Shown here one piece after another: positions 1-64,000 of a stretch of 64,000 bases of DNA; position 1 is the stretch's first letter; the number at the start of each line of letters is the position of its first letter. The notes below the pieces were generated by a model. The model had not been told where the DNA came from, ran no database searches, and saw only the letters and a program-made list of their open reading frames with translations. The stretch comes from an uncultured Bacteroidales bacterium (GTDB lineage: Bacteria > Bacteroidota > Bacteroidia > Bacteroidales > UBA7960), in assembly GCA_964349365.1 (NCBI GenBank), contig CAYGFY010000015.1, positions 5,166 through 69,165 on the forward strand, in the 5' to 3' direction. The position numbers and the translations under genes were made by a program.

Positions 1-1265
1 TGGGCTGTAATATTTTGGGACTTTGAAAGATTTTGGTTACCAACGCTTATGAAATGGTCAATGTTTTTTGAATTGCTTTCGCGGAAAGCTTTTTTCAGTT
101 CATCGAGGTACTGCTTGGCACGGCCATAGCCGCCGGGCTTCAAGAAATCGGTGCAAACCGTAACGGGCGAAAGCCCACATTTGACCAACTTGGAAATGTT
201 GAACGCCTGAGCACCCCCCGAAAACGAAATGTCGAGCTGGCCATGAAACTCCTGTTGCAATTTCAGGGCAAGGTTTATCGAAATGGGGTGAAGCGACCTG
301 CCGCTATTGTACATCATGGCGGCTTGGGCAGGAAACACATCCTTGTGGTTCACGCTTTCGAGGGTGTTGGTGAGTTTCAGACCGAAGTGCCTTTGGTGTT
401 TTTTTGCCAAGTTGGTAAGTCTTTTAATCATCGGCACGGCATCTTCCCACTTCAGGTCATGGCCGAATGCTTGGTCGGGTACAATGGTATCAAAGCCCGA
501 ATCAGCCATTATCTGGCTCAGTTTCTCCTTCCCCAAAAGGGTGGGGTTTAGCTTCACGGCGGTGTGCAACTTCCTGTCGCAAATAAGGTACGAGGCAATT
601 TTTTCTATTTCGTCGGGTGGGCAGCCGTGCATTGTCGAAAGGGTAACATTATCAGAAATCCTGCTTGAAATTTCTATGCTGCTTATCGGTGGGTAAATGG
701 ATTTAATTTCGTTGATTTTGCCGAAAAGTTCCTGGCTGCAATCCCCCATTTTATTAAGAAACCACTGAACGTTTGGTTTCATTATTCCCTCCAGGTTGTA
801 ACCAACGCTCATGTTGAAGATAAATCCGGGTTGACCGTTGGCATCCAATTTCAACTCGTGCCTCAAAATGTGTAGCATAATCCACGCATCGAGGTACTGA
901 TCGAATGATTGTTCAATCTTCAATTCTTGCGACCACTCGCAGTTGTAGCCCTCGTCTTGCATATCGATGCATGGTTTTGGAACTTCCAACTCATCGAGGG
1001 TTTGAACCGTTTTAAGTTCAATGAACCTTGAGCCGGTTAGCCAAGCTGCAATTATATTCTGGCTCAATTGTGTGTGTGGCCCGGCGGCAACTCCAATTGG
1101 CGTTTCTAAAATCTGGCCATAACGATTGGTAAAATAGGGATCGCTTGTTTTTGGACGGTGAAAATACACCGACGAAATGCCGAAAAAGTGCCCGTTGCGC
1201 AAATGGTTAAGTGTAGATGTTAGCAGCCTATCGAGCGAAATAGGATAAAGCTTGTCTGAATGCAT
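1..1265 (-). CDS. ygfK: YgfK-like oxidoreductase (putative selenate reductase subunit / selenium-dependent Mo-hydroxylase associated), N-terminal ~421 aa; 3' end lies beyond the window
   Basis: My own minus-strand translation from ATG 1265-1263 is open to base 1. It is absent from the ORF track because there is no stop in the window. Sequence: MHSDKLYPISLDRLL..PIGVAAGPHTQLSQNIIAAWLTGSRFIELKTVQ..FIFNMSVGYNLEGI..TLSTMHGCPPDEIE..KLNPTLLG..TDFLKPGGY. This motif series matches my recollection of the E. coli YgfK N-terminal DPD-like domain. Confidence 0.6.
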   Translation of the reverse strand, partial: MHSDKLYPISLDRLLTSTLNHLRNGHFFGISSVYFHRPKTSDPYFTNRYGQILETPIGVAAGPHTQLSQNIIAAWLTGSRFIELKTVQTLDELEVPKPCIDMQDEGYNCEWSQELKIEQSFDQYLDAWIMLHILRHELKLDANGQPGFIFNMSVGYNLEGIMKPNVQWFLNKMGDCSQELFGKINEIKSIYPPISSIEISSRISDNVTLSTMHGCPPDEIEKIASYLICDRKLHTAVKLNPTLLGKEKLSQIMADSGFDTIVPDQAFGHDLKWEDAVPMIKRLTNLAKKHQRHFGLKLTNTLESVNHKDVFPAQAAMMYNSGRSLHPISINLALKLQQEFHGQLDISFSGGAQAFNISKLVKCGLSPVTVCTDFLKPGGYGRAKQYLDELKKAFRESNSKNIDHFISVGNQNLSKSQNITA

Positions 1266-1628
1266 GACTCTTTGAAAAATTTTCGCAATTTAGTAAATAA
1301 AAAGGAAATTTGTGATGGATAATTTTTATTGGACTTGAAACTACTAAAGTTTTGGCTAAGAATTAAAAAAAAATTGGAGCGCGGTGTTACAAATGATTGA
1401 CCGCAAAGTTTTGCAAGTTAGTCAAGCTCAATAGATTAACCCTTTCGGTATTTTTTCTCAATAAACCTCGGCAGGAATTTAAATCCAAACCTGCAAAGGC
1501 TTTTTTGAAAAACAGGTATAAATGGTTCAATAAGTAAACATTTTATGAATGTTGAAACTGATTTTTTGCGTATTTTGCGCAGCACTTTTCTTGGGTATAA
1601 ATGGTCATTAAAGGTGTTAATCGAAACA

Positions 1629-2240
1629 ATGAATAACAAGTTCTCAACAATCATTCTTGCCGCTGGGCTTTCAACCCGAATGGGAATTCCAAAACGTGGC
1701 CTAATTATCAATGGCCACGAGAACTTTCTGTCGTTTTTGGTGCGGAGCCACCGGGAATTAAGTGCCAAGGAGATTTTCGTGGTGGGGAACTTCACTCCTG
1801 AAGAATTCCACGACATGCAAGAGGTGTTGACCCTTGACGATTTCACCTACGTGCATAACCCCGAACCCCAGAAGGGGAGGTTTCTTTCGATAAAACTTGG
1901 CCTTGAGGCTGCTGGCGATTCTTGCCCGGTTTTCTTGCATAACGTTGACAATCCGTGCTTCAATTCATTTTTGATGCAGGAAATGTTAAACAGAGCAGCC
2001 GGTTACGATTGTGTTGTGCCCATTCACAAGGGCAAGGGCGGTCACCCTGTTTTGGCCATGCCAGCCCTAATACCCAAAATAATTAACCAAACCCAAAGCG
2101 ACTTGCCATTGAATAAAATTTTAAACAAAAGCAAGAGGCTTTTGGTAGAAACAAATTGGCCAGGGATACACGTGAACATTAACACCGGGAATGATTACAT
2201 TGAGTTTTTGAAGAACGTTGCAAGGTTTAACATAAATTAA
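1629..2240 (+). CDS. MobA/MocA-like nucleotidyltransferase (molybdenum cofactor cytidylyl/guanylyl-transferase family)
   Basis: ORF 1545..2240. The NTP-transferase signature STIILAAGLSTRMG follows the internal ATG at 1629, which I take as the start. It is the first gene of a co-directional string with xdhC, xdhA and xdhB. Confidence 0.7.
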   Translation: MNNKFSTIILAAGLSTRMGIPKRGLIINGHENFLSFLVRSHRELSAKEIFVVGNFTPEEFHDMQEVLTLDDFTYVHNPEPQKGRFLSIKLGLEAAGDSCPVFLHNVDNPCFNSFLMQEMLNRAAGYDCVVPIHKGKGGHPVLAMPALIPKIINQTQSDLPLNKILNKSKRLLVETNWPGIHVNINTGNDYIEFLKNVARFNIN

Positions 2241-2386
2241 AGTGTTGAATGGGTTGATGTTTGGGTAAAAATTTTTTTAAACGGTTAACCCTTAAATATT
2301 TATACGCCATAAATAATCTTCTCAACACCTCAATCTTTTTCCGTTTTGCGAAATTAATATTAAATTTACGGCCAAAACCTACTTTT

Positions 2387-3154
2387 ATGACCGACATTAC
2401 CTTTCAGTTACACGTGTTAAGGGAGCAGGGCCAGCCGTTTGTGCTTTGCATTGTGGTTCATTCTCAGGGCTCTACGCCGCGCAAGGAGGGTGCCAAGATG
2501 GTTGTTTTTGCCGAGGGCTCAATCATTGGAACAGTTGGTGGTGGCCCCATTGAAATGCGCGCAATTGAAGATGCCCTTAAATGCCTCGAAGCAGGCAAAC
2601 CGGCACTTATTGCATACAACCTCGAAACAGACCTAGGCATGCAATGCGGTGGCAAGGTAAACATTTACTACGAACCCTTCCAGCCCGATCTTTGCCTTAC
2701 CATTTTCGGAGCCGGACATATAGGCCGCGAAGTGGGTGTTCTTGCAAAAAGTCTTGGATTCAAGGTGAGATACGTTGACAATCGAGAAAACATTTTCAGC
2801 GAATTTGACTCAACCCACGCCGAATGCATTGTGGGCGATTACCTCGAAAAGGCCTACAGCATTTCGTTCAAGCCAACCGACCTTGCCATAATTACCACCC
2901 AAGGACACGGCCACGACGAGGATCTTTTGGGTGTGATGGCCACCAAGAACTTGCTATACCTTGGTATGATTGGGAGTAAACGCAAGGTGGCAAAGGCCAG
3001 GCAGCGTTACCTCGATTCAGGCCAACTCACGCAAGAGCAACTGGATGGGGTAGAAATGCCTATGGGAGTGCCATTCAACGCCGAAACACCTCGCGAAATA
3101 GCCATAAGCATAGTGGCAAGGCTGATTGACGTGAAAAACTTGCAAAACAAATGA
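2387..3154 (+). CDS. xdhC: XdhC/CoxI-family molybdenum cofactor insertion/sulfuration chaperone
   Basis: ORF 2261..3154 starts at TTG; I prefer ATG 2387 (MTDITFQLHVL). It has an XdhC N-domain (PFVLCIVVHSQGSTPRKEGAKM) and a Rossmann-like C-domain (LTIFGAGHIGREVG). The stop overlaps the xdhA ATG (ATGA at 3151-3154). Confidence 0.8.
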   Translation: MTDITFQLHVLREQGQPFVLCIVVHSQGSTPRKEGAKMVVFAEGSIIGTVGGGPIEMRAIEDALKCLEAGKPALIAYNLETDLGMQCGGKVNIYYEPFQPDLCLTIFGAGHIGREVGVLAKSLGFKVRYVDNRENIFSEFDSTHAECIVGDYLEKAYSISFKPTDLAIITTQGHGHDEDLLGVMATKNLLYLGMIGSKRKVAKARQRYLDSGQLTQEQLDGVEMPMGVPFNAETPREIAISIVARLIDVKNLQNK

Positions 3155-4608
3155 TAGGAACCACCTTGAAATTCGTCCTCGACAACAAGTTGATCGAGAT
3201 TGACCTTTCTCAACAGCCTTTCGTGCCTTCAACCACGGTGCTAAACTACCTGCGCTCGTTGCCACACCGGCGTGGCACCAAAGAGGGTTGCGCCGAGGGT
3301 GATTGCGGCGCCTGTACGGTAGTATTGGGCGAACTTGGTCCCGATGGAAAAATACAATACCGTGCCGTTGATTCTTGCCTGCTTTTTCTGCCGGCACTGC
3401 ACGGAAAGCAGCTTATTACTATTGAAAGTTTAGCCCGGCGCAACGGAGCCGAGCTGAAATTGCACCACGTGCAAGAGGCATTCGTAAACCACCACGGGAG
3501 CCAGTGCGGCTTTTGCACACCCGGTTTCGTTATGGCTTTGTTTGCTTTTTACAAAAGTGCAAACGCCCCCACGCGCCAAAACCTCGTGGAGGGCCTTTCG
3601 GGGAACCTTTGCCGCTGCACTGGCTACCAACCAATCATTGATGCAGCAGTTGATTGCTCCAGCAACCGTCGGCCCGATCACTTCGACCAAGACAGCCAAA
3701 TGGTTGCCGCAATGCTTGCCGAAATTAAAAACCACCACAACGGCCTTAATATAAAGCACAAAAGACAGTGCTACCTTTTGCCTGCCACCTTGACAAAAGC
3801 CTTGCTGTGGAAGAAACAACATCCGGAGGCAAAGGTCGTTAACGGAGCTACCGACACGGCCATTTATCAGAACAAAACTTACCAGTATTTGCCTAAAATC
3901 ATTGACTTGTCGCAGGTTGTAGGTTTCGATGAAATTGTTGTTGACGAACAAAAGGCAACCATTGGAGCCGGTGCAAATATTGAACAGGTCAAGAAATTGG
4001 CACGGTCTCACTTCCGTGGAATGCTACCCGTGTTAGATGTTTTCGCCTCAAAACAAATTCGCAACGTGGCAACAATAGGCGGAAACATTGCAACTGCCTC
4101 CCCGATTGGCGATTTACTGCCCCTTCTCTTTGTTTACAAGGCAATGGTAGAGACTGGGTGCCATGACCAAAACAAGGTGATTCCCATAGAGGAGTTCATT
4201 ACCGGCTATCGTCAGAATTGCCTAAAACCCGACGAATTACTGCTTCGCATAATAATTCCGTTAGTGCCCGAAGATGTGATAATCCAAACCGAAAAGGTAT
4301 CCACCCGTCGCGAACTCGACATTTCAACATTGAGCATTGCAACCCGCCTTCAAGTTGACAATGATGGAATAATCAACAACGTTATAATTGCCTTTGGAGG
4401 TATGGCTGCAACTCCTAAACGAGCCTTTAACTCCGAAATGTTTTTGTTGGGAAAGGATGTTTCGGAAGCCACAATTAACGAGGCAGTAAAAATTCTCGAA
4501 ACCGACTTTTCGCCCATTACAGATGCCCGTGGCGGCAAGGAGTTTAGGATGGAAGTAGCTAAAAATATAGTTGCAAAAATGTTATGCAAATCTCGAAACA
4601 AACATTAG
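3151..4608 (+). CDS. xdhA: Xanthine dehydrogenase small subunit (2x[2Fe-2S] + FAD-binding)
   Basis: It carries Fe-S cysteine motifs CAEGDCGACTV and CGFCTPG..CRCTGY. These are followed by a CO-dehydrogenase-flavoprotein-like FAD domain (VVNGATD, IRNVATIGGNIATASPIGD). 485 aa. Confidence 0.9.
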   Translation: MIGTTLKFVLDNKLIEIDLSQQPFVPSTTVLNYLRSLPHRRGTKEGCAEGDCGACTVVLGELGPDGKIQYRAVDSCLLFLPALHGKQLITIESLARRNGAELKLHHVQEAFVNHHGSQCGFCTPGFVMALFAFYKSANAPTRQNLVEGLSGNLCRCTGYQPIIDAAVDCSSNRRPDHFDQDSQMVAAMLAEIKNHHNGLNIKHKRQCYLLPATLTKALLWKKQHPEAKVVNGATDTAIYQNKTYQYLPKIIDLSQVVGFDEIVVDEQKATIGAGANIEQVKKLARSHFRGMLPVLDVFASKQIRNVATIGGNIATASPIGDLLPLLFVYKAMVETGCHDQNKVIPIEEFITGYRQNCLKPDELLLRIIIPLVPEDVIIQTEKVSTRRELDISTLSIATRLQVDNDGIINNVIIAFGGMAATPKRAFNSEMFLLGKDVSEATINEAVKILETDFSPITDARGGKEFRMEVAKNIVAKMLCKSRNKH

Positions 4609-4625
4609 CTGTTAAACCTTGGTAA

Positions 4626-4758
4626 TCGAAATAATTGATGATTGGTAATAGTGATTAGTGATTGGTTATTTGCACGAGCAAAATGATCAAGAAAAAAAAT
4701 TACAGGCAGTAGGCAGTAATCTGCGAAAATTAGCGAGCCAATTTCAACCCGTTAATCA
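4626..4758. repeat. Intergenic word-repeat mosaic in the xdhA-xdhB spacer
   Basis: TCGAAATAATTG (4626-4637), GTGATTAGTGATTGG (4651-4665), GGCAGTA x2 (4705-4718), ATCTGCGAAAAT (4719-4730) and CGTTAATCA (4750-4758). The words and their order match 44748-44888. Confidence 0.7.
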
Positions 4759-4822
4759 AGTAAATCCGCAACCACCTGTTTTTGGTTTGTTAAATTACAC
4801 AAGAAATTTGTTTTTTTTCGAT

Positions 4823-7144
4823 ATGAAAACTGTAAATAGTTTAAGCCACGAGAGTGCCGTGCAGCACGTTACCGGCGAGGCCGTTTACGTGGGCGATATG
4901 GAGGTTGGCAAAGACATGCTATTCGGGCGAGTGGTTTATAGCCCTCACGCACATGCTCGGGTGGTTGATTTTGACCTTTCGGAAGCTCAGAAAGTAAAGG
5001 GTGTACAGGCAGTTTTGAGCCACAAAGATATCCCGGGAGCTAACCAGCTAAATCCGCACAAGGACGACGAACCGTGTTTGGCCGCCGGCCAGGTGATTTG
5101 CGTTGGTCAGGCAGTTTTCTTGATAGCCGCCCAAACCGAAGAGGCCGCCCGCGAGGCCGAAAAGAAAATAAAAGTTACATACGAACCCTTGGAGCCAATA
5201 CTTTCTATTGCTGATGCCAAGCAAAAAAACAGCAGGTTGGTTCGGCCCATTGTTTTTGAAATGGGCAACTTGCATGAGGGTATTAAAGCAGCAAAGCACG
5301 TTTTGACAGGCAAACTAAAAACAGGGGCACAAGAACACTGGTATCTAGAAACACAAGCCGCGTTGTGCGTTCCGGGCGAAAAGCGCGAAATGGTGGTTTA
5401 TGCTTCATCGCAAAACCCAACCGAAACCCAATTCGTGGTAGCCGGTGTTTTGGGCCTCGATGCCAAGGAGGTGGTTTGCGAGGTGAAAAGAATTGGCGGT
5501 GGTTTTGGTGGCAAGGAAACACAAGGAAACCACGTGGCCGCTTGGGCCGCCCTTTTGGCCGACCACACCAGAAAACCTGTAAAGCTGGTTCTCTTTCGCG
5601 ATGACGACCAGAAAATGACCGGCAAGAGGCACAGGTTCGAGTCGGATTACACCGTTGCCTTTGACAAAGATGGCCTCATTTTGGCTTACGAGGTTGACTT
5701 GAATGCCGACGTTGGATGCGCCACCGATTTAAGCATTCCCATTATAGAAAGGGCAATGTTTCATGCAACAAATGCCTATTTCATACCCAACATAAAAATT
5801 ACCGGCAATACTTGGAAAACAAACCTTCCTTCAAATACCGCTTTCAGGGGTTTTGGCGGGCCGCAAGGTATGGCAGTAATTGAAAATGCCATTGATAGGG
5901 TTGCTCGTTTCCTGAAAAAGGATCCAATTGAAGTTCGAGTGCTTAATTTTTATCAAGAAAATACAAGAAACATAACTCCTTACGGACAAAAGGTTGAGCA
6001 TATCAGGCTCCCGGTAATCCTCAAAAGAGTAATTGAGAAAAGCCATTACCACGACCGGCGAAAGGAAATTGATGCTTTCAACAGAGAAAACCTAAGTGTT
6101 AAGCGTGGTTTGGCACTCACACCCGTCAAGTTCGGCATTTCCTTCACGGCAACTTTTATGAATCAGGCTGGTGCCCTCGTGTTGGTTTACAAGGACGGTA
6201 CAATGCTGGTTAACCACGGTGGCACAGAAATGGGCCAAGGCCTTCATACCAAAATCAAGCAAATAGCCGCACTTGAAATGGGCACACTACTCGAAAAGGT
6301 CAAAGTCAATGCCACCAACACTTCAAAAGTGCCAAACACCTCGCCCACAGCAGCTTCGGCGGGCAGCGACCTTAACGGTATGGCCGTGAAAAATGCCATC
6401 GAAAAGATTAAAAAACGGTTGCTTCCATTGGCTGCTAAAATGATCGTGAGCAAGTATGGCGAGCAGCAACAGCAGGAGCCAACTTTTGAAAACGGGAAGG
6501 TTTTTCTCAAAGAGAACGCTGAAAAATCAATTGACTTTGAAACATTGGTTGATGAAGCTTACATGCAACAGGTTAGCTTGAGCGCAACCGGATTTTACCG
6601 TACACCCGACATTTTCTTTGACAAAACCACCCGGAAGGGGACGCCGTTTTACTATTTTGCATATGGTATGGCTGCCACCGAAGTTGAGGTTAATCTCGAT
6701 ACCGGAAACACACGCGTTTTGCGTGCCGACATAGTACACGATGTCGGAGAAAGCCTGAACCCGGCAATTGACATGGGGCAGGTTTACGGTGCTTACGTGC
6801 AGGGGCTGGGGTGGTGCATTACCGAAACCGTGAAGTGGGACGCAAAGGGTAACCTGTTGAACCACTCGCCCGACACGTACAAGATACCAACCATTGATGA
6901 TATTCCGGCTGAATTTAACCTGGAATTGCTGCAAGATGCCCCCAACATGATTAACACCATTAGGCGGAGCAAGGCAGTGGGCGAACCACCATTCATGCTG
7001 GCATTCTCTGCTTGGCTGGCAATAAAGGATGCCATTTCTGCTGTGGCAAACCACCAAGTCGAACCCTATTTCGAACTGCCGGCAAGCAACGAGTTGGTGG
7101 TTTTGGCGGTGAAGCAACTTAAATCTACTTTATCGGAAAAATAA
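4823..7144 (+). CDS. xdhB: Xanthine dehydrogenase molybdopterin-binding large subunit
   Basis: Catalytic motifs of true XDHs are present: IGGGFGGKETQ, NTAFRGFGGPQGM and RSKAVGEPPF. The ORF-track start at 4658 would translate the repeat-rich spacer, so ATG 4823 (MKTVNSLSHESAVQHVTGEA) is preferred. Confidence 0.9.
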   Translation: MKTVNSLSHESAVQHVTGEAVYVGDMEVGKDMLFGRVVYSPHAHARVVDFDLSEAQKVKGVQAVLSHKDIPGANQLNPHKDDEPCLAAGQVICVGQAVFLIAAQTEEAAREAEKKIKVTYEPLEPILSIADAKQKNSRLVRPIVFEMGNLHEGIKAAKHVLTGKLKTGAQEHWYLETQAALCVPGEKREMVVYASSQNPTETQFVVAGVLGLDAKEVVCEVKRIGGGFGGKETQGNHVAAWAALLADHTRKPVKLVLFRDDDQKMTGKRHRFESDYTVAFDKDGLILAYEVDLNADVGCATDLSIPIIERAMFHATNAYFIPNIKITGNTWKTNLPSNTAFRGFGGPQGMAVIENAIDRVARFLKKDPIEVRVLNFYQENTRNITPYGQKVEHIRLPVILKRVIEKSHYHDRRKEIDAFNRENLSVKRGLALTPVKFGISFTATFMNQAGALVLVYKDGTMLVNHGGTEMGQGLHTKIKQIAALEMGTLLEKVKVNATNTSKVPNTSPTAASAGSDLNGMAVKNAIEKIKKRLLPLAAKMIVSKYGEQQQQEPTFENGKVFLKENAEKSIDFETLVDEAYMQQVSLSATGFYRTPDIFFDKTTRKGTPFYYFAYGMAATEVEVNLDTGNTRVLRADIVHDVGESLNPAIDMGQVYGAYVQGLGWCITETVKWDAKGNLLNHSPDTYKIPTIDDIPAEFNLELLQDAPNMINTIRRSKAVGEPPFMLAFSAWLAIKDAISAVANHQVEPYFELPASNELVVLAVKQLKSTLSEK

Positions 7145-7933
7145 ATGAAACCATCAAAAGCCAAACAGTGGTACCAAACCCTTTTCGAAAATTATGCCGA
7201 AAGCTACGATGGCGAGTGCTTTGCACTTGGCACCTTTGGTGAGTGCAACTTTATTGAAAGCGAACTTGCCCATGATAAATCGCTCAAAATCATCGACGTT
7301 GGTTGCGGCACAGGCCGACACGCTATCGAGTTGGCCAAAAGGGGTTACAATGTTACCGGAATTGACCTTTCGGAAAACCTTTTGCATAAAGCCCGGGAAA
7401 AAGCCAAGGCAGCCGGGGTTAAAGTGACATTTTTGCATCAAGATGCCAGAAACCTGCCTTTCAATAACCAGTTCGATGGTGCTTTGATGATCTGCGAAGG
7501 GGCTTTTCCGCTAATGGAAACAGACGAAATGAACTTTGAAATCCTCGAAGGCGTTACTAGAGCTCTGAAGCCCAAGGCAAAATTCATTTTCACAACCCTC
7601 AACGGCCTTTTCCCGGTGTTCAACTCCATTGACCAGTTTCACGAAGAAGGACTCGCAACCGAAGGCAATGCAACCTACAAGAGCACCCATTTTGACATCA
7701 TGACATTCAGAGACCACAACATAACCTCTTTTACCGATGACCATGGAGTGCAACATGAAATTGAATGCAACGAAAGGTATTACCTGCCATGCGAGATAAC
7801 TTGGCTCTTAAAATCATTGGGATACACAAAAATAGAAATCTTTGGCTGCAAGCTGGGTGCTTTTTCCCGCCAGGATAATCTAACGATTAACGACTTTGAG
7901 ATGCTGGTGGTCGCGAATAAAAGTGCAGACTAA
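7145..7933 (+). CDS. Class I SAM-dependent methyltransferase
   Basis: SAM motif I is IIDVGCGTGRHAIELAKRGYNVTGIDLS. The ATG directly abuts the xdhB TAA (7142-7144). Confidence 0.75.
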   Translation: MKPSKAKQWYQTLFENYAESYDGECFALGTFGECNFIESELAHDKSLKIIDVGCGTGRHAIELAKRGYNVTGIDLSENLLHKAREKAKAAGVKVTFLHQDARNLPFNNQFDGALMICEGAFPLMETDEMNFEILEGVTRALKPKAKFIFTTLNGLFPVFNSIDQFHEEGLATEGNATYKSTHFDIMTFRDHNITSFTDDHGVQHEIECNERYYLPCEITWLLKSLGYTKIEIFGCKLGAFSRQDNLTINDFEMLVVANKSAD

Positions 7934-8263
7934 TAAAACGAAAAGCGAAGAATTTTAAAGGTCCTTGAGGTTAAAAGATGATAGTTTTGATTCATGGCAT
8001 TTGATTGAACTTTGCTTTCCGCGAAAATAATTCGTGTAATTCAGCGTTCCGTCAGCTGGCGGATTAGTTTACTCAGAGTTACATTTGTTTCATTGCCACT
8101 ACTTTGCCATACCAAGGCGATTTAAAGCCAAATTATAAATACTTGCAATGATGCGAAGGTCTGGGCATTAAATCAAGTTTACCTTGAAATTAGCGGGCGA
8201 TTCAAATTCCTAAGTTTAAATTTTTTGTTTTTCACAATTGTTTAAAATTTATCCAAGAATATT

Positions 8264-9931
8264 ATGTGCGGTATTGTTTGTGCATTCCATATAGAACTGT
8301 CGGCAACTGATTTGCGCCCCAAAATTTTAAACATGTCCAAAAAGGTTCGCCACAGGGGGCCCGACTGGTCTGGAATTTTTTCTAACGATAAGGCCATTTT
8401 GGCTCACGAAAGGCTTTCGATTGTTGACCCCCAATCTGGCAGGCAACCACTCTTGAGCAAAGACGGCAACCTGGTATTATCAGTAAATGGCGAAATATAC
8501 AATCACCAAGAAATTCGTAAACGTTATGAAGGGAAGTACGATTTCCTTACCAAATCCGATTGCGAGGTAATTTTGGCATTGTATCGAGACAAGGGAAAAG
8601 ACTTTCTTGAAGATTTAAATGGTATTTTTGGTTTTGCCCTTTACGATATCGAAAAAAATGTTTTTTTGGTGGGTCGCGATCACGTCGGAATTATTCCGCT
8701 ATACTATGGGTGGGACGACAGTGATGTTTACTACGTTGCCTCAGAGTTGAAAGCCTTGGAAGGCCATTGTACCATAATCGAGGAGTTTCCTCCCGGGCAT
8801 TATTATTTCAGCCAGGATGAAAAACCCACCAAATGGTACCATCGCGATTGGATGGATTTCGAAACGGTTAAAGACAATACCACCAGCTTGGAGGAATTGC
8901 GAAAGGCTCTTGAAGAAGCGGTTCAGCGTCAATTGATGACCGACGTACCTTATGGCGTGTTGCTTTCAGGTGGGCTGGATTCTTCAATAATCTCGGCCGT
9001 TGCAAAAAAGTTTGCCGCCAAAAGGATTGAAACAGGGGGCGTCGAAACTGCTTGGTGGCCCCAATTGCACTCATTTGCCGTGGGCCTGGAAGGCTCGCCC
9101 GATTTGGCTGCCGCACGGCAGGTTGCAAAACACATAGGAACGGTTCACCACGACATTACCTACACCATTCAAGAGGGCCTCGATGCGGTAAAAGATGTTA
9201 TTTACTACATTGAAACCTATGATGTAACAACAGTACGTGCAAGTACTCCAATGTATTTGCTTGCACGCGTTATTAAGTCAATGGGTGTAAAAATGGTTCT
9301 GTCGGGCGAGGGTGCCGATGAAATATTCGGAGGGTATCTATATTTTCACAAAGCCCCAACGGCCGAAGAACTGCACAAGGAAACCGTTCGGAAAATCAGC
9401 AAGTTGCACCAATACGATTGTTTGCGTGCCAACAAATCGCTGGCGGCTTGGGGTGTAGAAGGCCGGGTGCCATTCCTGGATAAGGTATTTATGGATGTGG
9501 CTATGCGCCTAAACCCCAAAGACAAAATGTGCGGCCCGGATAAAATGGAAAAATGGATTTTGCGAAAAGCCTTCGAAGACCTTTTACCATATAATGTTGC
9601 TTGGCGGCAGAAGGAACAATTCTCAGATGGGGTAGGCTACAATTGGATTGACACCCTTCGCAACTTAACGGCCTCAAAGGTTACTGACAAACAAATGACC
9701 CAGGTAAAGGAGAGGTTTCCCGTAAACCCGCCTATGACCAAGGAGGAGTATTATTACCGAAGCATCTTCGAGGAGCACTTCCCTTCGAACCAAGCCGCAA
9801 TCTGCGTGCCTTCGGTTCCATCGGTGGCATGCAGCACTCCAATTGCTCTCGAGTGGGACAAGGCGTTCAAAAATATGGTTGACCCCTCGGGAAGAGCAGT
9901 AAAGAGCGTTCACGGAAATGGCTACGAATAG
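8264..9931 (+). CDS. asnB: Asparagine synthase B (glutamine-hydrolysing)
   Basis: It has an N-terminal MCGI nucleophile. By eye it is collinear with E. coli AsnB (HRGPDWSG, AHERLSIVD, VNGEIYNH, SDCEVIL, DVPYGVLLSGGLDSS, MVLSGEGADEIFGGYLYFHKAP, WRQKEQFSDGVGY). 555 aa. Confidence 0.95.
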   Translation: MCGIVCAFHIELSATDLRPKILNMSKKVRHRGPDWSGIFSNDKAILAHERLSIVDPQSGRQPLLSKDGNLVLSVNGEIYNHQEIRKRYEGKYDFLTKSDCEVILALYRDKGKDFLEDLNGIFGFALYDIEKNVFLVGRDHVGIIPLYYGWDDSDVYYVASELKALEGHCTIIEEFPPGHYYFSQDEKPTKWYHRDWMDFETVKDNTTSLEELRKALEEAVQRQLMTDVPYGVLLSGGLDSSIISAVAKKFAAKRIETGGVETAWWPQLHSFAVGLEGSPDLAAARQVAKHIGTVHHDITYTIQEGLDAVKDVIYYIETYDVTTVRASTPMYLLARVIKSMGVKMVLSGEGADEIFGGYLYFHKAPTAEELHKETVRKISKLHQYDCLRANKSLAAWGVEGRVPFLDKVFMDVAMRLNPKDKMCGPDKMEKWILRKAFEDLLPYNVAWRQKEQFSDGVGYNWIDTLRNLTASKVTDKQMTQVKERFPVNPPMTKEEYYYRSIFEEHFPSNQAAICVPSVPSVACSTPIALEWDKAFKNMVDPSGRAVKSVHGNGYE

Positions 9932-10097
9932 TTTTCCAAAACCCTTGCAGGAAAAATTATTTCGCCGCGATGGTACGCCAAGAAGGCGAAAGGTTTACAA
10001 GGTGTTTTTTATAATCAACTTTTCGCCAAATGGCGGAACGTGTCGTCTGAGTTTCGTTAAAGTAGGCACGATTACGCGAATAAGAAAAGATTTTCAG

Positions 10098-10160
10098 CCC
10101 AAAACCTAAAACTTTCAACCCTCCAAACTTCAAAACTTCTCAACCCATAAACCCATAAAC
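10098..10160. repeat. Low-complexity tandem words downstream of asnB
   Basis: AAACTTC/AAAACTTC (10124-10138) and ACCCATAA x2 (10142-10157), plus AAACCTAAAACTTTCAACCC. Confidence 0.6.
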
Positions 10161-10164
10161 TAAA

Positions 10165-10938
10165 GTGAAATCCCTCCGTGAAAGTGTCGTAACGGCCATG
10201 GACGGCACCAACCCTGATATTTTCGAATTCCTGCCATACATTGTTCAGGATATTTGGGAAATTGGCGCCGACCCGCAAGCCATCATACAGTTAGGAGAGA
10301 AGTATGCTTCCAAAAAGTCCAGGTTGAAGGTTCTCGACCTTGGTTGTGGAAAGGGTGCCGTTTCGGTTAGGATGGCCAAGAATTTTGGCTGCCAAGTGTT
10401 AGGAATTGATGCCATTCCAGAGTTTGTCGAATACGCAAACAATATGGCTATGGAGCATGGTGTCGCTGACTTGTGCAAATTCCTTGCGGCTGACATTAGG
10501 TTGGAAGTACCCAAAGTTAAAGGATTTGACCTAATTGTATTAGGAGCCATAGGCCCTGTTCTAGGCAATTATCAAGAAACGTTTTCTGTAATAGAAAGAA
10601 GCCTTGAACCCGATGGAGTGGTTTTGGTTGATGATGCCTTTATCGCTGACGACAGCGATTTTTCGCACCCAATGATGTTAAAAAAGAGTCAACTAATAGA
10701 ACAGGTAAACAAGGCTGGCTTCGAACTACTGGAAATTCTACCTGCCAGTGTTGATGACGTGACCCAATCGGAAGATGCCATTTTCAAACCACTTGAAACC
10801 AGGTGTCACCAACTCATTAAACTAAATCCTGACAAGGCTTACTTGTTTGAAAACTACATTGCCAAGCAAAAGGAAGAAGTTGATGTTAACTTGAACAAGG
10901 TAACCTGTGCCACAATGGCTTTCAAAAGGAGAAATTAG
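10165..10938 (+). CDS. Class I SAM-dependent methyltransferase
   Basis: Motif I is VLDLGCGKGAVSVRMAKNFGCQVLGIDA. The start codon is GTG; the alternative start MDGTNPD lies about 11 codons in. Confidence 0.65.
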   Translation: MKSLRESVVTAMDGTNPDIFEFLPYIVQDIWEIGADPQAIIQLGEKYASKKSRLKVLDLGCGKGAVSVRMAKNFGCQVLGIDAIPEFVEYANNMAMEHGVADLCKFLAADIRLEVPKVKGFDLIVLGAIGPVLGNYQETFSVIERSLEPDGVVLVDDAFIADDSDFSHPMMLKKSQLIEQVNKAGFELLEILPASVDDVTQSEDAIFKPLETRCHQLIKLNPDKAYLFENYIAKQKEEVDVNLNKVTCATMAFKRRN

Positions 10939-10945
10939 TTTTTTC

Positions 10946-11845
10946 TTAGCCGGTTAATTCAAGTGCATTCAAAAAAAGCCACGCTTTTTCGATTTCTCCT
11001 TGGTTAATTGATTCTTTGACCATTTTGGCTGCCCAATTCAGAATGTCTTTTGCTTCGGTCGGTTTTGTTTCCAATGCTTTTGCAAACTCCTCCGATTGAG
11101 CAAAGGCCTCTATTCGTGAGCTCTCTGGAAGGGTTTCAGCCTCGGCCAACTCGCATAACTCGGCCGTGCTAAAAAGGTCGCTTCTTTTGATGAAATTTGG
11201 AATAGCATCGAACCCAACTGGCAGGGCTTTACCTTGCGGTAGGTCAAAAACCACCCCTGGGGTAATACGGGCATATCCAAACCCGCCAAGTCGACCCACC
11301 ACGTCATACTTCATTGGGTCAACGCGGTTTTTGTGGTCTAGAATATCGGGTTTGATGTGAATGGCGAGTATTTCAGAAATTATCAAGTTGGCTGCTCCGG
11401 GTTCTCCTCCCAACGATTTAACCTCAATTACCTTGCACTCGAACTGAACGGGACTTTCGGCCACTCGTAATGGCTTGACAAATTGCGATTTCAAAGGTGT
11501 TAAACCCGATTTGTCGAATTCGCTAACACCCGTGTCGAAATCGTAGCCGGCAATTACCATTTGCCGGGCAATCGAGTAACTTACAATATTAATGACCACC
11601 TCGCCCGTTTCTTCAATATTAATCAAGGTATCCTTTTTCTTGCCACCCCTGCCTGTGGTGTTGGGCGAAAAAATCAATATTGGCGGGGTGCTACTAAAAG
11701 CATTGAAAAAGCTAAAGGGAGCTAGGTTGGTGTTTCCATTCTTGTCAATTGTGCTCGCAAGAGCAACCGGTCTTGGGCAAATTGTACTAATAAGAAGGTG
11801 ATGCCGCTGCTGCGAGTCAAGACCTGATGGAATGATGGTAACCAT
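10946..11845 (-). CDS. Flavin reductase-like (FMN-binding split-barrel) family protein with C-terminal extension
   Basis: The N-terminal 200 aa fit the flavin reductase domain pattern (CPRPVALASTIDKNGNTNLAPFSFFNAFSSTPP..GKKKDTLINIEETGEVVIN). Confidence 0.6.
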   Translation of the reverse strand: MVTIIPSGLDSQQRHHLLISTICPRPVALASTIDKNGNTNLAPFSFFNAFSSTPPILIFSPNTTGRGGKKKDTLINIEETGEVVINIVSYSIARQMVIAGYDFDTGVSEFDKSGLTPLKSQFVKPLRVAESPVQFECKVIEVKSLGGEPGAANLIISEILAIHIKPDILDHKNRVDPMKYDVVGRLGGFGYARITPGVVFDLPQGKALPVGFDAIPNFIKRSDLFSTAELCELAEAETLPESSRIEAFAQSEEFAKALETKPTEAKDILNWAAKMVKESINQGEIEKAWLFLNALELTG

Positions 11846-11859
11846 TAGAAGCCAGTAGT

Positions 11860-12129
11860 TTACTGCTCAAGGTATTTAACCCTTTTGTTCCCAGCCATTT
11901 TTTCCTTTTTCTGCTTCGAAATGTTGCGCATGTAACTCCATAGCCATCCCGAAAGGAAACCCAAGGCAAAAACTACCAAGGCAAACAGGAAAGTTCGACC
12001 GGTAACCTTGAAAAAAACCAGATTGAGCTCCACAGGTTGGGTGTTTAAAAAGAGAAGCACCAAGAAAAAAATGGCAATTATACCCCAAATTACGAGGGCA
12101 ACACGGTGTCTTTTGATTAAGTTTTCCAT
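11860..12129 (-). CDS. Small LapA/DUF1049-like membrane protein
   Basis: 89 aa with two predicted TM helices and a basic tail. Confidence 0.45.
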   Translation of the reverse strand: MENLIKRHRVALVIWGIIAIFFLVLLFLNTQPVELNLVFFKVTGRTFLFALVVFALGFLSGWLWSYMRNISKQKKEKMAGNKRVKYLEQ

Positions 12130-12194
12130 AAGGTTTAATTTTTACATCCTAACAAAATTAATGGTTTTTTGGACTTGATTGGAGCTTTATTTTC

Positions 12195-12202
12195 TATTTT
12201 TG
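12195..12202 (+). promoter_or_regulatory. Bacteroidota-type -7 promoter box TATTTTTG
   Basis: The box matches TAnnTTTG and lies 40 nt upstream of ATG 12242. Confidence 0.4.
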
Positions 12203-12241
12203 CAATCTACTTCATTTTTCAACTTTTAAGCCGCAAAGTAA

Positions 12242-13876
12242 ATGAAACAATTGCCTGCTAAAATTCTAATCTCGGCGCTTGTAATGTTTTTTACACTTGG
12301 TTTCGAAAGCAGCAAAGAAAAATACGATGAAAATATGAAAGCAAAAGTTGAAAATTTTTTTGAGGTTGAACTTAACACCGATTTGTCGTGGTTGAGCAAT
12401 AACGAACGCCAAATGATTTCAATATTGATAGACGTTGCCGATATAATGGACGAAATTTTCTGGCTGCAATCCTATGGCAACAAAGAGCAATTGATGGAAA
12501 AGATTACCGGCAAGTACGTGCGCAAGTATGCTCTTATCAATTACGGTCCGTGGAGTAGGGTAGATGGCCTTAACCCGTTTGTTGAAGGATACGGCCCCAG
12601 GTTTGCAGGAGCGAACTTTTATCCTGCCGACATGACCGTTGAAGAGTTTGAAGCCTGGGACGAGCCTCTGAAAAACAGCCAGTACACACTTGTGAGGCGA
12701 AACAACCATGGCAGTTTGGTTGCTGTTCCATACAGCACGGCATACAAAGAGCTTCATCAAAAGGCCGCAGAACTTCTTATTCAGGCAGCCGAGCTGGCCC
12801 AAGATCCAGGGTTAAAAACCTACCTCAAAATGCGAGCAGAGGCATTGCTTACCGACGAATACATGGCCAGCGACTATGCATGGGTAGCCATGAAAGACAA
12901 TAACATCGATTTTGTTGTTGGGCCCATTGAAAATTATGAAGACCGTCTGTTTGGAATCAAGGCTGCACACGAAGCGTTCGTAATTGTTAAAGATTTGGCG
13001 TGGAGCGAACAGTTAGAAAAGTTCAATGCCATGTTGCCCGAGCTCCAAAAAATGCTTCCGGTGGCCCCGAAGTACAAGAGGGAAAAACCCGGCACCGATG
13101 CCGACATAAATGTTTACTACGCGTTGTATTATTCAGGCGATTGCAATGCAGGCACCAAAACCATTGCAATAAACCTTCCAAACGCCGAAGAAATCCATAA
13201 AAGCGTTGGAAGCCGAAAACTTCAGCTAAAGAATGCAATGAAGGCCAAGTTCGATAACATATTGGCACCCATTTCTAATATCTTAATCTGCAAAAGCCAA
13301 AGGCAGCACATTAAGTTCGATGCGTTTTTCGAAAACGTAACATTCCACGAAGTCGCGCACGGTATGGGAATAAAAAATGTCGTGAACGGCAACCAGACTG
13401 TTCGCGAGGCTTTGTGGGAGTATTACAGTCCAATTGAAGAAGCCAAGGCCGACATTATGGGCTTGTACCTCGTTACCAAACTCTACGAAATGACCGAAAT
13501 TTCAAGTGGCGAGCTAATGGATAACTACGTGACGTTTTTTTCCGGAATTTTTCGCTCTTGCCGCTTCGGTGTAACCAGTCCGCACGGAAAGGCCAACATG
13601 ATGGCAATGAATTACTTTGCCCGTAACAATGCTTTTGTTTATCAGACAAACGGAACCTATCTGGTTTTTTTTGAGCAAATGCAAAATGCCGTTGAATCGT
13701 TGCTCGAAAAGTTATTGGTAGTTCAGGGCGAGGGCAATTACGAGGCAGCCAAGGTATGGGTTGACCATGATGGCGTGATGACCGAAAACCTCAAAAACGC
13801 CCTTGCCAAGGTAAATGCAAGCAAAATTCCACTTGACATTGTTTTTAGGCAAGGCCGCGAGGTGCTGGGGCTGTAA
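12242..13876 (+). CDS. Secreted DPP III-like (M49-related) zinc metallopeptidase
   Basis: It has an N-terminal hydrophobic signal, a zinc motif FHEVAHGMG (HExxH) and a downstream EEAKADIMG second zinc-ligand motif. Confidence 0.55.
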   Translation: MKQLPAKILISALVMFFTLGFESSKEKYDENMKAKVENFFEVELNTDLSWLSNNERQMISILIDVADIMDEIFWLQSYGNKEQLMEKITGKYVRKYALINYGPWSRVDGLNPFVEGYGPRFAGANFYPADMTVEEFEAWDEPLKNSQYTLVRRNNHGSLVAVPYSTAYKELHQKAAELLIQAAELAQDPGLKTYLKMRAEALLTDEYMASDYAWVAMKDNNIDFVVGPIENYEDRLFGIKAAHEAFVIVKDLAWSEQLEKFNAMLPELQKMLPVAPKYKREKPGTDADINVYYALYYSGDCNAGTKTIAINLPNAEEIHKSVGSRKLQLKNAMKAKFDNILAPISNILICKSQRQHIKFDAFFENVTFHEVAHGMGIKNVVNGNQTVREALWEYYSPIEEAKADIMGLYLVTKLYEMTEISSGELMDNYVTFFSGIFRSCRFGVTSPHGKANMMAMNYFARNNAFVYQTNGTYLVFFEQMQNAVESLLEKLLVVQGEGNYEAAKVWVDHDGVMTENLKNALAKVNASKIPLDIVFRQGREVLGL

Positions 13877-14050
13877 AATGTAAATAAAAAGTGAAATGGT
13901 ATGATTCTCTCCGCAGGTGCTTATTGCACGGAGTGCTAAACTATATGTAACCCCATGCGCAAGCCAAGGAATTTGTAACCACCGACACCCTGAGAACGCA
14001 AAGCAAACTCGGAGAATAAAAAACGACAACAACCAAACAAATACAAACAG

Positions 14051-15700
14051 ATGAAAAACCAAAAATTAATTGTCGCCACAATTGCAATTCTTGGCGTTTT
14101 AATGATTTTACCAAAGCAGGCAAATTCTTGCTCCAGCCTGCTCGTTTCGCGAGGAGCCAGTGCCGATGGTAGTGTAATGACAAGCTGGACTTATGATGTT
14201 GCCGGGTTTGCCCTGCCCTTGCCTTTTTACCCTGGAGGTAATTACCAGCCTGGAGACTCCCTTGAAATTTTTAGCTTCCGAGAAGGAGAATTTCTTGGCC
14301 GTATAGCCCAAGTTAGCCGAACCTACAAGGTTATAGGCAACATGAACGAACATCAGGTGGCCATTGGCGAAACAACCTTTGGCGGCCGCGAGGAACTTGG
14401 AGGTGGGAACGGGTTTTTGGACTACGGAACCCTTATCTGGATAACGTTGCAAAGAGCCACCAGTGCAAGGGAGGCTATTAAAATTCTTACCGACTTGGCA
14501 AATACCTACGGCTATAGCGACTCTGGCGAAACCCTTTTCTTTGCCGACAAAAACGAGGTCTGGATTATGGATTTTATCGGAAAGGGAAAGCACGGCAAGG
14601 GTGCTGTTTGGGTTGCAGCAAGGGTGCCCGATGGCTACATTGCCGCCCATGCCAACCAATCTAGGATTAGGAAGGTGAATTGGACCGATACCGAAAACTG
14701 GCTTTGGTCGGACGACGTGGTTGAATTTGCCCGTCAAATGGGATGGTTCCAAGGCTCGAAGGAGGATTTTAGCTTCAGGGAAGCTTACAACCCTTTAACT
14801 TGCAGGTCGCTTCTACTGTGCGAAAGCCGCGTTTGGAGTTTTTACAACCGGGCAGCACCATCGCAAAATTTTTCTTCCGACTACTGGCGCTGCCATGAAG
14901 GTGCAGTGGCCTATCCGCTTTTCGTCAAACCCGATGAAAAAATTTCAGTGGAGATGATGATAGCATTTATTCGCGACCATTTTCACGGCACGCCCTATTT
15001 TACTCGCAGCGGAATAGAGGCTGGTCCGTACGGAAGCCCCTATTTAAATAGGCCAATGGTTTTTTACCTTGATGTTAATGGCGAATCGGTACAGTTTTCT
15101 TGGAAAAGGCCAATATCACAACCCCAAACAGCATTCTCATTTGTTACCCAGTCACGAAATTGGCTCCCCGACCCCATCGGGGGCATTTGCTGGTATTCGC
15201 TTGACGACAATTACACTAATGTTTTCATCCCACTTTACACGGGAATGACCCGTGCGCCAAAGTCGCTGTCAATTGCTTCATCTATTCAATTCGATTGGAA
15301 CTCTGCCTACTGGGTTTTCAACAAGGTAGCAAACCACGCATACCCCATTTACAACCATGTAATCAAACATATTCAAGAAGTTCAGGCAGAACTTGAAAAT
15401 AGGGCCATTGGCATGTCAAGGGCTATTGAAAAAGCCGCTCTTCACCTTGGCAAGGATAATCCATCACTAATGCACGAGTATATCACCGACTTCAGTGTTT
15501 CGATGGCCGAAACCATCGTGGAAAGATGGCGGCAATTGGGCTTAAACCTCTTCGTAAAGTTCAACGACGGCTACATCAGGGGCACCAATTCGATAAAAGA
15601 ATGGCCAAAGGGCCTCGGATATCCCGAAGAATACAAAAGACGAATAATTGAAGAAAGGGCTGGGTTTTTCGATGCCAGCATGCGAAAGAAGGGAGAATAA
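14051..15700 (+). CDS. Peptidase family C69 dipeptidase (secreted)
   Basis: A signal peptide ends in ANSC, followed by CSSLLVSRGASADGSVM. This is the N-terminal Cys nucleophile arrangement typical of C69. Confidence 0.8.
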   Translation: MKNQKLIVATIAILGVLMILPKQANSCSSLLVSRGASADGSVMTSWTYDVAGFALPLPFYPGGNYQPGDSLEIFSFREGEFLGRIAQVSRTYKVIGNMNEHQVAIGETTFGGREELGGGNGFLDYGTLIWITLQRATSAREAIKILTDLANTYGYSDSGETLFFADKNEVWIMDFIGKGKHGKGAVWVAARVPDGYIAAHANQSRIRKVNWTDTENWLWSDDVVEFARQMGWFQGSKEDFSFREAYNPLTCRSLLLCESRVWSFYNRAAPSQNFSSDYWRCHEGAVAYPLFVKPDEKISVEMMIAFIRDHFHGTPYFTRSGIEAGPYGSPYLNRPMVFYLDVNGESVQFSWKRPISQPQTAFSFVTQSRNWLPDPIGGICWYSLDDNYTNVFIPLYTGMTRAPKSLSIASSIQFDWNSAYWVFNKVANHAYPIYNHVIKHIQEVQAELENRAIGMSRAIEKAALHLGKDNPSLMHEYITDFSVSMAETIVERWRQLGLNLFVKFNDGYIRGTNSIKEWPKGLGYPEEYKRRIIEERAGFFDASMRKKGE

Positions 15701-15740
15701 TGGTTAACGGATGATTGGTGCAATTTTTACTTTACACCTT

Positions 15741-16817
15741 TCACTGCTTCATCAAAAACCTTATCGTATCAACCCCATCGGCATAGTCCCAAAGTTGAGG
15801 CCTTTGGCTTTCTCCGAATCGAATGACGCGAAAGTCATCGGATCGGATGTTTGCGACAATGCATTGCAACTTTTCTTGTTGGGCTAATACGCCCTTCATG
15901 CATTGGTCAATAGTATCGAATTCTTCAACGTTAATTACCGAAATTGCCGACATTAAATCAAAGCCGTACTTGAGCGTGCAAAATTCGAAGTCGATAAATG
16001 GAACTCTCCCAACATTCATCAAGGCTTTGTTGTAAATGATGTTATTGTTATAGCCCTGGTGACTTGTAAGGTTCGAGTAACGCTCCCAATGCCCCTTTAG
16101 AGAATTTAGGTCGTACCCCTTGGGCACGTAGAGTTTGGAAACGTTTCGGCAACCAAGCCCGAAGTACCTGAAAATATCGTTTGCCAGAAGTTCCAATTCT
16201 TGGCTTGTTTCTTGGCCGGTTAAAATTGCAACCGAAGTGCGGTTTTTGCGAAAAAGGTTTGGTTTGTTGCCGTAGGCGTGCTCGAAATATCTTGCCGAAT
16301 TGTCGCTGCCGGTAGCAATAACCGCATGGCAGCGTGGCGGCAATTCAATCGAAAAAGAAATCTTGTCTTTGAATCTTGGCTCTATCTCTAAAAGCATTTC
16401 GGCCACAGCCACGGGAAGCTTGCTGTCTTTGCTCGATAGCTTTCCGGTAAAACTGTGGCCGGAAATCAAAACGCACAAAAAATCGTGAAAACCTACCAGG
16501 GGAAGGTTTCCCGCCATCACAACACCTATGATTTTTTTACCCTTTCCCGAAATTTTAGAAATCCTTGGATAAGCTGATAGCCATTTCTCCAAGTTGTCTC
16601 GCTTCAGCATTTGCGAAATCGAACTTATTGACAAACAAACGCTTTCTTGAGTGAACCATGGATTTTCTTTCAACGCATTGGTTGCTTCCTCCAACAAATT
16701 TCTCGTTGTGCCCCGAGTAATGATTTCTCTGTTGGCTTTCAGAGCATTAGCTGCCAAACCCAGTTGTTTCCCAAGTTTTGCAAATGCTATTACACGCTCT
16801 CGAATTGAAAGGCACAT
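15741..16817 (-). CDS. LuxC-like acyl-CoA reductase family protein
   Basis: 358 aa. The layout is as in Bacteroidota proteins annotated as acyl-CoA reductase, which typically lie near serC. The family call rests on overall sequence recollection and is not verified. Confidence 0.55.
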   Translation of the reverse strand: MCLSIRERVIAFAKLGKQLGLAANALKANREIITRGTTRNLLEEATNALKENPWFTQESVCLSISSISQMLKRDNLEKWLSAYPRISKISGKGKKIIGVVMAGNLPLVGFHDFLCVLISGHSFTGKLSSKDSKLPVAVAEMLLEIEPRFKDKISFSIELPPRCHAVIATGSDNSARYFEHAYGNKPNLFRKNRTSVAILTGQETSQELELLANDIFRYFGLGCRNVSKLYVPKGYDLNSLKGHWERYSNLTSHQGYNNNIIYNKALMNVGRVPFIDFEFCTLKYGFDLMSAISVINVEEFDTIDQCMKGVLAQQEKLQCIVANIRSDDFRVIRFGESQRPQLWDYADGVDTIRFLMKQ

Positions 16818-16905
16818 TTTTTGTATATTTGCCAGAGTTTATGGTTTGCAACAATACTGCGAAGTTAGCGTTTTTTGATTATCGTAACTCAACTAAGTAA
16901 TTGGT

Positions 16906-17874
16906 ATGGGAATTTGCATAACAAATAGGTTTTTGGCTTCATGGACAATTTTTAGTTTTTTGGTTGTTACTTTATTGCTTAAATCCCTATCGGCACAAGG
17001 TGTTAATGAAAATCAAAATCCCGGCCAATCCATTGCAGTCACACCACGATTCAAGTCAGAAATTGATTCGGTTAATTTCGAGCTCCTAAAACTTGCCAAG
17101 GCAATAATTGAAGCTCCAACCAGTCAAGAGAGAATTTCGCGAAATTCACGATTTGCCAATGAATTGGAGCAAACGCTGCTTGGCGATTCATTGTTCCGCA
17201 ATGATTTCGACTCGGTGGTGAATGTTTCGCTGTTATACGATAATTCGAGAAGTTTCAGGATTGCAACATGGTATGTGCCGCTTTTTGACGGTACCGGAGT
17301 TTTTCATGGTTTTTTTCAAACACCGACAACTCCCAAGCAAAATTCAAGGTTAATAAAGCTCAATGACCGTACCCGCCAGGTAGAAGCAAACCTGCAGCGT
17401 AGCCTTGACCCCGAAAACTGGTACGGGGCATACTACTACGAGCTAATTCAGGTCAAGTGGCAAGGCGAGGATCAATTTGTTCTTTTAGGATGGAAGGGCG
17501 ACAACCCCCATACCCGCAAAAGGGTAATAGAACCACTTACCATAACTCAAGAAGGTCCTAGATTCGGCAAACAAGTTTTTCAAATTGGAGACCATCAGCC
17601 CCTCAGGATTGTATTTGAGTATTCGAGGCAGGTTAGCATGAGCTTGAGTTTCAAGCCAAATTATCGAAAACCCAGAAATCAGGTGGTTCCGATGATTGTT
17701 TTCGATAGGTTAGTCCCAAAACACCAAAGTTTGGCTGGCAGGCATGAGCATTACGTGCCAGAGGTAAACGTTTTTGACGGGTTGGAATTTGCCCGGGGCG
17801 TGTGGAAATTCGTTCCTGATATTGATGTAAGGGTAGAAATTGACCCTTCCCTCAGGCCAATAAGACGAAATTAA
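16906..17874 (+). CDS. Hypothetical secreted protein
   Basis: It has an N-terminal signal-like helix (WTIFSFLVVTLLLKSLSAQG) and no motif I recognise. Confidence 0.5.
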   Translation: MGICITNRFLASWTIFSFLVVTLLLKSLSAQGVNENQNPGQSIAVTPRFKSEIDSVNFELLKLAKAIIEAPTSQERISRNSRFANELEQTLLGDSLFRNDFDSVVNVSLLYDNSRSFRIATWYVPLFDGTGVFHGFFQTPTTPKQNSRLIKLNDRTRQVEANLQRSLDPENWYGAYYYELIQVKWQGEDQFVLLGWKGDNPHTRKRVIEPLTITQEGPRFGKQVFQIGDHQPLRIVFEYSRQVSMSLSFKPNYRKPRNQVVPMIVFDRLVPKHQSLAGRHEHYVPEVNVFDGLEFARGVWKFVPDIDVRVEIDPSLRPIRRN

Positions 17875-18000
17875 TCGGCCCACAGCAACCCCTTTTTATT
17901 TCCTTATTTAGAACCAAAATAATTTAGCCTTTTGCTTGGCTATATGGTTTAAATTTAGGAATTTTGTTGCAAATTTCAGTTACCCCAAAATCATTATATC

Positions 18001-19074
18001 ATGAAAAAACACAACTTTAGCGCGGGGCCATCGGTATTGGCTCGCGAGGTTATCGAAAACACGGCGAAAGCGGTTTTAGACTTAAATGGAATTGGCCTGT
18101 CAATCCTCGAAATTTCGCACAGGGGCAAGGATTTTCAGGCCGTTATTGACGAAACCGTGGCATTGTTTAAAGAGGTTTTAAACATTCCCGAAAACTACCA
18201 CGTGTTGTTCCTGGGAGGCGGTGCCAGCCTCCAGTTCTGTATGGTACCATACAACCTTTTGGAAAAAAAGGCGGCATATCTCGAAACTGGCGTTTGGGCA
18301 AAGAAAGCGATCAAGGAAGCCAAGGGTTTTGGACAGGTTGAAGTGGTTGCTTCCTCGGCCGACAAGAACTTCTCTTACATTCCAAAAGGTTGGACCATCC
18401 CGGCAGATGCAGACTATTTTCACATTACCACCAACAATACCATTTACGGTACCGAACTGTTTGAAGATTTTGACAGCCCCGTGCCGTTAATTGCCGATGC
18501 CTCGTCCGACATTTTCAGTCGCACGATGGATGTCTCCAAATATGCAATGATTTATGGTGGTGCCCAGAAAAACCTCGGCCCAGCCGGTGTAACCTTTGTA
18601 ATTATCCGTGAGGATATTCTTGGAAAAGTTGAAAGGTACATACCCACAATGCTCGATTATAGAACGCACATAAAGGAAGGTTCGATGTTCAACACTCCTC
18701 CTTGCTTGCCAATATATACATGTATGGAAACCTTGCGCTGGCTAAAAAAATTGGGTGGCGTGGAGGTTATGCAAAAAATGAATCAAGATAAGGCAAAACT
18801 ACTTTACGACGAAATTGACCGCAATGCCATGTTCGTTGGCACCGCCGAAAAGGAAAGCAGGTCACTGATGAACATTTGCTTCGTTCTAAAACCAGAGTAC
18901 GAGGAACTAACCTCGGAATTCCTTTCGTTTACCGGCAAACTTGGAATGAGCGGCCTGAAGGGCCACAGGTCGGTGGGCGGTTTTAGGGCATCAACTTACA
19001 ATGCACTGGAGCGCGAAAGCGTGGTTGCCCTTGTTGAAGCAATGCAGGAGTTCGAAAAAATTCATGCCAAGTAA
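18001..19074 (+). CDS. serC: 3-phosphoserine/phosphohydroxythreonine aminotransferase
   Basis: [13 protein letters not shown].., GGGASLQF and [13 protein letters not shown] (PLP-lysine region). 357 aa. Confidence 0.9.
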
Positions 19075-19169
19075 TTCTTAACGACAAATAATTTACCCGC
19101 AAAAAGGGACAGGGTAACTTGCAGGCTGAGGTCTTGGGTTGCCCTTTAATTTAACAAAATACCAATACC

Positions 19170-20096
19170 ATGAAAAAAGTACTTGTAGCAACCGATAAAC
19201 CCTTTGCGACTGTAGCCGTTGACGGAATCCGCAAGGTAGTTGAGCAGGCAGGATATGAACTTGCCTTGCTCGAAAAATACACCGAAGTTAGTCAACTCAA
19301 AGAAGCAGCTGCCACGGCAGATGCAATGATTATCAGGAGCGATATCGCCTCGCGCGAGATTATCGAGTCTGCGCCAAACCTTAAAATAGTTGTCAGGGCA
19401 GGAGCCGGATACGACAACATTGACTTGAAGGCTTGCACCGAAAAGGGCGTGGTGGCCATGAACACCCCTGGTCAAAACTCTAATGCCGTGGCAGAATTGG
19501 CTTTTGGTCTTATACTATATTGCATTCGCGGTACTTTTTCAGGTGCATCAGGCACTGAACTCCGTGGCAAGAAAATAGGAATTCACGCCTACGGAAATGT
19601 GGGCAGGTACGTAGCATTGGTAGCAAAGGGCTTTGGAATGACTGTTTTTGCCCATGACCCATTTGTTAAAAAGGAAGATATTGAAAAAGACGGAGTGTTT
19701 GCAATTGATACCGTAGAAGAACTCTACACCAAATGCCAGTACGTTTCATTGAACATCCCTGCCAACGACAAGACAAAGAAATCAATTAATTACGACCTGG
19801 TAAAACTACTCCCCAAAAACGGCATGCTCGTTAACACTGCCCGCAAGGAGGTTATTGACGAGGAAGATCTAATGAAGCTGATGGAAGAAAGGGCTGACAT
19901 CAGGTACGTTTCTGATGTTGCACCCGATAACAGGATCGCTTTCGAGGAAAAATTCCCCGGAAGGGTCGTGTTTACCGCCAAGAAAATGGGAGCCCAAACA
20001 GCCGAGGCAAACATAAATGCTGGTATTGCAGCCGCCAAACAAATTGTTGCTTTCTTCGAAAATGGCGACAAAACCTTTCAGGTAAACCAGGGGTGA
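19170..20096 (+). CDS. serA: D-3-phosphoglycerate dehydrogenase (short form, D-2-hydroxyacid dehydrogenase family)
   Basis: NAD motif GIHAYGNVGRYVA; the gene follows serC. 308 aa. Confidence 0.75.
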   Translation: MKKVLVATDKPFATVAVDGIRKVVEQAGYELALLEKYTEVSQLKEAAATADAMIIRSDIASREIIESAPNLKIVVRAGAGYDNIDLKACTEKGVVAMNTPGQNSNAVAELAFGLILYCIRGTFSGASGTELRGKKIGIHAYGNVGRYVALVAKGFGMTVFAHDPFVKKEDIEKDGVFAIDTVEELYTKCQYVSLNIPANDKTKKSINYDLVKLLPKNGMLVNTARKEVIDEEDLMKLMEERADIRYVSDVAPDNRIAFEEKFPGRVVFTAKKMGAQTAEANINAGIAAAKQIVAFFENGDKTFQVNQG

Positions 20097-20106
20097 TGTG
20101 CTGATG

Positions 20107-20209
20107 AAAAAACGAGTTGATAACGAGATGATGGGTTGATTAACAGTATCGAATTAACAATTACGTGTCAATTATCACCAATCAACGATAACTAATAAAT
20201 TATCACCAG
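20107..20209. repeat. Intergenic word-repeat mosaic (inverted copy)
   Basis: Contains TATCACCAATCAACG (reverse complement CGTTGATTGGTGATA), ATTATCACC twice, GTTGATTAAC and CGAATTAAC. The vocabulary is the same as at 44722-44962. Confidence 0.6.
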
Positions 20210-20213
20210 AAAA

Positions 20214-21464
20214 ATGGCAATTTTCAAACCTTTCAAGGGGTTGAGGCCCCCGAAGGAAATCGTAAAAAATGTTTCGTGCCTTCCGTACGATGTCATGAAC
20301 AGCGCCGAGGCGGCAAAAATGGCAGAGGGTAAACCAGAATCACTACTTTATGTTACCCGTGCCGAAATTGCCTGCCCTCCCGGAACCGACATTCACAGTG
20401 AAACGGTTTATAACAAGGCAGTTGAGAACTTCAATAAAATGCAAGAAACGGGGTGGCTTAAGCCCGATGCAGAGCCCAAGTTTTACATTTACGCTCAAAC
20501 AATGGACGGCAGCACTCAATACGGTATTGTTGGTTGCGCTTTTTGCGAGGATTATTTCAACGAAATAATTAAAAAGCACGAACTTACCCGTCCAGATAAA
20601 GAAGAAGATCGAATGATTCTTACCAGGTACACCAATGCCAACATCGAGCCAGTTTTCTTTTCGTACAGGGCCGTGCAAGAAATAGACCAGATTGTAAACG
20701 ATATTACCAAAAACCAAAACCCCGTTTACGATTTCGTGGCCGACGATGGCTTCGGACACCATTTCTGGACAATTGACGATCGCGACACAAACAAGCGGAT
20801 TGAAGAGGTTTTCGCAACCCAGGTTAATTACCTTTACGTTGCCGATGGCCACCATCGCACTGCTGCTGCAAGCCGAATTGGCCGCGAAAGGGCAGCACAA
20901 AATCCAAACCACCACGGTAACGAAGAATACAACTTCTTCATGGCTGTAAACTTTCCCGACAACCAATTGAAGATTATGGATTACAACAGGTTAGTTAAAG
21001 ACCTCAACGGACTTTCCAATGAAGAGTTTCTTGCCAAGCTGGGTAAATACATGGTGATAAACGATGTTGGCGACCAGGAGTTTAAGCCCACGATGTTGCA
21101 TGAGTTTGGCATGTACCTCGATGGCAGGTGGTATCAACTTTTTGCCCGCCAAGGCACCTACAACGATAACGACCCACTGGAAGTCCTCGATGTGAACGTC
21201 CTTTCGAAATACGTGCTTCACGAAATCCTGGGCATTGAAAACCTTCGTACTAGCAAGCGCATTGATTTTGTTGGCGGCATCAGGGGCCTTGCCGAGCTTA
21301 AGAAAAGGGTTGATAGCGGCGAAATGAAGGTTGCATTTGCACTCTACCCGGTTAGTATGAAGCAATTGTTAGATATTGCAGATACCGGAAACATAATGCC
21401 TCCCAAAACAACCTGGTTCGAACCAAAATTGAGAAGTGGATTGGTGATTCATACCTTGGATTAG
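20214..21464 (+). CDS. DUF1015 family protein
   Basis: [13 protein letters not shown]...LPYDV N-terminus and a DGHHR motif. 416 aa. Confidence 0.7.
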
Positions 21465-21540
21465 GGTTTCGTGCTGATCAATTATTGAACAGCCTCAAAA
21501 ATTCTTTTCTATTTGTTAGTAATTTTGAAAGATATTTTAC

Positions 21541-21548
21541 TACCTTTG
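21541..21548 (+). promoter_or_regulatory. -7 promoter box TACCTTTG
   Basis: The box matches TAnnTTTG and lies 36 nt upstream of the rpmE2 ATG. The octamer is identical to the one in front of tRNA-Pro. Confidence 0.45.
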
Positions 21549-21583
21549 CAGTCCCGAAAAAAAAACAGGAAAATTTTTATATC

Positions 21584-21841
21584 ATGAAGAAAGATATCCA
21601 TCCAAAAAATTATCGCTTTGTAGTTTTCAAGGACATGTCAAACGAGTACACCTTCTTGGGCCGCTCTACTGCCAATTCAAAAGAAACAGTAGTTTGGGAA
21701 GATGGAAAGGAATACCCGGTAATCAAGCTTGATATTTCGCACACATCACACCCATTTTACACCGGTAAGCAGCAGCTTGTCGACACGGCTGGTCGCGTTG
21801 ACAAGTTCCGCACGAAATACCAAAAGCATCTCAAAAATTAA
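21584..21841 (+). CDS. rpmE2: 50S ribosomal protein L31, type B (no CxxC zinc ribbon)
   Basis: [17 protein letters not shown]...HPFYTGKQ. The ORF-track start at 21485 is rejected in favour of ATG 21584. Confidence 0.9.
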
Positions 21842-21864
21842 GAAAAATTGTTTTTGGAGACAAT

Positions 21865-21910
21865 AAAACTACGAGGGAGTCAATTTTGAATCCCTCGTAG
21901 TTTTGCTTTA
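21865..21910 (+). terminator. Rho-independent terminator
   Basis: A 14-bp stem pairs AAAACTACGAGGGA (21865-21878) with TCCCTCGTAGTTTT (21891-21904), followed by GCTTT. Confidence 0.75.
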
Positions 21911-22028
21911 TAATAAATCATCGGGAATTTCGTGTTTCATTTTTTTTGTTTCCGAACAACTTTCCTGCATTGTTGTTTTATTTGTTTTTCTTACCTTCGT
22001 GAATTAATAACCATTACGCCCCAAATAG

Positions 22029-23213
22029 ATGAATTACATACTTTTTGGCGACCAAACTCGCAATCATTTGCTGCCCTTTACCTTCATTCGTCCAATGGGC
22101 GACCTTAGAATTGGTATCCTGACAATAAGGGAAAAATGGGAGAGGTACCTGGGTAAGAAAACTTCGAGCCTTACCGAAGAGTACTTGTCAACCAAGTACC
22201 CTTTGATCAAGGAAGCCGACAACGTATTGATAAATGCTGCTGTTTTCCCGAACAAGGAAGTTGTAGAGGCAATAGGAAAGCTTGGCAACAACGAAACCTT
22301 GTCACAAGGCGATGTATTGATAGCTTATAGATTGAGCGACAAAGATTTAGATAGTATTGATGACGAAAGTTTCGAGGCAAGGGAAAATCACGAATTCTCG
22401 GGAAAGATTGAAAAACTATCGTACCTGCACGATTTCCTGCTGCTAAATATTGATGCCATTGTAAACGATTACAGGTTGATCACCGCCAACAGAAAAAGTG
22501 GCTCAACAGGCCCATTGGCAAGGGTGGTTTGCCCCGAAAATGTTTTCGTTGAAGATGGGGCCAAAATAGAAATGGCAATTATCAATGCCACTGAAGGCCC
22601 TGTTTACATTGGCAAAAACGCTCATGTAATGGATGGAGCAATAATTCGCGGACCTGTTTCCATAGGCGAGGGAACCAAGGTGCGCATGGGAGCACTGCTT
22701 TATCCGGGATCGGCTATTGGGCCCTATTGCAAGATTGGTGGCGAAATATCCAATACCATTGTATTCGGATATTCGAACAAGGCTCACGATGGCTACATAG
22801 GAGATAGCGTAATTGGCGAATGGTGTAATATTGGTGCAGGGAGTAACTTTTCGAATCTAAAAAATAATTACTCGCAGGTAAGAGTTTGGAATTACGCCGA
22901 AGAGACTTTCGTACCCACCGATTTGAGATTTTGCGGGGCCTTCGTGGGCGACCATACCAAGTGCGGGATCAATACCATGCTCAATACTGGATCTGTAATC
23001 GGGGTAAACTCAATGATTTATGGGTCGGGCTTCATCCGGAATTTCATACCATCGTTCTCTTGGGGCAGCGCAGCCGGCATTACCATTTACAAATTCGAAA
23101 CTGCCCTCGAAACTGCAAGGATCGTAATGTCACGTCGTGGCAAAGAACTTACCGCCGATGATGAATCAATTCTGCGCTTCGTTTACAACCAATCTTTGAG
23201 GCACAAAAGATAG
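22029..23213 (+). CDS. GlmU-like putative sugar nucleotidyltransferase with left-handed beta-helix
   Basis: A nucleotidyltransferase-like N-terminal part is followed by hexapeptide repeats (IGKNAHVMDGAIIRGPVSIGEGTKVRMGALL..IGDSVIGEWCNIGAG). Confidence 0.6.
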   Translation: MNYILFGDQTRNHLLPFTFIRPMGDLRIGILTIREKWERYLGKKTSSLTEEYLSTKYPLIKEADNVLINAAVFPNKEVVEAIGKLGNNETLSQGDVLIAYRLSDKDLDSIDDESFEARENHEFSGKIEKLSYLHDFLLLNIDAIVNDYRLITANRKSGSTGPLARVVCPENVFVEDGAKIEMAIINATEGPVYIGKNAHVMDGAIIRGPVSIGEGTKVRMGALLYPGSAIGPYCKIGGEISNTIVFGYSNKAHDGYIGDSVIGEWCNIGAGSNFSNLKNNYSQVRVWNYAEETFVPTDLRFCGAFVGDHTKCGINTMLNTGSVIGVNSMIYGSGFIRNFIPSFSWGSAAGITIYKFETALETARIVMSRRGKELTADDESILRFVYNQSLRHKR

Positions 23214-23477
23214 TCTCGGCCTAAAAGCGCAATTGTTAAAATTTTTAATAGCGATTTCTTCGGTAAAAGGTGTCGCAGTAATTAACTCGTTTTTCATTTT
23301 TCGGTTATTGGCACGCCCGTTGTAAGGTAGGATGGTCTTGCTATGATTCCATGCGGCAATTTTTGTGAGGTTTTGCAAACAACCTTAAATCAACGTTTTG
23401 CAATATTTAGACTTTTCTAATTATTTATTGATGTGTGACTATTTTGCATTAAATACGACATTTTGTCCTGAAAACTT

Positions 23478-25931
23478 ATGGATGGTTTTTTAAAAAACAA
23501 GAATCTTCAATTTTCCGAAATACTTGATGCCGACAGCGAATTTATTCCCTTGCTAAGCGCCGAGGAAGAAGAATTAATTGCCGCGGAACAAATTCCGGAG
23601 GTTTTGCCCATACTTCCCTTAAAGAACACTGTTCTATTCCCTGGCGTGGTAATCCCAATTACCGTAAGCCGTGATAAATCAATACAACTTGTTCGCGATG
23701 TTTACAAGAAAAATAGGTTTGTTGGCGTGGTTTCACAAAGAAACGCCGATATTGAGGATCCATCTTTTGCTGACTTGCACAGAATAGGCACATTTGCCAC
23801 GATCATAAAGATTCTGCAAATGCCCGATGGTAGCACAACAGTCATTATTCAGGGCAAGAAACGATTGGAAATCAGTGAACTTGTTACTGACGAGCCCTAC
23901 TTCATGGCTAGGGTTACGGCATTCGATTCTCCAAACAAGGTCAAGGCCAACAAGCAATTCAATGCCTTGATTGCAACAATTAAAGATCTTGCAATCCAAA
24001 TTGTTAAACTATCGCCAAACGTACCCAGCGAGGCCGCTTTCGCCATAAACAACATTGAGGGCCCTGCTTTTTTGGTCAACTTCATTTCCTCTAACCTCAA
24101 CATTGACAACGAGCAAAAGCAAGTGTTGCTCGAAACCCTCGACCTGAATGTTAGGGCCAACATGGTTTTGGAGCACCTTACCCGTGAGTTGCAAATGGTA
24201 GAACTAAAGAACCAAATTCATTCAAGGGTTAAGGTCGACATTGACAAGCAGCAACGAGACTATTTCTTGAACCAGCAACTGAAAACAATTCAGGAAGAGC
24301 TCGGAGGCAATCCTTACGAGCAACAAATAGCTGAACTAAAGGAGCGGGCCAAGAAAAAAAAGTGGGGTAGGCAGATTCAGGATGTTTTTGATAAGGAAAT
24401 TGGTAAGCTGCAAAGGATAAATCCAGCGGCCATGGACTTCTCGGTGCAGCTTAACTACATAGAAACCCTGGTTGAGCTACCCTGGAATGAGTTTTCGAAA
24501 GATAGTTTTGACCTCAAGCGCGCCAAGAAGATCCTTGACCGTGACCACTATGGGCTCGAAAAAGTAAAGGATCGTATTTTGGAATACTTGGCAGTTTTGA
24601 AACTCAAGGGCAATATGAAATCTCCCATTTTGTGTTTCGTGGGCCCTCCTGGGGTTGGCAAAACATCGCTGGGCAAGTCAATTGCAAGCGCTGTTGGACG
24701 CCAGTATGTGAGAATGTCGCTTGGGGGACTTCGCGATGAAGCAGAAATACGCGGACATCGTAAAACCTACGTGGGTGCAATGCCAGGGAGAATAATTCAA
24801 AACATCAAAAAGGCCAAAACTAGCAATCCTGTTTTCGTTCTCGACGAAATTGACAAAATCGGGTTCCAAACATTCTCCGGCGACCCGTCTTCGGCAATGC
24901 TCGAAGTGCTTGACCCAGAGCAAAACGGCACTTTTCAGGACAACTATCTTGAGGTTGAGTATGATTTGTCAAACATAATGTTCATTGCAACGGCCAACAG
25001 CCTTGCCACAGTTCAACCTGCCCTGCGCGACCGCATGGAAATCATTCAATTGGGCGGCTATATTGTTGAAGAAAAAATCCAGATTGCCCGCAAGCACTTG
25101 GTACCCAAGCAACTTGTCGGGCACGGGGTTGAAAAAGGACAGGTTAAGTTTTCAAACCAGGTGCTCGAAAAAATCATAGACGATTATACCCGTGAATCAG
25201 GGGTGCGTACTCTTGAAAAAACCATTGCCAACTTGGTGCGTTCACGTGCACGCGATATCGTTTCAGGAAATAAGTTTATCCCGGAATTGAGCACTCAAGA
25301 CGTGGAAAAAATACTTGGAGCGCCAACTTACTCGCGAGATAACGGACAAGTAAGGGACATGGCGGGAGTTATGACCGGTCTGGCCTGGACTTGGGCTGGT
25401 GGCGAGGTTCTTTTTATAGAGGTAAGCATAAGCAGGGGCAAGGGACTACTAACCATGACCGGCAACCTTGGAGATGTAATGAAGGAGTCTGCCACCCTTG
25501 CCTTCGAGTACCTGAAATCTCATGCCATGGAACTAAAAATTGATTCAGCACTTTTTGAAAAGTACAACGTTCACCTGCACGTACCCGAAGGTGCTACACC
25601 CAAGGATGGCCCATCGGCAGGTATAACAATGTTTGCAGCACTTGCCTCGGCCTTCACGCAAAGAAGGGTTAAGCCAGGAGTGGCAATGACCGGTGAGATA
25701 ACCTTGCGCGGAAAAGTATTACCTGTTGGTGGTATCAAGGAAAAAATACTTGCCGCCAAGCGAAACGGAATAAAAAAAATTGTTCTTTCGGAGGAAAACA
25801 GGAAAGATGTGGCCGAAATAAACGAGATCTACCTTAAAGGATTAGAATTCATTTACATTAGGGAAATGATTGAAGTGGTAGACGAGACCATGGAAAACCA
25901 ACTTGTAAATAAACCCATGAGGTTTGAGTAA
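23478..25931 (+). CDS. lon: ATP-dependent Lon protease (endopeptidase La)
   Basis: Walker A GPPGVGKTS, catalytic serine PKDGPSAG and a LAN N-domain. 817 aa. Confidence 0.95.
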   Translation: MDGFLKNKNLQFSEILDADSEFIPLLSAEEEELIAAEQIPEVLPILPLKNTVLFPGVVIPITVSRDKSIQLVRDVYKKNRFVGVVSQRNADIEDPSFADLHRIGTFATIIKILQMPDGSTTVIIQGKKRLEISELVTDEPYFMARVTAFDSPNKVKANKQFNALIATIKDLAIQIVKLSPNVPSEAAFAINNIEGPAFLVNFISSNLNIDNEQKQVLLETLDLNVRANMVLEHLTRELQMVELKNQIHSRVKVDIDKQQRDYFLNQQLKTIQEELGGNPYEQQIAELKERAKKKKWGRQIQDVFDKEIGKLQRINPAAMDFSVQLNYIETLVELPWNEFSKDSFDLKRAKKILDRDHYGLEKVKDRILEYLAVLKLKGNMKSPILCFVGPPGVGKTSLGKSIASAVGRQYVRMSLGGLRDEAEIRGHRKTYVGAMPGRIIQNIKKAKTSNPVFVLDEIDKIGFQTFSGDPSSAMLEVLDPEQNGTFQDNYLEVEYDLSNIMFIATANSLATVQPALRDRMEIIQLGGYIVEEKIQIARKHLVPKQLVGHGVEKGQVKFSNQVLEKIIDDYTRESGVRTLEKTIANLVRSRARDIVSGNKFIPELSTQDVEKILGAPTYSRDNGQVRDMAGVMTGLAWTWAGGEVLFIEVSISRGKGLLTMTGNLGDVMKESATLAFEYLKSHAMELKIDSALFEKYNVHLHVPEGATPKDGPSAGITMFAALASAFTQRRVKPGVAMTGEITLRGKVLPVGGIKEKILAAKRNGIKKIVLSEENRKDVAEINEIYLKGLEFIYIREMIEVVDETMENQLVNKPMRFE

Positions 25932-25961
25932 CCGCACGGGAAATAATTCAAAATTCAGGTT

Positions 25962-26456
25962 CTAGCCTTTATGGCGGGTCTTTACAGATGGGGTTTCAGC
26001 AACACTCTCGATATATTTTGAAATTTTAACTTTTCTCCCTTTGGCCTCAGCCTTTATGTTGAAAAAAAATTCAACTTTTTGATGGGCAAAATCAAGAATA
26101 ATATCGTCTGATAAAAGGGTAGTTGACAACAAACTCCTTTCCTCCTCAGAAATGATTTCTGATTCGATGTATTGAGAATTATTCTTTTGAAGATAAGTGG
26201 CTACTTCATTAAACTTGTCTTTTAGATTGAAGCCAACCACCAAGGCTCCCCTTTTGAGGTATGAGTAAACCTCAACTTCCTTGTTTGGAAACAAAAAACC
26301 AATAAATGAATGAAACTCGCTGGTTGCCACCAAAATATTACCAAAGTAAACGTTGAAAATGTTGTAATAATCACAAACATCCTCAACAAAACCTTCAATT
26401 TTGTTTAAGTTTTCCTTATTAGTGACAACTTTTAATGAAAAGCTTGCATGTGACAT
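25962..26456 (-). CDS. Hypothetical protein
   Basis: 164 aa with no recognisable motif. It is the last co-directional ORF after the glycan operon, separated by a 114-bp gap. Confidence 0.4.
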   Translation of the reverse strand: MSHASFSLKVVTNKENLNKIEGFVEDVCDYYNIFNVYFGNILVATSEFHSFIGFLFPNKEVEVYSYLKRGALVVGFNLKDKFNEVATYLQKNNSQYIESEIISEEERSLLSTTLLSDDIILDFAHQKVEFFFNIKAEAKGRKVKISKYIESVAETPSVKTRHKG

Positions 26457-26570
26457 GTCGGCTTTGGATTAACTTTTAAATTGTTAAATTTGGAGCTGCA
26501 AAATTAATACTACAATTTTTGGAAAAAGAGGTTTGTAGAACAAGTTCTACAAATTGTTTACCAAATCACC

Positions 26571-27923
26571 TTACCCGAATTTTTTTTGATGCAGTGTTTT
26601 GTGTAAGGCACTTGATGCAGCCAATATTATTAGTGGTAGCAGGGGCAACATGAATCTCGATGCTCCCAAAGGCCCTGTTGCCGCAGCAACGAAAAGAACC
26701 GGAACCAAAATGGCAAGTTTTACAAGAAAACCATGTTTTCCGAAAAAGAACCAAATTATCATCAGAACAGTCAGCGACAATCTTATTGCAAAGGTAGCGA
26801 CCAACATTAAAACCATCCACAAGGGTTGTCTGAAAAAGTTTTGGATTGTATGACCAAGGCCTTCGCGGTTAAGTTGATGTAAATAGCCGCTGGATTTCTC
26901 GGCCTTGACTCCCAAAAAGTTGTAAAAATCGAAACGGCCAGGATCAACAAACCACCTTGCCGTACCTTTTGCGTGAAAAAATAGGTACTCGGGGAGGTTT
27001 TCCTTAATCTTGCTCACCGCTGTCCCTTTGAGAAAGGCTTGCCTTTCAGCATAATTTTCAATTTGATTGGCCTCCCGATAGGTCGATTTCAAAAACTCGT
27101 CGGCCTTTTGATCACCAAATTGGTTTTTTATGAAAAAATAAGTGTTGTACTGGACAAGATTTATGGTTTGAATGCTCGAAAAGTGAAACACTCCAGTACG
27201 CTTGTAGTTCCAGGAATTGTATCCTAAAATAAAAAATAATGGCAACAAACAGTAGATCAATGCTGCTTTAACCCTGTGTTTGTAGAAATAAAATGCGCCT
27301 ATAATTAATAAAATCAAAGCAAACGGATACATAACTGGCTTGGTCAGCATTGCCAGGATCAGGAAAATCGAAATCCAAAGGAAGTTTAAGGAATCTTTGG
27401 TTCTCAGAAAATTGAGAAATGAATTTACCATCAGCAATATCCACGTTTGCAAGATTATTTCGCTCATTAGCATATTGGCATAAATAACTTGCACCGGACT
27501 GAGCAACATGACCAGCAATGCAATCTTTACCGAAGTTTGACCAAGTTTTATGGCCAGAATGACAAGCAATAAAATATTGAAAATCGAAATAAAGTTTTGC
27601 AATAGAATCACTGCCACGTCGCTATTGAAAACAAAGTGCATCGCGCTTACAAATAGCGAATAGAGCGGGGGTCGCTTGGTGAAGAAGTCGGGGTTGATTG
27701 GTTTTGAAAGGTCACCACAATAAAAAATCCCCTCGTCGGCAATGTTTTCGGCCATGTAAAGGTACTCGATGGAGTCGTCCAAATAATAGCCTCCTTCAAT
27801 CGCCTTGAAGGTAAATCCAGACACATGAATCAAAAAAATCAAGACCGCCAAAATCCTTGTGCTTCGGTCTTTAAATAGGTGGCGCATTTTATTTTGAAGG
27901 TCCATTTTTGCTTGTCGTAGCAT
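26571..27923 (-). CDS. GT-C fold membrane glycosyltransferase (ArnT/PMT, GT39/GT83-like)
   Basis: Polytopic. The first-loop acidic motif YLDDSIEYLYMAENI and KRPPLYS are typical of polyprenyl-P-sugar-dependent GT-C enzymes. Confidence 0.65.
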   Translation of the reverse strand: MLRQAKMDLQNKMRHLFKDRSTRILAVLIFLIHVSGFTFKAIEGGYYLDDSIEYLYMAENIADEGIFYCGDLSKPINPDFFTKRPPLYSLFVSAMHFVFNSDVAVILLQNFISIFNILLLVILAIKLGQTSVKIALLVMLLSPVQVIYANMLMSEIILQTWILLMVNSFLNFLRTKDSLNFLWISIFLILAMLTKPVMYPFALILLIIGAFYFYKHRVKAALIYCLLPLFFILGYNSWNYKRTGVFHFSSIQTINLVQYNTYFFIKNQFGDQKADEFLKSTYREANQIENYAERQAFLKGTAVSKIKENLPEYLFFHAKGTARWFVDPGRFDFYNFLGVKAEKSSGYLHQLNREGLGHTIQNFFRQPLWMVLMLVATFAIRLSLTVLMIIWFFFGKHGFLVKLAILVPVLFVAAATGPLGASRFMLPLLPLIILAASSALHKTLHQKKFG

Positions 27924-27973
27924 TAGCGAGAAATTATTATTGTCAAATTTAAGGATTTTCTCATTGTTTGTTT

Positions 27974-28630
27974 CTACGAAATATCAACCTTATCTCTTTC
28001 CTTATACATGTGATAAACCGTAATGTCATCGGCTTTATTGGTTTCAATCAATTGATAACCCTTCGATTCATAGATTTCGTTGTTGGGTTTGTCGGCCGTA
28101 AAAAGGTTTATGCCGTTTTTCTCCGTTTGATTAAACAAAATCTCATCTAATCGGTTTAGGAGTAACTTGCCAATTCCCTTACCCTGAAAGTTTTCGTGAA
28201 CACCTAAAGCCTCAAGACTGTAATAGGGTTGCTTCAATTTGGTTTTTAACTTTAGTAATCGCGAGATATTTATTGCATTTCTAAACCTCATGCTTCTCAA
28301 AAGGGGAATGAAATAAAAAAGCACCTGCGGAAAATAGGCTTTAACCATTTTGAAAAAACCCATATCATTGCTTTTCATGATTGCTAAACCCACGATTTTA
28401 TCATCTTGTTTTGCAGCCAAAACAATTTGAGAGGTTTCAAGGTAAAGTTTCAGTTTTAGCTCACCAATGGCTTTGAAAATGTGGTTGTATTTTTCTTTTT
28501 TCTCGTTGTGAGCAAATCTCGTTATGCCTTCCTTGTTGAATGTGTTAACAATCAGCTCAGAAGTCTCCATAATATCTTCTTTCTTCAGGCTTGAAACTTT
28601 TATTTTGTTGGATTTCAAACTTGTGGTCAT
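27974..28630 (-). CDS. GNAT family N-acetyltransferase
   Basis: Acetyl-CoA binding motif HENFQGKGIGKLLLNRL. Confidence 0.7.
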   Translation of the reverse strand: MTTSLKSNKIKVSSLKKEDIMETSELIVNTFNKEGITRFAHNEKKEKYNHIFKAIGELKLKLYLETSQIVLAAKQDDKIVGLAIMKSNDMGFFKMVKAYFPQVLFYFIPLLRSMRFRNAINISRLLKLKTKLKQPYYSLEALGVHENFQGKGIGKLLLNRLDEILFNQTEKNGINLFTADKPNNEIYESKGYQLIETNKADDITVYHMYKERDKVDIS

Positions 28631-28654
28631 AAGTTTATCCTCCGGTTTATGTTG

Positions 28655-29734
28655 TTATAGTGTTTGTTTTATTGTATTAATCATGAATCTGGTTGCGGCA
28701 ATATGACCCTTTCCGTTTATCTGATTGGTGGTGCCACAAAAATACAAGTCAGATTTAGGATTATAAAACGCAAAAGAACCTGTTTGTCCCCAAAAACCAA
28801 CTATTTCACCCGGATGTTTAATCGGTGCGGCAATTCGTGGAATCCAAAGTTTTTCCAAGCCAATTCCAAACAAGAATAATCCCGGTGGGGGTAAAATAAA
28901 ATTCCACCTTTTTAACTCTTCAATCTTTTCTTTCGGGAAAAACCGTCCATTGAAGAATGCTTTTAAAAAAATCATTACCTCGTCAACTGTCGATACGATG
29001 CCTCCCTCGGCGCCAATTGAGGTCAAATAACGAGGCAACCACAGTTTTTTGGAACCATGGTAAAATGGTACTGGCGAATTGTCGTTCGGATCAGTATAGA
29101 TATAGGTGTTTTTGAAGTTCAGCTCTGAAAATATGTAATCTCTAAAAACATTGTCGATGGTTTTGCCCGTCATGTTTTCGAGAATTTTGCTAATTAGCTG
29201 ATAATTAGTGTCAGAGTATGATGCCCTCCATTTAGCACCGGGTTTGAAGTTTGGCTTCAATTGCTTTATAAGGTCAATTGTGTTTTCTAGAGCCCATTTT
29301 TCATCGTTGCCTTCAATCAAGGAATCGGCAACTGTTTTTCCATCTTTTTGCTTGTGAAAAAAATAATCTGGAAGACCCGAAGTGTTTGATATTAGGTGAA
29401 GTACGGTTATCTCGTCAGAGTAATCCTTTCCTTTGAGCACGTGCAATTCTTTGCAATAATGGTCGGGTAGATGTTTCGATATTCTATCGTTCAAAGATAA
29501 TTTGCCTTCTTCAATAAGTTTAAAAACCACGGCCGTTACATAGAGCTTGGTTACACTTGCAATGAAATACCAACTGTCAACCTGCATATTACCAGCGGCG
29601 CCCTTCCACGAAATGCTTCCCTCGGTATTCTCAACCTTAATTGCAGCACCAAAAATGTTTTTGTTGTCAACCATATTGGTTAGCAACTGGTATAGTTTAT
29701 CGGGGTTAATTGTTTTTGCCATATTTTTATTCAA
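28655..29734 (-). CDS. Beta-lactamase-fold serine hydrolase
   Basis: SxxK motif FIASVTKLYV, downstream YSDTNY (YxN-like). 359 aa. Confidence 0.7.
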   Translation of the reverse strand: MNKNMAKTINPDKLYQLLTNMVDNKNIFGAAIKVENTEGSISWKGAAGNMQVDSWYFIASVTKLYVTAVVFKLIEEGKLSLNDRISKHLPDHYCKELHVLKGKDYSDEITVLHLISNTSGLPDYFFHKQKDGKTVADSLIEGNDEKWALENTIDLIKQLKPNFKPGAKWRASYSDTNYQLISKILENMTGKTIDNVFRDYIFSELNFKNTYIYTDPNDNSPVPFYHGSKKLWLPRYLTSIGAEGGIVSTVDEVMIFLKAFFNGRFFPKEKIEELKRWNFILPPPGLFLFGIGLEKLWIPRIAAPIKHPGEIVGFWGQTGSFAFYNPKSDLYFCGTTNQINGKGHIAATRFMINTIKQTL

Positions 29735-29777
29735 TAATTCATCCCGGTGTTAATTTTTTTGCCTCCTTTTTCCCCGT

Positions 29778-30377
29778 TTACCCCTCTAGTGCCCGCATGT
29801 ACCTGTGGTTAACCAACTCCAAAAAAAACTCATCCGAGGGGCTGTTTCCGTAGCCAAAGGAATCTTTGTAATGGCCTTGGGCCAAAATCTTTTGCAGGAC
29901 TTCACGTTTCTTCTTACCGTGAATGTTCTTGCCGTCAATTTTTCCGGTAACCTTACCGCCCTTAACCTCGAATTTGGTACCTATAAGTTCAACTCCCAAC
30001 GACTTGCACCACTTGTCGAGCCATATTTCTGATGAGGCGGTGAGAATTACCACTTTGTGCCCCATCTGCTTGTGCCATTCAATTTTTGCCAAAGCATTAG
30101 GGTAGCAAATTCTTGGTATCACTTCCGTTGAAAACTTGCTGCCAAGTTCGGATATTTCCCTAAAATCCGCGCCTCCAAAAAACAACTTGAAAACCAATTC
30201 TTTAAGTTTGTAGTTGGGAAAAATTTTTAGCTGGTATAGTGTCACCATTGGCATAATAAGCAGAAATCCAAATCTATACTTCCACTTTCCCTTTGCAAAC
30301 TCGATGAATTCCAAAAAAGTATCGCGGCTGGTTATGGTACCGTCCATGTCAAAAATCGCTATTGCCGTTTGGCTCAT
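29778..30377 (-). CDS. HAD-IB family phosphatase
   Basis: DxDxT motif AIFDMDGTIT, motif II ILTASS and motif IV YGNSPSDE. ATG 30377 is preferred; it forms an ATGA overlap with the upstream stop. Confidence 0.75.
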   Translation of the reverse strand: MSQTAIAIFDMDGTITSRDTFLEFIEFAKGKWKYRFGFLLIMPMVTLYQLKIFPNYKLKELVFKLFFGGADFREISELGSKFSTEVIPRICYPNALAKIEWHKQMGHKVVILTASSEIWLDKWCKSLGVELIGTKFEVKGGKVTGKIDGKNIHGKKKREVLQKILAQGHYKDSFGYGNSPSDEFFLELVNHRYMRALEG

Positions 30378-31114
30378 ATACTCAACCTCTTGAAAATAAA
30401 CTCCGGGATTAGCCTGAGAATAAACATTATGAACCTCCAATGGGCAAGGGTGTAAACTGTACTCTTCTTACCTTTGTACGCTTTCCAAACCGCCTTGGCA
30501 ACTTGTTCTGATGTTGCGGTGATAATTGAAGGAGTGTCGAGGTCTTCAATCATTTTAGTCCTGACGTAGCCTGGCTTTATCGTGCCAACGTACACCCCCG
30601 ATTTAAAAAGATAGTTTCGCAAGCCATCAACATAAGCTGAAAAGGCCGCCTTTGCCGATCCGTAAATCAGGTTGCCGGCGCGTCCGCGCTCGCCAGCCAC
30701 CGATGATATTCCGATGATGCTTCCGCTTTTGCGCTCTTTCATCTTTTGAGCCACCAGGTTAAGCACCGAAACGTGTCCCGTGAAATTGCTTACTATTATC
30801 TTGTGGCTCTCGGAAAAGTCAGAAATTGATTTTTTATTGTCGCCCAAGTACCCGAACACGCTAATTACCACATCGGGAAAAGGTTGCAAGCCATCGCAAA
30901 AGCCTTGATGTGTGTCGTATTTAGAGCCGTCAAACTCCAATGGCAAAGCTTTTATGTTGTGGCGTGTTTCAAGATCGGCAGCCAACCTTTCTTGGTATCC
31001 TTTTGGGTTGCGGCTGGCTAGCAATAAATCGAAGCCCTCACTGGCAAAACGGTAGGCTATGGCCTGCCCTATTTCAGAATTTGAGCCAAGAATCAAGCAA
31101 ATTTTCCTATTCAT
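30374..31114 (-). CDS. DprE2-like short-chain dehydrogenase (polyprenyl-P-2-keto-pentose reductase candidate)
   Basis: ILGSNSEIGQAIA, SSVAGERGRAGNLIYGSAKAA, and a C-terminal amphipathic tail RLIPEFIFKRLSI. From memory these match M. tuberculosis Rv3791 ([34 protein letters not shown]). ATG 31114 is preferred. Confidence 0.75.
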   Translation of the reverse strand: MNRKICLILGSNSEIGQAIAYRFASEGFDLLLASRNPKGYQERLAADLETRHNIKALPLEFDGSKYDTHQGFCDGLQPFPDVVISVFGYLGDNKKSISDFSESHKIIVSNFTGHVSVLNLVAQKMKERKSGSIIGISSVAGERGRAGNLIYGSAKAAFSAYVDGLRNYLFKSGVYVGTIKPGYVRTKMIEDLDTPSIITATSEQVAKAVWKAYKGKKSTVYTLAHWRFIMFILRLIPEFIFKRLSI

Positions 31115-32777
31115 AGTTAATCTCCTTTGCAAAATATATTTCGGCGGGTAAAGTACTCGTGAATTCCCTTGAGGCAAAAACCTCCAACACCTCTCCTGTT
31201 TCTAGCCTCTCGATCAAAAAGTAGCCGTACTTTTCTTGAAACTTCGGGTCGAGGTGAATGTTTTGGAATGCAACCTCCGCCAGCCTTTTGAAATCAGGCC
31301 TGATTTTCAATTCCCCGTCGTGGTGAAAACCACCTCCAAGCCAAAAAATATCGGGTTTTTGCATGAAAAATACTTCCTTGTTGAAAGAGGCATGATTCTT
31401 CAAATTCTTATCGTTGATAACTTTGGCGGCGTGGGCCATTTGGGTGTTGCTCAAGCCCAACATGTCGATTGTAATACCATCGTAACTAAAGGCTGTTCCG
31501 CCTGCAATCAATACTCCTTGACGGGGGAGTTGCGGAAGATGTGCAAAAAACTTGTTCAACCTTTCCGATTGTTGCCTACCCTCTGCTGAAATTATCCATT
31601 CGTGCCTTACCGGCGATTTGCGGAAAAAGTAAATATCGCGCAGGTTGTAGGTTGACGAGAAAAAGGCAAAAACCGCAAATCCGATAATCAGTGGCTTGGT
31701 CAACTTTATTTTTTCAAAAATGCCCACGTAAAGCGGCATTAGCAAAAACAGCGGCACGGTGGGTTGAATGAACCTGGCAAACCCAAAGTGGTCACCCCCT
31801 GTAACCAACGGTACGAACATTGTTAAATCAAAAATTGCAAAAATTAAGAGTGCGCCAAACTCCACTTTGAAAAGTTCCATGAAGCCAAGCTCGCTCTTAA
31901 GGGATTTCTTCGTGAAGAAAATGAAGCAAACCAAAATTCCCAAAGAGATAAGGGGGTATTGAATCAGGTAATTCTTTATGTAAATCAGTCCTGCCACAAT
32001 ATTTCCACCCACGCTTGATGATATCTTTGCGTAAAATGTGTTTGGAAGCGGGTAGCCGAAGTACTGCAAACGCCAAAGAGTAAGCAAAGCCAATACACCT
32101 GCAAATCCCAAAATCATGGCAGAGGTTGATAGAAGGGTTTTTCGGGCTTTTTCCAAAATGAAAAATTCCTTTATTCCGCTAAATACCAAGAAAAATGGTA
32201 CCCAGGCCATTGCTTCAGGGCGGCAAAGAAGTAAAAAAAATGAGAGTCCGGCAAGTTTTAAGTAGTATTTCAAGTTGCCATGGGTGGACTTTCGCTCGAG
32301 CACGTGCAGCGAAGTTAGTATTAGCAACGAGCTCCACAATCCGGTTTCCATCAGCGAAAAAACAGCCCAGTCGAAGTAGCCCGGAAGGGCCACAAGAAGC
32401 GCAAGAAATAGTAGGGAGTAATTTGAGATCCTCCTTTCGGAAAAATGGTTATCGATGTGCAAAACAACCCTAAACAGGGTATAACTAACCACCAATATAT
32501 TGAAAATCAGCAGCCATAATTCCGGAAATCTCGAAAACATAAAAAAAACCGCGCCTATCAAAGTCCACAGCAGCGAAGTAAAACCCTCCACCCGTTCGCA
32601 ACCTGCATTATACACAAACCCATGGCCCTCCGAGAGGTTCTTCATGTATACCATGTAGATGTTGGCATCGTCAACGCCAATAATGGCTTGGCCGTTTATT
32701 ATCCATGAAATGCAGGTTGCCACTAAAACAACTGCCAAAACCAACAAATACTTTTTACTTGCCGTGCTTTCATTCAT
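31107..32777 (-). CDS. Large polytopic membrane protein, GT-C glycosyltransferase candidate with C-terminal soluble domain
   Basis: The DD motif follows directly after TM1 (GVDDANIYMVYMKNLSEGHGFVYNAGCERVEGFTSLLW). There are at least 10 hydrophobic segments and a ~150 aa hydrophilic C-terminus. Confidence 0.55.
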   Translation of the reverse strand: MNESTASKKYLLVLAVVLVATCISWIINGQAIIGVDDANIYMVYMKNLSEGHGFVYNAGCERVEGFTSLLWTLIGAVFFMFSRFPELWLLIFNILVVSYTLFRVVLHIDNHFSERRISNYSLLFLALLVALPGYFDWAVFSLMETGLWSSLLILTSLHVLERKSTHGNLKYYLKLAGLSFFLLLCRPEAMAWVPFFLVFSGIKEFFILEKARKTLLSTSAMILGFAGVLALLTLWRLQYFGYPLPNTFYAKISSSVGGNIVAGLIYIKNYLIQYPLISLGILVCFIFFTKKSLKSELGFMELFKVEFGALLIFAIFDLTMFVPLVTGGDHFGFARFIQPTVPLFLLMPLYVGIFEKIKLTKPLIIGFAVFAFFSSTYNLRDIYFFRKSPVRHEWIISAEGRQQSERLNKFFAHLPQLPRQGVLIAGGTAFSYDGITIDMLGLSNTQMAHAAKVINDKNLKNHASFNKEVFFMQKPDIFWLGGGFHHDGELKIRPDFKRLAEVAFQNIHLDPKFQEKYGYFLIERLETGEVLEVFASREFTSTLPAEIYFAKEINYE

Positions 32778-32780
32778 TGC

Positions 32781-34013
32781 TTACAAATAGTTACCGGTTT
32801 GTTTTGCCATCGAATTTTTCAAAGATTCAATTGATGCCAACCTCGTTTTCGAAAGCCAAATATACAAAAAGATAGTCAAAAGTACGCCAATGTTGAGCAT
32901 GAGGTAAGGTAAGTAAGTACCCGACGAGTGTTCGGGAACTAGCTTGGCGAGGTATGTTTCGGTGTTTTCTAGACCAAAAAGTAATCCGCCGAAAATCATG
33001 TTTGCAAAAAACATTAGGTTGAGAAACGCCAGAAACTTGATTTTGCTGTTATGCCCCTCGACTTGCACCAAGATTTTGGAAAACAAAATTGCCAACATTG
33101 GTAGTAGGGGTAAAAACAGTCTTGCCTTATCATGGCCGCCAAACAGCAGGTAAATGCACAGAAAAAAGTAAACAATCCATTCGGGATTGCTTTTTATCCA
33201 ATCGGCACAAAAGCGCCAATCGAGTAATGCAATTATCATTAAAACACCAGTTCCTGAAAAGGCCGCTTGCAACAAAACCAATAAGGCATCAATATTTTTG
33301 AAAAAGGAAATTACCTGCCATCCCGGCATGAATAATAGCAAAGGGTTGGTTTGAATGTTTAGCACCTCACGCAAAACAAGCACTGTAATTGTGGTGAAAC
33401 CAAAGAAAAGTAATGGTTTTTTCAAATTTTGCAGTGAGATTTCCCGTAAGGTAACATTCTTGAAAAATAAATAATAGGCCGAAAAAACGATTAGCAGTGG
33501 CAGTGACTCCTTTGCCAGAGATGATATTACTATTGTTGGAACCAGCAAGAGGGTTTGCCTTTTTAGCGTGAGCAAAATTATAAGGCAGGTGAAAACCATT
33601 GTTGCCGAGTCAATGTAAAAAGGCGAAAAAATCGAAAACTGGATTGTCCAGAATACCGTGGCGTAAATCAGTAGCGTAAAGAATATTATCGGTTTATTGT
33701 CAGTGTAATGCCTTAGAATAAAGAATAACAGTAGCAACACGAGCAAGTTCGATACTTGGTTTACTATCAAGAAGCCCGCGAGCCCATCAACAAGTAATTT
33801 GGAAACAACGTAAGGTATTAAAACCCTTTGATTCCACGGCGACAGTTCTTTGATAGTTGTTTCTGCTAACCCCGGAATGCCTTCCACCCCGCTCATTGCA
33901 GCGTAATATCGGCCGTCGCTATCGAAACCATCGTGAATTGTGGTAGTTGGTGTGATTGACAACAACAAAATTGCTGCAATTGCTAGTGCTGCTATGTTGG
34001 CTGTTGCCCGCAC
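32781..34013 (-). CDS. Polytopic membrane protein (possible second GT-C transferase or polymerase)
   Basis: 410 aa. An acidic stretch HDGFDSDGRYYAAM follows TM1 and the rest is hydrophobic. Confidence 0.45.
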   Translation of the reverse strand: MRATANIAALAIAAILLLSITPTTTIHDGFDSDGRYYAAMSGVEGIPGLAETTIKELSPWNQRVLIPYVVSKLLVDGLAGFLIVNQVSNLLVLLLLFFILRHYTDNKPIIFFTLLIYATVFWTIQFSIFSPFYIDSATMVFTCLIILLTLKRQTLLLVPTIVISSLAKESLPLLIVFSAYYLFFKNVTLREISLQNLKKPLLFFGFTTITVLVLREVLNIQTNPLLLFMPGWQVISFFKNIDALLVLLQAAFSGTGVLMIIALLDWRFCADWIKSNPEWIVYFFLCIYLLFGGHDKARLFLPLLPMLAILFSKILVQVEGHNSKIKFLAFLNLMFFANMIFGGLLFGLENTETYLAKLVPEHSSGTYLPYLMLNIGVLLTIFLYIWLSKTRLASIESLKNSMAKQTGNYL

Positions 34014-34018
34014 CTGGT

Positions 34019-35320
34019 CTATCGAATAAGGCGTTGTGCCTGTTGTGATAAAAACTTGCCAGTTTGAATCGAATTCTTGCCGTAGGTTTTGCCAAAAGTG
34101 AGTGCCGACATCCTCGCATCTTTGGTAAGGTTCAGGCGGCCCCCGTGGTCAATCACTAATTGGTCCAGTTCATCAAGAAGTTTGAAAACTTCTTTGGTAA
34201 TTTTGAAGTCGAGTGCAAGGGTGTAGCCGGGCATGGGAAACGAAAGTGGCGAGCAAAGTTTTTCTGATTCGCCGAGGGTTTTGAGCACCGCCAAAAACGA
34301 ACCAAATCCCGAATCGGTGATTTTCTTCATAATCTTTTCCAACCCAACCTTGCCCTTGTCGAAAGGCAAAACGAACTGGTATTGGGTAAATCCTCGCTTG
34401 CCGTAAATTCGATTCCAATTTCCAATGGCATCAAGAGGATAGAAGAACGGGGCATAATGCACCAACCCGTAACTTTCGGTTTTAAGTTGCTTGTGGTAGT
34501 ATAGCATGTTGAATGCCTTTATACTCCACTTGTTTAGCACGAATGACGGAAAAACGAAAGGAACGTTCAGTAGCTTGGTGGAGTGGGGCAGGAGTGGCTT
34601 TTTGTTTTTGGGTATGTCGTTGCCGCAAGCGTGTTCGCCAAGCAACAGTATCGAACGACCCATCAAACTTCCTCTCGCAATACAGTCAATCCAAGCAACC
34701 GAATAGGTTGTATCCTGGTTTTCTTCCAACAACGAAATGACACGGGAAAGATTTTTGACCTTTACCGATTTTTGTTTAATGTATGATGTTTCGATGGGTC
34801 TTAGCCTAATTGTTACGGTGGTAATAATACCCGTTAAGCCCATCCCGCCAATGGTATTTGCAAAAAGATATTGATTGTTTTTGTGGCTGCATTTAGTAGT
34901 GGTACCATCTGCAAGTATTATTTCAATTTCATCGACAAAAGAGCCAAATCCGGCATCTTTGTGGTGATTCTTGCCGTGTACGTTTGCTGCCACCGCACCG
35001 CCAAGTGTAATCAAACGGGTGCCGGGGGTAACAAACAAAAAAAACCCCTTCGGGACTATTACTTGCAGTAAATCATCTAACAATACTCCTGATTCTGCCT
35101 TGATAATGCCATTTTCGGTATCAAAAAAAATTATTTTGTTAAGTTGTAAGGTCGAAAAAATGGTAGGAGCAAGAGAGCTGTCGCCATAGCTCCGACCGTT
35201 GCCCCGGGCTATAATTCTGTCTGCCAAAGCAATCAGGCTTGCCACTTTGGCAATGTCGCGATTTTCGAAAACCGCAGCATCCAAGCAAGGGTATTTACCC
35301 CAATTGCAAACCCTAACCAT
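34019..35320 (-). CDS. DprE1-like FAD-dependent polyprenyl-phospho-ribose 2'-oxidase
   Basis: By eye it is collinear with M. tuberculosis DprE1: ARGNGRSYGD, PGTRLITLGGAVAANVHGKNHH, GGMGLTGII, FFYPLDAIGNWNRIYGKRGFTQYQFVLP, LSFPMPGYTLALDF and GGRLNLTKDAR. Confidence 0.8.
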   Translation of the reverse strand: MVRVCNWGKYPCLDAAVFENRDIAKVASLIALADRIIARGNGRSYGDSSLAPTIFSTLQLNKIIFFDTENGIIKAESGVLLDDLLQVIVPKGFFLFVTPGTRLITLGGAVAANVHGKNHHKDAGFGSFVDEIEIILADGTTTKCSHKNNQYLFANTIGGMGLTGIITTVTIRLRPIETSYIKQKSVKVKNLSRVISLLEENQDTTYSVAWIDCIARGSLMGRSILLLGEHACGNDIPKNKKPLLPHSTKLLNVPFVFPSFVLNKWSIKAFNMLYYHKQLKTESYGLVHYAPFFYPLDAIGNWNRIYGKRGFTQYQFVLPFDKGKVGLEKIMKKITDSGFGSFLAVLKTLGESEKLCSPLSFPMPGYTLALDFKITKEVFKLLDELDQLVIDHGGRLNLTKDARMSALTFGKTYGKNSIQTGKFLSQQAQRLIR

Positions 35321-36179
35321 ATAATATTAGTCCAAATGTTATTGCCCACAAAAAAACCACCACTTGCAAGAACCTATCTTTAAGCAAGGTACTTACAGGG
35401 TCGCCAGCTTTTTGGTCAACCACCGAAATTTGCAAGTAGCGCATTATTCCCAAAAAAACGAAAAGTGAAGTTATGTACAACTTATCGGAGCCAATCCTTG
35501 CTATCACGTCTTCCGAAACCGAATAAATAAGGTAAACAACCATTGTAAGAGTGAGCGAAATGGTCTTTGCCATGTCAATAAAGCCCAGTGTATAGCCTTG
35601 CTGTGCGTGCCTGAATTGCTCGCCACTGCTTTCAACTAAGTCGCTGCGGCGTTTTGCAAAAATTATTGAAATTCCCAGCAAGAACACCATGATCAAAATC
35701 CAGTGGGTTACAAAAACATCTGCCACCAGTCCTCCGGCCAATACCCTTATCACAAATCCGATGGCAATGCAGGCGGCATCTACAATAGATATTTTTTTTA
35801 GAAAAAATGTATAGGCCAGGTTTAATAAAAAGTACCCGGCAACCAAAAGTCCAGCAAACCCAATCAATATGCTAAGGCAGATTGCCAGGGTCAAGGAAAC
35901 CGCACCAATTAAAAGAGCAGTTGTTTTAGCAATTTTGCCACTTGCAAGCGGGCGTTTTGATTTTTCTGGATGTTTGCGGTCAAAAGGCAGGTCAACCAAA
36001 TCGTTGATAATGTAAACGGTTGAGCTGGCAAGGCAAAACGCAACAAAAAGAATCAAAAGATTCAACATTTCGCCATCGGAAAAAATCTGAAAAATCTGGC
36101 CTGCAAAAAAAACTGGCAAGAAAACTGCAAGGTTCTTAATCCAGTGCGATGCTCTAATTTGTCGTAAAAGTCCAGTCAT
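35313..36179 (-). CDS. UbiA-family prenyltransferase, decaprenyl-phosphate phosphoribosyltransferase (Rv3806c)-like
   Basis: N-terminal LLRQIRASHWIKNLAVFLP and Asp-rich motif IINDLVDLPFDRKHPEKSKRPLASG. It has 8-9 TM segments and overlaps the DprE1-like gene by 8 bp. Confidence 0.75.
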   Translation of the reverse strand: MTGLLRQIRASHWIKNLAVFLPVFFAGQIFQIFSDGEMLNLLILFVAFCLASSTVYIINDLVDLPFDRKHPEKSKRPLASGKIAKTTALLIGAVSLTLAICLSILIGFAGLLVAGYFLLNLAYTFFLKKISIVDAACIAIGFVIRVLAGGLVADVFVTHWILIMVFLLGISIIFAKRRSDLVESSGEQFRHAQQGYTLGFIDMAKTISLTLTMVVYLIYSVSEDVIARIGSDKLYITSLFVFLGIMRYLQISVVDQKAGDPVSTLLKDRFLQVVVFLWAITFGLILYG

Positions 36180-36272
36180 TTTGTTTTTTTTTGCCCGGGC
36201 ATTGTATGAAATTTGAAAGGGTAAAGTTAGTGGTTTTTTGAAAAAATGAGTTGTTGCTAATTTAAAAAATAT

Positions 36273-36280
36273 TACCTTTG
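36273..36280 (+). promoter_or_regulatory. -7 promoter box TACCTTTG for tRNA-Pro
   Basis: The box matches TAnnTTTG and ends 11 nt before the first tRNA base. Confidence 0.55.
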
Positions 36281-36291
36281 CAACTCGAAAT

Positions 36292-36365
36292 CGGGGTGTG
36301 GCGCAGTTGGCTAGCGCACTTGCATGGGGTGCAAGGGGTCGGAAGTTCGAGTCTTCTCACCCCGA
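36292..36365 (+). tRNA. tRNA-Pro (anticodon GGG)
   Basis: Hand-folded cloverleaf: acceptor CGGGGTG/CACCCCG, D arm GCGC-AGTTGGCTA-GCGC, anticodon arm CTTGC-ATGGGGT-GCAAG, T arm GGAAG-TTCGAGT-CTTCT. 74 nt with no encoded CCA. Confidence 0.9.
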
Positions 36366-36371
36366 CGTTAT

Positions 36372-36402
36372 AAAAAAAAGACGCTTAAGGGCGTCTTTTT
36401 CA
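36372..36402. terminator. Bidirectional terminator hairpin
   Basis: Stem AAGACGC / GCGTCTT flanked by an A-run and a T-run, between the tRNA-Pro 3' end and the convergent sigma-factor stop. Confidence 0.65.
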
Positions 36403-36405
36403 GTT

Positions 36406-36993
36406 TTAGCGTGTCAGTATCACGTTTTTTTCGTCGATAATTTTCCTTAAGTTTATCAAGGCATATCGCATGCGTCCCAAGGCGGTGTTAATGCTTACGT
36501 CAGTAAGCGCTGCTATCTCCTTGAAGCTCATATCGTGGTAGTGGCGCAGTTTTAGTACCTCCTTCTGCTCTTCTGACAGGTACTCAATAAGTTTGCGCAC
36601 GTCGTTGTGAATTTGATTGGTTATGATCCTATCTTCAACATTTAGGTCATACACCTTGAGCGTTGCCATGAGGTCGTACTCTTCTGAATTTTCGGCAATT
36701 GGCAGGCGTTTCATCTTGCGGAAATGGTCAATAATGAGGTTGTGGGCAATGCGGGTTACCCAGGGCAAGAACTTGCCTTCCTCGTTGTATGCACCCGAGT
36801 GGAGGGTGTTTATGACCTTGATGAAAGTATCCTGAAAGAAATCCTCGGCAAGCTGCTTGTCGCGCACCAGATGGATAATGTAAGAATATAACTTGCGTTG
36901 ATGACGATTAACTAATTCTTCGAGGGAAGAAACGTCTCCAGACATGTATAGACGGATTAGCTCCTGATCTGATAAAACACAGTTCTTTTCCAT
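36406..36993 (-). CDS. ECF-type RNA polymerase sigma-70 family factor
   Basis: Region 2 is LAEDFFQDTFIKV..WVTRIAHNLIIDHFR and the region 4 HTH is MSFKEIAALTDVSINTALGRMRYAL. Confidence 0.85.
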   Translation of the reverse strand: MEKNCVLSDQELIRLYMSGDVSSLEELVNRHQRKLYSYIIHLVRDKQLAEDFFQDTFIKVINTLHSGAYNEEGKFLPWVTRIAHNLIIDHFRKMKRLPIAENSEEYDLMATLKVYDLNVEDRIITNQIHNDVRKLIEYLSEEQKEVLKLRHYHDMSFKEIAALTDVSINTALGRMRYALINLRKIIDEKNVILTR

Positions 36994-37321
36994 AGATAAC
37001 CTTCGTTTTTATTTGCAAAACGTATAATTTCTATCGATACCGTGTCCTTCCTTTTTGGTTAGTAATTGGTTTCAGTAGCTTGCTTGATGGTGCAAATATA
37101 GTGCTTTTTTCAAAAAACCGTAAAATATTGTTTGTTTTTTTTGATTTTAGAGAATTTAACAAACGATATAAGCATTTTTCTTGTTGTTCATGCTTTCTTT
37201 TAACTGATTATCAATTGCAAAATCGGATTAAATCAAGTTTTTGCCAATTTTAAACGAAATAGCATAATCAATTCCTTTCTTTATTACTTTTATACGCTAA
37301 AAACTCTATATAGTTTCAAAA

Positions 37322-37546
37322 ATGGAAAAAAGACTTACCCGAAGCCGTAGGCGTAAGATTGCAGGCGTGTGCGGCGGCTTAGCCGATTTTTTTGGTTTGG
37401 ACCCCTCATTGGTCCGGTTATTTTTCGTTTTCATTGCATTATTTGCAGGGGGAGGGGTGCTGCTATACATCGGGTTGTGGATAATTGTCCCCAAGGAACG
37501 CGATCGGGCATATTTTGAAGATTGTCAAAGGAATTTTCGCCATTAA
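37322..37546 (+). CDS. PspC domain-containing membrane protein
   Basis: RLTRSRRRKIAGVCGGLADFFGLDPSLVRLFFV. Confidence 0.8.
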   Translation: MEKRLTRSRRRKIAGVCGGLADFFGLDPSLVRLFFVFIALFAGGGVLLYIGLWIIVPKERDRAYFEDCQRNFRH

Positions 37547-38026
37547 ATGGTAGAAGTTTTATTGATTGTTTTGGGCATTGTAATGCTCTTGCTTGGAACT
37601 ATTGGTGCCTTTTTGCCCGTGTTGCCCGGACCTCCATTTTCCTTTTTGGGAGTGCTTGTAATTAGCTTCCTGGCAAGTGTAGAGATCACTGGTGATGAAC
37701 TTATGATTTTTGCAGCTATTGCCTTGATTGTTACGCTGCTAGATTATTGGCTTCCAATATACGGTGCCAAACGAATTGGTGGAAGCAAGCGTGGTGTGTG
37801 GGGTGCGGCAATAGGACTTGGTGTCGGTATTTTCCTTTTCCCCCCGGTGGGGATGGTAGTTTGCCCGTTCGTGGGTGCCCTCCTGGGGGAGGTTTCAGCA
37901 GGACGGCCACCAAATGTAGCAATAAAAGCGGCTCTTGGCAGTATTCTTGGATTGCTCTCGGGGATTCTGGTTAAGCTCCTTTATTCGGTCGCCGCAATAA
38001 TCTTTGTAATAGTAAAGTTTTTTTGA
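37547..38026 (+). CDS. DUF456-like small membrane protein
   Basis: 159 aa with four hydrophobic, glycine-rich helices. Its start abuts the PspC stop. Confidence 0.55.
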   Translation: MVEVLLIVLGIVMLLLGTIGAFLPVLPGPPFSFLGVLVISFLASVEITGDELMIFAAIALIVTLLDYWLPIYGAKRIGGSKRGVWGAAIGLGVGIFLFPPVGMVVCPFVGALLGEVSAGRPPNVAIKAALGSILGLLSGILVKLLYSVAAIIFVIVKFF

Positions 38027-38292
38027 ACAAAAGCCAAGTCTTTAATTAGTCGATTTCTTTTATAAACCACCAGGGAGTTTCAAAGCCTGAAATTCCTGAT
38101 TGAGATTGTGGGTCAACCCCGCAATGACCGAAAAGGCCCTAATCGGCTCCACTCTCTTACATCTCATACTTGCAGGTTTGATTTGAAGACCCTATTTCAG
38201 GAAAAATTTAACGAATTTTATTGAAAGCCATTTTTGTAAAAAATCAAAATAAAAATCGTTTCTTTGTTCTTCAAAACACAAAATCAAAAATA

Positions 38293-39831
38293 ATGGAAGG
38301 AATAATACCCAGTTCAACCCTGGTATACATGTTGAACCATTTTTGGTTAACGTTCTTGGTCGTTATTGGGATGGTGTTGGTTTCAAGATCGGTGGTGGCC
38401 GAAACAAGGTACTCTCCCATATTGATTATAGTCGTTTTTGGTCTCATAATGGGATTTATTCTGGTTAACACCAATTTGGCATCGCCCGGATTGCCTGAGT
38501 TTCCGATGGTTGACCTAACCAGCAAGGTTACCATTACCGCCCTCATTGCTTCGTTTTTTGTTGGCGGACAAGAAATTCGCAAGTTAATTGGTGGAAAGGA
38601 AATTGATCCTGGAGATATAATCATCCTTTCGAAGAAAGAATTGTTTCTTGGCACAAACGCCTCGCAGTTTATGTTCATTATCCGAGCCTTTTTCATTTTA
38701 GCAGGTATAGAGTCAATTAGGCGCTCGGCATTGGGAATTACTACAGGAACAGAGCTTGATGGATTGTATCCGTTGTTCGGATACATCGGTTTGATTGCTT
38801 CCGTGATTCTTATAGATCCCTCCGCCCAGATTGTCAACAAGTCAATTTACGTACGTAAGGGGCTTGCAGAAACAATCACTATCTTGTTAATATTGTTTGG
38901 AGCCTATTATTTGGCTCAGCTAATAAGGCCAACCATTGCCCTTCCTGAAATTTTCTTTGCCATGATATTATCGGTTTCAATAGGTATGTTGATTCCCAGC
39001 TGGAAGCTTGGACCAACTATTAGGGCGTTGCTTTTTGCCGGAATTCCTGTTGTGCTGGCTGCCAATTTCATGATAGGTGGGTCACGCATTGCCGAGGCTT
39101 TCCAACTCGAGGGAATGAGATCTGTTCTCTCTTTCGGTTTTTTCGGACAGTTGATGTGGATGTTCGTTGGCTTGGCCATTTTGATTTTCTTGGCCAAGTC
39201 AAATCACATTCGCAATTTGGCACCGGGTATGGCTGGAGCCTTGTCGCACTCGGGTTTAACTGGCGCATGCACTGCCGGCGACTTTGGCGAAAAGGCAGCG
39301 GTTCGAGCTCCAATTATGATTAACATACCGTTTATTGGACATATTTTTGTGTTTTCGATTTTGGCAGCAAGCGTTACTGCAGGCAAGCTGATACCATCTT
39401 TTTCGTTAATGGTATTTACGGCCGGTATTATTTTCACGTACCTTGCTGTCAAAACTCTTCGCAAGACCAATGGTTCCGACAAAGCCGAGATTCGCGGTTT
39501 AATGTTGTTTTCACTTGGATGGCAGTTGGTTGCAGTTTTTGGCGGACTGCTAATCCTTTCTTTGGGAGGAATGGGTCTTGCCGATGCAGTTATGGCCAAT
39601 TCTAGTGCAATATCACACTTCGGGCTTTTTGCTGCCCTGCAAGAAGGTATGTTTGGTCCCGAAGCTGCTGCAATAATTGCCTTTGTTTTTGCAATGCCAT
39701 TCTTGGTTCATCCTCTAGTTTTTGGCATTTTTGGCAAAACCGCAGAAAACAATGGAGTTATGCCAAGCAAGATCGTTTTGTTACTAGCCGCCTTAGGCGT
39801 GATTGGGGTACTGTCGGCACTGGCTTTTTAA
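38293..39831 (+). CDS. Uncharacterised polytopic membrane protein (putative transporter)
   Basis: About 12-14 hydrophobic segments. The ORF-track start at 38221 is TTG, so ATG 38293 is preferred. I recognise no family. Confidence 0.5.
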   Translation: MEGIIPSSTLVYMLNHFWLTFLVVIGMVLVSRSVVAETRYSPILIIVVFGLIMGFILVNTNLASPGLPEFPMVDLTSKVTITALIASFFVGGQEIRKLIGGKEIDPGDIIILSKKELFLGTNASQFMFIIRAFFILAGIESIRRSALGITTGTELDGLYPLFGYIGLIASVILIDPSAQIVNKSIYVRKGLAETITILLILFGAYYLAQLIRPTIALPEIFFAMILSVSIGMLIPSWKLGPTIRALLFAGIPVVLAANFMIGGSRIAEAFQLEGMRSVLSFGFFGQLMWMFVGLAILIFLAKSNHIRNLAPGMAGALSHSGLTGACTAGDFGEKAAVRAPIMINIPFIGHIFVFSILAASVTAGKLIPSFSLMVFTAGIIFTYLAVKTLRKTNGSDKAEIRGLMLFSLGWQLVAVFGGLLILSLGGMGLADAVMANSSAISHFGLFAALQEGMFGPEAAAIIAFVFAMPFLVHPLVFGIFGKTAENNGVMPSKIVLLLAALGVIGVLSALAF

Positions 39832-39898
39832 TGAAGAACGGTGTTTCTCCTAAAGCCTAACCCAAACTTAAAATACTTGCTGAGAGTTAATATCCTGA

Positions 39899-41962
<2,064 letters not shown>

Positions 41963-41966
41963 ATTA

Positions 41967-42002
41967 AAGCCTGACAGGTGGTTTCCAAAATCCGTCAGGC
42001 TT
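41967..42002. terminator. Bidirectional terminator hairpin between convergent ligA and yfcC
   Basis: AAGCCTGACAGG...CCGTCAGGCTT forms 11 bp with one bulge. Confidence 0.7.
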
Positions 42003-42014
42003 GATGTCATTTCC

Positions 42015-43634
42015 CTAAAACCCCGGCAAATCCATCGTAACAGTAGGAATTAACAGCAAGGCTCCAAGAAAGGTTAAAAGAAGCACGAGAGGTAAAACCC
42101 ACCTTACCCATTTGTCGTATGGAATGCGTGCAACACCCAGTACCGCTATCAAAACCCCAGAAGTTGGGGTTATTAGGTTGGTGAATCCATCGCCAAATTG
42201 AAATGCCATAACAGTAGCTTGCCTCGAAATATCGATAAGGTCGCTAAAGGGAGCCATTATGGGCATCGTAATTGCCGCCTTGGCCGAACCACTTGGAATT
42301 ACAATGTTTATGATGGTTTGGATGAGGTACATTATTTGTACTGAGGCAATTTTTCCAAACTGACCCAAAGATTTTGAGAGGCTGTAAAGGATGCTGTCAA
42401 TAATGCCACCATTTTCAAGAATTACAACAATACCTGCTGCCAAACCAACCACCATTGCCGCCGAAACAATGTCTCGAACCCCTTCAACAAACAATTTTGC
42501 AATATCGTTGGCCGACTTGTTTACGGCCATACCGGCAAAAATACCCATTGCCAAAAACAGGGTGGCAATTTCCATAATGTACCAGTCGTATCCCATTACC
42601 CCAACGATCAGGTAAACAATTGTATAGCCCAGCAACAACAATATAAAGTAGTGTACTGATTTTTTGAGGGTAAGGTAGCCAAGAACCACGAATAATACAG
42701 TGAGTATTGGCATCAGCACGAAAGTACTTGACTTTTCTCCTATTTTTACAGTGGTTTCGGGATACAAGAAGGCAAATATACCCAAGACCAGGGTAACAAT
42801 TCCGAACGTTATCCATGCCATTTTTGGGGTGTAGTATTCAAAAGATTCGGCCTCTCCCTTGTCTCTTTCTCGCCAATATTCATCTTCACGATAAACCGAC
42901 GATTTCTGGGGGTTTTTTTTTATTTTGGCAACGTATCTCAACACGAATGAAATACCCAAAATGGTTATTAATATCCAACAAAAAGTCCTAAATTCGATTC
43001 CGGTAAACAATGGTATATCGGCAAGGCCTTGGGCAATACCCACGGTGAAGGGATTTAGCATGGCTCCTGCAAAACCAATAGCTGAACCGACGAAAACCAT
43101 TGCAACGCCCGTAATACTGTCGTATCCCATTGAAATGGCCAGCGGAACCAGTATTATGGTAAAGGCAATGGTCTCTTCGGCCATACCAAACACTGCTCCA
43201 AATAAGCTAAACAAGAGCATAACCAAGGCAATGATTAGGTTGTCAACCCCTACTTTCTTCATGAATTGGTTTTGTTCTAGCTTTCTCATGGATTGTAAAA
43301 ATGCCAGAATACCCACATCAATTGCCTTGGTGGTGTTCATTATCCAAAAAGCGCCACCTATTATAAGTATGAAAACGATTATTCCCGATTGTTTCTTGAA
43401 ACCATTGTAAATGGCCGACATTATCTGCCAGGTTTGAGGTTCGCTCTTGAATTGTGCCCGATGTGGTTCTGGAAGGTCGTCTTTGTAATAAAACTTCAGA
43501 ACTTCATTTTCGGTGCCATCAACCTTAATGGTTTCTTTTATAAACTTGCCAGGTTCGAAAACCCAGGTCATTGCAGCGGCAATAATAATTATGACGAAAA
43601 TTATCACGTATGTGTGGGGTACTTTCTTAAGCAT
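42015..43634 (-). CDS. yfcC: YfcC/DcuC-type anion (C4-dicarboxylate/peptide) permease family protein
   Basis: 539 aa and polytopic. The MLKKVPHTYVIIF N-terminus is typical of YfcC-family proteins as I recall them. Confidence 0.65.
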   Translation of the reverse strand: MLKKVPHTYVIIFVIIIIAAAMTWVFEPGKFIKETIKVDGTENEVLKFYYKDDLPEPHRAQFKSEPQTWQIMSAIYNGFKKQSGIIVFILIIGGAFWIMNTTKAIDVGILAFLQSMRKLEQNQFMKKVGVDNLIIALVMLLFSLFGAVFGMAEETIAFTIILVPLAISMGYDSITGVAMVFVGSAIGFAGAMLNPFTVGIAQGLADIPLFTGIEFRTFCWILITILGISFVLRYVAKIKKNPQKSSVYREDEYWRERDKGEAESFEYYTPKMAWITFGIVTLVLGIFAFLYPETTVKIGEKSSTFVLMPILTVLFVVLGYLTLKKSVHYFILLLLGYTIVYLIVGVMGYDWYIMEIATLFLAMGIFAGMAVNKSANDIAKLFVEGVRDIVSAAMVVGLAAGIVVILENGGIIDSILYSLSKSLGQFGKIASVQIMYLIQTIINIVIPSGSAKAAITMPIMAPFSDLIDISRQATVMAFQFGDGFTNLITPTSGVLIAVLGVARIPYDKWVRWVLPLVLLLTFLGALLLIPTVTMDLPGF

Positions 43635-43655
43635 TTTAAATTGGTTTTTTGGATG

Positions 43656-44525
43656 CTATTTAACAATTTCAAAAATATCTCCCGGAAGAAAAACGTCAAG
43701 TGTAAGGTCGTACCCCCCAATTTTCTCGTTCAAGTCCTTTCTTGACTTTTTGGGGTTGCGGAAAACAATTACCTGAGAAACCCCCACAACTTCTGCAGTG
43801 TTCCCTTTTACCAAAATAGCCGTGGATTCGTCAATACCTATGCCCGGCAGTTCTGGATATTCCAATACTGCAGTAATTAGGCGGTTATGGCGGCTACGCC
43901 AAACAAAATGCTGGTCAATAATGGCCGTGCTTATCAATCCAAGTCCATCGGCAAGGTCAATATTCTCGTTTTCTATTACTCTGTAGGTTGGGGTGTATTC
44001 TTCGTGCCTTCCTTGGTCGCCGGTGATCATTTTTTGGCTCATCATTGCAGCACCTGCACTTGTCCCGGCAATCATTGCTCCGTTTTGGTAAGCGTCTTTA
44101 ATTGCCTGGTGGATTGGTGTGTTGCGAACAATCTCCATGAACCTCGACTGGTCGCCACCGCTTATGAAGATCAATGATGCCATGCTTAAAGAGTCAATCT
44201 TTATTGGGCAAACTGGTTTACCACTACTGAAGTTAAATCCTGATATCGCGGTTATTCCCTGGTTTAAAAATTGTTCTGATGACCAAAAAATTGCCGAATC
44301 TGGCACTTCGCTTGCCATTGGCAGTATTACAATGTAGCCACCGTCTTTAAGACCTGATTCTTCAATCATCCTTTCGGCAAGAATGTCGGGTCTGGGGCCA
44401 CCACCGATTATGAACAAAGAGCCGAGAGGCTCGCTTTCAATCACTTTTAGCTTTTCTGGCTTGCAGGAGGCGGCAACCAAGATAACCGCAATCATACCAA
44501 GCGAAAGTTTAATAAATTTTGGCAT
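43656..44525 (-). CDS. cphE: Cyanophycinase (peptidase S51), predicted lipoprotein
   Basis: Lipobox VAASC, and motifs IIGGG, ISGGDQ, the nucleophile elbow AGTSAGAAMM, IDQHFVWRSRHNRL and GIDESTA. Confidence 0.8.
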   Translation of the reverse strand: MPKFIKLSLGMIAVILVAASCKPEKLKVIESEPLGSLFIIGGGPRPDILAERMIEESGLKDGGYIVILPMASEVPDSAIFWSSEQFLNQGITAISGFNFSSGKPVCPIKIDSLSMASLIFISGGDQSRFMEIVRNTPIHQAIKDAYQNGAMIAGTSAGAAMMSQKMITGDQGRHEEYTPTYRVIENENIDLADGLGLISTAIIDQHFVWRSRHNRLITAVLEYPELPGIGIDESTAILVKGNTAEVVGVSQVIVFRNPKKSRKDLNEKIGGYDLTLDVFLPGDIFEIVK

Positions 44526-44578
44526 TTTGATTAGTATTTTATCGGAGGCGCAATATTAGCCAAAATATCCGAAATAAG

Positions 44579-44608
44579 AAAAGGCTGCAGAAAAAACTGC
44601 ACCCTTTT
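44579..44608 (-). terminator. Terminator hairpin downstream of tRNA-Met
   Basis: On the minus strand, AAAAGGGTGCAG-TTTTTT-CTGCAGCCTTTT forms 11 bp with one mismatch, flanked by A and T runs. Confidence 0.65.
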
Positions 44609-44612
44609 CTTG

Positions 44613-44686
44613 TAGCGGGAACGAGAGTTGAACTCGTGACCTTCGGGTTATGAATCCGACGCTCTAACCACCTGAGCTACCCCGCC
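44613..44686 (-). tRNA. tRNA-Met (anticodon CAT; elongator-like; Ile2-lysidine identity not excluded)
   Basis: The reverse complement is GGCGGGGTAGCTCAGGTGGTTAGAGCGTCGGATTCATAACCCGAAGGTCACGAGTTCAACTCTCGTTCCCGCTA. It folds as a cloverleaf with anticodon loop TTCATAA. Confidence 0.85.
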
Positions 44687-44698
44687 GATTTGAGGGTG

Positions 44699-44706
44699 CA
44701 AAAATA
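44699..44706 (-). promoter_or_regulatory. -7 promoter box TATTTTTG for tRNA-Met
   Basis: The plus strand reads CAAAAATA. On the minus strand there are 12 nt between the box and the first tRNA base, almost the same geometry as at tRNA-Pro. Confidence 0.5.
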
Positions 44707-44721
44707 ACAAACAAATTAATA

Positions 44722-44962
44722 CAAAGTGAAAAGTTGAAAGTCGAAAGTCGAAAGTAATTGGCATTAGTGATTGGTGATTGGGAATTCAACTACGAATTAC
44801 GAATAAAAATTTGCGAAAATCTGCGTTTAAATAAATCTGCGAAAATCTGCCAGAAAATCTCAAATCGAGTATCGTTAATCGTTAATCATCAATCTTAATC
44901 CTCTCATCCCCAAATCAGCCAATCATCACATCATCACATCATCACATCATCACATCATCACA
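44722..44962. repeat. Mosaic of short tandem repeats (7-8 nt units)
   Basis: Units present: GAAAGT(C/T) x4 (44728-44755), GTGATTG x2 (44767-44780), ACGAAT(T/A) x2 (44792-44805), GAAAATCT(G/C) x3 (44814-44861), CGTTAAT x2 plus CATCAAT/CTTAATC (44873-44900), and ATCATCAC x5 (44922-44961). Confidence 0.9.
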
Positions 44963-44968
44963 TTAGCC

Positions 44969-46492
44969 TTAATCAACATTATCGTGCAAGAAGGAGTTGT
45001 TAGACTTTATTTGTGTTTTATTTTCCGAGTCATCTGAGAGAGAATACCTTGAAACGTGCGATTCGGAGCTTGCTGGTACTGGTGAAAGATTTACGTTGCG
45101 TCTGAGATATGCCGGTTGGTTTTCGAGAGATTGGAGCCCATCGTGGGTCTTTACTTTCATGCTTAACTCCCTCAGCCTATTTTCACGTTCCTTGATCTTG
45201 TTGTTCAAGTCATCCTCTGTTATTAAATTTTCTTTGGTCAAAACTTGCCGGGGTGTTAGGTCAGGTGCTTTTTTGCTTGGTTCTGAGCTAAAACGCGAAC
45301 CAGGTATATGTGAGTTTTTTAGGTCGAACTCGAAAATGGTGCTTGTTTCTTCCCTAACCGGATTTTTGTTTTCAGTTTTTGAGGCTTGGGTGGGTCTTTC
45401 AATAACCCTGAATTCGAATTCATCATTTGTTGGAATTACTGTTTCGATGGTTCGTGGCTTTTGTGGTTCGCCTATAGTACCAACCCTTTTTATTTCTTTG
45501 TGTTTTTCACCAATGCTTTTTCCCATTGGAAAACCTGTTGCAACCAAGGTGACATTTATCTTTCTTCCCAGAGATGCATCTTTTCCGAGCCCCCAAATTA
45601 CTTCAGCCGTTCCGCCCGATTCTTCGATCAAGAGGTCGGTGATTTCGGTAATTTCATCCATTAATATTTCTTCCGAACCACTTGTAATGTTTAGCAATAT
45701 GTTTTCGGCCCCCCTAATGTTGTTATCGTTGAGAAGCGGGCTCGACAAGGCCTCCGATACCGCGTTGTTGGCCCTGTTTTCACCCTCGGCAGTTCCACTT
45801 CCCATTATTGCTACACCGCTGTTTGACATAACTGTTCTTACGTCAGCGAAGTCCACGTTTATATTACCAGGAATTGTTATAATCTCTGCAATTCCTTTGG
45901 CAGCTGTTGTTAGCACGTCGTCGGCCTTGCCGAAGGCCTCAGTAACTCCAAGGTTTCCGTAAAGTTCGCGAAGTCTGTCGTTGCTAATTATTAGCAACGT
46001 GTCAACGTGTTCTTGCATTTGCTTAATGCCATCCTCTGCCTGTTGCTTCCGCTTGCGTCCCTCGAAGTTGAATGGGATTGTAACTATCCCCACGGTAAGT
46101 ATTCCCAATTCTTTCGATATGCTTGCGATTACCGGGGCAGCGCCAGTTCCCGTTCCTCCACCCATTCCGGCGGTAATGAAAAGCATTTTCGTGCTTGGCT
46201 GCAGCAATTCTCGAATCCTATCAATATCCTCAAGAGCCGACTTCCTGCCAATTTCTGGAAGGTTGCCTGCCCCCCTTCCCTCGGTAAGATTTACCCCTAA
46301 TTGAACCTTGTTGGGTACCGGGCTAAGATCTAACGCCTGGCTGTCTGTATTGCAAACCACAAAGTCAACACCTTCAATTCCTTGCTTGTACATGTGGTTA
46401 ACGGCATTGCTGCCACCACCTCCAACGCCGAGAACTTTTATGATTGAAGACTTGTTTTTGGGTATATCGAAATCTAACATATCTGCTTTCAT
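44969..46492 (-). CDS. ftsZ: Cell division protein FtsZ
   Basis: Tubulin signature GGGTGTGAAPV. It has a long disordered linker and a C-terminal SFLHDNVD peptide. 507 aa. Confidence 0.95.
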   Translation of the reverse strand: MKADMLDFDIPKNKSSIIKVLGVGGGGSNAVNHMYKQGIEGVDFVVCNTDSQALDLSPVPNKVQLGVNLTEGRGAGNLPEIGRKSALEDIDRIRELLQPSTKMLFITAGMGGGTGTGAAPVIASISKELGILTVGIVTIPFNFEGRKRKQQAEDGIKQMQEHVDTLLIISNDRLRELYGNLGVTEAFGKADDVLTTAAKGIAEIITIPGNINVDFADVRTVMSNSGVAIMGSGTAEGENRANNAVSEALSSPLLNDNNIRGAENILLNITSGSEEILMDEITEITDLLIEESGGTAEVIWGLGKDASLGRKINVTLVATGFPMGKSIGEKHKEIKRVGTIGEPQKPRTIETVIPTNDEFEFRVIERPTQASKTENKNPVREETSTIFEFDLKNSHIPGSRFSSEPSKKAPDLTPRQVLTKENLITEDDLNNKIKERENRLRELSMKVKTHDGLQSLENQPAYLRRNVNLSPVPASSESHVSRYSLSDDSENKTQIKSNNSFLHDNVD

Positions 46493-46591
46493 TTTTTCAA
46501 GATTTAAAATTAGTCCTATTTTTGCTTGTTACTACTCATTTTTTCGAGTTTTTATTAACAGTTTTGCAACGTAATTGTTAATAAAATTTTT

Positions 46592-47863
46592 TTATTCTGG
46601 TTGATCCTTGTCAAAAAAATTCTCAATGCCCTGATTAAAGAGCCTTTTAAATATGTTTTCTTTAGGGGCTGTTTTTTTCTTTGCTGTCGTGTTTTTTTTG
46701 TTTAGGTTGGCGGTGTTGTTCAATCCTTGAATTACCAATCCTACTCCTGTTGCATGCATTGGGCTGCCGGTTTCGCCCGAAAGTGATTTTGCAAGGTGTT
46801 CGTTTGGATACCCGATACGTGTATCCATTCCGGTGAGGAAGGCAGTAAGTTGGGCCACGTGTTTCAGTTGGCTGCCCCCCCCGGTAAGTACAATTCCGGC
46901 AATCAACTTTTTTTCCAACCCCGAGTTTTTTAATTCGTAATGAACGTTTTCGATTATTTCTTCCATTCTTGCCTGAATAATGCTTGCAAGATTTTTAAGG
47001 GAAATTTCTTTTGTGCCTCTTCCCTTTAGTCCTGGAATTGAAACAACTTCTTCGTCGCGGTTTTCGCTTGCGAGTGCCGACCCGAAGCGTTTCTTTAGTT
47101 CTTCGGCTTGCGACTTTATTATTGAACACCCTTCTTTCACGTCGTCGGTTATTACGTTTCCGCCCAAGGGAATAACCGCCGTGTGCCTTATTATGTCATC
47201 CTTGAAAATTGCAATGTCTGTTGTTCCTCCGCCGATGTCAACCAATGCTACTCCGGCTTCCTTTTCCTCGCTGCTCAAAACCGCCTCTGCCGATGCTAAA
47301 GGCTCCAGGATAATTGATGAAATGGTGAGGCCTGCTTTGGATACGCACTTTTCGATGTTTTTTGCGGCGGCAACTTGCCCGGTAATAATGTGAAAGTTGG
47401 CCTCGAGCGTGATACCTGACATACCAACGGGGTGTCGGGTTCGCTGGTGGTTATCTATCAGGTACTCTTGCGGAATTACATGTATTATTTCTTCGCCAGG
47501 TGGCAGTACCAACTTGTGCATGTTTGCCGTGAGGGTCGATACGTCATCCTCGCTTATTTCATCATCGTTGTTATTGCGGGTGTAGCTGCCCTTATGTTGC
47601 AAGCTGCGAATGTGCTGACCGGCAATACCTACATTAACAATGTTGATGTCAACACCGGCAGTTTCGCTTGCTTGGTGCACGGCCTTTTTGATTGACTCAA
47701 CGGTGTGCTGGATGTTTTCCACCACGCCCCTGTTTACGCCAAGGGACTCGGATCGGCCTAACCCGAGAATTTCAACCTTTCCGTATTCATTTTTGCGGCC
47801 CACAATGCAGGCAATTTTTGTCGAACCAATGTCGAGGCCCACGATGTAATCTGAATTTGTCAT
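46592..47863 (-). CDS. ftsA: Cell division protein FtsA
   Basis: Actin-like ATPase motifs GLDIGSTKI and VDIGGGTTD. It lies between ftsQ and ftsZ. Confidence 0.9.
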   Translation of the reverse strand: MTNSDYIVGLDIGSTKIACIVGRKNEYGKVEILGLGRSESLGVNRGVVENIQHTVESIKKAVHQASETAGVDINIVNVGIAGQHIRSLQHKGSYTRNNNDDEISEDDVSTLTANMHKLVLPPGEEIIHVIPQEYLIDNHQRTRHPVGMSGITLEANFHIITGQVAAAKNIEKCVSKAGLTISSIILEPLASAEAVLSSEEKEAGVALVDIGGGTTDIAIFKDDIIRHTAVIPLGGNVITDDVKEGCSIIKSQAEELKKRFGSALASENRDEEVVSIPGLKGRGTKEISLKNLASIIQARMEEIIENVHYELKNSGLEKKLIAGIVLTGGGSQLKHVAQLTAFLTGMDTRIGYPNEHLAKSLSGETGSPMHATGVGLVIQGLNNTANLNKKNTTAKKKTAPKENIFKRLFNQGIENFFDKDQPE

Positions 47864-47870
47864 GGCATGG

Positions 47871-48662
47871 TTATTTTGAACATACTATTTGGTTTTTAAA
47901 TTGAAGGTTTATCTTGCCGTACTTGTCCCAACCTACTGTTGAAATGGCATTAAGGTAAAAGGTTTTCAACTTTTGAAATTTCTGCTCCATCCTGTCTATA
48001 GAACCGAATTCAACCACGTGGGCTCCATTTTTGGGTGTGAGTTCGAACCTGTTACCTGGTTTTACGTGTATGTAGTCAATAAATGCATTCCAAAATTTGT
48101 TTTGAGAAATGAAGTTTACCAGCTTGAATAGGTCGGCAAGCAATTTCTCGTTTGAGGTTGCATCTTTGGAGTTATTAACCTCGGTAAGGTCTAAATTGGT
48201 AGAGTAGCCAGAAAAAATATTTCCCCCGGCAATTACAACCCTTGCCGTGTAATTGTTGCTCAGGGGCATTGCCCTACCATCAACATCAATGTAATATCCG
48301 TGGTTGTGTGCAGTTACCACCCTGAAAAGTGGCACGCGTTGAGTTACCTCAACGTTCACATTTCCATCAATGGTTCTGTAAACACTTGATCTTTTAACCC
48401 AAGGGTTTTGGTTTACTACTTCTCTTATTTGCTTCAAAATTGAACCTCTTACAGGGTGGCCTTCAATGGAAGAAATTCTTTCCACGATTTCATTTTTTAG
48501 CCCTTCTGCATCAACAAATTGGTTTTCGTTTGAGTTTTGCACCGACACCATTAGTTGCAAGCACGGTTGTTTTTTGTTGCTGCTCACTGCAAATCCCAAT
48601 GCTGCCAATAACAATACAGGAACCAAGACAATAGGGGCAATATGTAAGGTCTTTCGAATCAT
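47871..48662 (-). CDS. ftsQ: Cell division protein FtsQ
   Basis: Single N-terminal TM helix plus POTRA-like region. The call rests mainly on its position between murC and ftsA. Confidence 0.7.
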   Translation of the reverse strand: MIRKTLHIAPIVLVPVLLLAALGFAVSSNKKQPCLQLMVSVQNSNENQFVDAEGLKNEIVERISSIEGHPVRGSILKQIREVVNQNPWVKRSSVYRTIDGNVNVEVTQRVPLFRVVTAHNHGYYIDVDGRAMPLSNNYTARVVIAGGNIFSGYSTNLDLTEVNNSKDATSNEKLLADLFKLVNFISQNKFWNAFIDYIHVKPGNRFELTPKNGAHVVEFGSIDRMEQKFQKLKTFYLNAISTVGWDKYGKINLQFKNQIVCSK

Positions 48663-50017
48663 TTTTGCTTGGTTTTCAGTGTTTTAACAATATCTGACAC
48701 CAATCTGTCAATGTCACCGGCACCGAGTGTAAGCAATAGTTCTTGGTTTCGATTCAACACGATTTCGAGCACTTCGGGGCGCGAGGCTAGTGTTTTGTTC
48801 GAAGAATTGATTTGGTCCAAAAGCCATCGGGATGTTATTCCCGGAATTGGTAATTCCCTTGCAGGGTAAATTTCCATGAGTATTATTTCGTCGGCCATTT
48901 CGAGGGCAGATGCGAAACCCCGGGCAAGGTCTCTTGTTCTGCTGTAAAGGTGGGGCTGAAATATTGCAGTAATCTTTTTTGATGGGTATAACTTCCTGCA
49001 GGCTTCGATGCAGGCCCTTATTTCTTCTGGATGATGGGCGTAGTCGTCGATGTAAGTTGTTAGCTGGTTTTCGAAACATTTTTCGAATCTTCGCTTGACT
49101 CCCGTGAAAGTTGAAATGCCTTTTGTAATGCTTTGCGAGTCAATGCCAATTGTGTGTGCAACCAAAGCAGCTCCTAATGCGTTTTCGAGGTTGTGGTTTC
49201 CGGGTAAACCTATTTCAAAAGAACCGCAAGCAAATACTCCGTTTATTGCCGCTTTTTGCTTGCCGTTTTCAGCCACAATGCTTGTTGCGAAAAGGTCGGC
49301 GGGGCCTTTGAGGCCGTAAGTTTTGGTTTTACCTTCGAACCCAACAAGTTTTTCCATTCCTTTTTTTAACACGAGGGTACCGTTAGGCCTGATACCCTGT
49401 GCGAATTTATTGAAACTCTCAACCATGGCATTTCGGGTTCCGTAAATGTCGAGGTGGTCGGCATCGAGAGAACTTATCAGGGCAATGTCGGGTTCAATAT
49501 GAAGGAACGATCTATCAAACTCGTCGGCTTCAACAATGGCCCATAGAGGGTTTGAATCGTTAATGTAATTTGTGTTGTAATTGGTGCATATTCCGCCGAT
49601 AAACGCGGTAATTTCGACTCCTGCAGTTTTTAGTATATGTGCTATCAAAGAACTTATCGTGGTTTTTCCGTGTGTTCCGGCGACAGCAATGGTTCTTTTT
49701 GGCTTCACCAATGCCCCTAACACCTCGGCTCTTTTAACGAAGGGTATGTTTCTTTCTTCAATTGTGCGGAAAAGTGTTAAAGTGCGTGGCACGGCGGGTG
49801 TGTAAATCACCAAATCTGTGTCCGTTGGCAAGATTTCAGCCATATCATCGAACCAAACCTCTATTCCCTCTTCTTGTATTTTTCTTGTTAAATCGGAGGG
49901 CGTTCTATCGTACCCGGCAACTTTCTTCCCAAGCGCGTGAAAGTGAAGGGCTAGGGCGCTCATACCTATGCCTCCAATTCCTAGGAAGAAAATGTTTTTA
50001 TGGCGGGCAAGGTTCAT
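48659..50017 (-). CDS. murC: UDP-N-acetylmuramate--L-alanine ligase
   Basis: IFFLGIGGIGMSALA and P-loop AVAGTHGKTT. 452 aa. Confidence 0.9.
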   Translation of the reverse strand: MNLARHKNIFFLGIGGIGMSALALHFHALGKKVAGYDRTPSDLTRKIQEEGIEVWFDDMAEILPTDTDLVIYTPAVPRTLTLFRTIEERNIPFVKRAEVLGALVKPKRTIAVAGTHGKTTISSLIAHILKTAGVEITAFIGGICTNYNTNYINDSNPLWAIVEADEFDRSFLHIEPDIALISSLDADHLDIYGTRNAMVESFNKFAQGIRPNGTLVLKKGMEKLVGFEGKTKTYGLKGPADLFATSIVAENGKQKAAINGVFACGSFEIGLPGNHNLENALGAALVAHTIGIDSQSITKGISTFTGVKRRFEKCFENQLTTYIDDYAHHPEEIRACIEACRKLYPSKKITAIFQPHLYSRTRDLARGFASALEMADEIILMEIYPARELPIPGITSRWLLDQINSSNKTLASRPEVLEIVLNRNQELLLTLGAGDIDRLVSDIVKTLKTKQK

Positions 50018-50019
50018 TG

Positions 50020-51162
50020 TTAAATTTTGTTCGCTATATCAATTGCAATGTCTGCAATAACATCTGCTGCATTGCGAAATGCTAAAGTTGATAGTTTTTC
50101 CTTAAGTTTTGATTGCTGTTTGCTATCCTTCACAAGTTCTACGATTGTTTGTCCGAGCAAATCGAAAGCATTTTTATCTTTTACCAACAATGCTGCATGG
50201 TGGTTAACCAAGGCTAATGCATTTTTTGTTTGGTGATCCTCTGCCACGTTTGGTGAGGGGATTAGGATAGCAGGTTTTTGGGTGGCGCAAATTTCGGAAA
50301 CCGCAATGGCACCAGCCCTACTTACCACGATGTTGGCGGCAGCATATGCATAATCCATTCTATTGATAAACTCCTTTACCACAACCCCTTTGTTAATGTT
50401 TTCAACCCTTTCGCAGGCCTTTTTGAAGTACCGGGATCCGGTTTGCCAAATAACCTGAATGTCGTTTTGGATCAAGTAATCAAGGTGTTGGTAAATGCTT
50501 TCGTTGATGGTTCTTGCGCCAAGGCTGCCGCCAGTTACCAGTACCACGGGCTTTAGCGGATCAAGGTTGAAGAACTCAAATGCCCCTGGTTGTTTCCCCT
50601 CGAGGTTTATCACGTCCTGCCTTACCGGGTTGCCCGTTAAGAGTATTTTTGACTTATCGAAAAACCTATCCATTCCCTCGTATGCAACACAAATTTTCGT
50701 AACTTTTTTTGCCAATAGTCTGTTTGTGAGCCCGGGATAAGAGTTTTGTTCTTGAATTAATGTGGGTATTCCCTTTTTGCTAGCCGCCCTTAAAATTGGC
50801 GCACTTGCATAGCCACCCACTCCTATAACCACGTTGGGTTTGAACTCCTTGATTATTTTTTTTGCCCTCAATAGGCTTTGCATAAGCATGAATGGAACCT
50901 TCAGGTTTTTTAGCGTAAGCCTTCGCTGAATTCCGGCAATGTTCAAGCCTATAATATCGAAGCCTGCTTCGGGTACTTTTGTCATTTCCATTTTCCCGTT
51001 GGCTCCCACGAAAAGAATTTTGACATCCTTCACCTTGGTTTTCAGCGACCTTGCAATTGCAATGGCAGGAAAAACATGGCCACCGGTACCTCCCCCGGCT
51101 ATTATTATCTTAAGCCCTTCAGCCTGTGGCAACTGGTTGTTCATTTGTCTTGGGTTCTTCAA
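50020..51162 (-). CDS. murG: UDP-GlcNAc:lipid I N-acetylglucosaminyltransferase
   Basis: GGGTGGHVFPAIA motif. The start is either 51162 or 51144; both overlap the ftsW 3' end. Confidence 0.9.
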   Translation of the reverse strand: MKNPRQMNNQLPQAEGLKIIIAGGGTGGHVFPAIAIARSLKTKVKDVKILFVGANGKMEMTKVPEAGFDIIGLNIAGIQRRLTLKNLKVPFMLMQSLLRAKKIIKEFKPNVVIGVGGYASAPILRAASKKGIPTLIQEQNSYPGLTNRLLAKKVTKICVAYEGMDRFFDKSKILLTGNPVRQDVINLEGKQPGAFEFFNLDPLKPVVLVTGGSLGARTINESIYQHLDYLIQNDIQVIWQTGSRYFKKACERVENINKGVVVKEFINRMDYAYAAANIVVSRAGAIAVSEICATQKPAILIPSPNVAEDHQTKNALALVNHHAALLVKDKNAFDLLGQTIVELVKDSKQQSKLKEKLSTLAFRNAADVIADIAIDIANKI

Positions 51163-52270
51163 TTTTTCTACTTACGCTCAATATGATTCCGATGGAAATG
51201 CTGGTAAACCAAAGCGAAGTTCCGCCCATGCTTACCAGTGGAAGGGGTTGTCCGGTGACGGGTATAATTCCCACGTTAACTGCCATATTTATCATTGCCT
51301 GGAAAACCAGGCTAAAACTTAGCCCTACTGCCAGCAATGCCCCAAAGGTGCCGGGGCTGTTTCGAGCCACCCTTATTCCCCTGTAAAAGAGTATCAGGTA
51401 AAGAAGCAACACTGCCATTCCTCCAATTAATCCATATTCTTCGATTATAATGGCATAAACGAAATCGCTAAAAGGATTTGGCAAGAAGTTTCTTTGAGTT
51501 GAGTTGCCCGGGAGGTTTCCAAAAATTTTGCCAGAGGCAATTGCAATTTTTGATTGTTCCAATTGGTACTGGTCTCCGGATTTGTCGAGATGTCTTTCAA
51601 TCCTGCTTTTCCATGTTCCTATTCTTCCCTTGTCGGGCAAGGCAGAAGCAAGCATCATTATTATCAAAAAAACGGCCAAACCTGCCCCTATTAAACCCAA
51701 AACGTATCTTATTTTGACACCACCCACAAACATTAGAATAACGCAGGTTGAAAAAAGCAAGGCCGCCGTTGAAAGGTTTGCGGGAAGTATCAGGCCAGTA
51801 ATGATAACCGCCGGGACAAGTATTGGTATAAAGCTTTGATTAAAGTCGCCAATGTTATCTTGTTTTTTTGTTAACATCCTTGCAACGAATATTATCAATG
51901 CCAGTTTTGCGAAGTCGGAAGTTTGGAAACTAAGATTGATTACCGGCAGTGTGATCCAACGATTAGCTTCGTTAATGGTAGGCCCCTTTACAAGGGTAAG
52001 CAGCAATAGTGGCACGGCAATCCAGATTGCAATTTGCGACAACCGGGAGTAGTACGTGTATTTTATCCTGCTGGCCAAAAACATTAGCCCTAATCCAAAA
52101 GTAAGTATAACAAAGTGTTTCAGTAGGTAGTATTCCGTGTTTCCTCCACGTTTTGCATATGCAAGCGTTCCGGTTGAACTATACACTGCAAGCAGCGAAA
52201 TGATGGACAGCAAGAACACCACCATCCATATTACCCTATCACCCTTTATTTTATCTGCAATGACTTTCAT
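51119..52270 (-). CDS. ftsW: FtsW/SEDS family peptidoglycan polymerase
   Basis: 10-TM SEDS pattern with C-terminal PLPLVSMGGTS. Its position in the dcw cluster supports the call. Confidence 0.85.
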   Translation of the reverse strand: MKVIADKIKGDRVIWMVVFLLSIISLLAVYSSTGTLAYAKRGGNTEYYLLKHFVILTFGLGLMFLASRIKYTYYSRLSQIAIWIAVPLLLLTLVKGPTINEANRWITLPVINLSFQTSDFAKLALIIFVARMLTKKQDNIGDFNQSFIPILVPAVIITGLILPANLSTAALLFSTCVILMFVGGVKIRYVLGLIGAGLAVFLIIMMLASALPDKGRIGTWKSRIERHLDKSGDQYQLEQSKIAIASGKIFGNLPGNSTQRNFLPNPFSDFVYAIIIEEYGLIGGMAVLLLYLILFYRGIRVARNSPGTFGALLAVGLSFSLVFQAMINMAVNVGIIPVTGQPLPLVSMGGTSLWFTSISIGIILSVSRKIEEPKTNEQPVATG

Positions 52271-52285
52271 TAATGACTTGAGCCT

Positions 52286-52864
52286 TTAGAGGTTTAAAAC
52301 TATTTTTTTGAACTGTTTTCCCCTTTCTTCGTAGTTTTCGAACAGGTCAAAACTTGCACAGGCCGGCGAAAGTAAAACCGAATCTCCAGGGCTTGCGGCA
52401 AGGTAAGCCGATTTTACGGCATCTTCCATCGAACGGGTTTCGAAAATCAGGTGAATTTTTTTTTCAAATGATTTTATTATCTTGTGGTTGTTTTTTCCCA
52501 GGCAAATGATTGCCTTAACTTTTTTGGCAACCAGGTCGGCAATTTGTTCGTAATCGTTGCCAGGCTCTTGTCCTCCGGCAATCCAAACAATTGGTTTGTT
52601 TACCGACTCGAGGGCGTACCATGCTGAGTTTAGATTTGTTGCTTTGCTGTCGTTAATAAACTCCACGCCTCTTACAAAGGCAATACTCTCGAGCCTGTGC
52701 TCTTCTTTCAAAAATCCCGAAAGACCTTCCCTTATTGATTTCTTGCGCAGGTCGGAAAGCCTGCCAGCGATTCCGGCCGCCATGCTGCCATAAATGTTCT
52801 GGCTTGTAAAATTTTCGCCGAGTGTTGCTACTCTTTTATTACCAGGTGATTCAAACTTTATCAT
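52286..52864 (-). CDS. murD: MurD C-terminal fragment only (192 aa): N-terminal Rossmann domain and ATP-binding central domain absent; possible pseudogene or stand-alone domain
   Basis: Contains EHRLESIAFVRGVEFINDSKATN and ..LSPACASFDLFENYEERG (Mur ligase C-domain). There is no GxxGKT P-loop. The ATG at 52864 is immediately preceded by an in-frame TAA (52867-52865) and lies 12 nt after the mraY stop. Confidence 0.8.
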   Translation of the reverse strand: MIKFESPGNKRVATLGENFTSQNIYGSMAAGIAGRLSDLRKKSIREGLSGFLKEEHRLESIAFVRGVEFINDSKATNLNSAWYALESVNKPIVWIAGGQEPGNDYEQIADLVAKKVKAIICLGKNNHKIIKSFEKKIHLIFETRSMEDAVKSAYLAASPGDSVLLSPACASFDLFENYEERGKQFKKIVLNL

Positions 52865-52876
52865 TTAGTTGTCCTT

Positions 52877-54139
52877 TTATCTAAGTTTTAGTGTAATTAT
52901 GCTCATTACGGCAAGCAATATTCCAACAATTAAAAACCTAAGTACTATTTTGGCTTCGTGGTACCCTTTCATTTGATAGTGATGGTGCAGGGGAGCCATC
53001 AAGAAGATTCTCTTTCCTTCGCCAAATCGTTTTTTGGTTATCTTGAACCAACCCACTTGCAAAATCACCGAAAGGCTTTCGATGAAGAATACACCGCAAA
53101 GAATTGGAATCAGTAGTTCTTTTTTTATAACAATTGCGAAGACCGCTATTATTCCTCCAAGTGTTAGGCTGCCCGTATCGCCCATAAACACTTGAGCGGG
53201 GTACGAGTTGTACCACATGAAACCGATGCAGGCGCCCACAAATGCTCCCATGAAAATCACCAGTTCTCCAGTGAAGGGTATGTACATTATGTTCAGGTAA
53301 TTTGCAAAAACTATGTTACCCGAGACGTATGCAAGTATTCCGAGTGTTACACCGATTATTGCAGATGAACCGGTGGCCAATCCATCGAGCCCATCTGTCA
53401 TGTTTGCCCCGTTCGAGACGGCCGTGATTATTAATATAACAATCGGAATGAAAATCAAGAACGCCCACTGGCTATATCCCTCTCCCAGGAATCTTAGGAA
53501 TATTGCGTAATCGAATTCGTTATTTTTGAAAAACGGGATGGTTGTTTTTGTGGATTTTTTAGTTTCGAAAGTTTGCCTTGTTGATTGCTCGGCACTAGGC
53601 GAATCGCCGCTAATCATAATTTCGGTGGCACTTTCGAATTGCATTGGAAGTTTTGGTCTTTCGCGAATTACCACGGATTCGTGGAAATATAATGTAGTGC
53701 CAACTATCAACCCCAGCGAAATTTGTCCTAAAATTTTGAATTTTCCGTGCAATCCTCTTTTATCCTTCCTGAAAACTTTTATGTAATCGTCCAGAAAACC
53801 AAGAATGCCAAGCCAAATGGTCGAAACAAGCATTAGTATTATGTAAATGTTGTCAACTTTAGCAAACAGGAGGGTGGGTATAACTATTGAAGCAATAATA
53901 ATAATTCCGCCCATTGTTGGGGTTCCCTTTTTTTGAATTTGTCCGTCAAGCCCAAGGTCGCGTATATCCTCGCCAACTTGCTTCTTGCGCAGGTAGTCAA
54001 TAATTCTCCTACCGAACACCATTGAAATAACCAACGAGAGTATTATTGCTATTCCGGTTCTGAACGAGATGAATTGAAATACACCCGTTCCGGGAATGTC
54101 AAATGTTTTGTTCAAGTATTCGAAAATGTAATACAGCAT
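52877..54139 (-). CDS. mraY: Phospho-N-acetylmuramoyl-pentapeptide transferase
   Basis: [21 protein letters not shown] and APLHHH motifs. 420 aa. Confidence 0.95.
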
Positions 54140-54160
54140 GTACGTTATTTCAAATTAGTT

Positions 54161-55618
54161 TTACAAGAATTCCCCCAGTACCATTTTGTCGTCAAAGGGA
54201 TGCTTTACTCCCCTAATTTCTTGGTATTTCTCGTGCCCTTTCCCCGCAACCAAAATTATGTCCCCGTTGTTTGATATTGCACAAGCCGTTTTTATTGCCT
54301 CCAGCCGGTTTGTTATCGCTATTGTTTTCCTTTTTTGCAAGGGGTCTAAACCAGCCACCATTTCTTGGATTATCTGGTCCGGATCCTCGAAGCGAGGATT
54401 GTCGGACGTGATAATCACCTTGTTGCTTAATTTAGCAGCAATTGCCGCCATTTTTGGTCTTTTATCTGCATCGCGATTTCCTCCGCATCCTACTACCGTA
54501 ATAATTTGTTCGTTTCCCGATCTGATTTTATTGATGGTTTCCAACACGTTTTCAATTGCATCGGGGGTGTGGGCGTAATCAACAATGCCCATTTTGTTGC
54601 CCTTTCCCTTCAACACTTCAAACCTTCCCTCGGCCGGTCCAATTGCGGTTAGGTGCAACAATGCCATTTCACCGGGCAGGCCCAACATTGCCGCTGCAGC
54701 GTAAGCAGCCATTATGTTATACGCATTGAACTCTCCTGTAAGCCGTTGCCAGGTTTCCTTGCCGTCGATTAGCATCTGTAATCCTGCAAAGCTGTTTTCG
54801 ATAATCTTTCCCTTGAAATCGGCAAATGTTTTCAAGCTATAGGTTTTAACTGTCGCTTTGCAGTTTTGCACCATTACGCTTCCGTTTTTGTCGTCGATGT
54901 TTATTATGGCGAATGCCTTTGAATCGAGATTGTCGAAGAAAGCCTTTTTTGCCTTGAGGTATGCTTCGAATGTAATATGGTAGTCTAAGTGGTCATGAGT
55001 TAAATTGGTGAATATTCCACCCACAAACCTTACTCCCGCTATCCTTTGCTGATCAACGGCATGTGAACTAACTTCCATGAAGACATATTTGCATCCGTTT
55101 TCTACCATTTCGGCCAAAAGTCCGTTGAGAGCTTTTGGGTCGGGGGTTGTGAACTTTGATTCGATTTGCCGGTTGCCGATTAGGTTTTTTATGGTGGAAA
55201 TAAGGCCGCATTGGTAACCTGCCTCAGTAAATAGTTTGTGGAGCATTGAGGCCACCGTGGTCTTTCCATTAGTTCCCGTAACTCCAACTACTTGAATCTT
55301 TTCAGATGGGTTGCCGAAAAAGTTTGACGCAATGATACCCAATGCTTTTTTTGAGCACCTAACCATTGCATAAGTTACCCCTTTTGAAAGTTGCCCTGGC
55401 AATTTCTCGCAAACCACCGATTTGGCGCCATTGGCAATAGCTTGATTTATAAAGTCGTGGCCATCGGAGTTAAGACCTTTTACGGCAACAAACAATCCAT
55501 TCTTGGCCACTTTTCGAGAGTCTGAATCGAAGTTGGAGATGCCCCTATCGGTGTTGCCACTGGTTTGCAACAACTCGACCTTGTATAGTATGTCTCTTAA
55601 TGTTATCACCGTTGGCAA
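54161..55618 (-). CDS. murE: UDP-MurNAc-L-Ala-D-Glu:meso-diaminopimelate ligase
   Basis: P-loop GVTGTNGKTT and the DAP-specificity motif SDNPR. 485 aa. Confidence 0.9.
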   Translation of the reverse strand: MPTVITLRDILYKVELLQTSGNTDRGISNFDSDSRKVAKNGLFVAVKGLNSDGHDFINQAIANGAKSVVCEKLPGQLSKGVTYAMVRCSKKALGIIASNFFGNPSEKIQVVGVTGTNGKTTVASMLHKLFTEAGYQCGLISTIKNLIGNRQIESKFTTPDPKALNGLLAEMVENGCKYVFMEVSSHAVDQQRIAGVRFVGGIFTNLTHDHLDYHITFEAYLKAKKAFFDNLDSKAFAIINIDDKNGSVMVQNCKATVKTYSLKTFADFKGKIIENSFAGLQMLIDGKETWQRLTGEFNAYNIMAAYAAAAMLGLPGEMALLHLTAIGPAEGRFEVLKGKGNKMGIVDYAHTPDAIENVLETINKIRSGNEQIITVVGCGGNRDADKRPKMAAIAAKLSNKVIITSDNPRFEDPDQIIQEMVAGLDPLQKRKTIAITNRLEAIKTACAISNNGDIILVAGKGHEKYQEIRGVKHPFDDKMVLGEFL

Positions 55619-57721
55619 TTAGTTTAAAACAATGGAAGCGTGCCCGCCAGAAAGTATCTTGGTGCCGGCTCTCGGGGTTTGCTCCCTGACAACACCTCGC
55701 CCGGAGAACGAAACCCTAAGGCCTGAATTCTCCAAAAGGTAAATTGCATCGCGCAAGCCCATCCCCGATACATCGGGCACTAGATTTGGGATCAGCTCTT
55801 TTGTTTTCAGGGTAACGGTGTCGCCAATTACCCTTGCCGTTGCCCACTTCCCGGTTACCTCGCCTTGTATTTTGGGACCGAATAATTTATAAATCTCCCT
55901 GATATCTGCATGATTGCCTTGCCTTATAATAGGTATGGTTGCCGAAAGAACTTCTTGTTGGTCACTTAGTTTTGGTTCAATATGCGTGGCAAAAACTTTT
56001 GCCGCAATTTCCTTAAACGGAGGCGCGGCCACTGCACCACCAGTGTAGCCTGCGCTCCTGGGGTTGTTTATCATCACAATGCAACTGTATTTGGGGTTGT
56101 CGGCCGGAAAGAAACCCACGAAAGAAGACCTGTACGAAGTCCTTCCATCGAGGCTCCTATATCCATCTCTTTGGTTTGCCACTTGGGCAGTACCTGTTTT
56201 TCCGGCAATTGAGAAGTGGTTTGACCTGATGCCCTTTGCAGTTCCGTTTTCAACAACTCCAACCAGAAGTTCGATAGCCTTCTCGATTGTTGAGGGGCTA
56301 GCGATACGTTTTTTGATTACTTGCGGATGAAACCTTTTGATTGTTTTTCCTGTTTGCCTAATCTCTTCAACGAAAATTGGTTTCACGAGCTTGCCTTGGT
56401 TTGCAACGGCATTGTAAAAGGCCAAAGTTTGCAGGGGGGTCAAGGCAACTTCGTATCCTATTGACATCCACGGTAATGAAACCGCCGACCAAGTAAGACT
56501 GCCCGGGCCTTTTAGAATTGGTTTGCCTTCGCCAGATATTTCCAGGTCGAGTGTGTTGCCAAGTCCGAAGGACTTCAGTCGATCAACAAATTTTTGTGGG
56601 CTGCCTTTGTAGGCTTGGTCAATAAGCATTGAAGTGCCCACATTTGATGATAATTCAAAGACTTGATTAACGGATAGGGTTCCGTGCCCACCTGGCTTTA
56701 CATCTCTCATAATTCGATTTGAATAGCGTCTGGTACCATTTGCCGTGGGTACTTCTTGATTGAAATCTATTTTCCCGTCTTCGATGAGGGCCATCATGCT
56801 TGCAAGCTTAAATGTTGACCCGGGTTCTGCTGCCTCGGCTATGGCATAATTGAACGTTTCTTCGTAACCTCCCGATTGGGTTTTAGTTAGGTTTGAAATT
56901 GCCTTTACCTTACCGGTACTTACTTCCATCAATATTGCAACGCCAAAGTCGGCATTTGAGGCAACGAGTTGCCTGAGCAAGGCGTTCTCCACAATGTCTT
57001 GGAGGTTTATGTTTATGGTGGTAATAAGGTCTTGACCGTTTTCGGGTTTTATTTCTTCGCTGTCGTTAATTGGAAACCAATTACCCGCTGGGCCTCTTTG
57101 CATCAATCTTTTTCCCTGCCTTCCTTCGAGAAATTTCCTGAATGAACCTTCGAGTCCGACATAAACCCCTTCGCGTTCGTACCCTATAGTTCGCGCCGCC
57201 ATGGTGCGGTAGGGCATTTCCCTTCTTGACCCCTCAACGGGAATAAGACCACCCTTGCGACCACGCCTGAAAATGGGAAGTTCTCTAACTTGTTGGAGCT
57301 GATGGTAAGAAACATTCCTCTTTAAAAGATAGTAGCGAAGTTGTTGTTGCCTTACGCTTCTTAATATCCTTAAATAGTCTGACCTGTCGCGATCCCCAAA
57401 AATCCTTGATAGCCCCAAGGCCAGCGAATCAACGCCTCTGTTAAAGACTTCGTCGCTTACAACTCCTTTTGAAAGATCTATTCTTAACTCGTAATTTGGT
57501 ATGCTTGTTGCCAAGAAACTCCCGTCATCGGCACATATGTTTCCCCTAATGGCATTGACGGTTTCGTAGCGCAGGGTGGCATTTCTTTGTCTTTCTCTCC
57601 AATATTCTCCTTCTACAAATTGTATTTTAACAATTTCAACCACGATGTATAGGGCAGCAAATACCATGGCCAGGTACAACCACGAAACTCTTCTTACTAT
57701 GTGTTTATTCGTGTCCATCAA
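55619..57721 (-). CDS. ftsI: Penicillin-binding protein 3-like transpeptidase with C-terminal PASTA domain
   Basis: SxxK (GSTFK), SxN (SSN) and KTGT motifs. It has an N-terminal TM helix and a PASTA-like tail (VPDVSGMGLRDAIYLLENSGL). Confidence 0.9.
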   Translation of the reverse strand: MMDTNKHIVRRVSWLYLAMVFAALYIVVEIVKIQFVEGEYWRERQRNATLRYETVNAIRGNICADDGSFLATSIPNYELRIDLSKGVVSDEVFNRGVDSLALGLSRIFGDRDRSDYLRILRSVRQQQLRYYLLKRNVSYHQLQQVRELPIFRRGRKGGLIPVEGSRREMPYRTMAARTIGYEREGVYVGLEGSFRKFLEGRQGKRLMQRGPAGNWFPINDSEEIKPENGQDLITTININLQDIVENALLRQLVASNADFGVAILMEVSTGKVKAISNLTKTQSGGYEETFNYAIAEAAEPGSTFKLASMMALIEDGKIDFNQEVPTANGTRRYSNRIMRDVKPGGHGTLSVNQVFELSSNVGTSMLIDQAYKGSPQKFVDRLKSFGLGNTLDLEISGEGKPILKGPGSLTWSAVSLPWMSIGYEVALTPLQTLAFYNAVANQGKLVKPIFVEEIRQTGKTIKRFHPQVIKKRIASPSTIEKAIELLVGVVENGTAKGIRSNHFSIAGKTGTAQVANQRDGYRSLDGRTSYRSSFVGFFPADNPKYSCIVMINNPRSAGYTGGAVAAPPFKEIAAKVFATHIEPKLSDQQEVLSATIPIIRQGNHADIREIYKLFGPKIQGEVTGKWATARVIGDTVTLKTKELIPNLVPDVSGMGLRDAIYLLENSGLRVSFSGRGVVREQTPRAGTKILSGGHASIVLN

Positions 57722-57734
57722 GTCAAAAAACCCC

Positions 57735-58115
57735 TTAGTTGAAAATCCTCCTTAGAAATCCCTTCGAATTATTTTCGTCATAAATCCTTGTGGGTGGCAC
57801 CGTGGAGGGTTTTATGCCTCTTGTTGCCAGCCTTTGCACTAAATCAGACTGGTTGGTAATACGCATCAATTCCGATCTTGTGAGTTTCTGTTTTATGCGC
57901 AACTCAGCAATTTCGGCCTTTGCCCGTTCAACACTTCTCGAGTTTCGTTCGGCCACGTAAGTATTGCCAATTAAAAGTGTTCCGGTGAAAGCCAAGAAAA
58001 TGAAAAATGGAATTGCCTTGACAATGCTTCCTCGGGCCAAAATGGAGCCATCCAATATCGATTTCAGGGTCGTACCGGTTTTTTTTCCAACTTTTTTCAT
58101 CTTAGAAATTGCCAT
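57735..58115 (-). CDS. ftsL: FtsL-like small bitopic division protein
   Basis: One TM helix followed by a coiled-coil segment, located between rsmH and ftsI. ATG 58115 is preferred over 58208, which would overlap rsmH by 62 nt. Confidence 0.55.
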   Translation of the reverse strand: MAISKMKKVGKKTGTTLKSILDGSILARGSIVKAIPFFIFLAFTGTLLIGNTYVAERNSRSVERAKAEIAELRIKQKLTRSELMRITNQSDLVQRLATRGIKPSTVPPTRIYDENNSKGFLRRIFN

Positions 58116-58146
58116 TTTCTGGTTTTTTGCCTTTGTCTTGATATTA

Positions 58147-59058
58147 TTAACCAGTTCTTTTTTCGGCAACACGTAAAACTGCACTCCGTGCCCTGCTATT
58201 TTTTTCAATTTCGGCTTGATTGGCCATTGTTTTTTTGCCCACAGGCGCCAAAGGTGTTATTGGGTTTCCGAAAAAGTCTTTTTCCAGTATTCCTTCAAAG
58301 TTGCCTGCCTTCATGAAGTTTTTAATCAGCCGGTCTTCGAGCGAATGGTATGAAATAACCACTAATCTTCCGCCCGGCCTCAACACCTCCGTGCTTTGCA
58401 GCAAAAATTCCTTTAGTGCCTCCAACTCGTTGTTGACTTCGATGCGCAATGCCTGAAAAACTTTTGCCATAAATTTGTTTTCCTTGCCTCGTTGCGAGTG
58501 CCTTACCAAGAGATCCTTGAGGTGGCCGGTGGTTTCGATCCTTTTTATTGCCCTTTGCCTTACAAGTGTTTTTGCCAAGATTTTTGCGTTTGGCAGCTCG
58601 CCGTAATTCTTGAGAATTTGAATAAGCCTTTCTGGCGCGTAATCATTAACGATGGCAGAGGCCGTAAGTGCCGCGTTTTTGTCCATCCTCATATCCAAAG
58701 GGCCATCAAACCGGGTAGAAAAGCCCCTTTCGGGCACATCGAACTGGTATGACGAGACTCCAAGGTCGGCCAATATTCCATCAACCGGAAGCAACCCAAA
58801 AAGTTTCAGGAAGTTTTTCATGAATCTGAAATTGTGGCCGAAGAACACCATCCGGTCATCATCTGGCTTGTTTGCTTCGGCCTCCACGTCTTGGTCAAAT
58901 GCAACGAGCTTACCACCAGTGAGTTTTTCAAGAATTAGGCGCGAATGACCCCCGCCTCCAAACGTGGCATCAACAAATACCCCGCCGTGAGTAACAGAGA
59001 GACCTTCAATGGCTTCACTTGCCAAAACGGGGATGTGATATGCATTCTTAGTCGTCAT
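58147..59058 (-). CDS. rsmH: 16S rRNA (cytosine1402-N4)-methyltransferase
   Basis: HIPVL, DATFGGGGHS and GVSSYQFD motifs. 303 aa. Confidence 0.95.
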   Translation of the reverse strand: MTTKNAYHIPVLASEAIEGLSVTHGGVFVDATFGGGGHSRLILEKLTGGKLVAFDQDVEAEANKPDDDRMVFFGHNFRFMKNFLKLFGLLPVDGILADLGVSSYQFDVPERGFSTRFDGPLDMRMDKNAALTASAIVNDYAPERLIQILKNYGELPNAKILAKTLVRQRAIKRIETTGHLKDLLVRHSQRGKENKFMAKVFQALRIEVNNELEALKEFLLQSTEVLRPGGRLVVISYHSLEDRLIKNFMKAGNFEGILEKDFFGNPITPLAPVGKKTMANQAEIEKNSRARSAVLRVAEKRTG

Positions 59059-59515
59059 TACTTGTTGGCGAAATTTTTCCCATTACCTCCTCGGCAAGTG
59101 CCGAAAAATCGTCAGGTTCGGTCTCCATTATTGATTGGTAAACATCTTTTGCCCATATTTCAATTTTGTGCCCGTATGCGAAAAGAATAATGTCGTTGTG
59201 AATACCGGCGTGTTCGAGCAATGATTTTGGCATTAAGAGCCTTCCCATCGAATCGGGTATTATTTCGGTTGCCCCCCTGAAAAAGTACCTTGCAAAATCG
59301 CGGTTCTTTTTCACGAAAGTGTTAAGAGAGTTTACCTCCTTCGAAATCTTTTGCCATTCGCTATCGGGGTAGAGCGTAAGGCTTCTTTCAAAACCACGAT
59401 TTACCACGAACCTCTCGAGGTCGCTGTTCGAAAGTTGCTTCTTCAACCCAGCTGGCAACAAAAAGCGGCTTTTGGGGTCAATCCGGCACTCGAATTCTCC
59501 AATCAAGGGGTTCAT
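59048..59515 (-). CDS. mraZ: Transcriptional regulator MraZ
   Basis: Duplicated SpoVT/AbrB-like halves (RFLLPAGLKK / RLLMPKSL). It is the first gene of the dcw cluster. 155 aa. Confidence 0.9.
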   Translation of the reverse strand: MNPLIGEFECRIDPKSRFLLPAGLKKQLSNSDLERFVVNRGFERSLTLYPDSEWQKISKEVNSLNTFVKKNRDFARYFFRGATEIIPDSMGRLLMPKSLLEHAGIHNDIILFAYGHKIEIWAKDVYQSIMETEPDDFSALAEEVMGKISPTSNDD

Positions 59516-59560
59516 TATGGTAAAATTGTTTATTTCGGTTGCTAAATTAATATATTATTT

Positions 59561-59585
59561 GACACATTTTACCACTTTTTGACAC
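59561..59585 (-). promoter_or_regulatory. Candidate MraZ operator: three 10-bp-phased GTGnn boxes
   Basis: The plus strand reads GACAC-ATTTT-ACCAC-TTTTT-GACAC. On the minus strand these are GTGTC, GTGGT and GTGTC at exact 10-nt spacing, 46-70 nt upstream of the mraZ ATG. Confidence 0.55.
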
Positions 59586-60045
59586 ATTGTTAATAACTTT
59601 TTTCGGAAATCGCATGTAAGAATCTGATTTTATTTTTAATATACTGAATGTTAATACTTTAAACGGTGGCGGACTGTTTCATCCACTTCTCGGCGTTGAA
59701 TTCATTATTTTCTTAAATGTTTAAAAAAAGGGATAAATGGCGGTGATTGGTGATGGGTTTTGTAATTTTTGAATTCTAAGTATCCTTAGGTAGCAATACA
59801 ATAATTCAAAATTGCTCAAGGTGTTAGTAAAATCGCCACGCCAGGTTCGTAATGCGGTATTTTAATTTTCAATTGCCAATTATCGATTGAAAAAAAGATT
59901 ATTTCGAACAGAATTGGACAATAGATTAATTTTGTACCTTTATGCCGTTTTTTACGAACACGAAAGCCATGTTTGTATTGATTTTGTGCCAGTTTGTTTT
60001 TGTCAACTTTATGCGAGGTCAAGAGTTAATTCTAAAAATGCCAGT

Positions 60046-60918
60046 ATGGAGGCAAACCAAACCAATGAAAATTCGAAGTACAGCAAGGGTTTGATTGACG
60101 TGGAGCGCGCCTTGCGGAGGAAGTTGAAAAAGAACTTCAAGTTTGTTCCTTCGTTCGTTATTAAATACCTCAAGCGGGTTACTCACCAGGAGAGGGTTAA
60201 TCAATTTGTAGAAGCACACGCTGGATTGAAGGATTTCGAATTCTTGGATAAAGTCCTGCACGAAGGTTTTAAGGTCAAGATACAGATAAATAACCTCTAT
60301 TACCTGCCTAAGGATGGCAAGTGTGTTGTTGTTGGAAATCACCCGCTAGGCGGGCTTGACGGAATGGCTGTATTTCACGCTATTGGACAAATTAGGCGCG
60401 ACGTGAAATCTATTTCCAACGATTTGTTAATGACTTTCGAACCTTTGCGGAATTTGTTCATACCTGTTAATCCTTTCGGGCGAAACACTACCGAAAGCGT
60501 AAAGTTGATAGAAGATAATTTTGCTTCTGACAATTGTCTTCTCATTTTTCCGGCAGGTTTGGTTTCGCGAAAGCAAAAAGGAGGGGTAATTAAAGATCTC
60601 GAGTGGAAAAAGACGTTTATTGCCAAATCCATAAAGCACGAGCGCCATGTTGTTCCGGTGCACGTTTCGGGTCAAAACTCTCAGTTTTTTTACAATCTTG
60701 CCCGGTGGCGCAAAAGATTGGGTATCAAGTTCAATATTGAAATGCTATATTTGGTAGGTGAAATGTTCAAGCAAGAAGGAAACAAGTTGGAGATTACTTT
60801 TGGGCAACCCATTTCGCACACGGTTTTTACAGATCGTTTTTCGCACGGCCAATGGGCAGCCATGGTAAAGGAGCACGTTTACGATATTCCCAATGGAAAC
60901 CTAATTTTCAATCCTTAA
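60046..60918 (+). CDS. PlsC-family acyltransferase (GlsA/OlsA-like lyso-lipoamino-acid O-acyltransferase)
   Basis: HX4D motif GNHPLGGLDG and downstream FPAGLVSR. ATG 60046 is preferred over TTG 59887. Confidence 0.65.
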   Translation: MEANQTNENSKYSKGLIDVERALRRKLKKNFKFVPSFVIKYLKRVTHQERVNQFVEAHAGLKDFEFLDKVLHEGFKVKIQINNLYYLPKDGKCVVVGNHPLGGLDGMAVFHAIGQIRRDVKSISNDLLMTFEPLRNLFIPVNPFGRNTTESVKLIEDNFASDNCLLIFPAGLVSRKQKGGVIKDLEWKKTFIAKSIKHERHVVPVHVSGQNSQFFYNLARWRKRLGIKFNIEMLYLVGEMFKQEGNKLEITFGQPISHTVFTDRFSHGQWAAMVKEHVYDIPNGNLIFNP

Positions 60919-60926
60919 TCTAAACC

Positions 60927-61877
60927 ATGGAAGAGAAGATCGAAAATATTGCCAGCCCCGTAGCCAAGGATATTTTGAAAACCGAATTAACCAAGGAGCG
61001 ATTCTTGCGTACCACAAACAAGGCCGAAAACGAGATTTACATCGTAAATTTTAACGACTCGCCCAACCTGGTTAGAGAAATAGGAAGGCTGAGGGAGATT
61101 TCTTTCAGGCTCAGCGGGGGTGGTACGGGCAAGAATATTGACCTTGACGAGTATGATACCGGCCAAGACCCTTACAACCAACTCATAGTTTGGGATCCAT
61201 CGGAAGAAGAAATTGTTGGAGGATACCGGTTCAAAGTTTGTTCAAAGGCCTGCGTGGCCGGTACGGAGATTAAGGGGTTGGCAACCACCAAGATGTTTAG
61301 GTTTAGTAAAAAATTTATTGACGAATACCTGCCCTACACCATTGAACTTGGCCGATCGTTCGTGCAGCCGGCATTCCAACCCTCTCACGGAAATAGAAAG
61401 AGCATTTTTGCCCTGGATAACCTATGGGATGGTCTCGGTGCACTTATTGTTGACCATGCCAATACCCGCCATTTTTTTGGCAAGGTTACCATGTACAAGC
61501 ATTTCAACCAGCAGGCACGAGATATTATCCTGTTCTTTTTCAAGAAGTTCTTTCCCGACAAAGATAAGTTGGTGGAACCATTCAATCCTGTATTGATTCA
61601 ATCTCCCGTTGAAAGGCTGGAAAAATTGTTTGGCACCGGCAGCATTGAAGAAAACTACAAAATATTGGTTCAGGAGGTAAGAAACTTCAAGGAGAACATC
61701 CCCCCGTTAATAAATTCGTACGTAAACCTTTGCTACAAGATGAGATCTTTTGGCACGGCCATAAACGAGGGCTTTGGTGGAGTTGAAGAAACCGGGATTC
61801 TTGTATCGTACCAGGATATCTTGAAATCGAAAAGGGAGAGGTACTGTCAAACCTACATAGAATGGAAGGCTTTATAG
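60927..61877 (+). CDS. OlsB/GlsB-like GNAT N-acyltransferase (lipoamino-acid synthase, hemolysin-like)
   Basis: 316 aa. REIGRLREISFRLSGGGTGKNIDLDEYD..YNQLIVWD is typical of the OlsB-type family as I recall it. The gene is adjacent to the PlsC-type partner. Confidence 0.6.
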   Translation: MEEKIENIASPVAKDILKTELTKERFLRTTNKAENEIYIVNFNDSPNLVREIGRLREISFRLSGGGTGKNIDLDEYDTGQDPYNQLIVWDPSEEEIVGGYRFKVCSKACVAGTEIKGLATTKMFRFSKKFIDEYLPYTIELGRSFVQPAFQPSHGNRKSIFALDNLWDGLGALIVDHANTRHFFGKVTMYKHFNQQARDIILFFFKKFFPDKDKLVEPFNPVLIQSPVERLEKLFGTGSIEENYKILVQEVRNFKENIPPLINSYVNLCYKMRSFGTAINEGFGGVEETGILVSYQDILKSKRERYCQTYIEWKAL

Positions 61878-61894
61878 GGCATCCAGCCATCAAA

Positions 61895-62497
61895 ATGAAT
61901 ATCCGTTCGGCCGAATTCGTGAAAAGTTCGACCGGGCTGGAAGGCTGCCCCGAACCAAACTTACCCGAGTTTGCCTTCATTGGCAGGAGCAACGTGGGTA
62001 AATCATCGTTAATAAACATGCTCACGGGTTTTTCAAAACTTGCAAAAATATCGTCGAGGCCGGGAAAAACTCAATTGATCAATCATTTCTTGATAAACCA
62101 ATCATGGTACCTAACCGACCTGCCAGGTTTTGGTTTTGCCAAGGTACCGGTATCGGTAAAGAACAAGTGGGAAGAAATGATCAAGGGATACTTGCGCAAG
62201 CGGTCGAACCTTGTTTGCGCGTTCTTGCTAATTGACATAAGGCACGAGCCGCTAAAGAATGATCTCGAATTCATGTCGTGGCTTGGCGAAAATGAAGTTC
62301 CGTTCATAATACTGTTTACCAAATCAGACAAACTACCCGTTACCAAGCGCTTGGCCGCGGTTGAAAAATACAACAAAAAACTTGCTGAATTTTGGGATCC
62401 AATGCCCCAACAAATAATTACCAGCAGCGAATTGCGAGGAGGAAGGGAAGAAATATTGTCGCTGATCGAAAAATTCTCAAGGGAGTTTGAACTTTAG
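61895..62497 (+). CDS. engB: Ribosome biogenesis GTPase YihA/EngB
   Basis: G1 motif GRSNVGKSSLIN, DLPGFG and TKSDK. ATG 61895 is preferred. Confidence 0.9.
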   Translation: MNIRSAEFVKSSTGLEGCPEPNLPEFAFIGRSNVGKSSLINMLTGFSKLAKISSRPGKTQLINHFLINQSWYLTDLPGFGFAKVPVSVKNKWEEMIKGYLRKRSNLVCAFLLIDIRHEPLKNDLEFMSWLGENEVPFIILFTKSDKLPVTKRLAAVEKYNKKLAEFWDPMPQQIITSSELRGGREEILSLIEKFSREFEL

Positions 62498-62643
62498 CCC
62501 AAAACCAAGCTCGTCAAATGATTTTTACTTGCCCGCACATTTTTTTTAACTTTGCGCTTCTTAAAATAAGAGCCCGATTGAATTTTGCAAAACACAATGT
62601 AATTTTGAGCAATTAAATTGGGTTAGCCTCTTTTTCTTTAAAA

Positions 62644-64000
62644 ATGAGCCTAAAAAAAACCATTGCTGGATTTGATTTGTTTTCCGGAAGGCAGGTTTGG
62701 AAATTCATTTTGTTTATCTTCGGGTTGGTTATCATTGCAGTGTCGATGGTGCTTAGCAACAACTTCGTAAAAAGTATAGCCAGCCAGGAGCGACAGCGGG
62801 TTGAACTTTGGGCAAATGCTGTAAAGCAACGGGCCCAATTGGTGGTGGATGCCGAAAAACTATTCAGTTCAATTCAGGACGGGGAGCGCAAACGAATAGG
62901 GCAATGGGGAAAAGCATACGAAAAGATATTTGAAGGTGGCCTTGAAGATAAAATTGACGATTTTTATCTCGATTTCATTGCAGGCAACACCACCATACCA
63001 ATGCTTATTACCGATATTGATAGTCATGAGATTACAGCAATCGCAAACGTTGACTCGGTTTTCATGGATCAAAAGGTTTTTGAGGGAGAATTGCGGGAAT
63101 TGTTTTCGGTTTATCCGCCCATAGTATTGCCTTTGAGAAAATTTGGAGTAGAAAATCAACTTCTATACTACCAAGATTCTCACGTTTTTACCGACCTTCG
63201 AAAGCTTATTGCTGTTATACGAGATTCATTTATTTCAGAAGTTGTGGTAAACTCGGCCAACGTGCCCGTTATGCTGGTCGACAGCCTTTTTCGTACCATT
63301 ATTGCAAGCGGTAACATACCGATGGGGCTCGAGTCTGACTCGGTTAAATTGATTAATGCATTCAAGGGTAAAAATGTTCCGCTTGTAATTGAATTACCGG
63401 GTTTTGGCGAGTGTTGGGTTTTGTACGATAACTCGCCATTGCTTATCCAGTTAAAGTATTACCCTTATATCACATTTTTCGTGATTGGCATTTTCATAAT
63501 TGTTGCCTTCTTCTTGTTTAGCACCTCGCGCAATGCCGAGCAAAATTTGGTTTGGGTTGGAATGTCAAAGGAAACCGCCCACCAGCTTGGCACGCCCATT
63601 TCGTCGCTCATGGGGTGGATGGAGGTTTTGAAACAAAATGGCGTTGATGGCTACATAATTAAAGAAATGGAAAGAGATGTTGACAGAATGCAAAACGTTA
63701 CCCAGAGGTTTTCGAATATTGGGTCAAAGCCTAAATTAGTTCCAGAAAACATCGGCGAAGTTCTTAACCGAACTCTCGCCTACATGAAAGTTCGCATATC
63801 AAGCAAGATAAAAGTAACCTTCGATGTTCCCGCCAAGGAAATGCTCCTGCCCTTGAATGCCAACCTTTTTAGCTGGGTTGTAGAGAACCTTTGCAAGAAC
63901 GCCGTGGATGCAATGGATGGCAAGGGAACCATTACTGTGGTTTTGAGTGAAAACCTGAAAAATGTTATCATTGATATGACCGACACCGGCAAGGGAATTC
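62644..64000 (+). CDS. Sensor histidine kinase (partial, 3' end beyond window)
   Basis: My own translation is open from ATG 62644 to the window end. It shows two TM helices flanking a ~240 aa extracytoplasmic domain, an H-box SKETAHQLGTPISSL, an N-box VENLCKNAVDA and a G1 box DTGKGI. Confidence 0.85.
   Translation, partial: MSLKKTIAGFDLFSGRQVWKFILFIFGLVIIAVSMVLSNNFVKSIASQERQRVELWANAVKQRAQLVVDAEKLFSSIQDGERKRIGQWGKAYEKIFEGGLEDKIDDFYLDFIAGNTTIPMLITDIDSHEITAIANVDSVFMDQKVFEGELRELFSVYPPIVLPLRKFGVENQLLYYQDSHVFTDLRKLIAVIRDSFISEVVVNSANVPVMLVDSLFRTIIASGNIPMGLESDSVKLINAFKGKNVPLVIELPGFGECWVLYDNSPLLIQLKYYPYITFFVIGIFIIVAFFLFSTSRNAEQNLVWVGMSKETAHQLGTPISSLMGWMEVLKQNGVDGYIIKEMERDVDRMQNVTQRFSNIGSKPKLVPENIGEVLNRTLAYMKVRISSKIKVTFDVPAKEMLLPLNANLFSWVVENLCKNAVDAMDGKGTITVVLSENLKNVIIDMTDTGKGI

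Follow-up and report, generated by a model that had tools for sequence, protein, structure and literature searches.

The window, by which we mean the whole 64-kb stretch of DNA that was analysed and not the short murD alone, carries a dcw cluster whose genes are listed in Table 1. Between mraY (stop at 52877) and ftsW, the usual position for MurD in the dcw cluster, there was only an ORF of 192 aa, which the initial annotation had read as roughly the C-terminal part of MurD. This reading was borne out, as the NCBIfam profile TIGR01087 (murD) aligned only at its positions 275–440 of 441. The spacer downstream of the mraY stop was AAGGACAACTAA, with an in-frame TAA as its final codon and the ATG next. 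Direct reading of the junction thus agreed with the earlier statement that the ATG at 52864 stands right after an in-frame TAA and that the 12-nt gap has no room for the missing codons. All of the dcw neighbours of the short murD were normal in length and in Pfam domains, as had been claimed for the adjacent mur and fts genes. The MraY of the window was 71–73% identical to the MraY of relatives with a full-length MurD, and base composition was uniform across the junction of mraY and the short murD. The only three-domain Mur ligases encoded in the window were MurE and MurC.

Table 1. Coordinates of the dcw cluster and of the parts of the short murD in the window.
Feature	Coordinates	Strand	Description or basis
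Whole dcw cluster, mraZ to ftsZ	44969..59515	minus	typical Bacteroidota, otherwise complete
mraZ	59515..59048	minus	
rsmH	59058..58147	minus	
ftsL	58208..57735	minus	
ftsI	57721..55619	minus	
murE	55618..54161	minus	
mraY	54139..52877	minus	intact, 420 aa, directly upstream of short murD; Pfam Glycos_transf_4 + MraY_sig1
12-nt spacer, mraY stop to short murD start	52865..52876	minus	read directly
Short murD, 192-aa ORF + stop	52864..52286	minus	ORF calling, sequence
Short murD, codons 1–20	52805..52864	minus	poorly conserved N-terminal tail, remnant of domain-2 β-hairpin, predicted disordered
Short murD, codons 21–55	52700..52804	minus	last helix of central domain + hinge
Short murD, codons 56–192	52289..52699	minus	MurD domain 3
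ftsW	52270..51119	minus	intact, 383 aa, directly downstream of short murD; Pfam FTSW_RODA_SPOVE, 3.2e-78
murG	51162..50020	minus	
murC	50017..48659	minus	
ftsQ	48662..47871	minus	
ftsA	47863..46592	minus	
ftsZ	46492..44969	minus	

Several other features were observed in the window. Directly downstream of ftsZ were tRNA-Met (44612–44686), a peptidase S51 gene (43656–44525) and a DcuC/AbgT-type transporter gene (42015–43634). One gene run on the minus strand (29778–36179) encoded a HAD hydrolase, a short-chain dehydrogenase, a FAD_binding_4 oxidase and a UbiA prenyltransferase, together with two large multi-pass membrane proteins of 556 and 410 aa without Pfam matches. We take this run to resemble a pathway of the decaprenyl-phospho-arabinose type (UbiA, DprE1-like and DprE2-like) followed by GT-C-like transferases. 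To our knowledge, such a run would be unusual in a Bacteroidales genome. A molybdoenzyme cluster of the xanthine dehydrogenase family (MobA-like protein, XdhC, FAD/2Fe-2S subunit and molybdopterin subunit) was found at 1545–7144 and in L175; its large subunit had 828 aa, and another assembly of this organism has it called as 773 aa.

Domain content and residues of the short protein

Pfam identified Mur_ligase_C alone in the 192-aa ORF (1.3e-14), and the PF02875 (Mur_ligase_C) model was covered end to end (positions 1–127 of 127) at residues 56–169. With PF02875 as the sole domain in an ORF of its own, the product is a stand-alone Mur_ligase_C protein. The UDP-binding and ATP-binding domains of a three-domain MurD were absent, and neither the ORF nor the 12-nt spacer contained a GxxGKT/S P-loop, in agreement with the initial annotation, which had described the UDP-MurNAc-binding domain and the ATP P-loop as missing. 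The TIGR01087 alignment scored 170.2 bits, which is below the cut-off of 211.95 for the full enzyme. The C-terminal domain was of the MurD type, with values of 8e-50 for TIGR01087 versus 2.7e-4 for MurF, and the short MurD shared 55–64% identity with the C-halves of MurDs from dcw clusters.

Positions in MurD are numbered as in E. coli through an alignment to PDB 1e0d. Residues 22–192 of the short protein were orthologous to MurD residues 267–437, and the start of the protein fell in the last β-hairpin of the central domain. What the short protein retains of MurD is the complete domain 3, preceded by the hinge and the last central-domain helix. In the AlphaFold2 model, residues 1–26 were a disordered tail (pLDDT about 35), residues 22–52 were a low-confidence helix, and domain 3 was a confident α/β domain (pLDDT 80–96). 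The 33 best Foldseek matches of this model in the PDB were all MurD domain 3, with an rmsd of 1.6–5.2 Å over 139–148 columns. Judged by its sequence, the 192-aa product is MurD-derived, and we were able to show that the short gene arose where it stands, when the dcw-cluster murD lost roughly its first 255 codons.

Individual sites were compared at 61 columns conserved in at least 95% of 140 full-length orthologues, with seven truncated loci whose context was read. H267, present in 100% of the full-length orthologues, was replaced in all seven truncated loci (Q22 in the window), while N271, present in 99%, was replaced in six of the seven (G26 in the window), and N268 was retained as N23 in the window. 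The initial annotation had pointed to TSQNIYG in place of G-x-H-N-x-x-N and had suggested relaxed constraint on this segment, and both observations held in the alignment. It had overlooked K348, the charge partner of the D-Glu α-carboxylate, which is Pro101 here. K348 was present in 99% of the full-length orthologues and was replaced in four of the seven truncated loci (the window, L164, L166 and L167); it was retained in L002, L168 and L125. The replacements were P, P, N, T and N in the window clade, N in L167 and, in addition to the seven loci, H in L171 (P0097), whose context was also read.

The residues kept were H301, R302, E304, N316, D317, S318, K319, T321, N322, G344, G345, S415, D417, R425 and G426, and the lone exception among them was K319R in P0097. 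The hinge residues H56/R57 (H301/R302) come right after codon 55, and the NDSKATN motif (N316–N322) was kept in the window protein. R302 has been described as a handle driving the rotation of domain 3. In MurD, ADP is contacted by N271, R302 and D317, and D-Glu is contacted by T321, K348, S415, L416 and F422 (PMC9780078). Position 348 is K or R in MurD/MurD2 and helps to set glutamate recognition (PMC8788868). Among these ligand contacts, R302, D317, T321 and S415 were kept in the window protein, N271 was Gly and K348 was Pro, and positions 416 and 422 were F and Y, as in 100% and 96% of full-length Bacteroidia orthologues, respectively. This pattern suggests that the active-site face and the hinge of domain 3 are still needed, and that the helix from the central domain is probably no longer used for adenine binding. 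In the window clade, the canonical contact with the D-Glu α-carboxylate is predicted to be gone.

Maintenance and recurrence of the short gene

All of the loci were read from metagenome assemblies. The identical 192-aa protein was found on at least ten independent contigs (Logan, ENA and NCBI). When the mraY–ftsW interval was compared with that of relatives, as the initial annotation had proposed, the layout of mraY, 192-aa ORF and ftsW was shared by L164 (NCBI MAG GCA_964624065.1) and L166 (JGI), in which the short MurD was 78% and 72% identical and MraY was 89% and 85% identical, respectively. The spacers after mraY in these two loci were 9–11 nt. The dN/dS of the short murD among the window, L164 and L166 was 0.07–0.10, at a dS above 1.4, which is saturated, and it was on par with that of murE, ftsI and murG. 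Codons 1–20 were variable in the alignment and relaxed (dN/dS 0.32–0.54), and codons 21–55 and 56–192 gave 0.05–0.11, with 0.06 for codons 21–55. Frame and start codon were conserved across the clade at 72–84% protein identity. In relative-rate tests, the C-piece evolved only 1.02–1.28 times faster than in full-length sister taxa, and no compensating acceleration of MurC, MurE, MraY, FtsW, MurG or FtsI was found in the truncated lineages. The protein clusters of true short forms contained short members only. The ORF at 52864..52286 is a real and old gene that selection has maintained, and its product is a MurD domain-3 protein standing alone. Neither the strong purifying selection on the remnant nor the independent recurrence of the same truncation in several lineages had been foreseen in the initial annotation.

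The gene order of mraY, an ORF with Mur_ligase_C only, and ftsW was also found in L002 (P0039, on a 407-kb JGI contig), L167 (P0022, Logan), L168 (P0088, ENA) and L171 (P0097, JGI), whose short proteins had 182, 182, 182 and 188 aa and whose spacers after mraY were 23, 57, 45 and 3 nt, respectively. L125 carried a 182-aa form preceded by an unrelated gene. A neighbour-joining tree was calculated from FtsI, MurE, MraY, FtsW and MurG (2318 columns, 200 bootstrap replicates). L167 was placed within the clade of the full-length L004 and L062, and L002 with the full-length L081 and L102, each with 100% bootstrap support. The window clade was sister to a clade containing full-length taxa, inside a group supported at 100%, and monophyly of the truncated taxa of the window's group had 0% bootstrap support. 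With the truncated loci standing beside full-length sisters, this sequence-based tree shows at least four independent truncations in related uncultured Bacteroidales, namely in the window clade (with or without L171), L167, the L002 clade and L168.

Every 182-aa form started at the Met of E. coli position 256, which was Met in 130 of the 140 full-length Bacteroidia MurDs, so any deletion ending upstream of it leaves a ready-made start codon. Leftovers of the deleted 5' part were sought in the spacers, and nothing above chance was found. The truncated form is rare. Two collection scans with the short protein, of GTDB genomes and of JGI/ENA metagenomes, listed almost only full-length MurD at 54–64% identity, and the window's own clade was not among the matches listed. 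Nearly all of the 160 loci listed by these scans were full-length (about 445 aa), the exceptions being contig-end cuts, the frameshifted L130 and the short form L125. That the truncation recurs within a single broad group may point to a shared background that enables it, e.g., a pre-existing second gene.

Some look-alikes were set apart from the true short forms. Dozens of entries for a "182-aa MurD" among the protein database matches P0006–P0120 were rejected as gene-calling fragments from the internal Met256, because most of them keep GKHN-x-YN and their clusters include longer members. The residue at position 267 is diagnostic: true short forms are without H267, and 182-aa entries with an intact GKHN-x-YN are fragments. 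L170 (JGI 3300076001 Ga0645781_21686; P0021, 199 aa) was rejected as a truncated lineage, as it comes from a noisy and probably long-read assembly, rich in frameshifts, in which the whole dcw cluster is broken into ORFs of 30–160 aa. In L003 (5607–6948) and L130 (64–1370), a full-length murD was split by a single frameshift into overlapping ORFs of 150 + 315 aa and 97 + 341 aa, respectively; these frameshifts are probably sequencing errors and a second source of apparently short MurDs. In L177 (P0432; ENA ERZ23498480 scaffold_460829, 1100–1148), an N-part ORF of 270 aa was followed 9 nt later by ATG ACA, the frame being broken by TAG and TAA in an insertion of about 30 nt immediately upstream of Met256 and 15 nt from the contig end. 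Its sibling P0468 (447 aa, at least 90% identity) was intact. L177 may represent either a genuine adjacent split allele or an error at the contig end, and it was set aside as an unreliable case of an adjacent split murD, since the stops lie in an insertion by the contig end and the sibling is intact. Some of the short forms carry the NCBI name "cyanophycin synthetase".

Candidate partners and possible roles

The missing part of MurD was searched for in the window and beyond it. tBLASTn with a MurD N-half over the 64 kb gave weak matches to MurE and MurC only, a six-frame regex search over the same 64 kb for a further Mur-ligase P-loop returned MurE and MurC only, and Pfam found no MurD N-terminal domain in 37 further ORFs across the window or in ftsQ, ftsL and murG. 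The earlier statement that the window holds no other MurD N-terminus was thereby confirmed. No Mur ligase was found in the 8.5–10 kb past each window end, where an ORF of 453 aa had no Pfam match on record and no tBLASTn similarity to MurD N-halves and was unrelated by eye. No MurD N/M domain was found within 6–10 kb of the five other truncated loci whose flanks were sufficiently long. No natural N-only MurD was found among the best 120 matches of each of two N-half profile searches, with profiles of 12 sequences and of 4 sequences from the window's own group, or among the best 150 of 1.84 billion cluster representatives searched with an N+M fragment. The short matches in these N-half searches were contig-end fragments, frameshifts or chimeras, and the lists were dominated by ordinary MurDs, which makes them a weak test of absence. 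Full-text searches of the literature turned up no account of a MurD that is truncated or split in nature.

We infer that the 192-aa protein alone cannot ligate, as it is without the UDP-MurNAc-binding domain, the P-loop, the Mg sites and the carbamylated lysine. Because the short protein is no ligase while murC, murE, mraY, murG, ftsW and ftsI are intact, either a Mur-ligase core is needed elsewhere or the step is done differently. The D-Glu step would accordingly depend on a core of N-terminal and central domains encoded outside the window. The best explanation, which we hold with middling confidence on the residue pattern, is that the short protein is a trans-acting domain-3 protein dependent on such a core. 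As a trans-acting lobe, it would act on a separately encoded, ATP-loaded Mur-ligase core. It would dock onto the central domain of its partner through the hinge (H301/R302) and the NDSKATN, GG and SPACASFD loops, and the docked lobe would close or regulate the active site. The partner would carry its own adenine-binding H-N-x-x-N helix and a complete central domain, since H267 and N271 are free to vary in the remnant.

For the window clade we weighed two versions of this explanation; the initial annotation had named a second full-length murD elsewhere and a split gene among its own candidates, and both are still plausible. A complete second MurD may catalyse, with the short protein as a ligand-binding accessory or regulator; this version, which the additional loss of K348 favours, comes close to an even prospect. 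A two-piece MurD, whose partner is without a working C-domain, is possible but rather doubtful. Several points speak against a trans-acting domain 3. No partner was found in the regions and lists searched, the loss of N271 and K348 argues against a canonical catalytic role for the protein of the window clade, and at least four independent origins are hard to square with repeated duplication and complementary loss.

The main rival, which overlaps with the version of a complete second MurD above, holds that a complete second murD elsewhere catalyses and that the remnant was repurposed non-catalytically without docking on a ligase core, for example as a sensor of UDP-MurNAc-peptide or of a nucleotide, or as a scaffold joining Mur enzymes to MraY/FtsW. 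The convergent loss of H267 and N271, the loss of K348 in three of the lineages that make up the window's group and the failure to detect an N-only partner among the matches listed would all fit such a change of role, for which reuse of the fold also has a precedent, since a MurE-like subunit of plastid RNA polymerase was among the matches of the model (8qma_O, 8r6s_Q). However, nearly all of the other residues facing the active site of domain 3 are invariant (the R302 handle, D317/K319/T321/S415), none of which a pure scaffold would need, and a second murD was not seen in the window and its flanks. We consider this rival unlikely, though it deserves serious weight. That a non-homologous or other Mur-family enzyme adds D-Glu or a preformed peptide, with the remnant serving the new route, would account for the lack of a MurD N/M domain in the roughly 84 kb surrounding the locus and for the recurrence of the truncation, which suggests a shared enabling background. 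But murC and murE are both intact and show no acceleration, which makes for an ordinary-looking stepwise pathway, and the known alternative, MurD2/MurL, still has a full-length MurD homologue; this route is improbable.

Decay and artefact carry far less weight. A pseudogene left by a recent deletion would explain the change of three otherwise invariant residues and the relaxation of the first 20 codons, but dN/dS is low over codons 21–192 at saturated dS, an intact ORF of equal length is present in the window, L164 and L166, frame and start are conserved in the clade, the rate is nearly unchanged, and four or more independent lineages have retained the ORF, which leaves decay highly improbable. 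The initial annotation had also listed a strain-specific deletion, which is refuted because the truncated form is older than a clade that differs by 22–28% in protein and has saturated synonymous sites. Its further proposal of an assembly collapse fared no better. The many internal-Met entries and the frameshift-ridden L170 show that such errors occur, yet the same junction was present on at least ten contigs from different assemblers and projects and in diverged relatives, an analogous case (L002) lies on a 407-kb contig, base composition is uniform at the junction, and the clusters of true short forms have short members only. An artefact of assembly or gene calling, with about 750 bp collapsed, is hardly credible, and even taken together pseudogene and artefact are very improbable.

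Beyond the trans-acting domain-3 protein preferred here for the window, we tentatively propose a wider reading, in which several uncultured Bacteroidales lineages would have converged on a multi-polypeptide MurD whose free domain 3 closes on or regulates a separate core. The form of the window clade would then be a novel type of regulator or adaptor for peptidoglycan precursors, without the canonical adenine and D-Glu contacts. In a radical variant of this reading, there would be no MurD-type core and the step would be carried out by an undescribed enzyme.

Comparison with known systems and meaning of the finding

The short protein shares with full-length MurD the fold, the hinge, the domain-3 motifs and the position between mraY and ftsW, but it is without domain 1 and almost the whole of domain 2 (UDP site, P-loop K115, E157, H183 and K198). 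In architecture, profile score and two ligand contacts, it falls short of what defines a MurD enzyme. The closest functional analogies are MurT/GatD and the plastid MurE-like subunit. MurT/GatD is similar in that a Mur-family module depends on another polypeptide in contact with its C-terminal domain, and it gave a weak fold match (6h5e). However, MurT is without the N-domain only and keeps the central ATP domain, whereas the short MurD keeps the reverse part. The plant protein PAP11, a MurE-like subunit of the plastid-encoded RNA polymerase complex and the source of the fold matches 8qma_O and 8r6s_Q, shows a Mur-ligase fold in a role outside peptidoglycan and, as far as is known, is non-catalytic; unlike the short MurD, it is eukaryotic, MurE-derived and part of a transcription complex. 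Natural fusions such as MurE-MurF and MurC-Ddl show that Mur gene architecture is plastic within dcw clusters (PMC10214165). The known changes of Mur architecture are such gene fusions, whereas the short MurD is a loss or fission that left one domain. MurD2/MurL is a documented different organisation of the D-Glu step, in which position 348 decides glutamate recognition (PMC8788868). In contrast to the short protein, MurD2 is full-length with three domains, and the MurD2/MurL route has been reported only in some Proteobacteria and Actinobacteria and not in Bacteroidota. MurD2/MurL was rejected as an explanation on taxonomy and architecture.

The significance of the short murD turns on the gene content of the remaining genome. 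Annotation pipelines label the short proteins "MurD" or "cyanophycin synthetase", and pathway reconstructions from MAGs would wrongly include the D-Glu step. MurD, long a target for antibiotics, is regarded as an essential enzyme made of one chain with three domains. Its mechanism rests on domain 3 closing as a rigid body over the ATP-binding domain. Domain 3 as a free protein, preserved by selection in several independent lineages, would be a natural experiment on such closure between separate polypeptides, or else it raises the question of a second, ligase-independent role of domain 3 in the division and cell-wall machinery.
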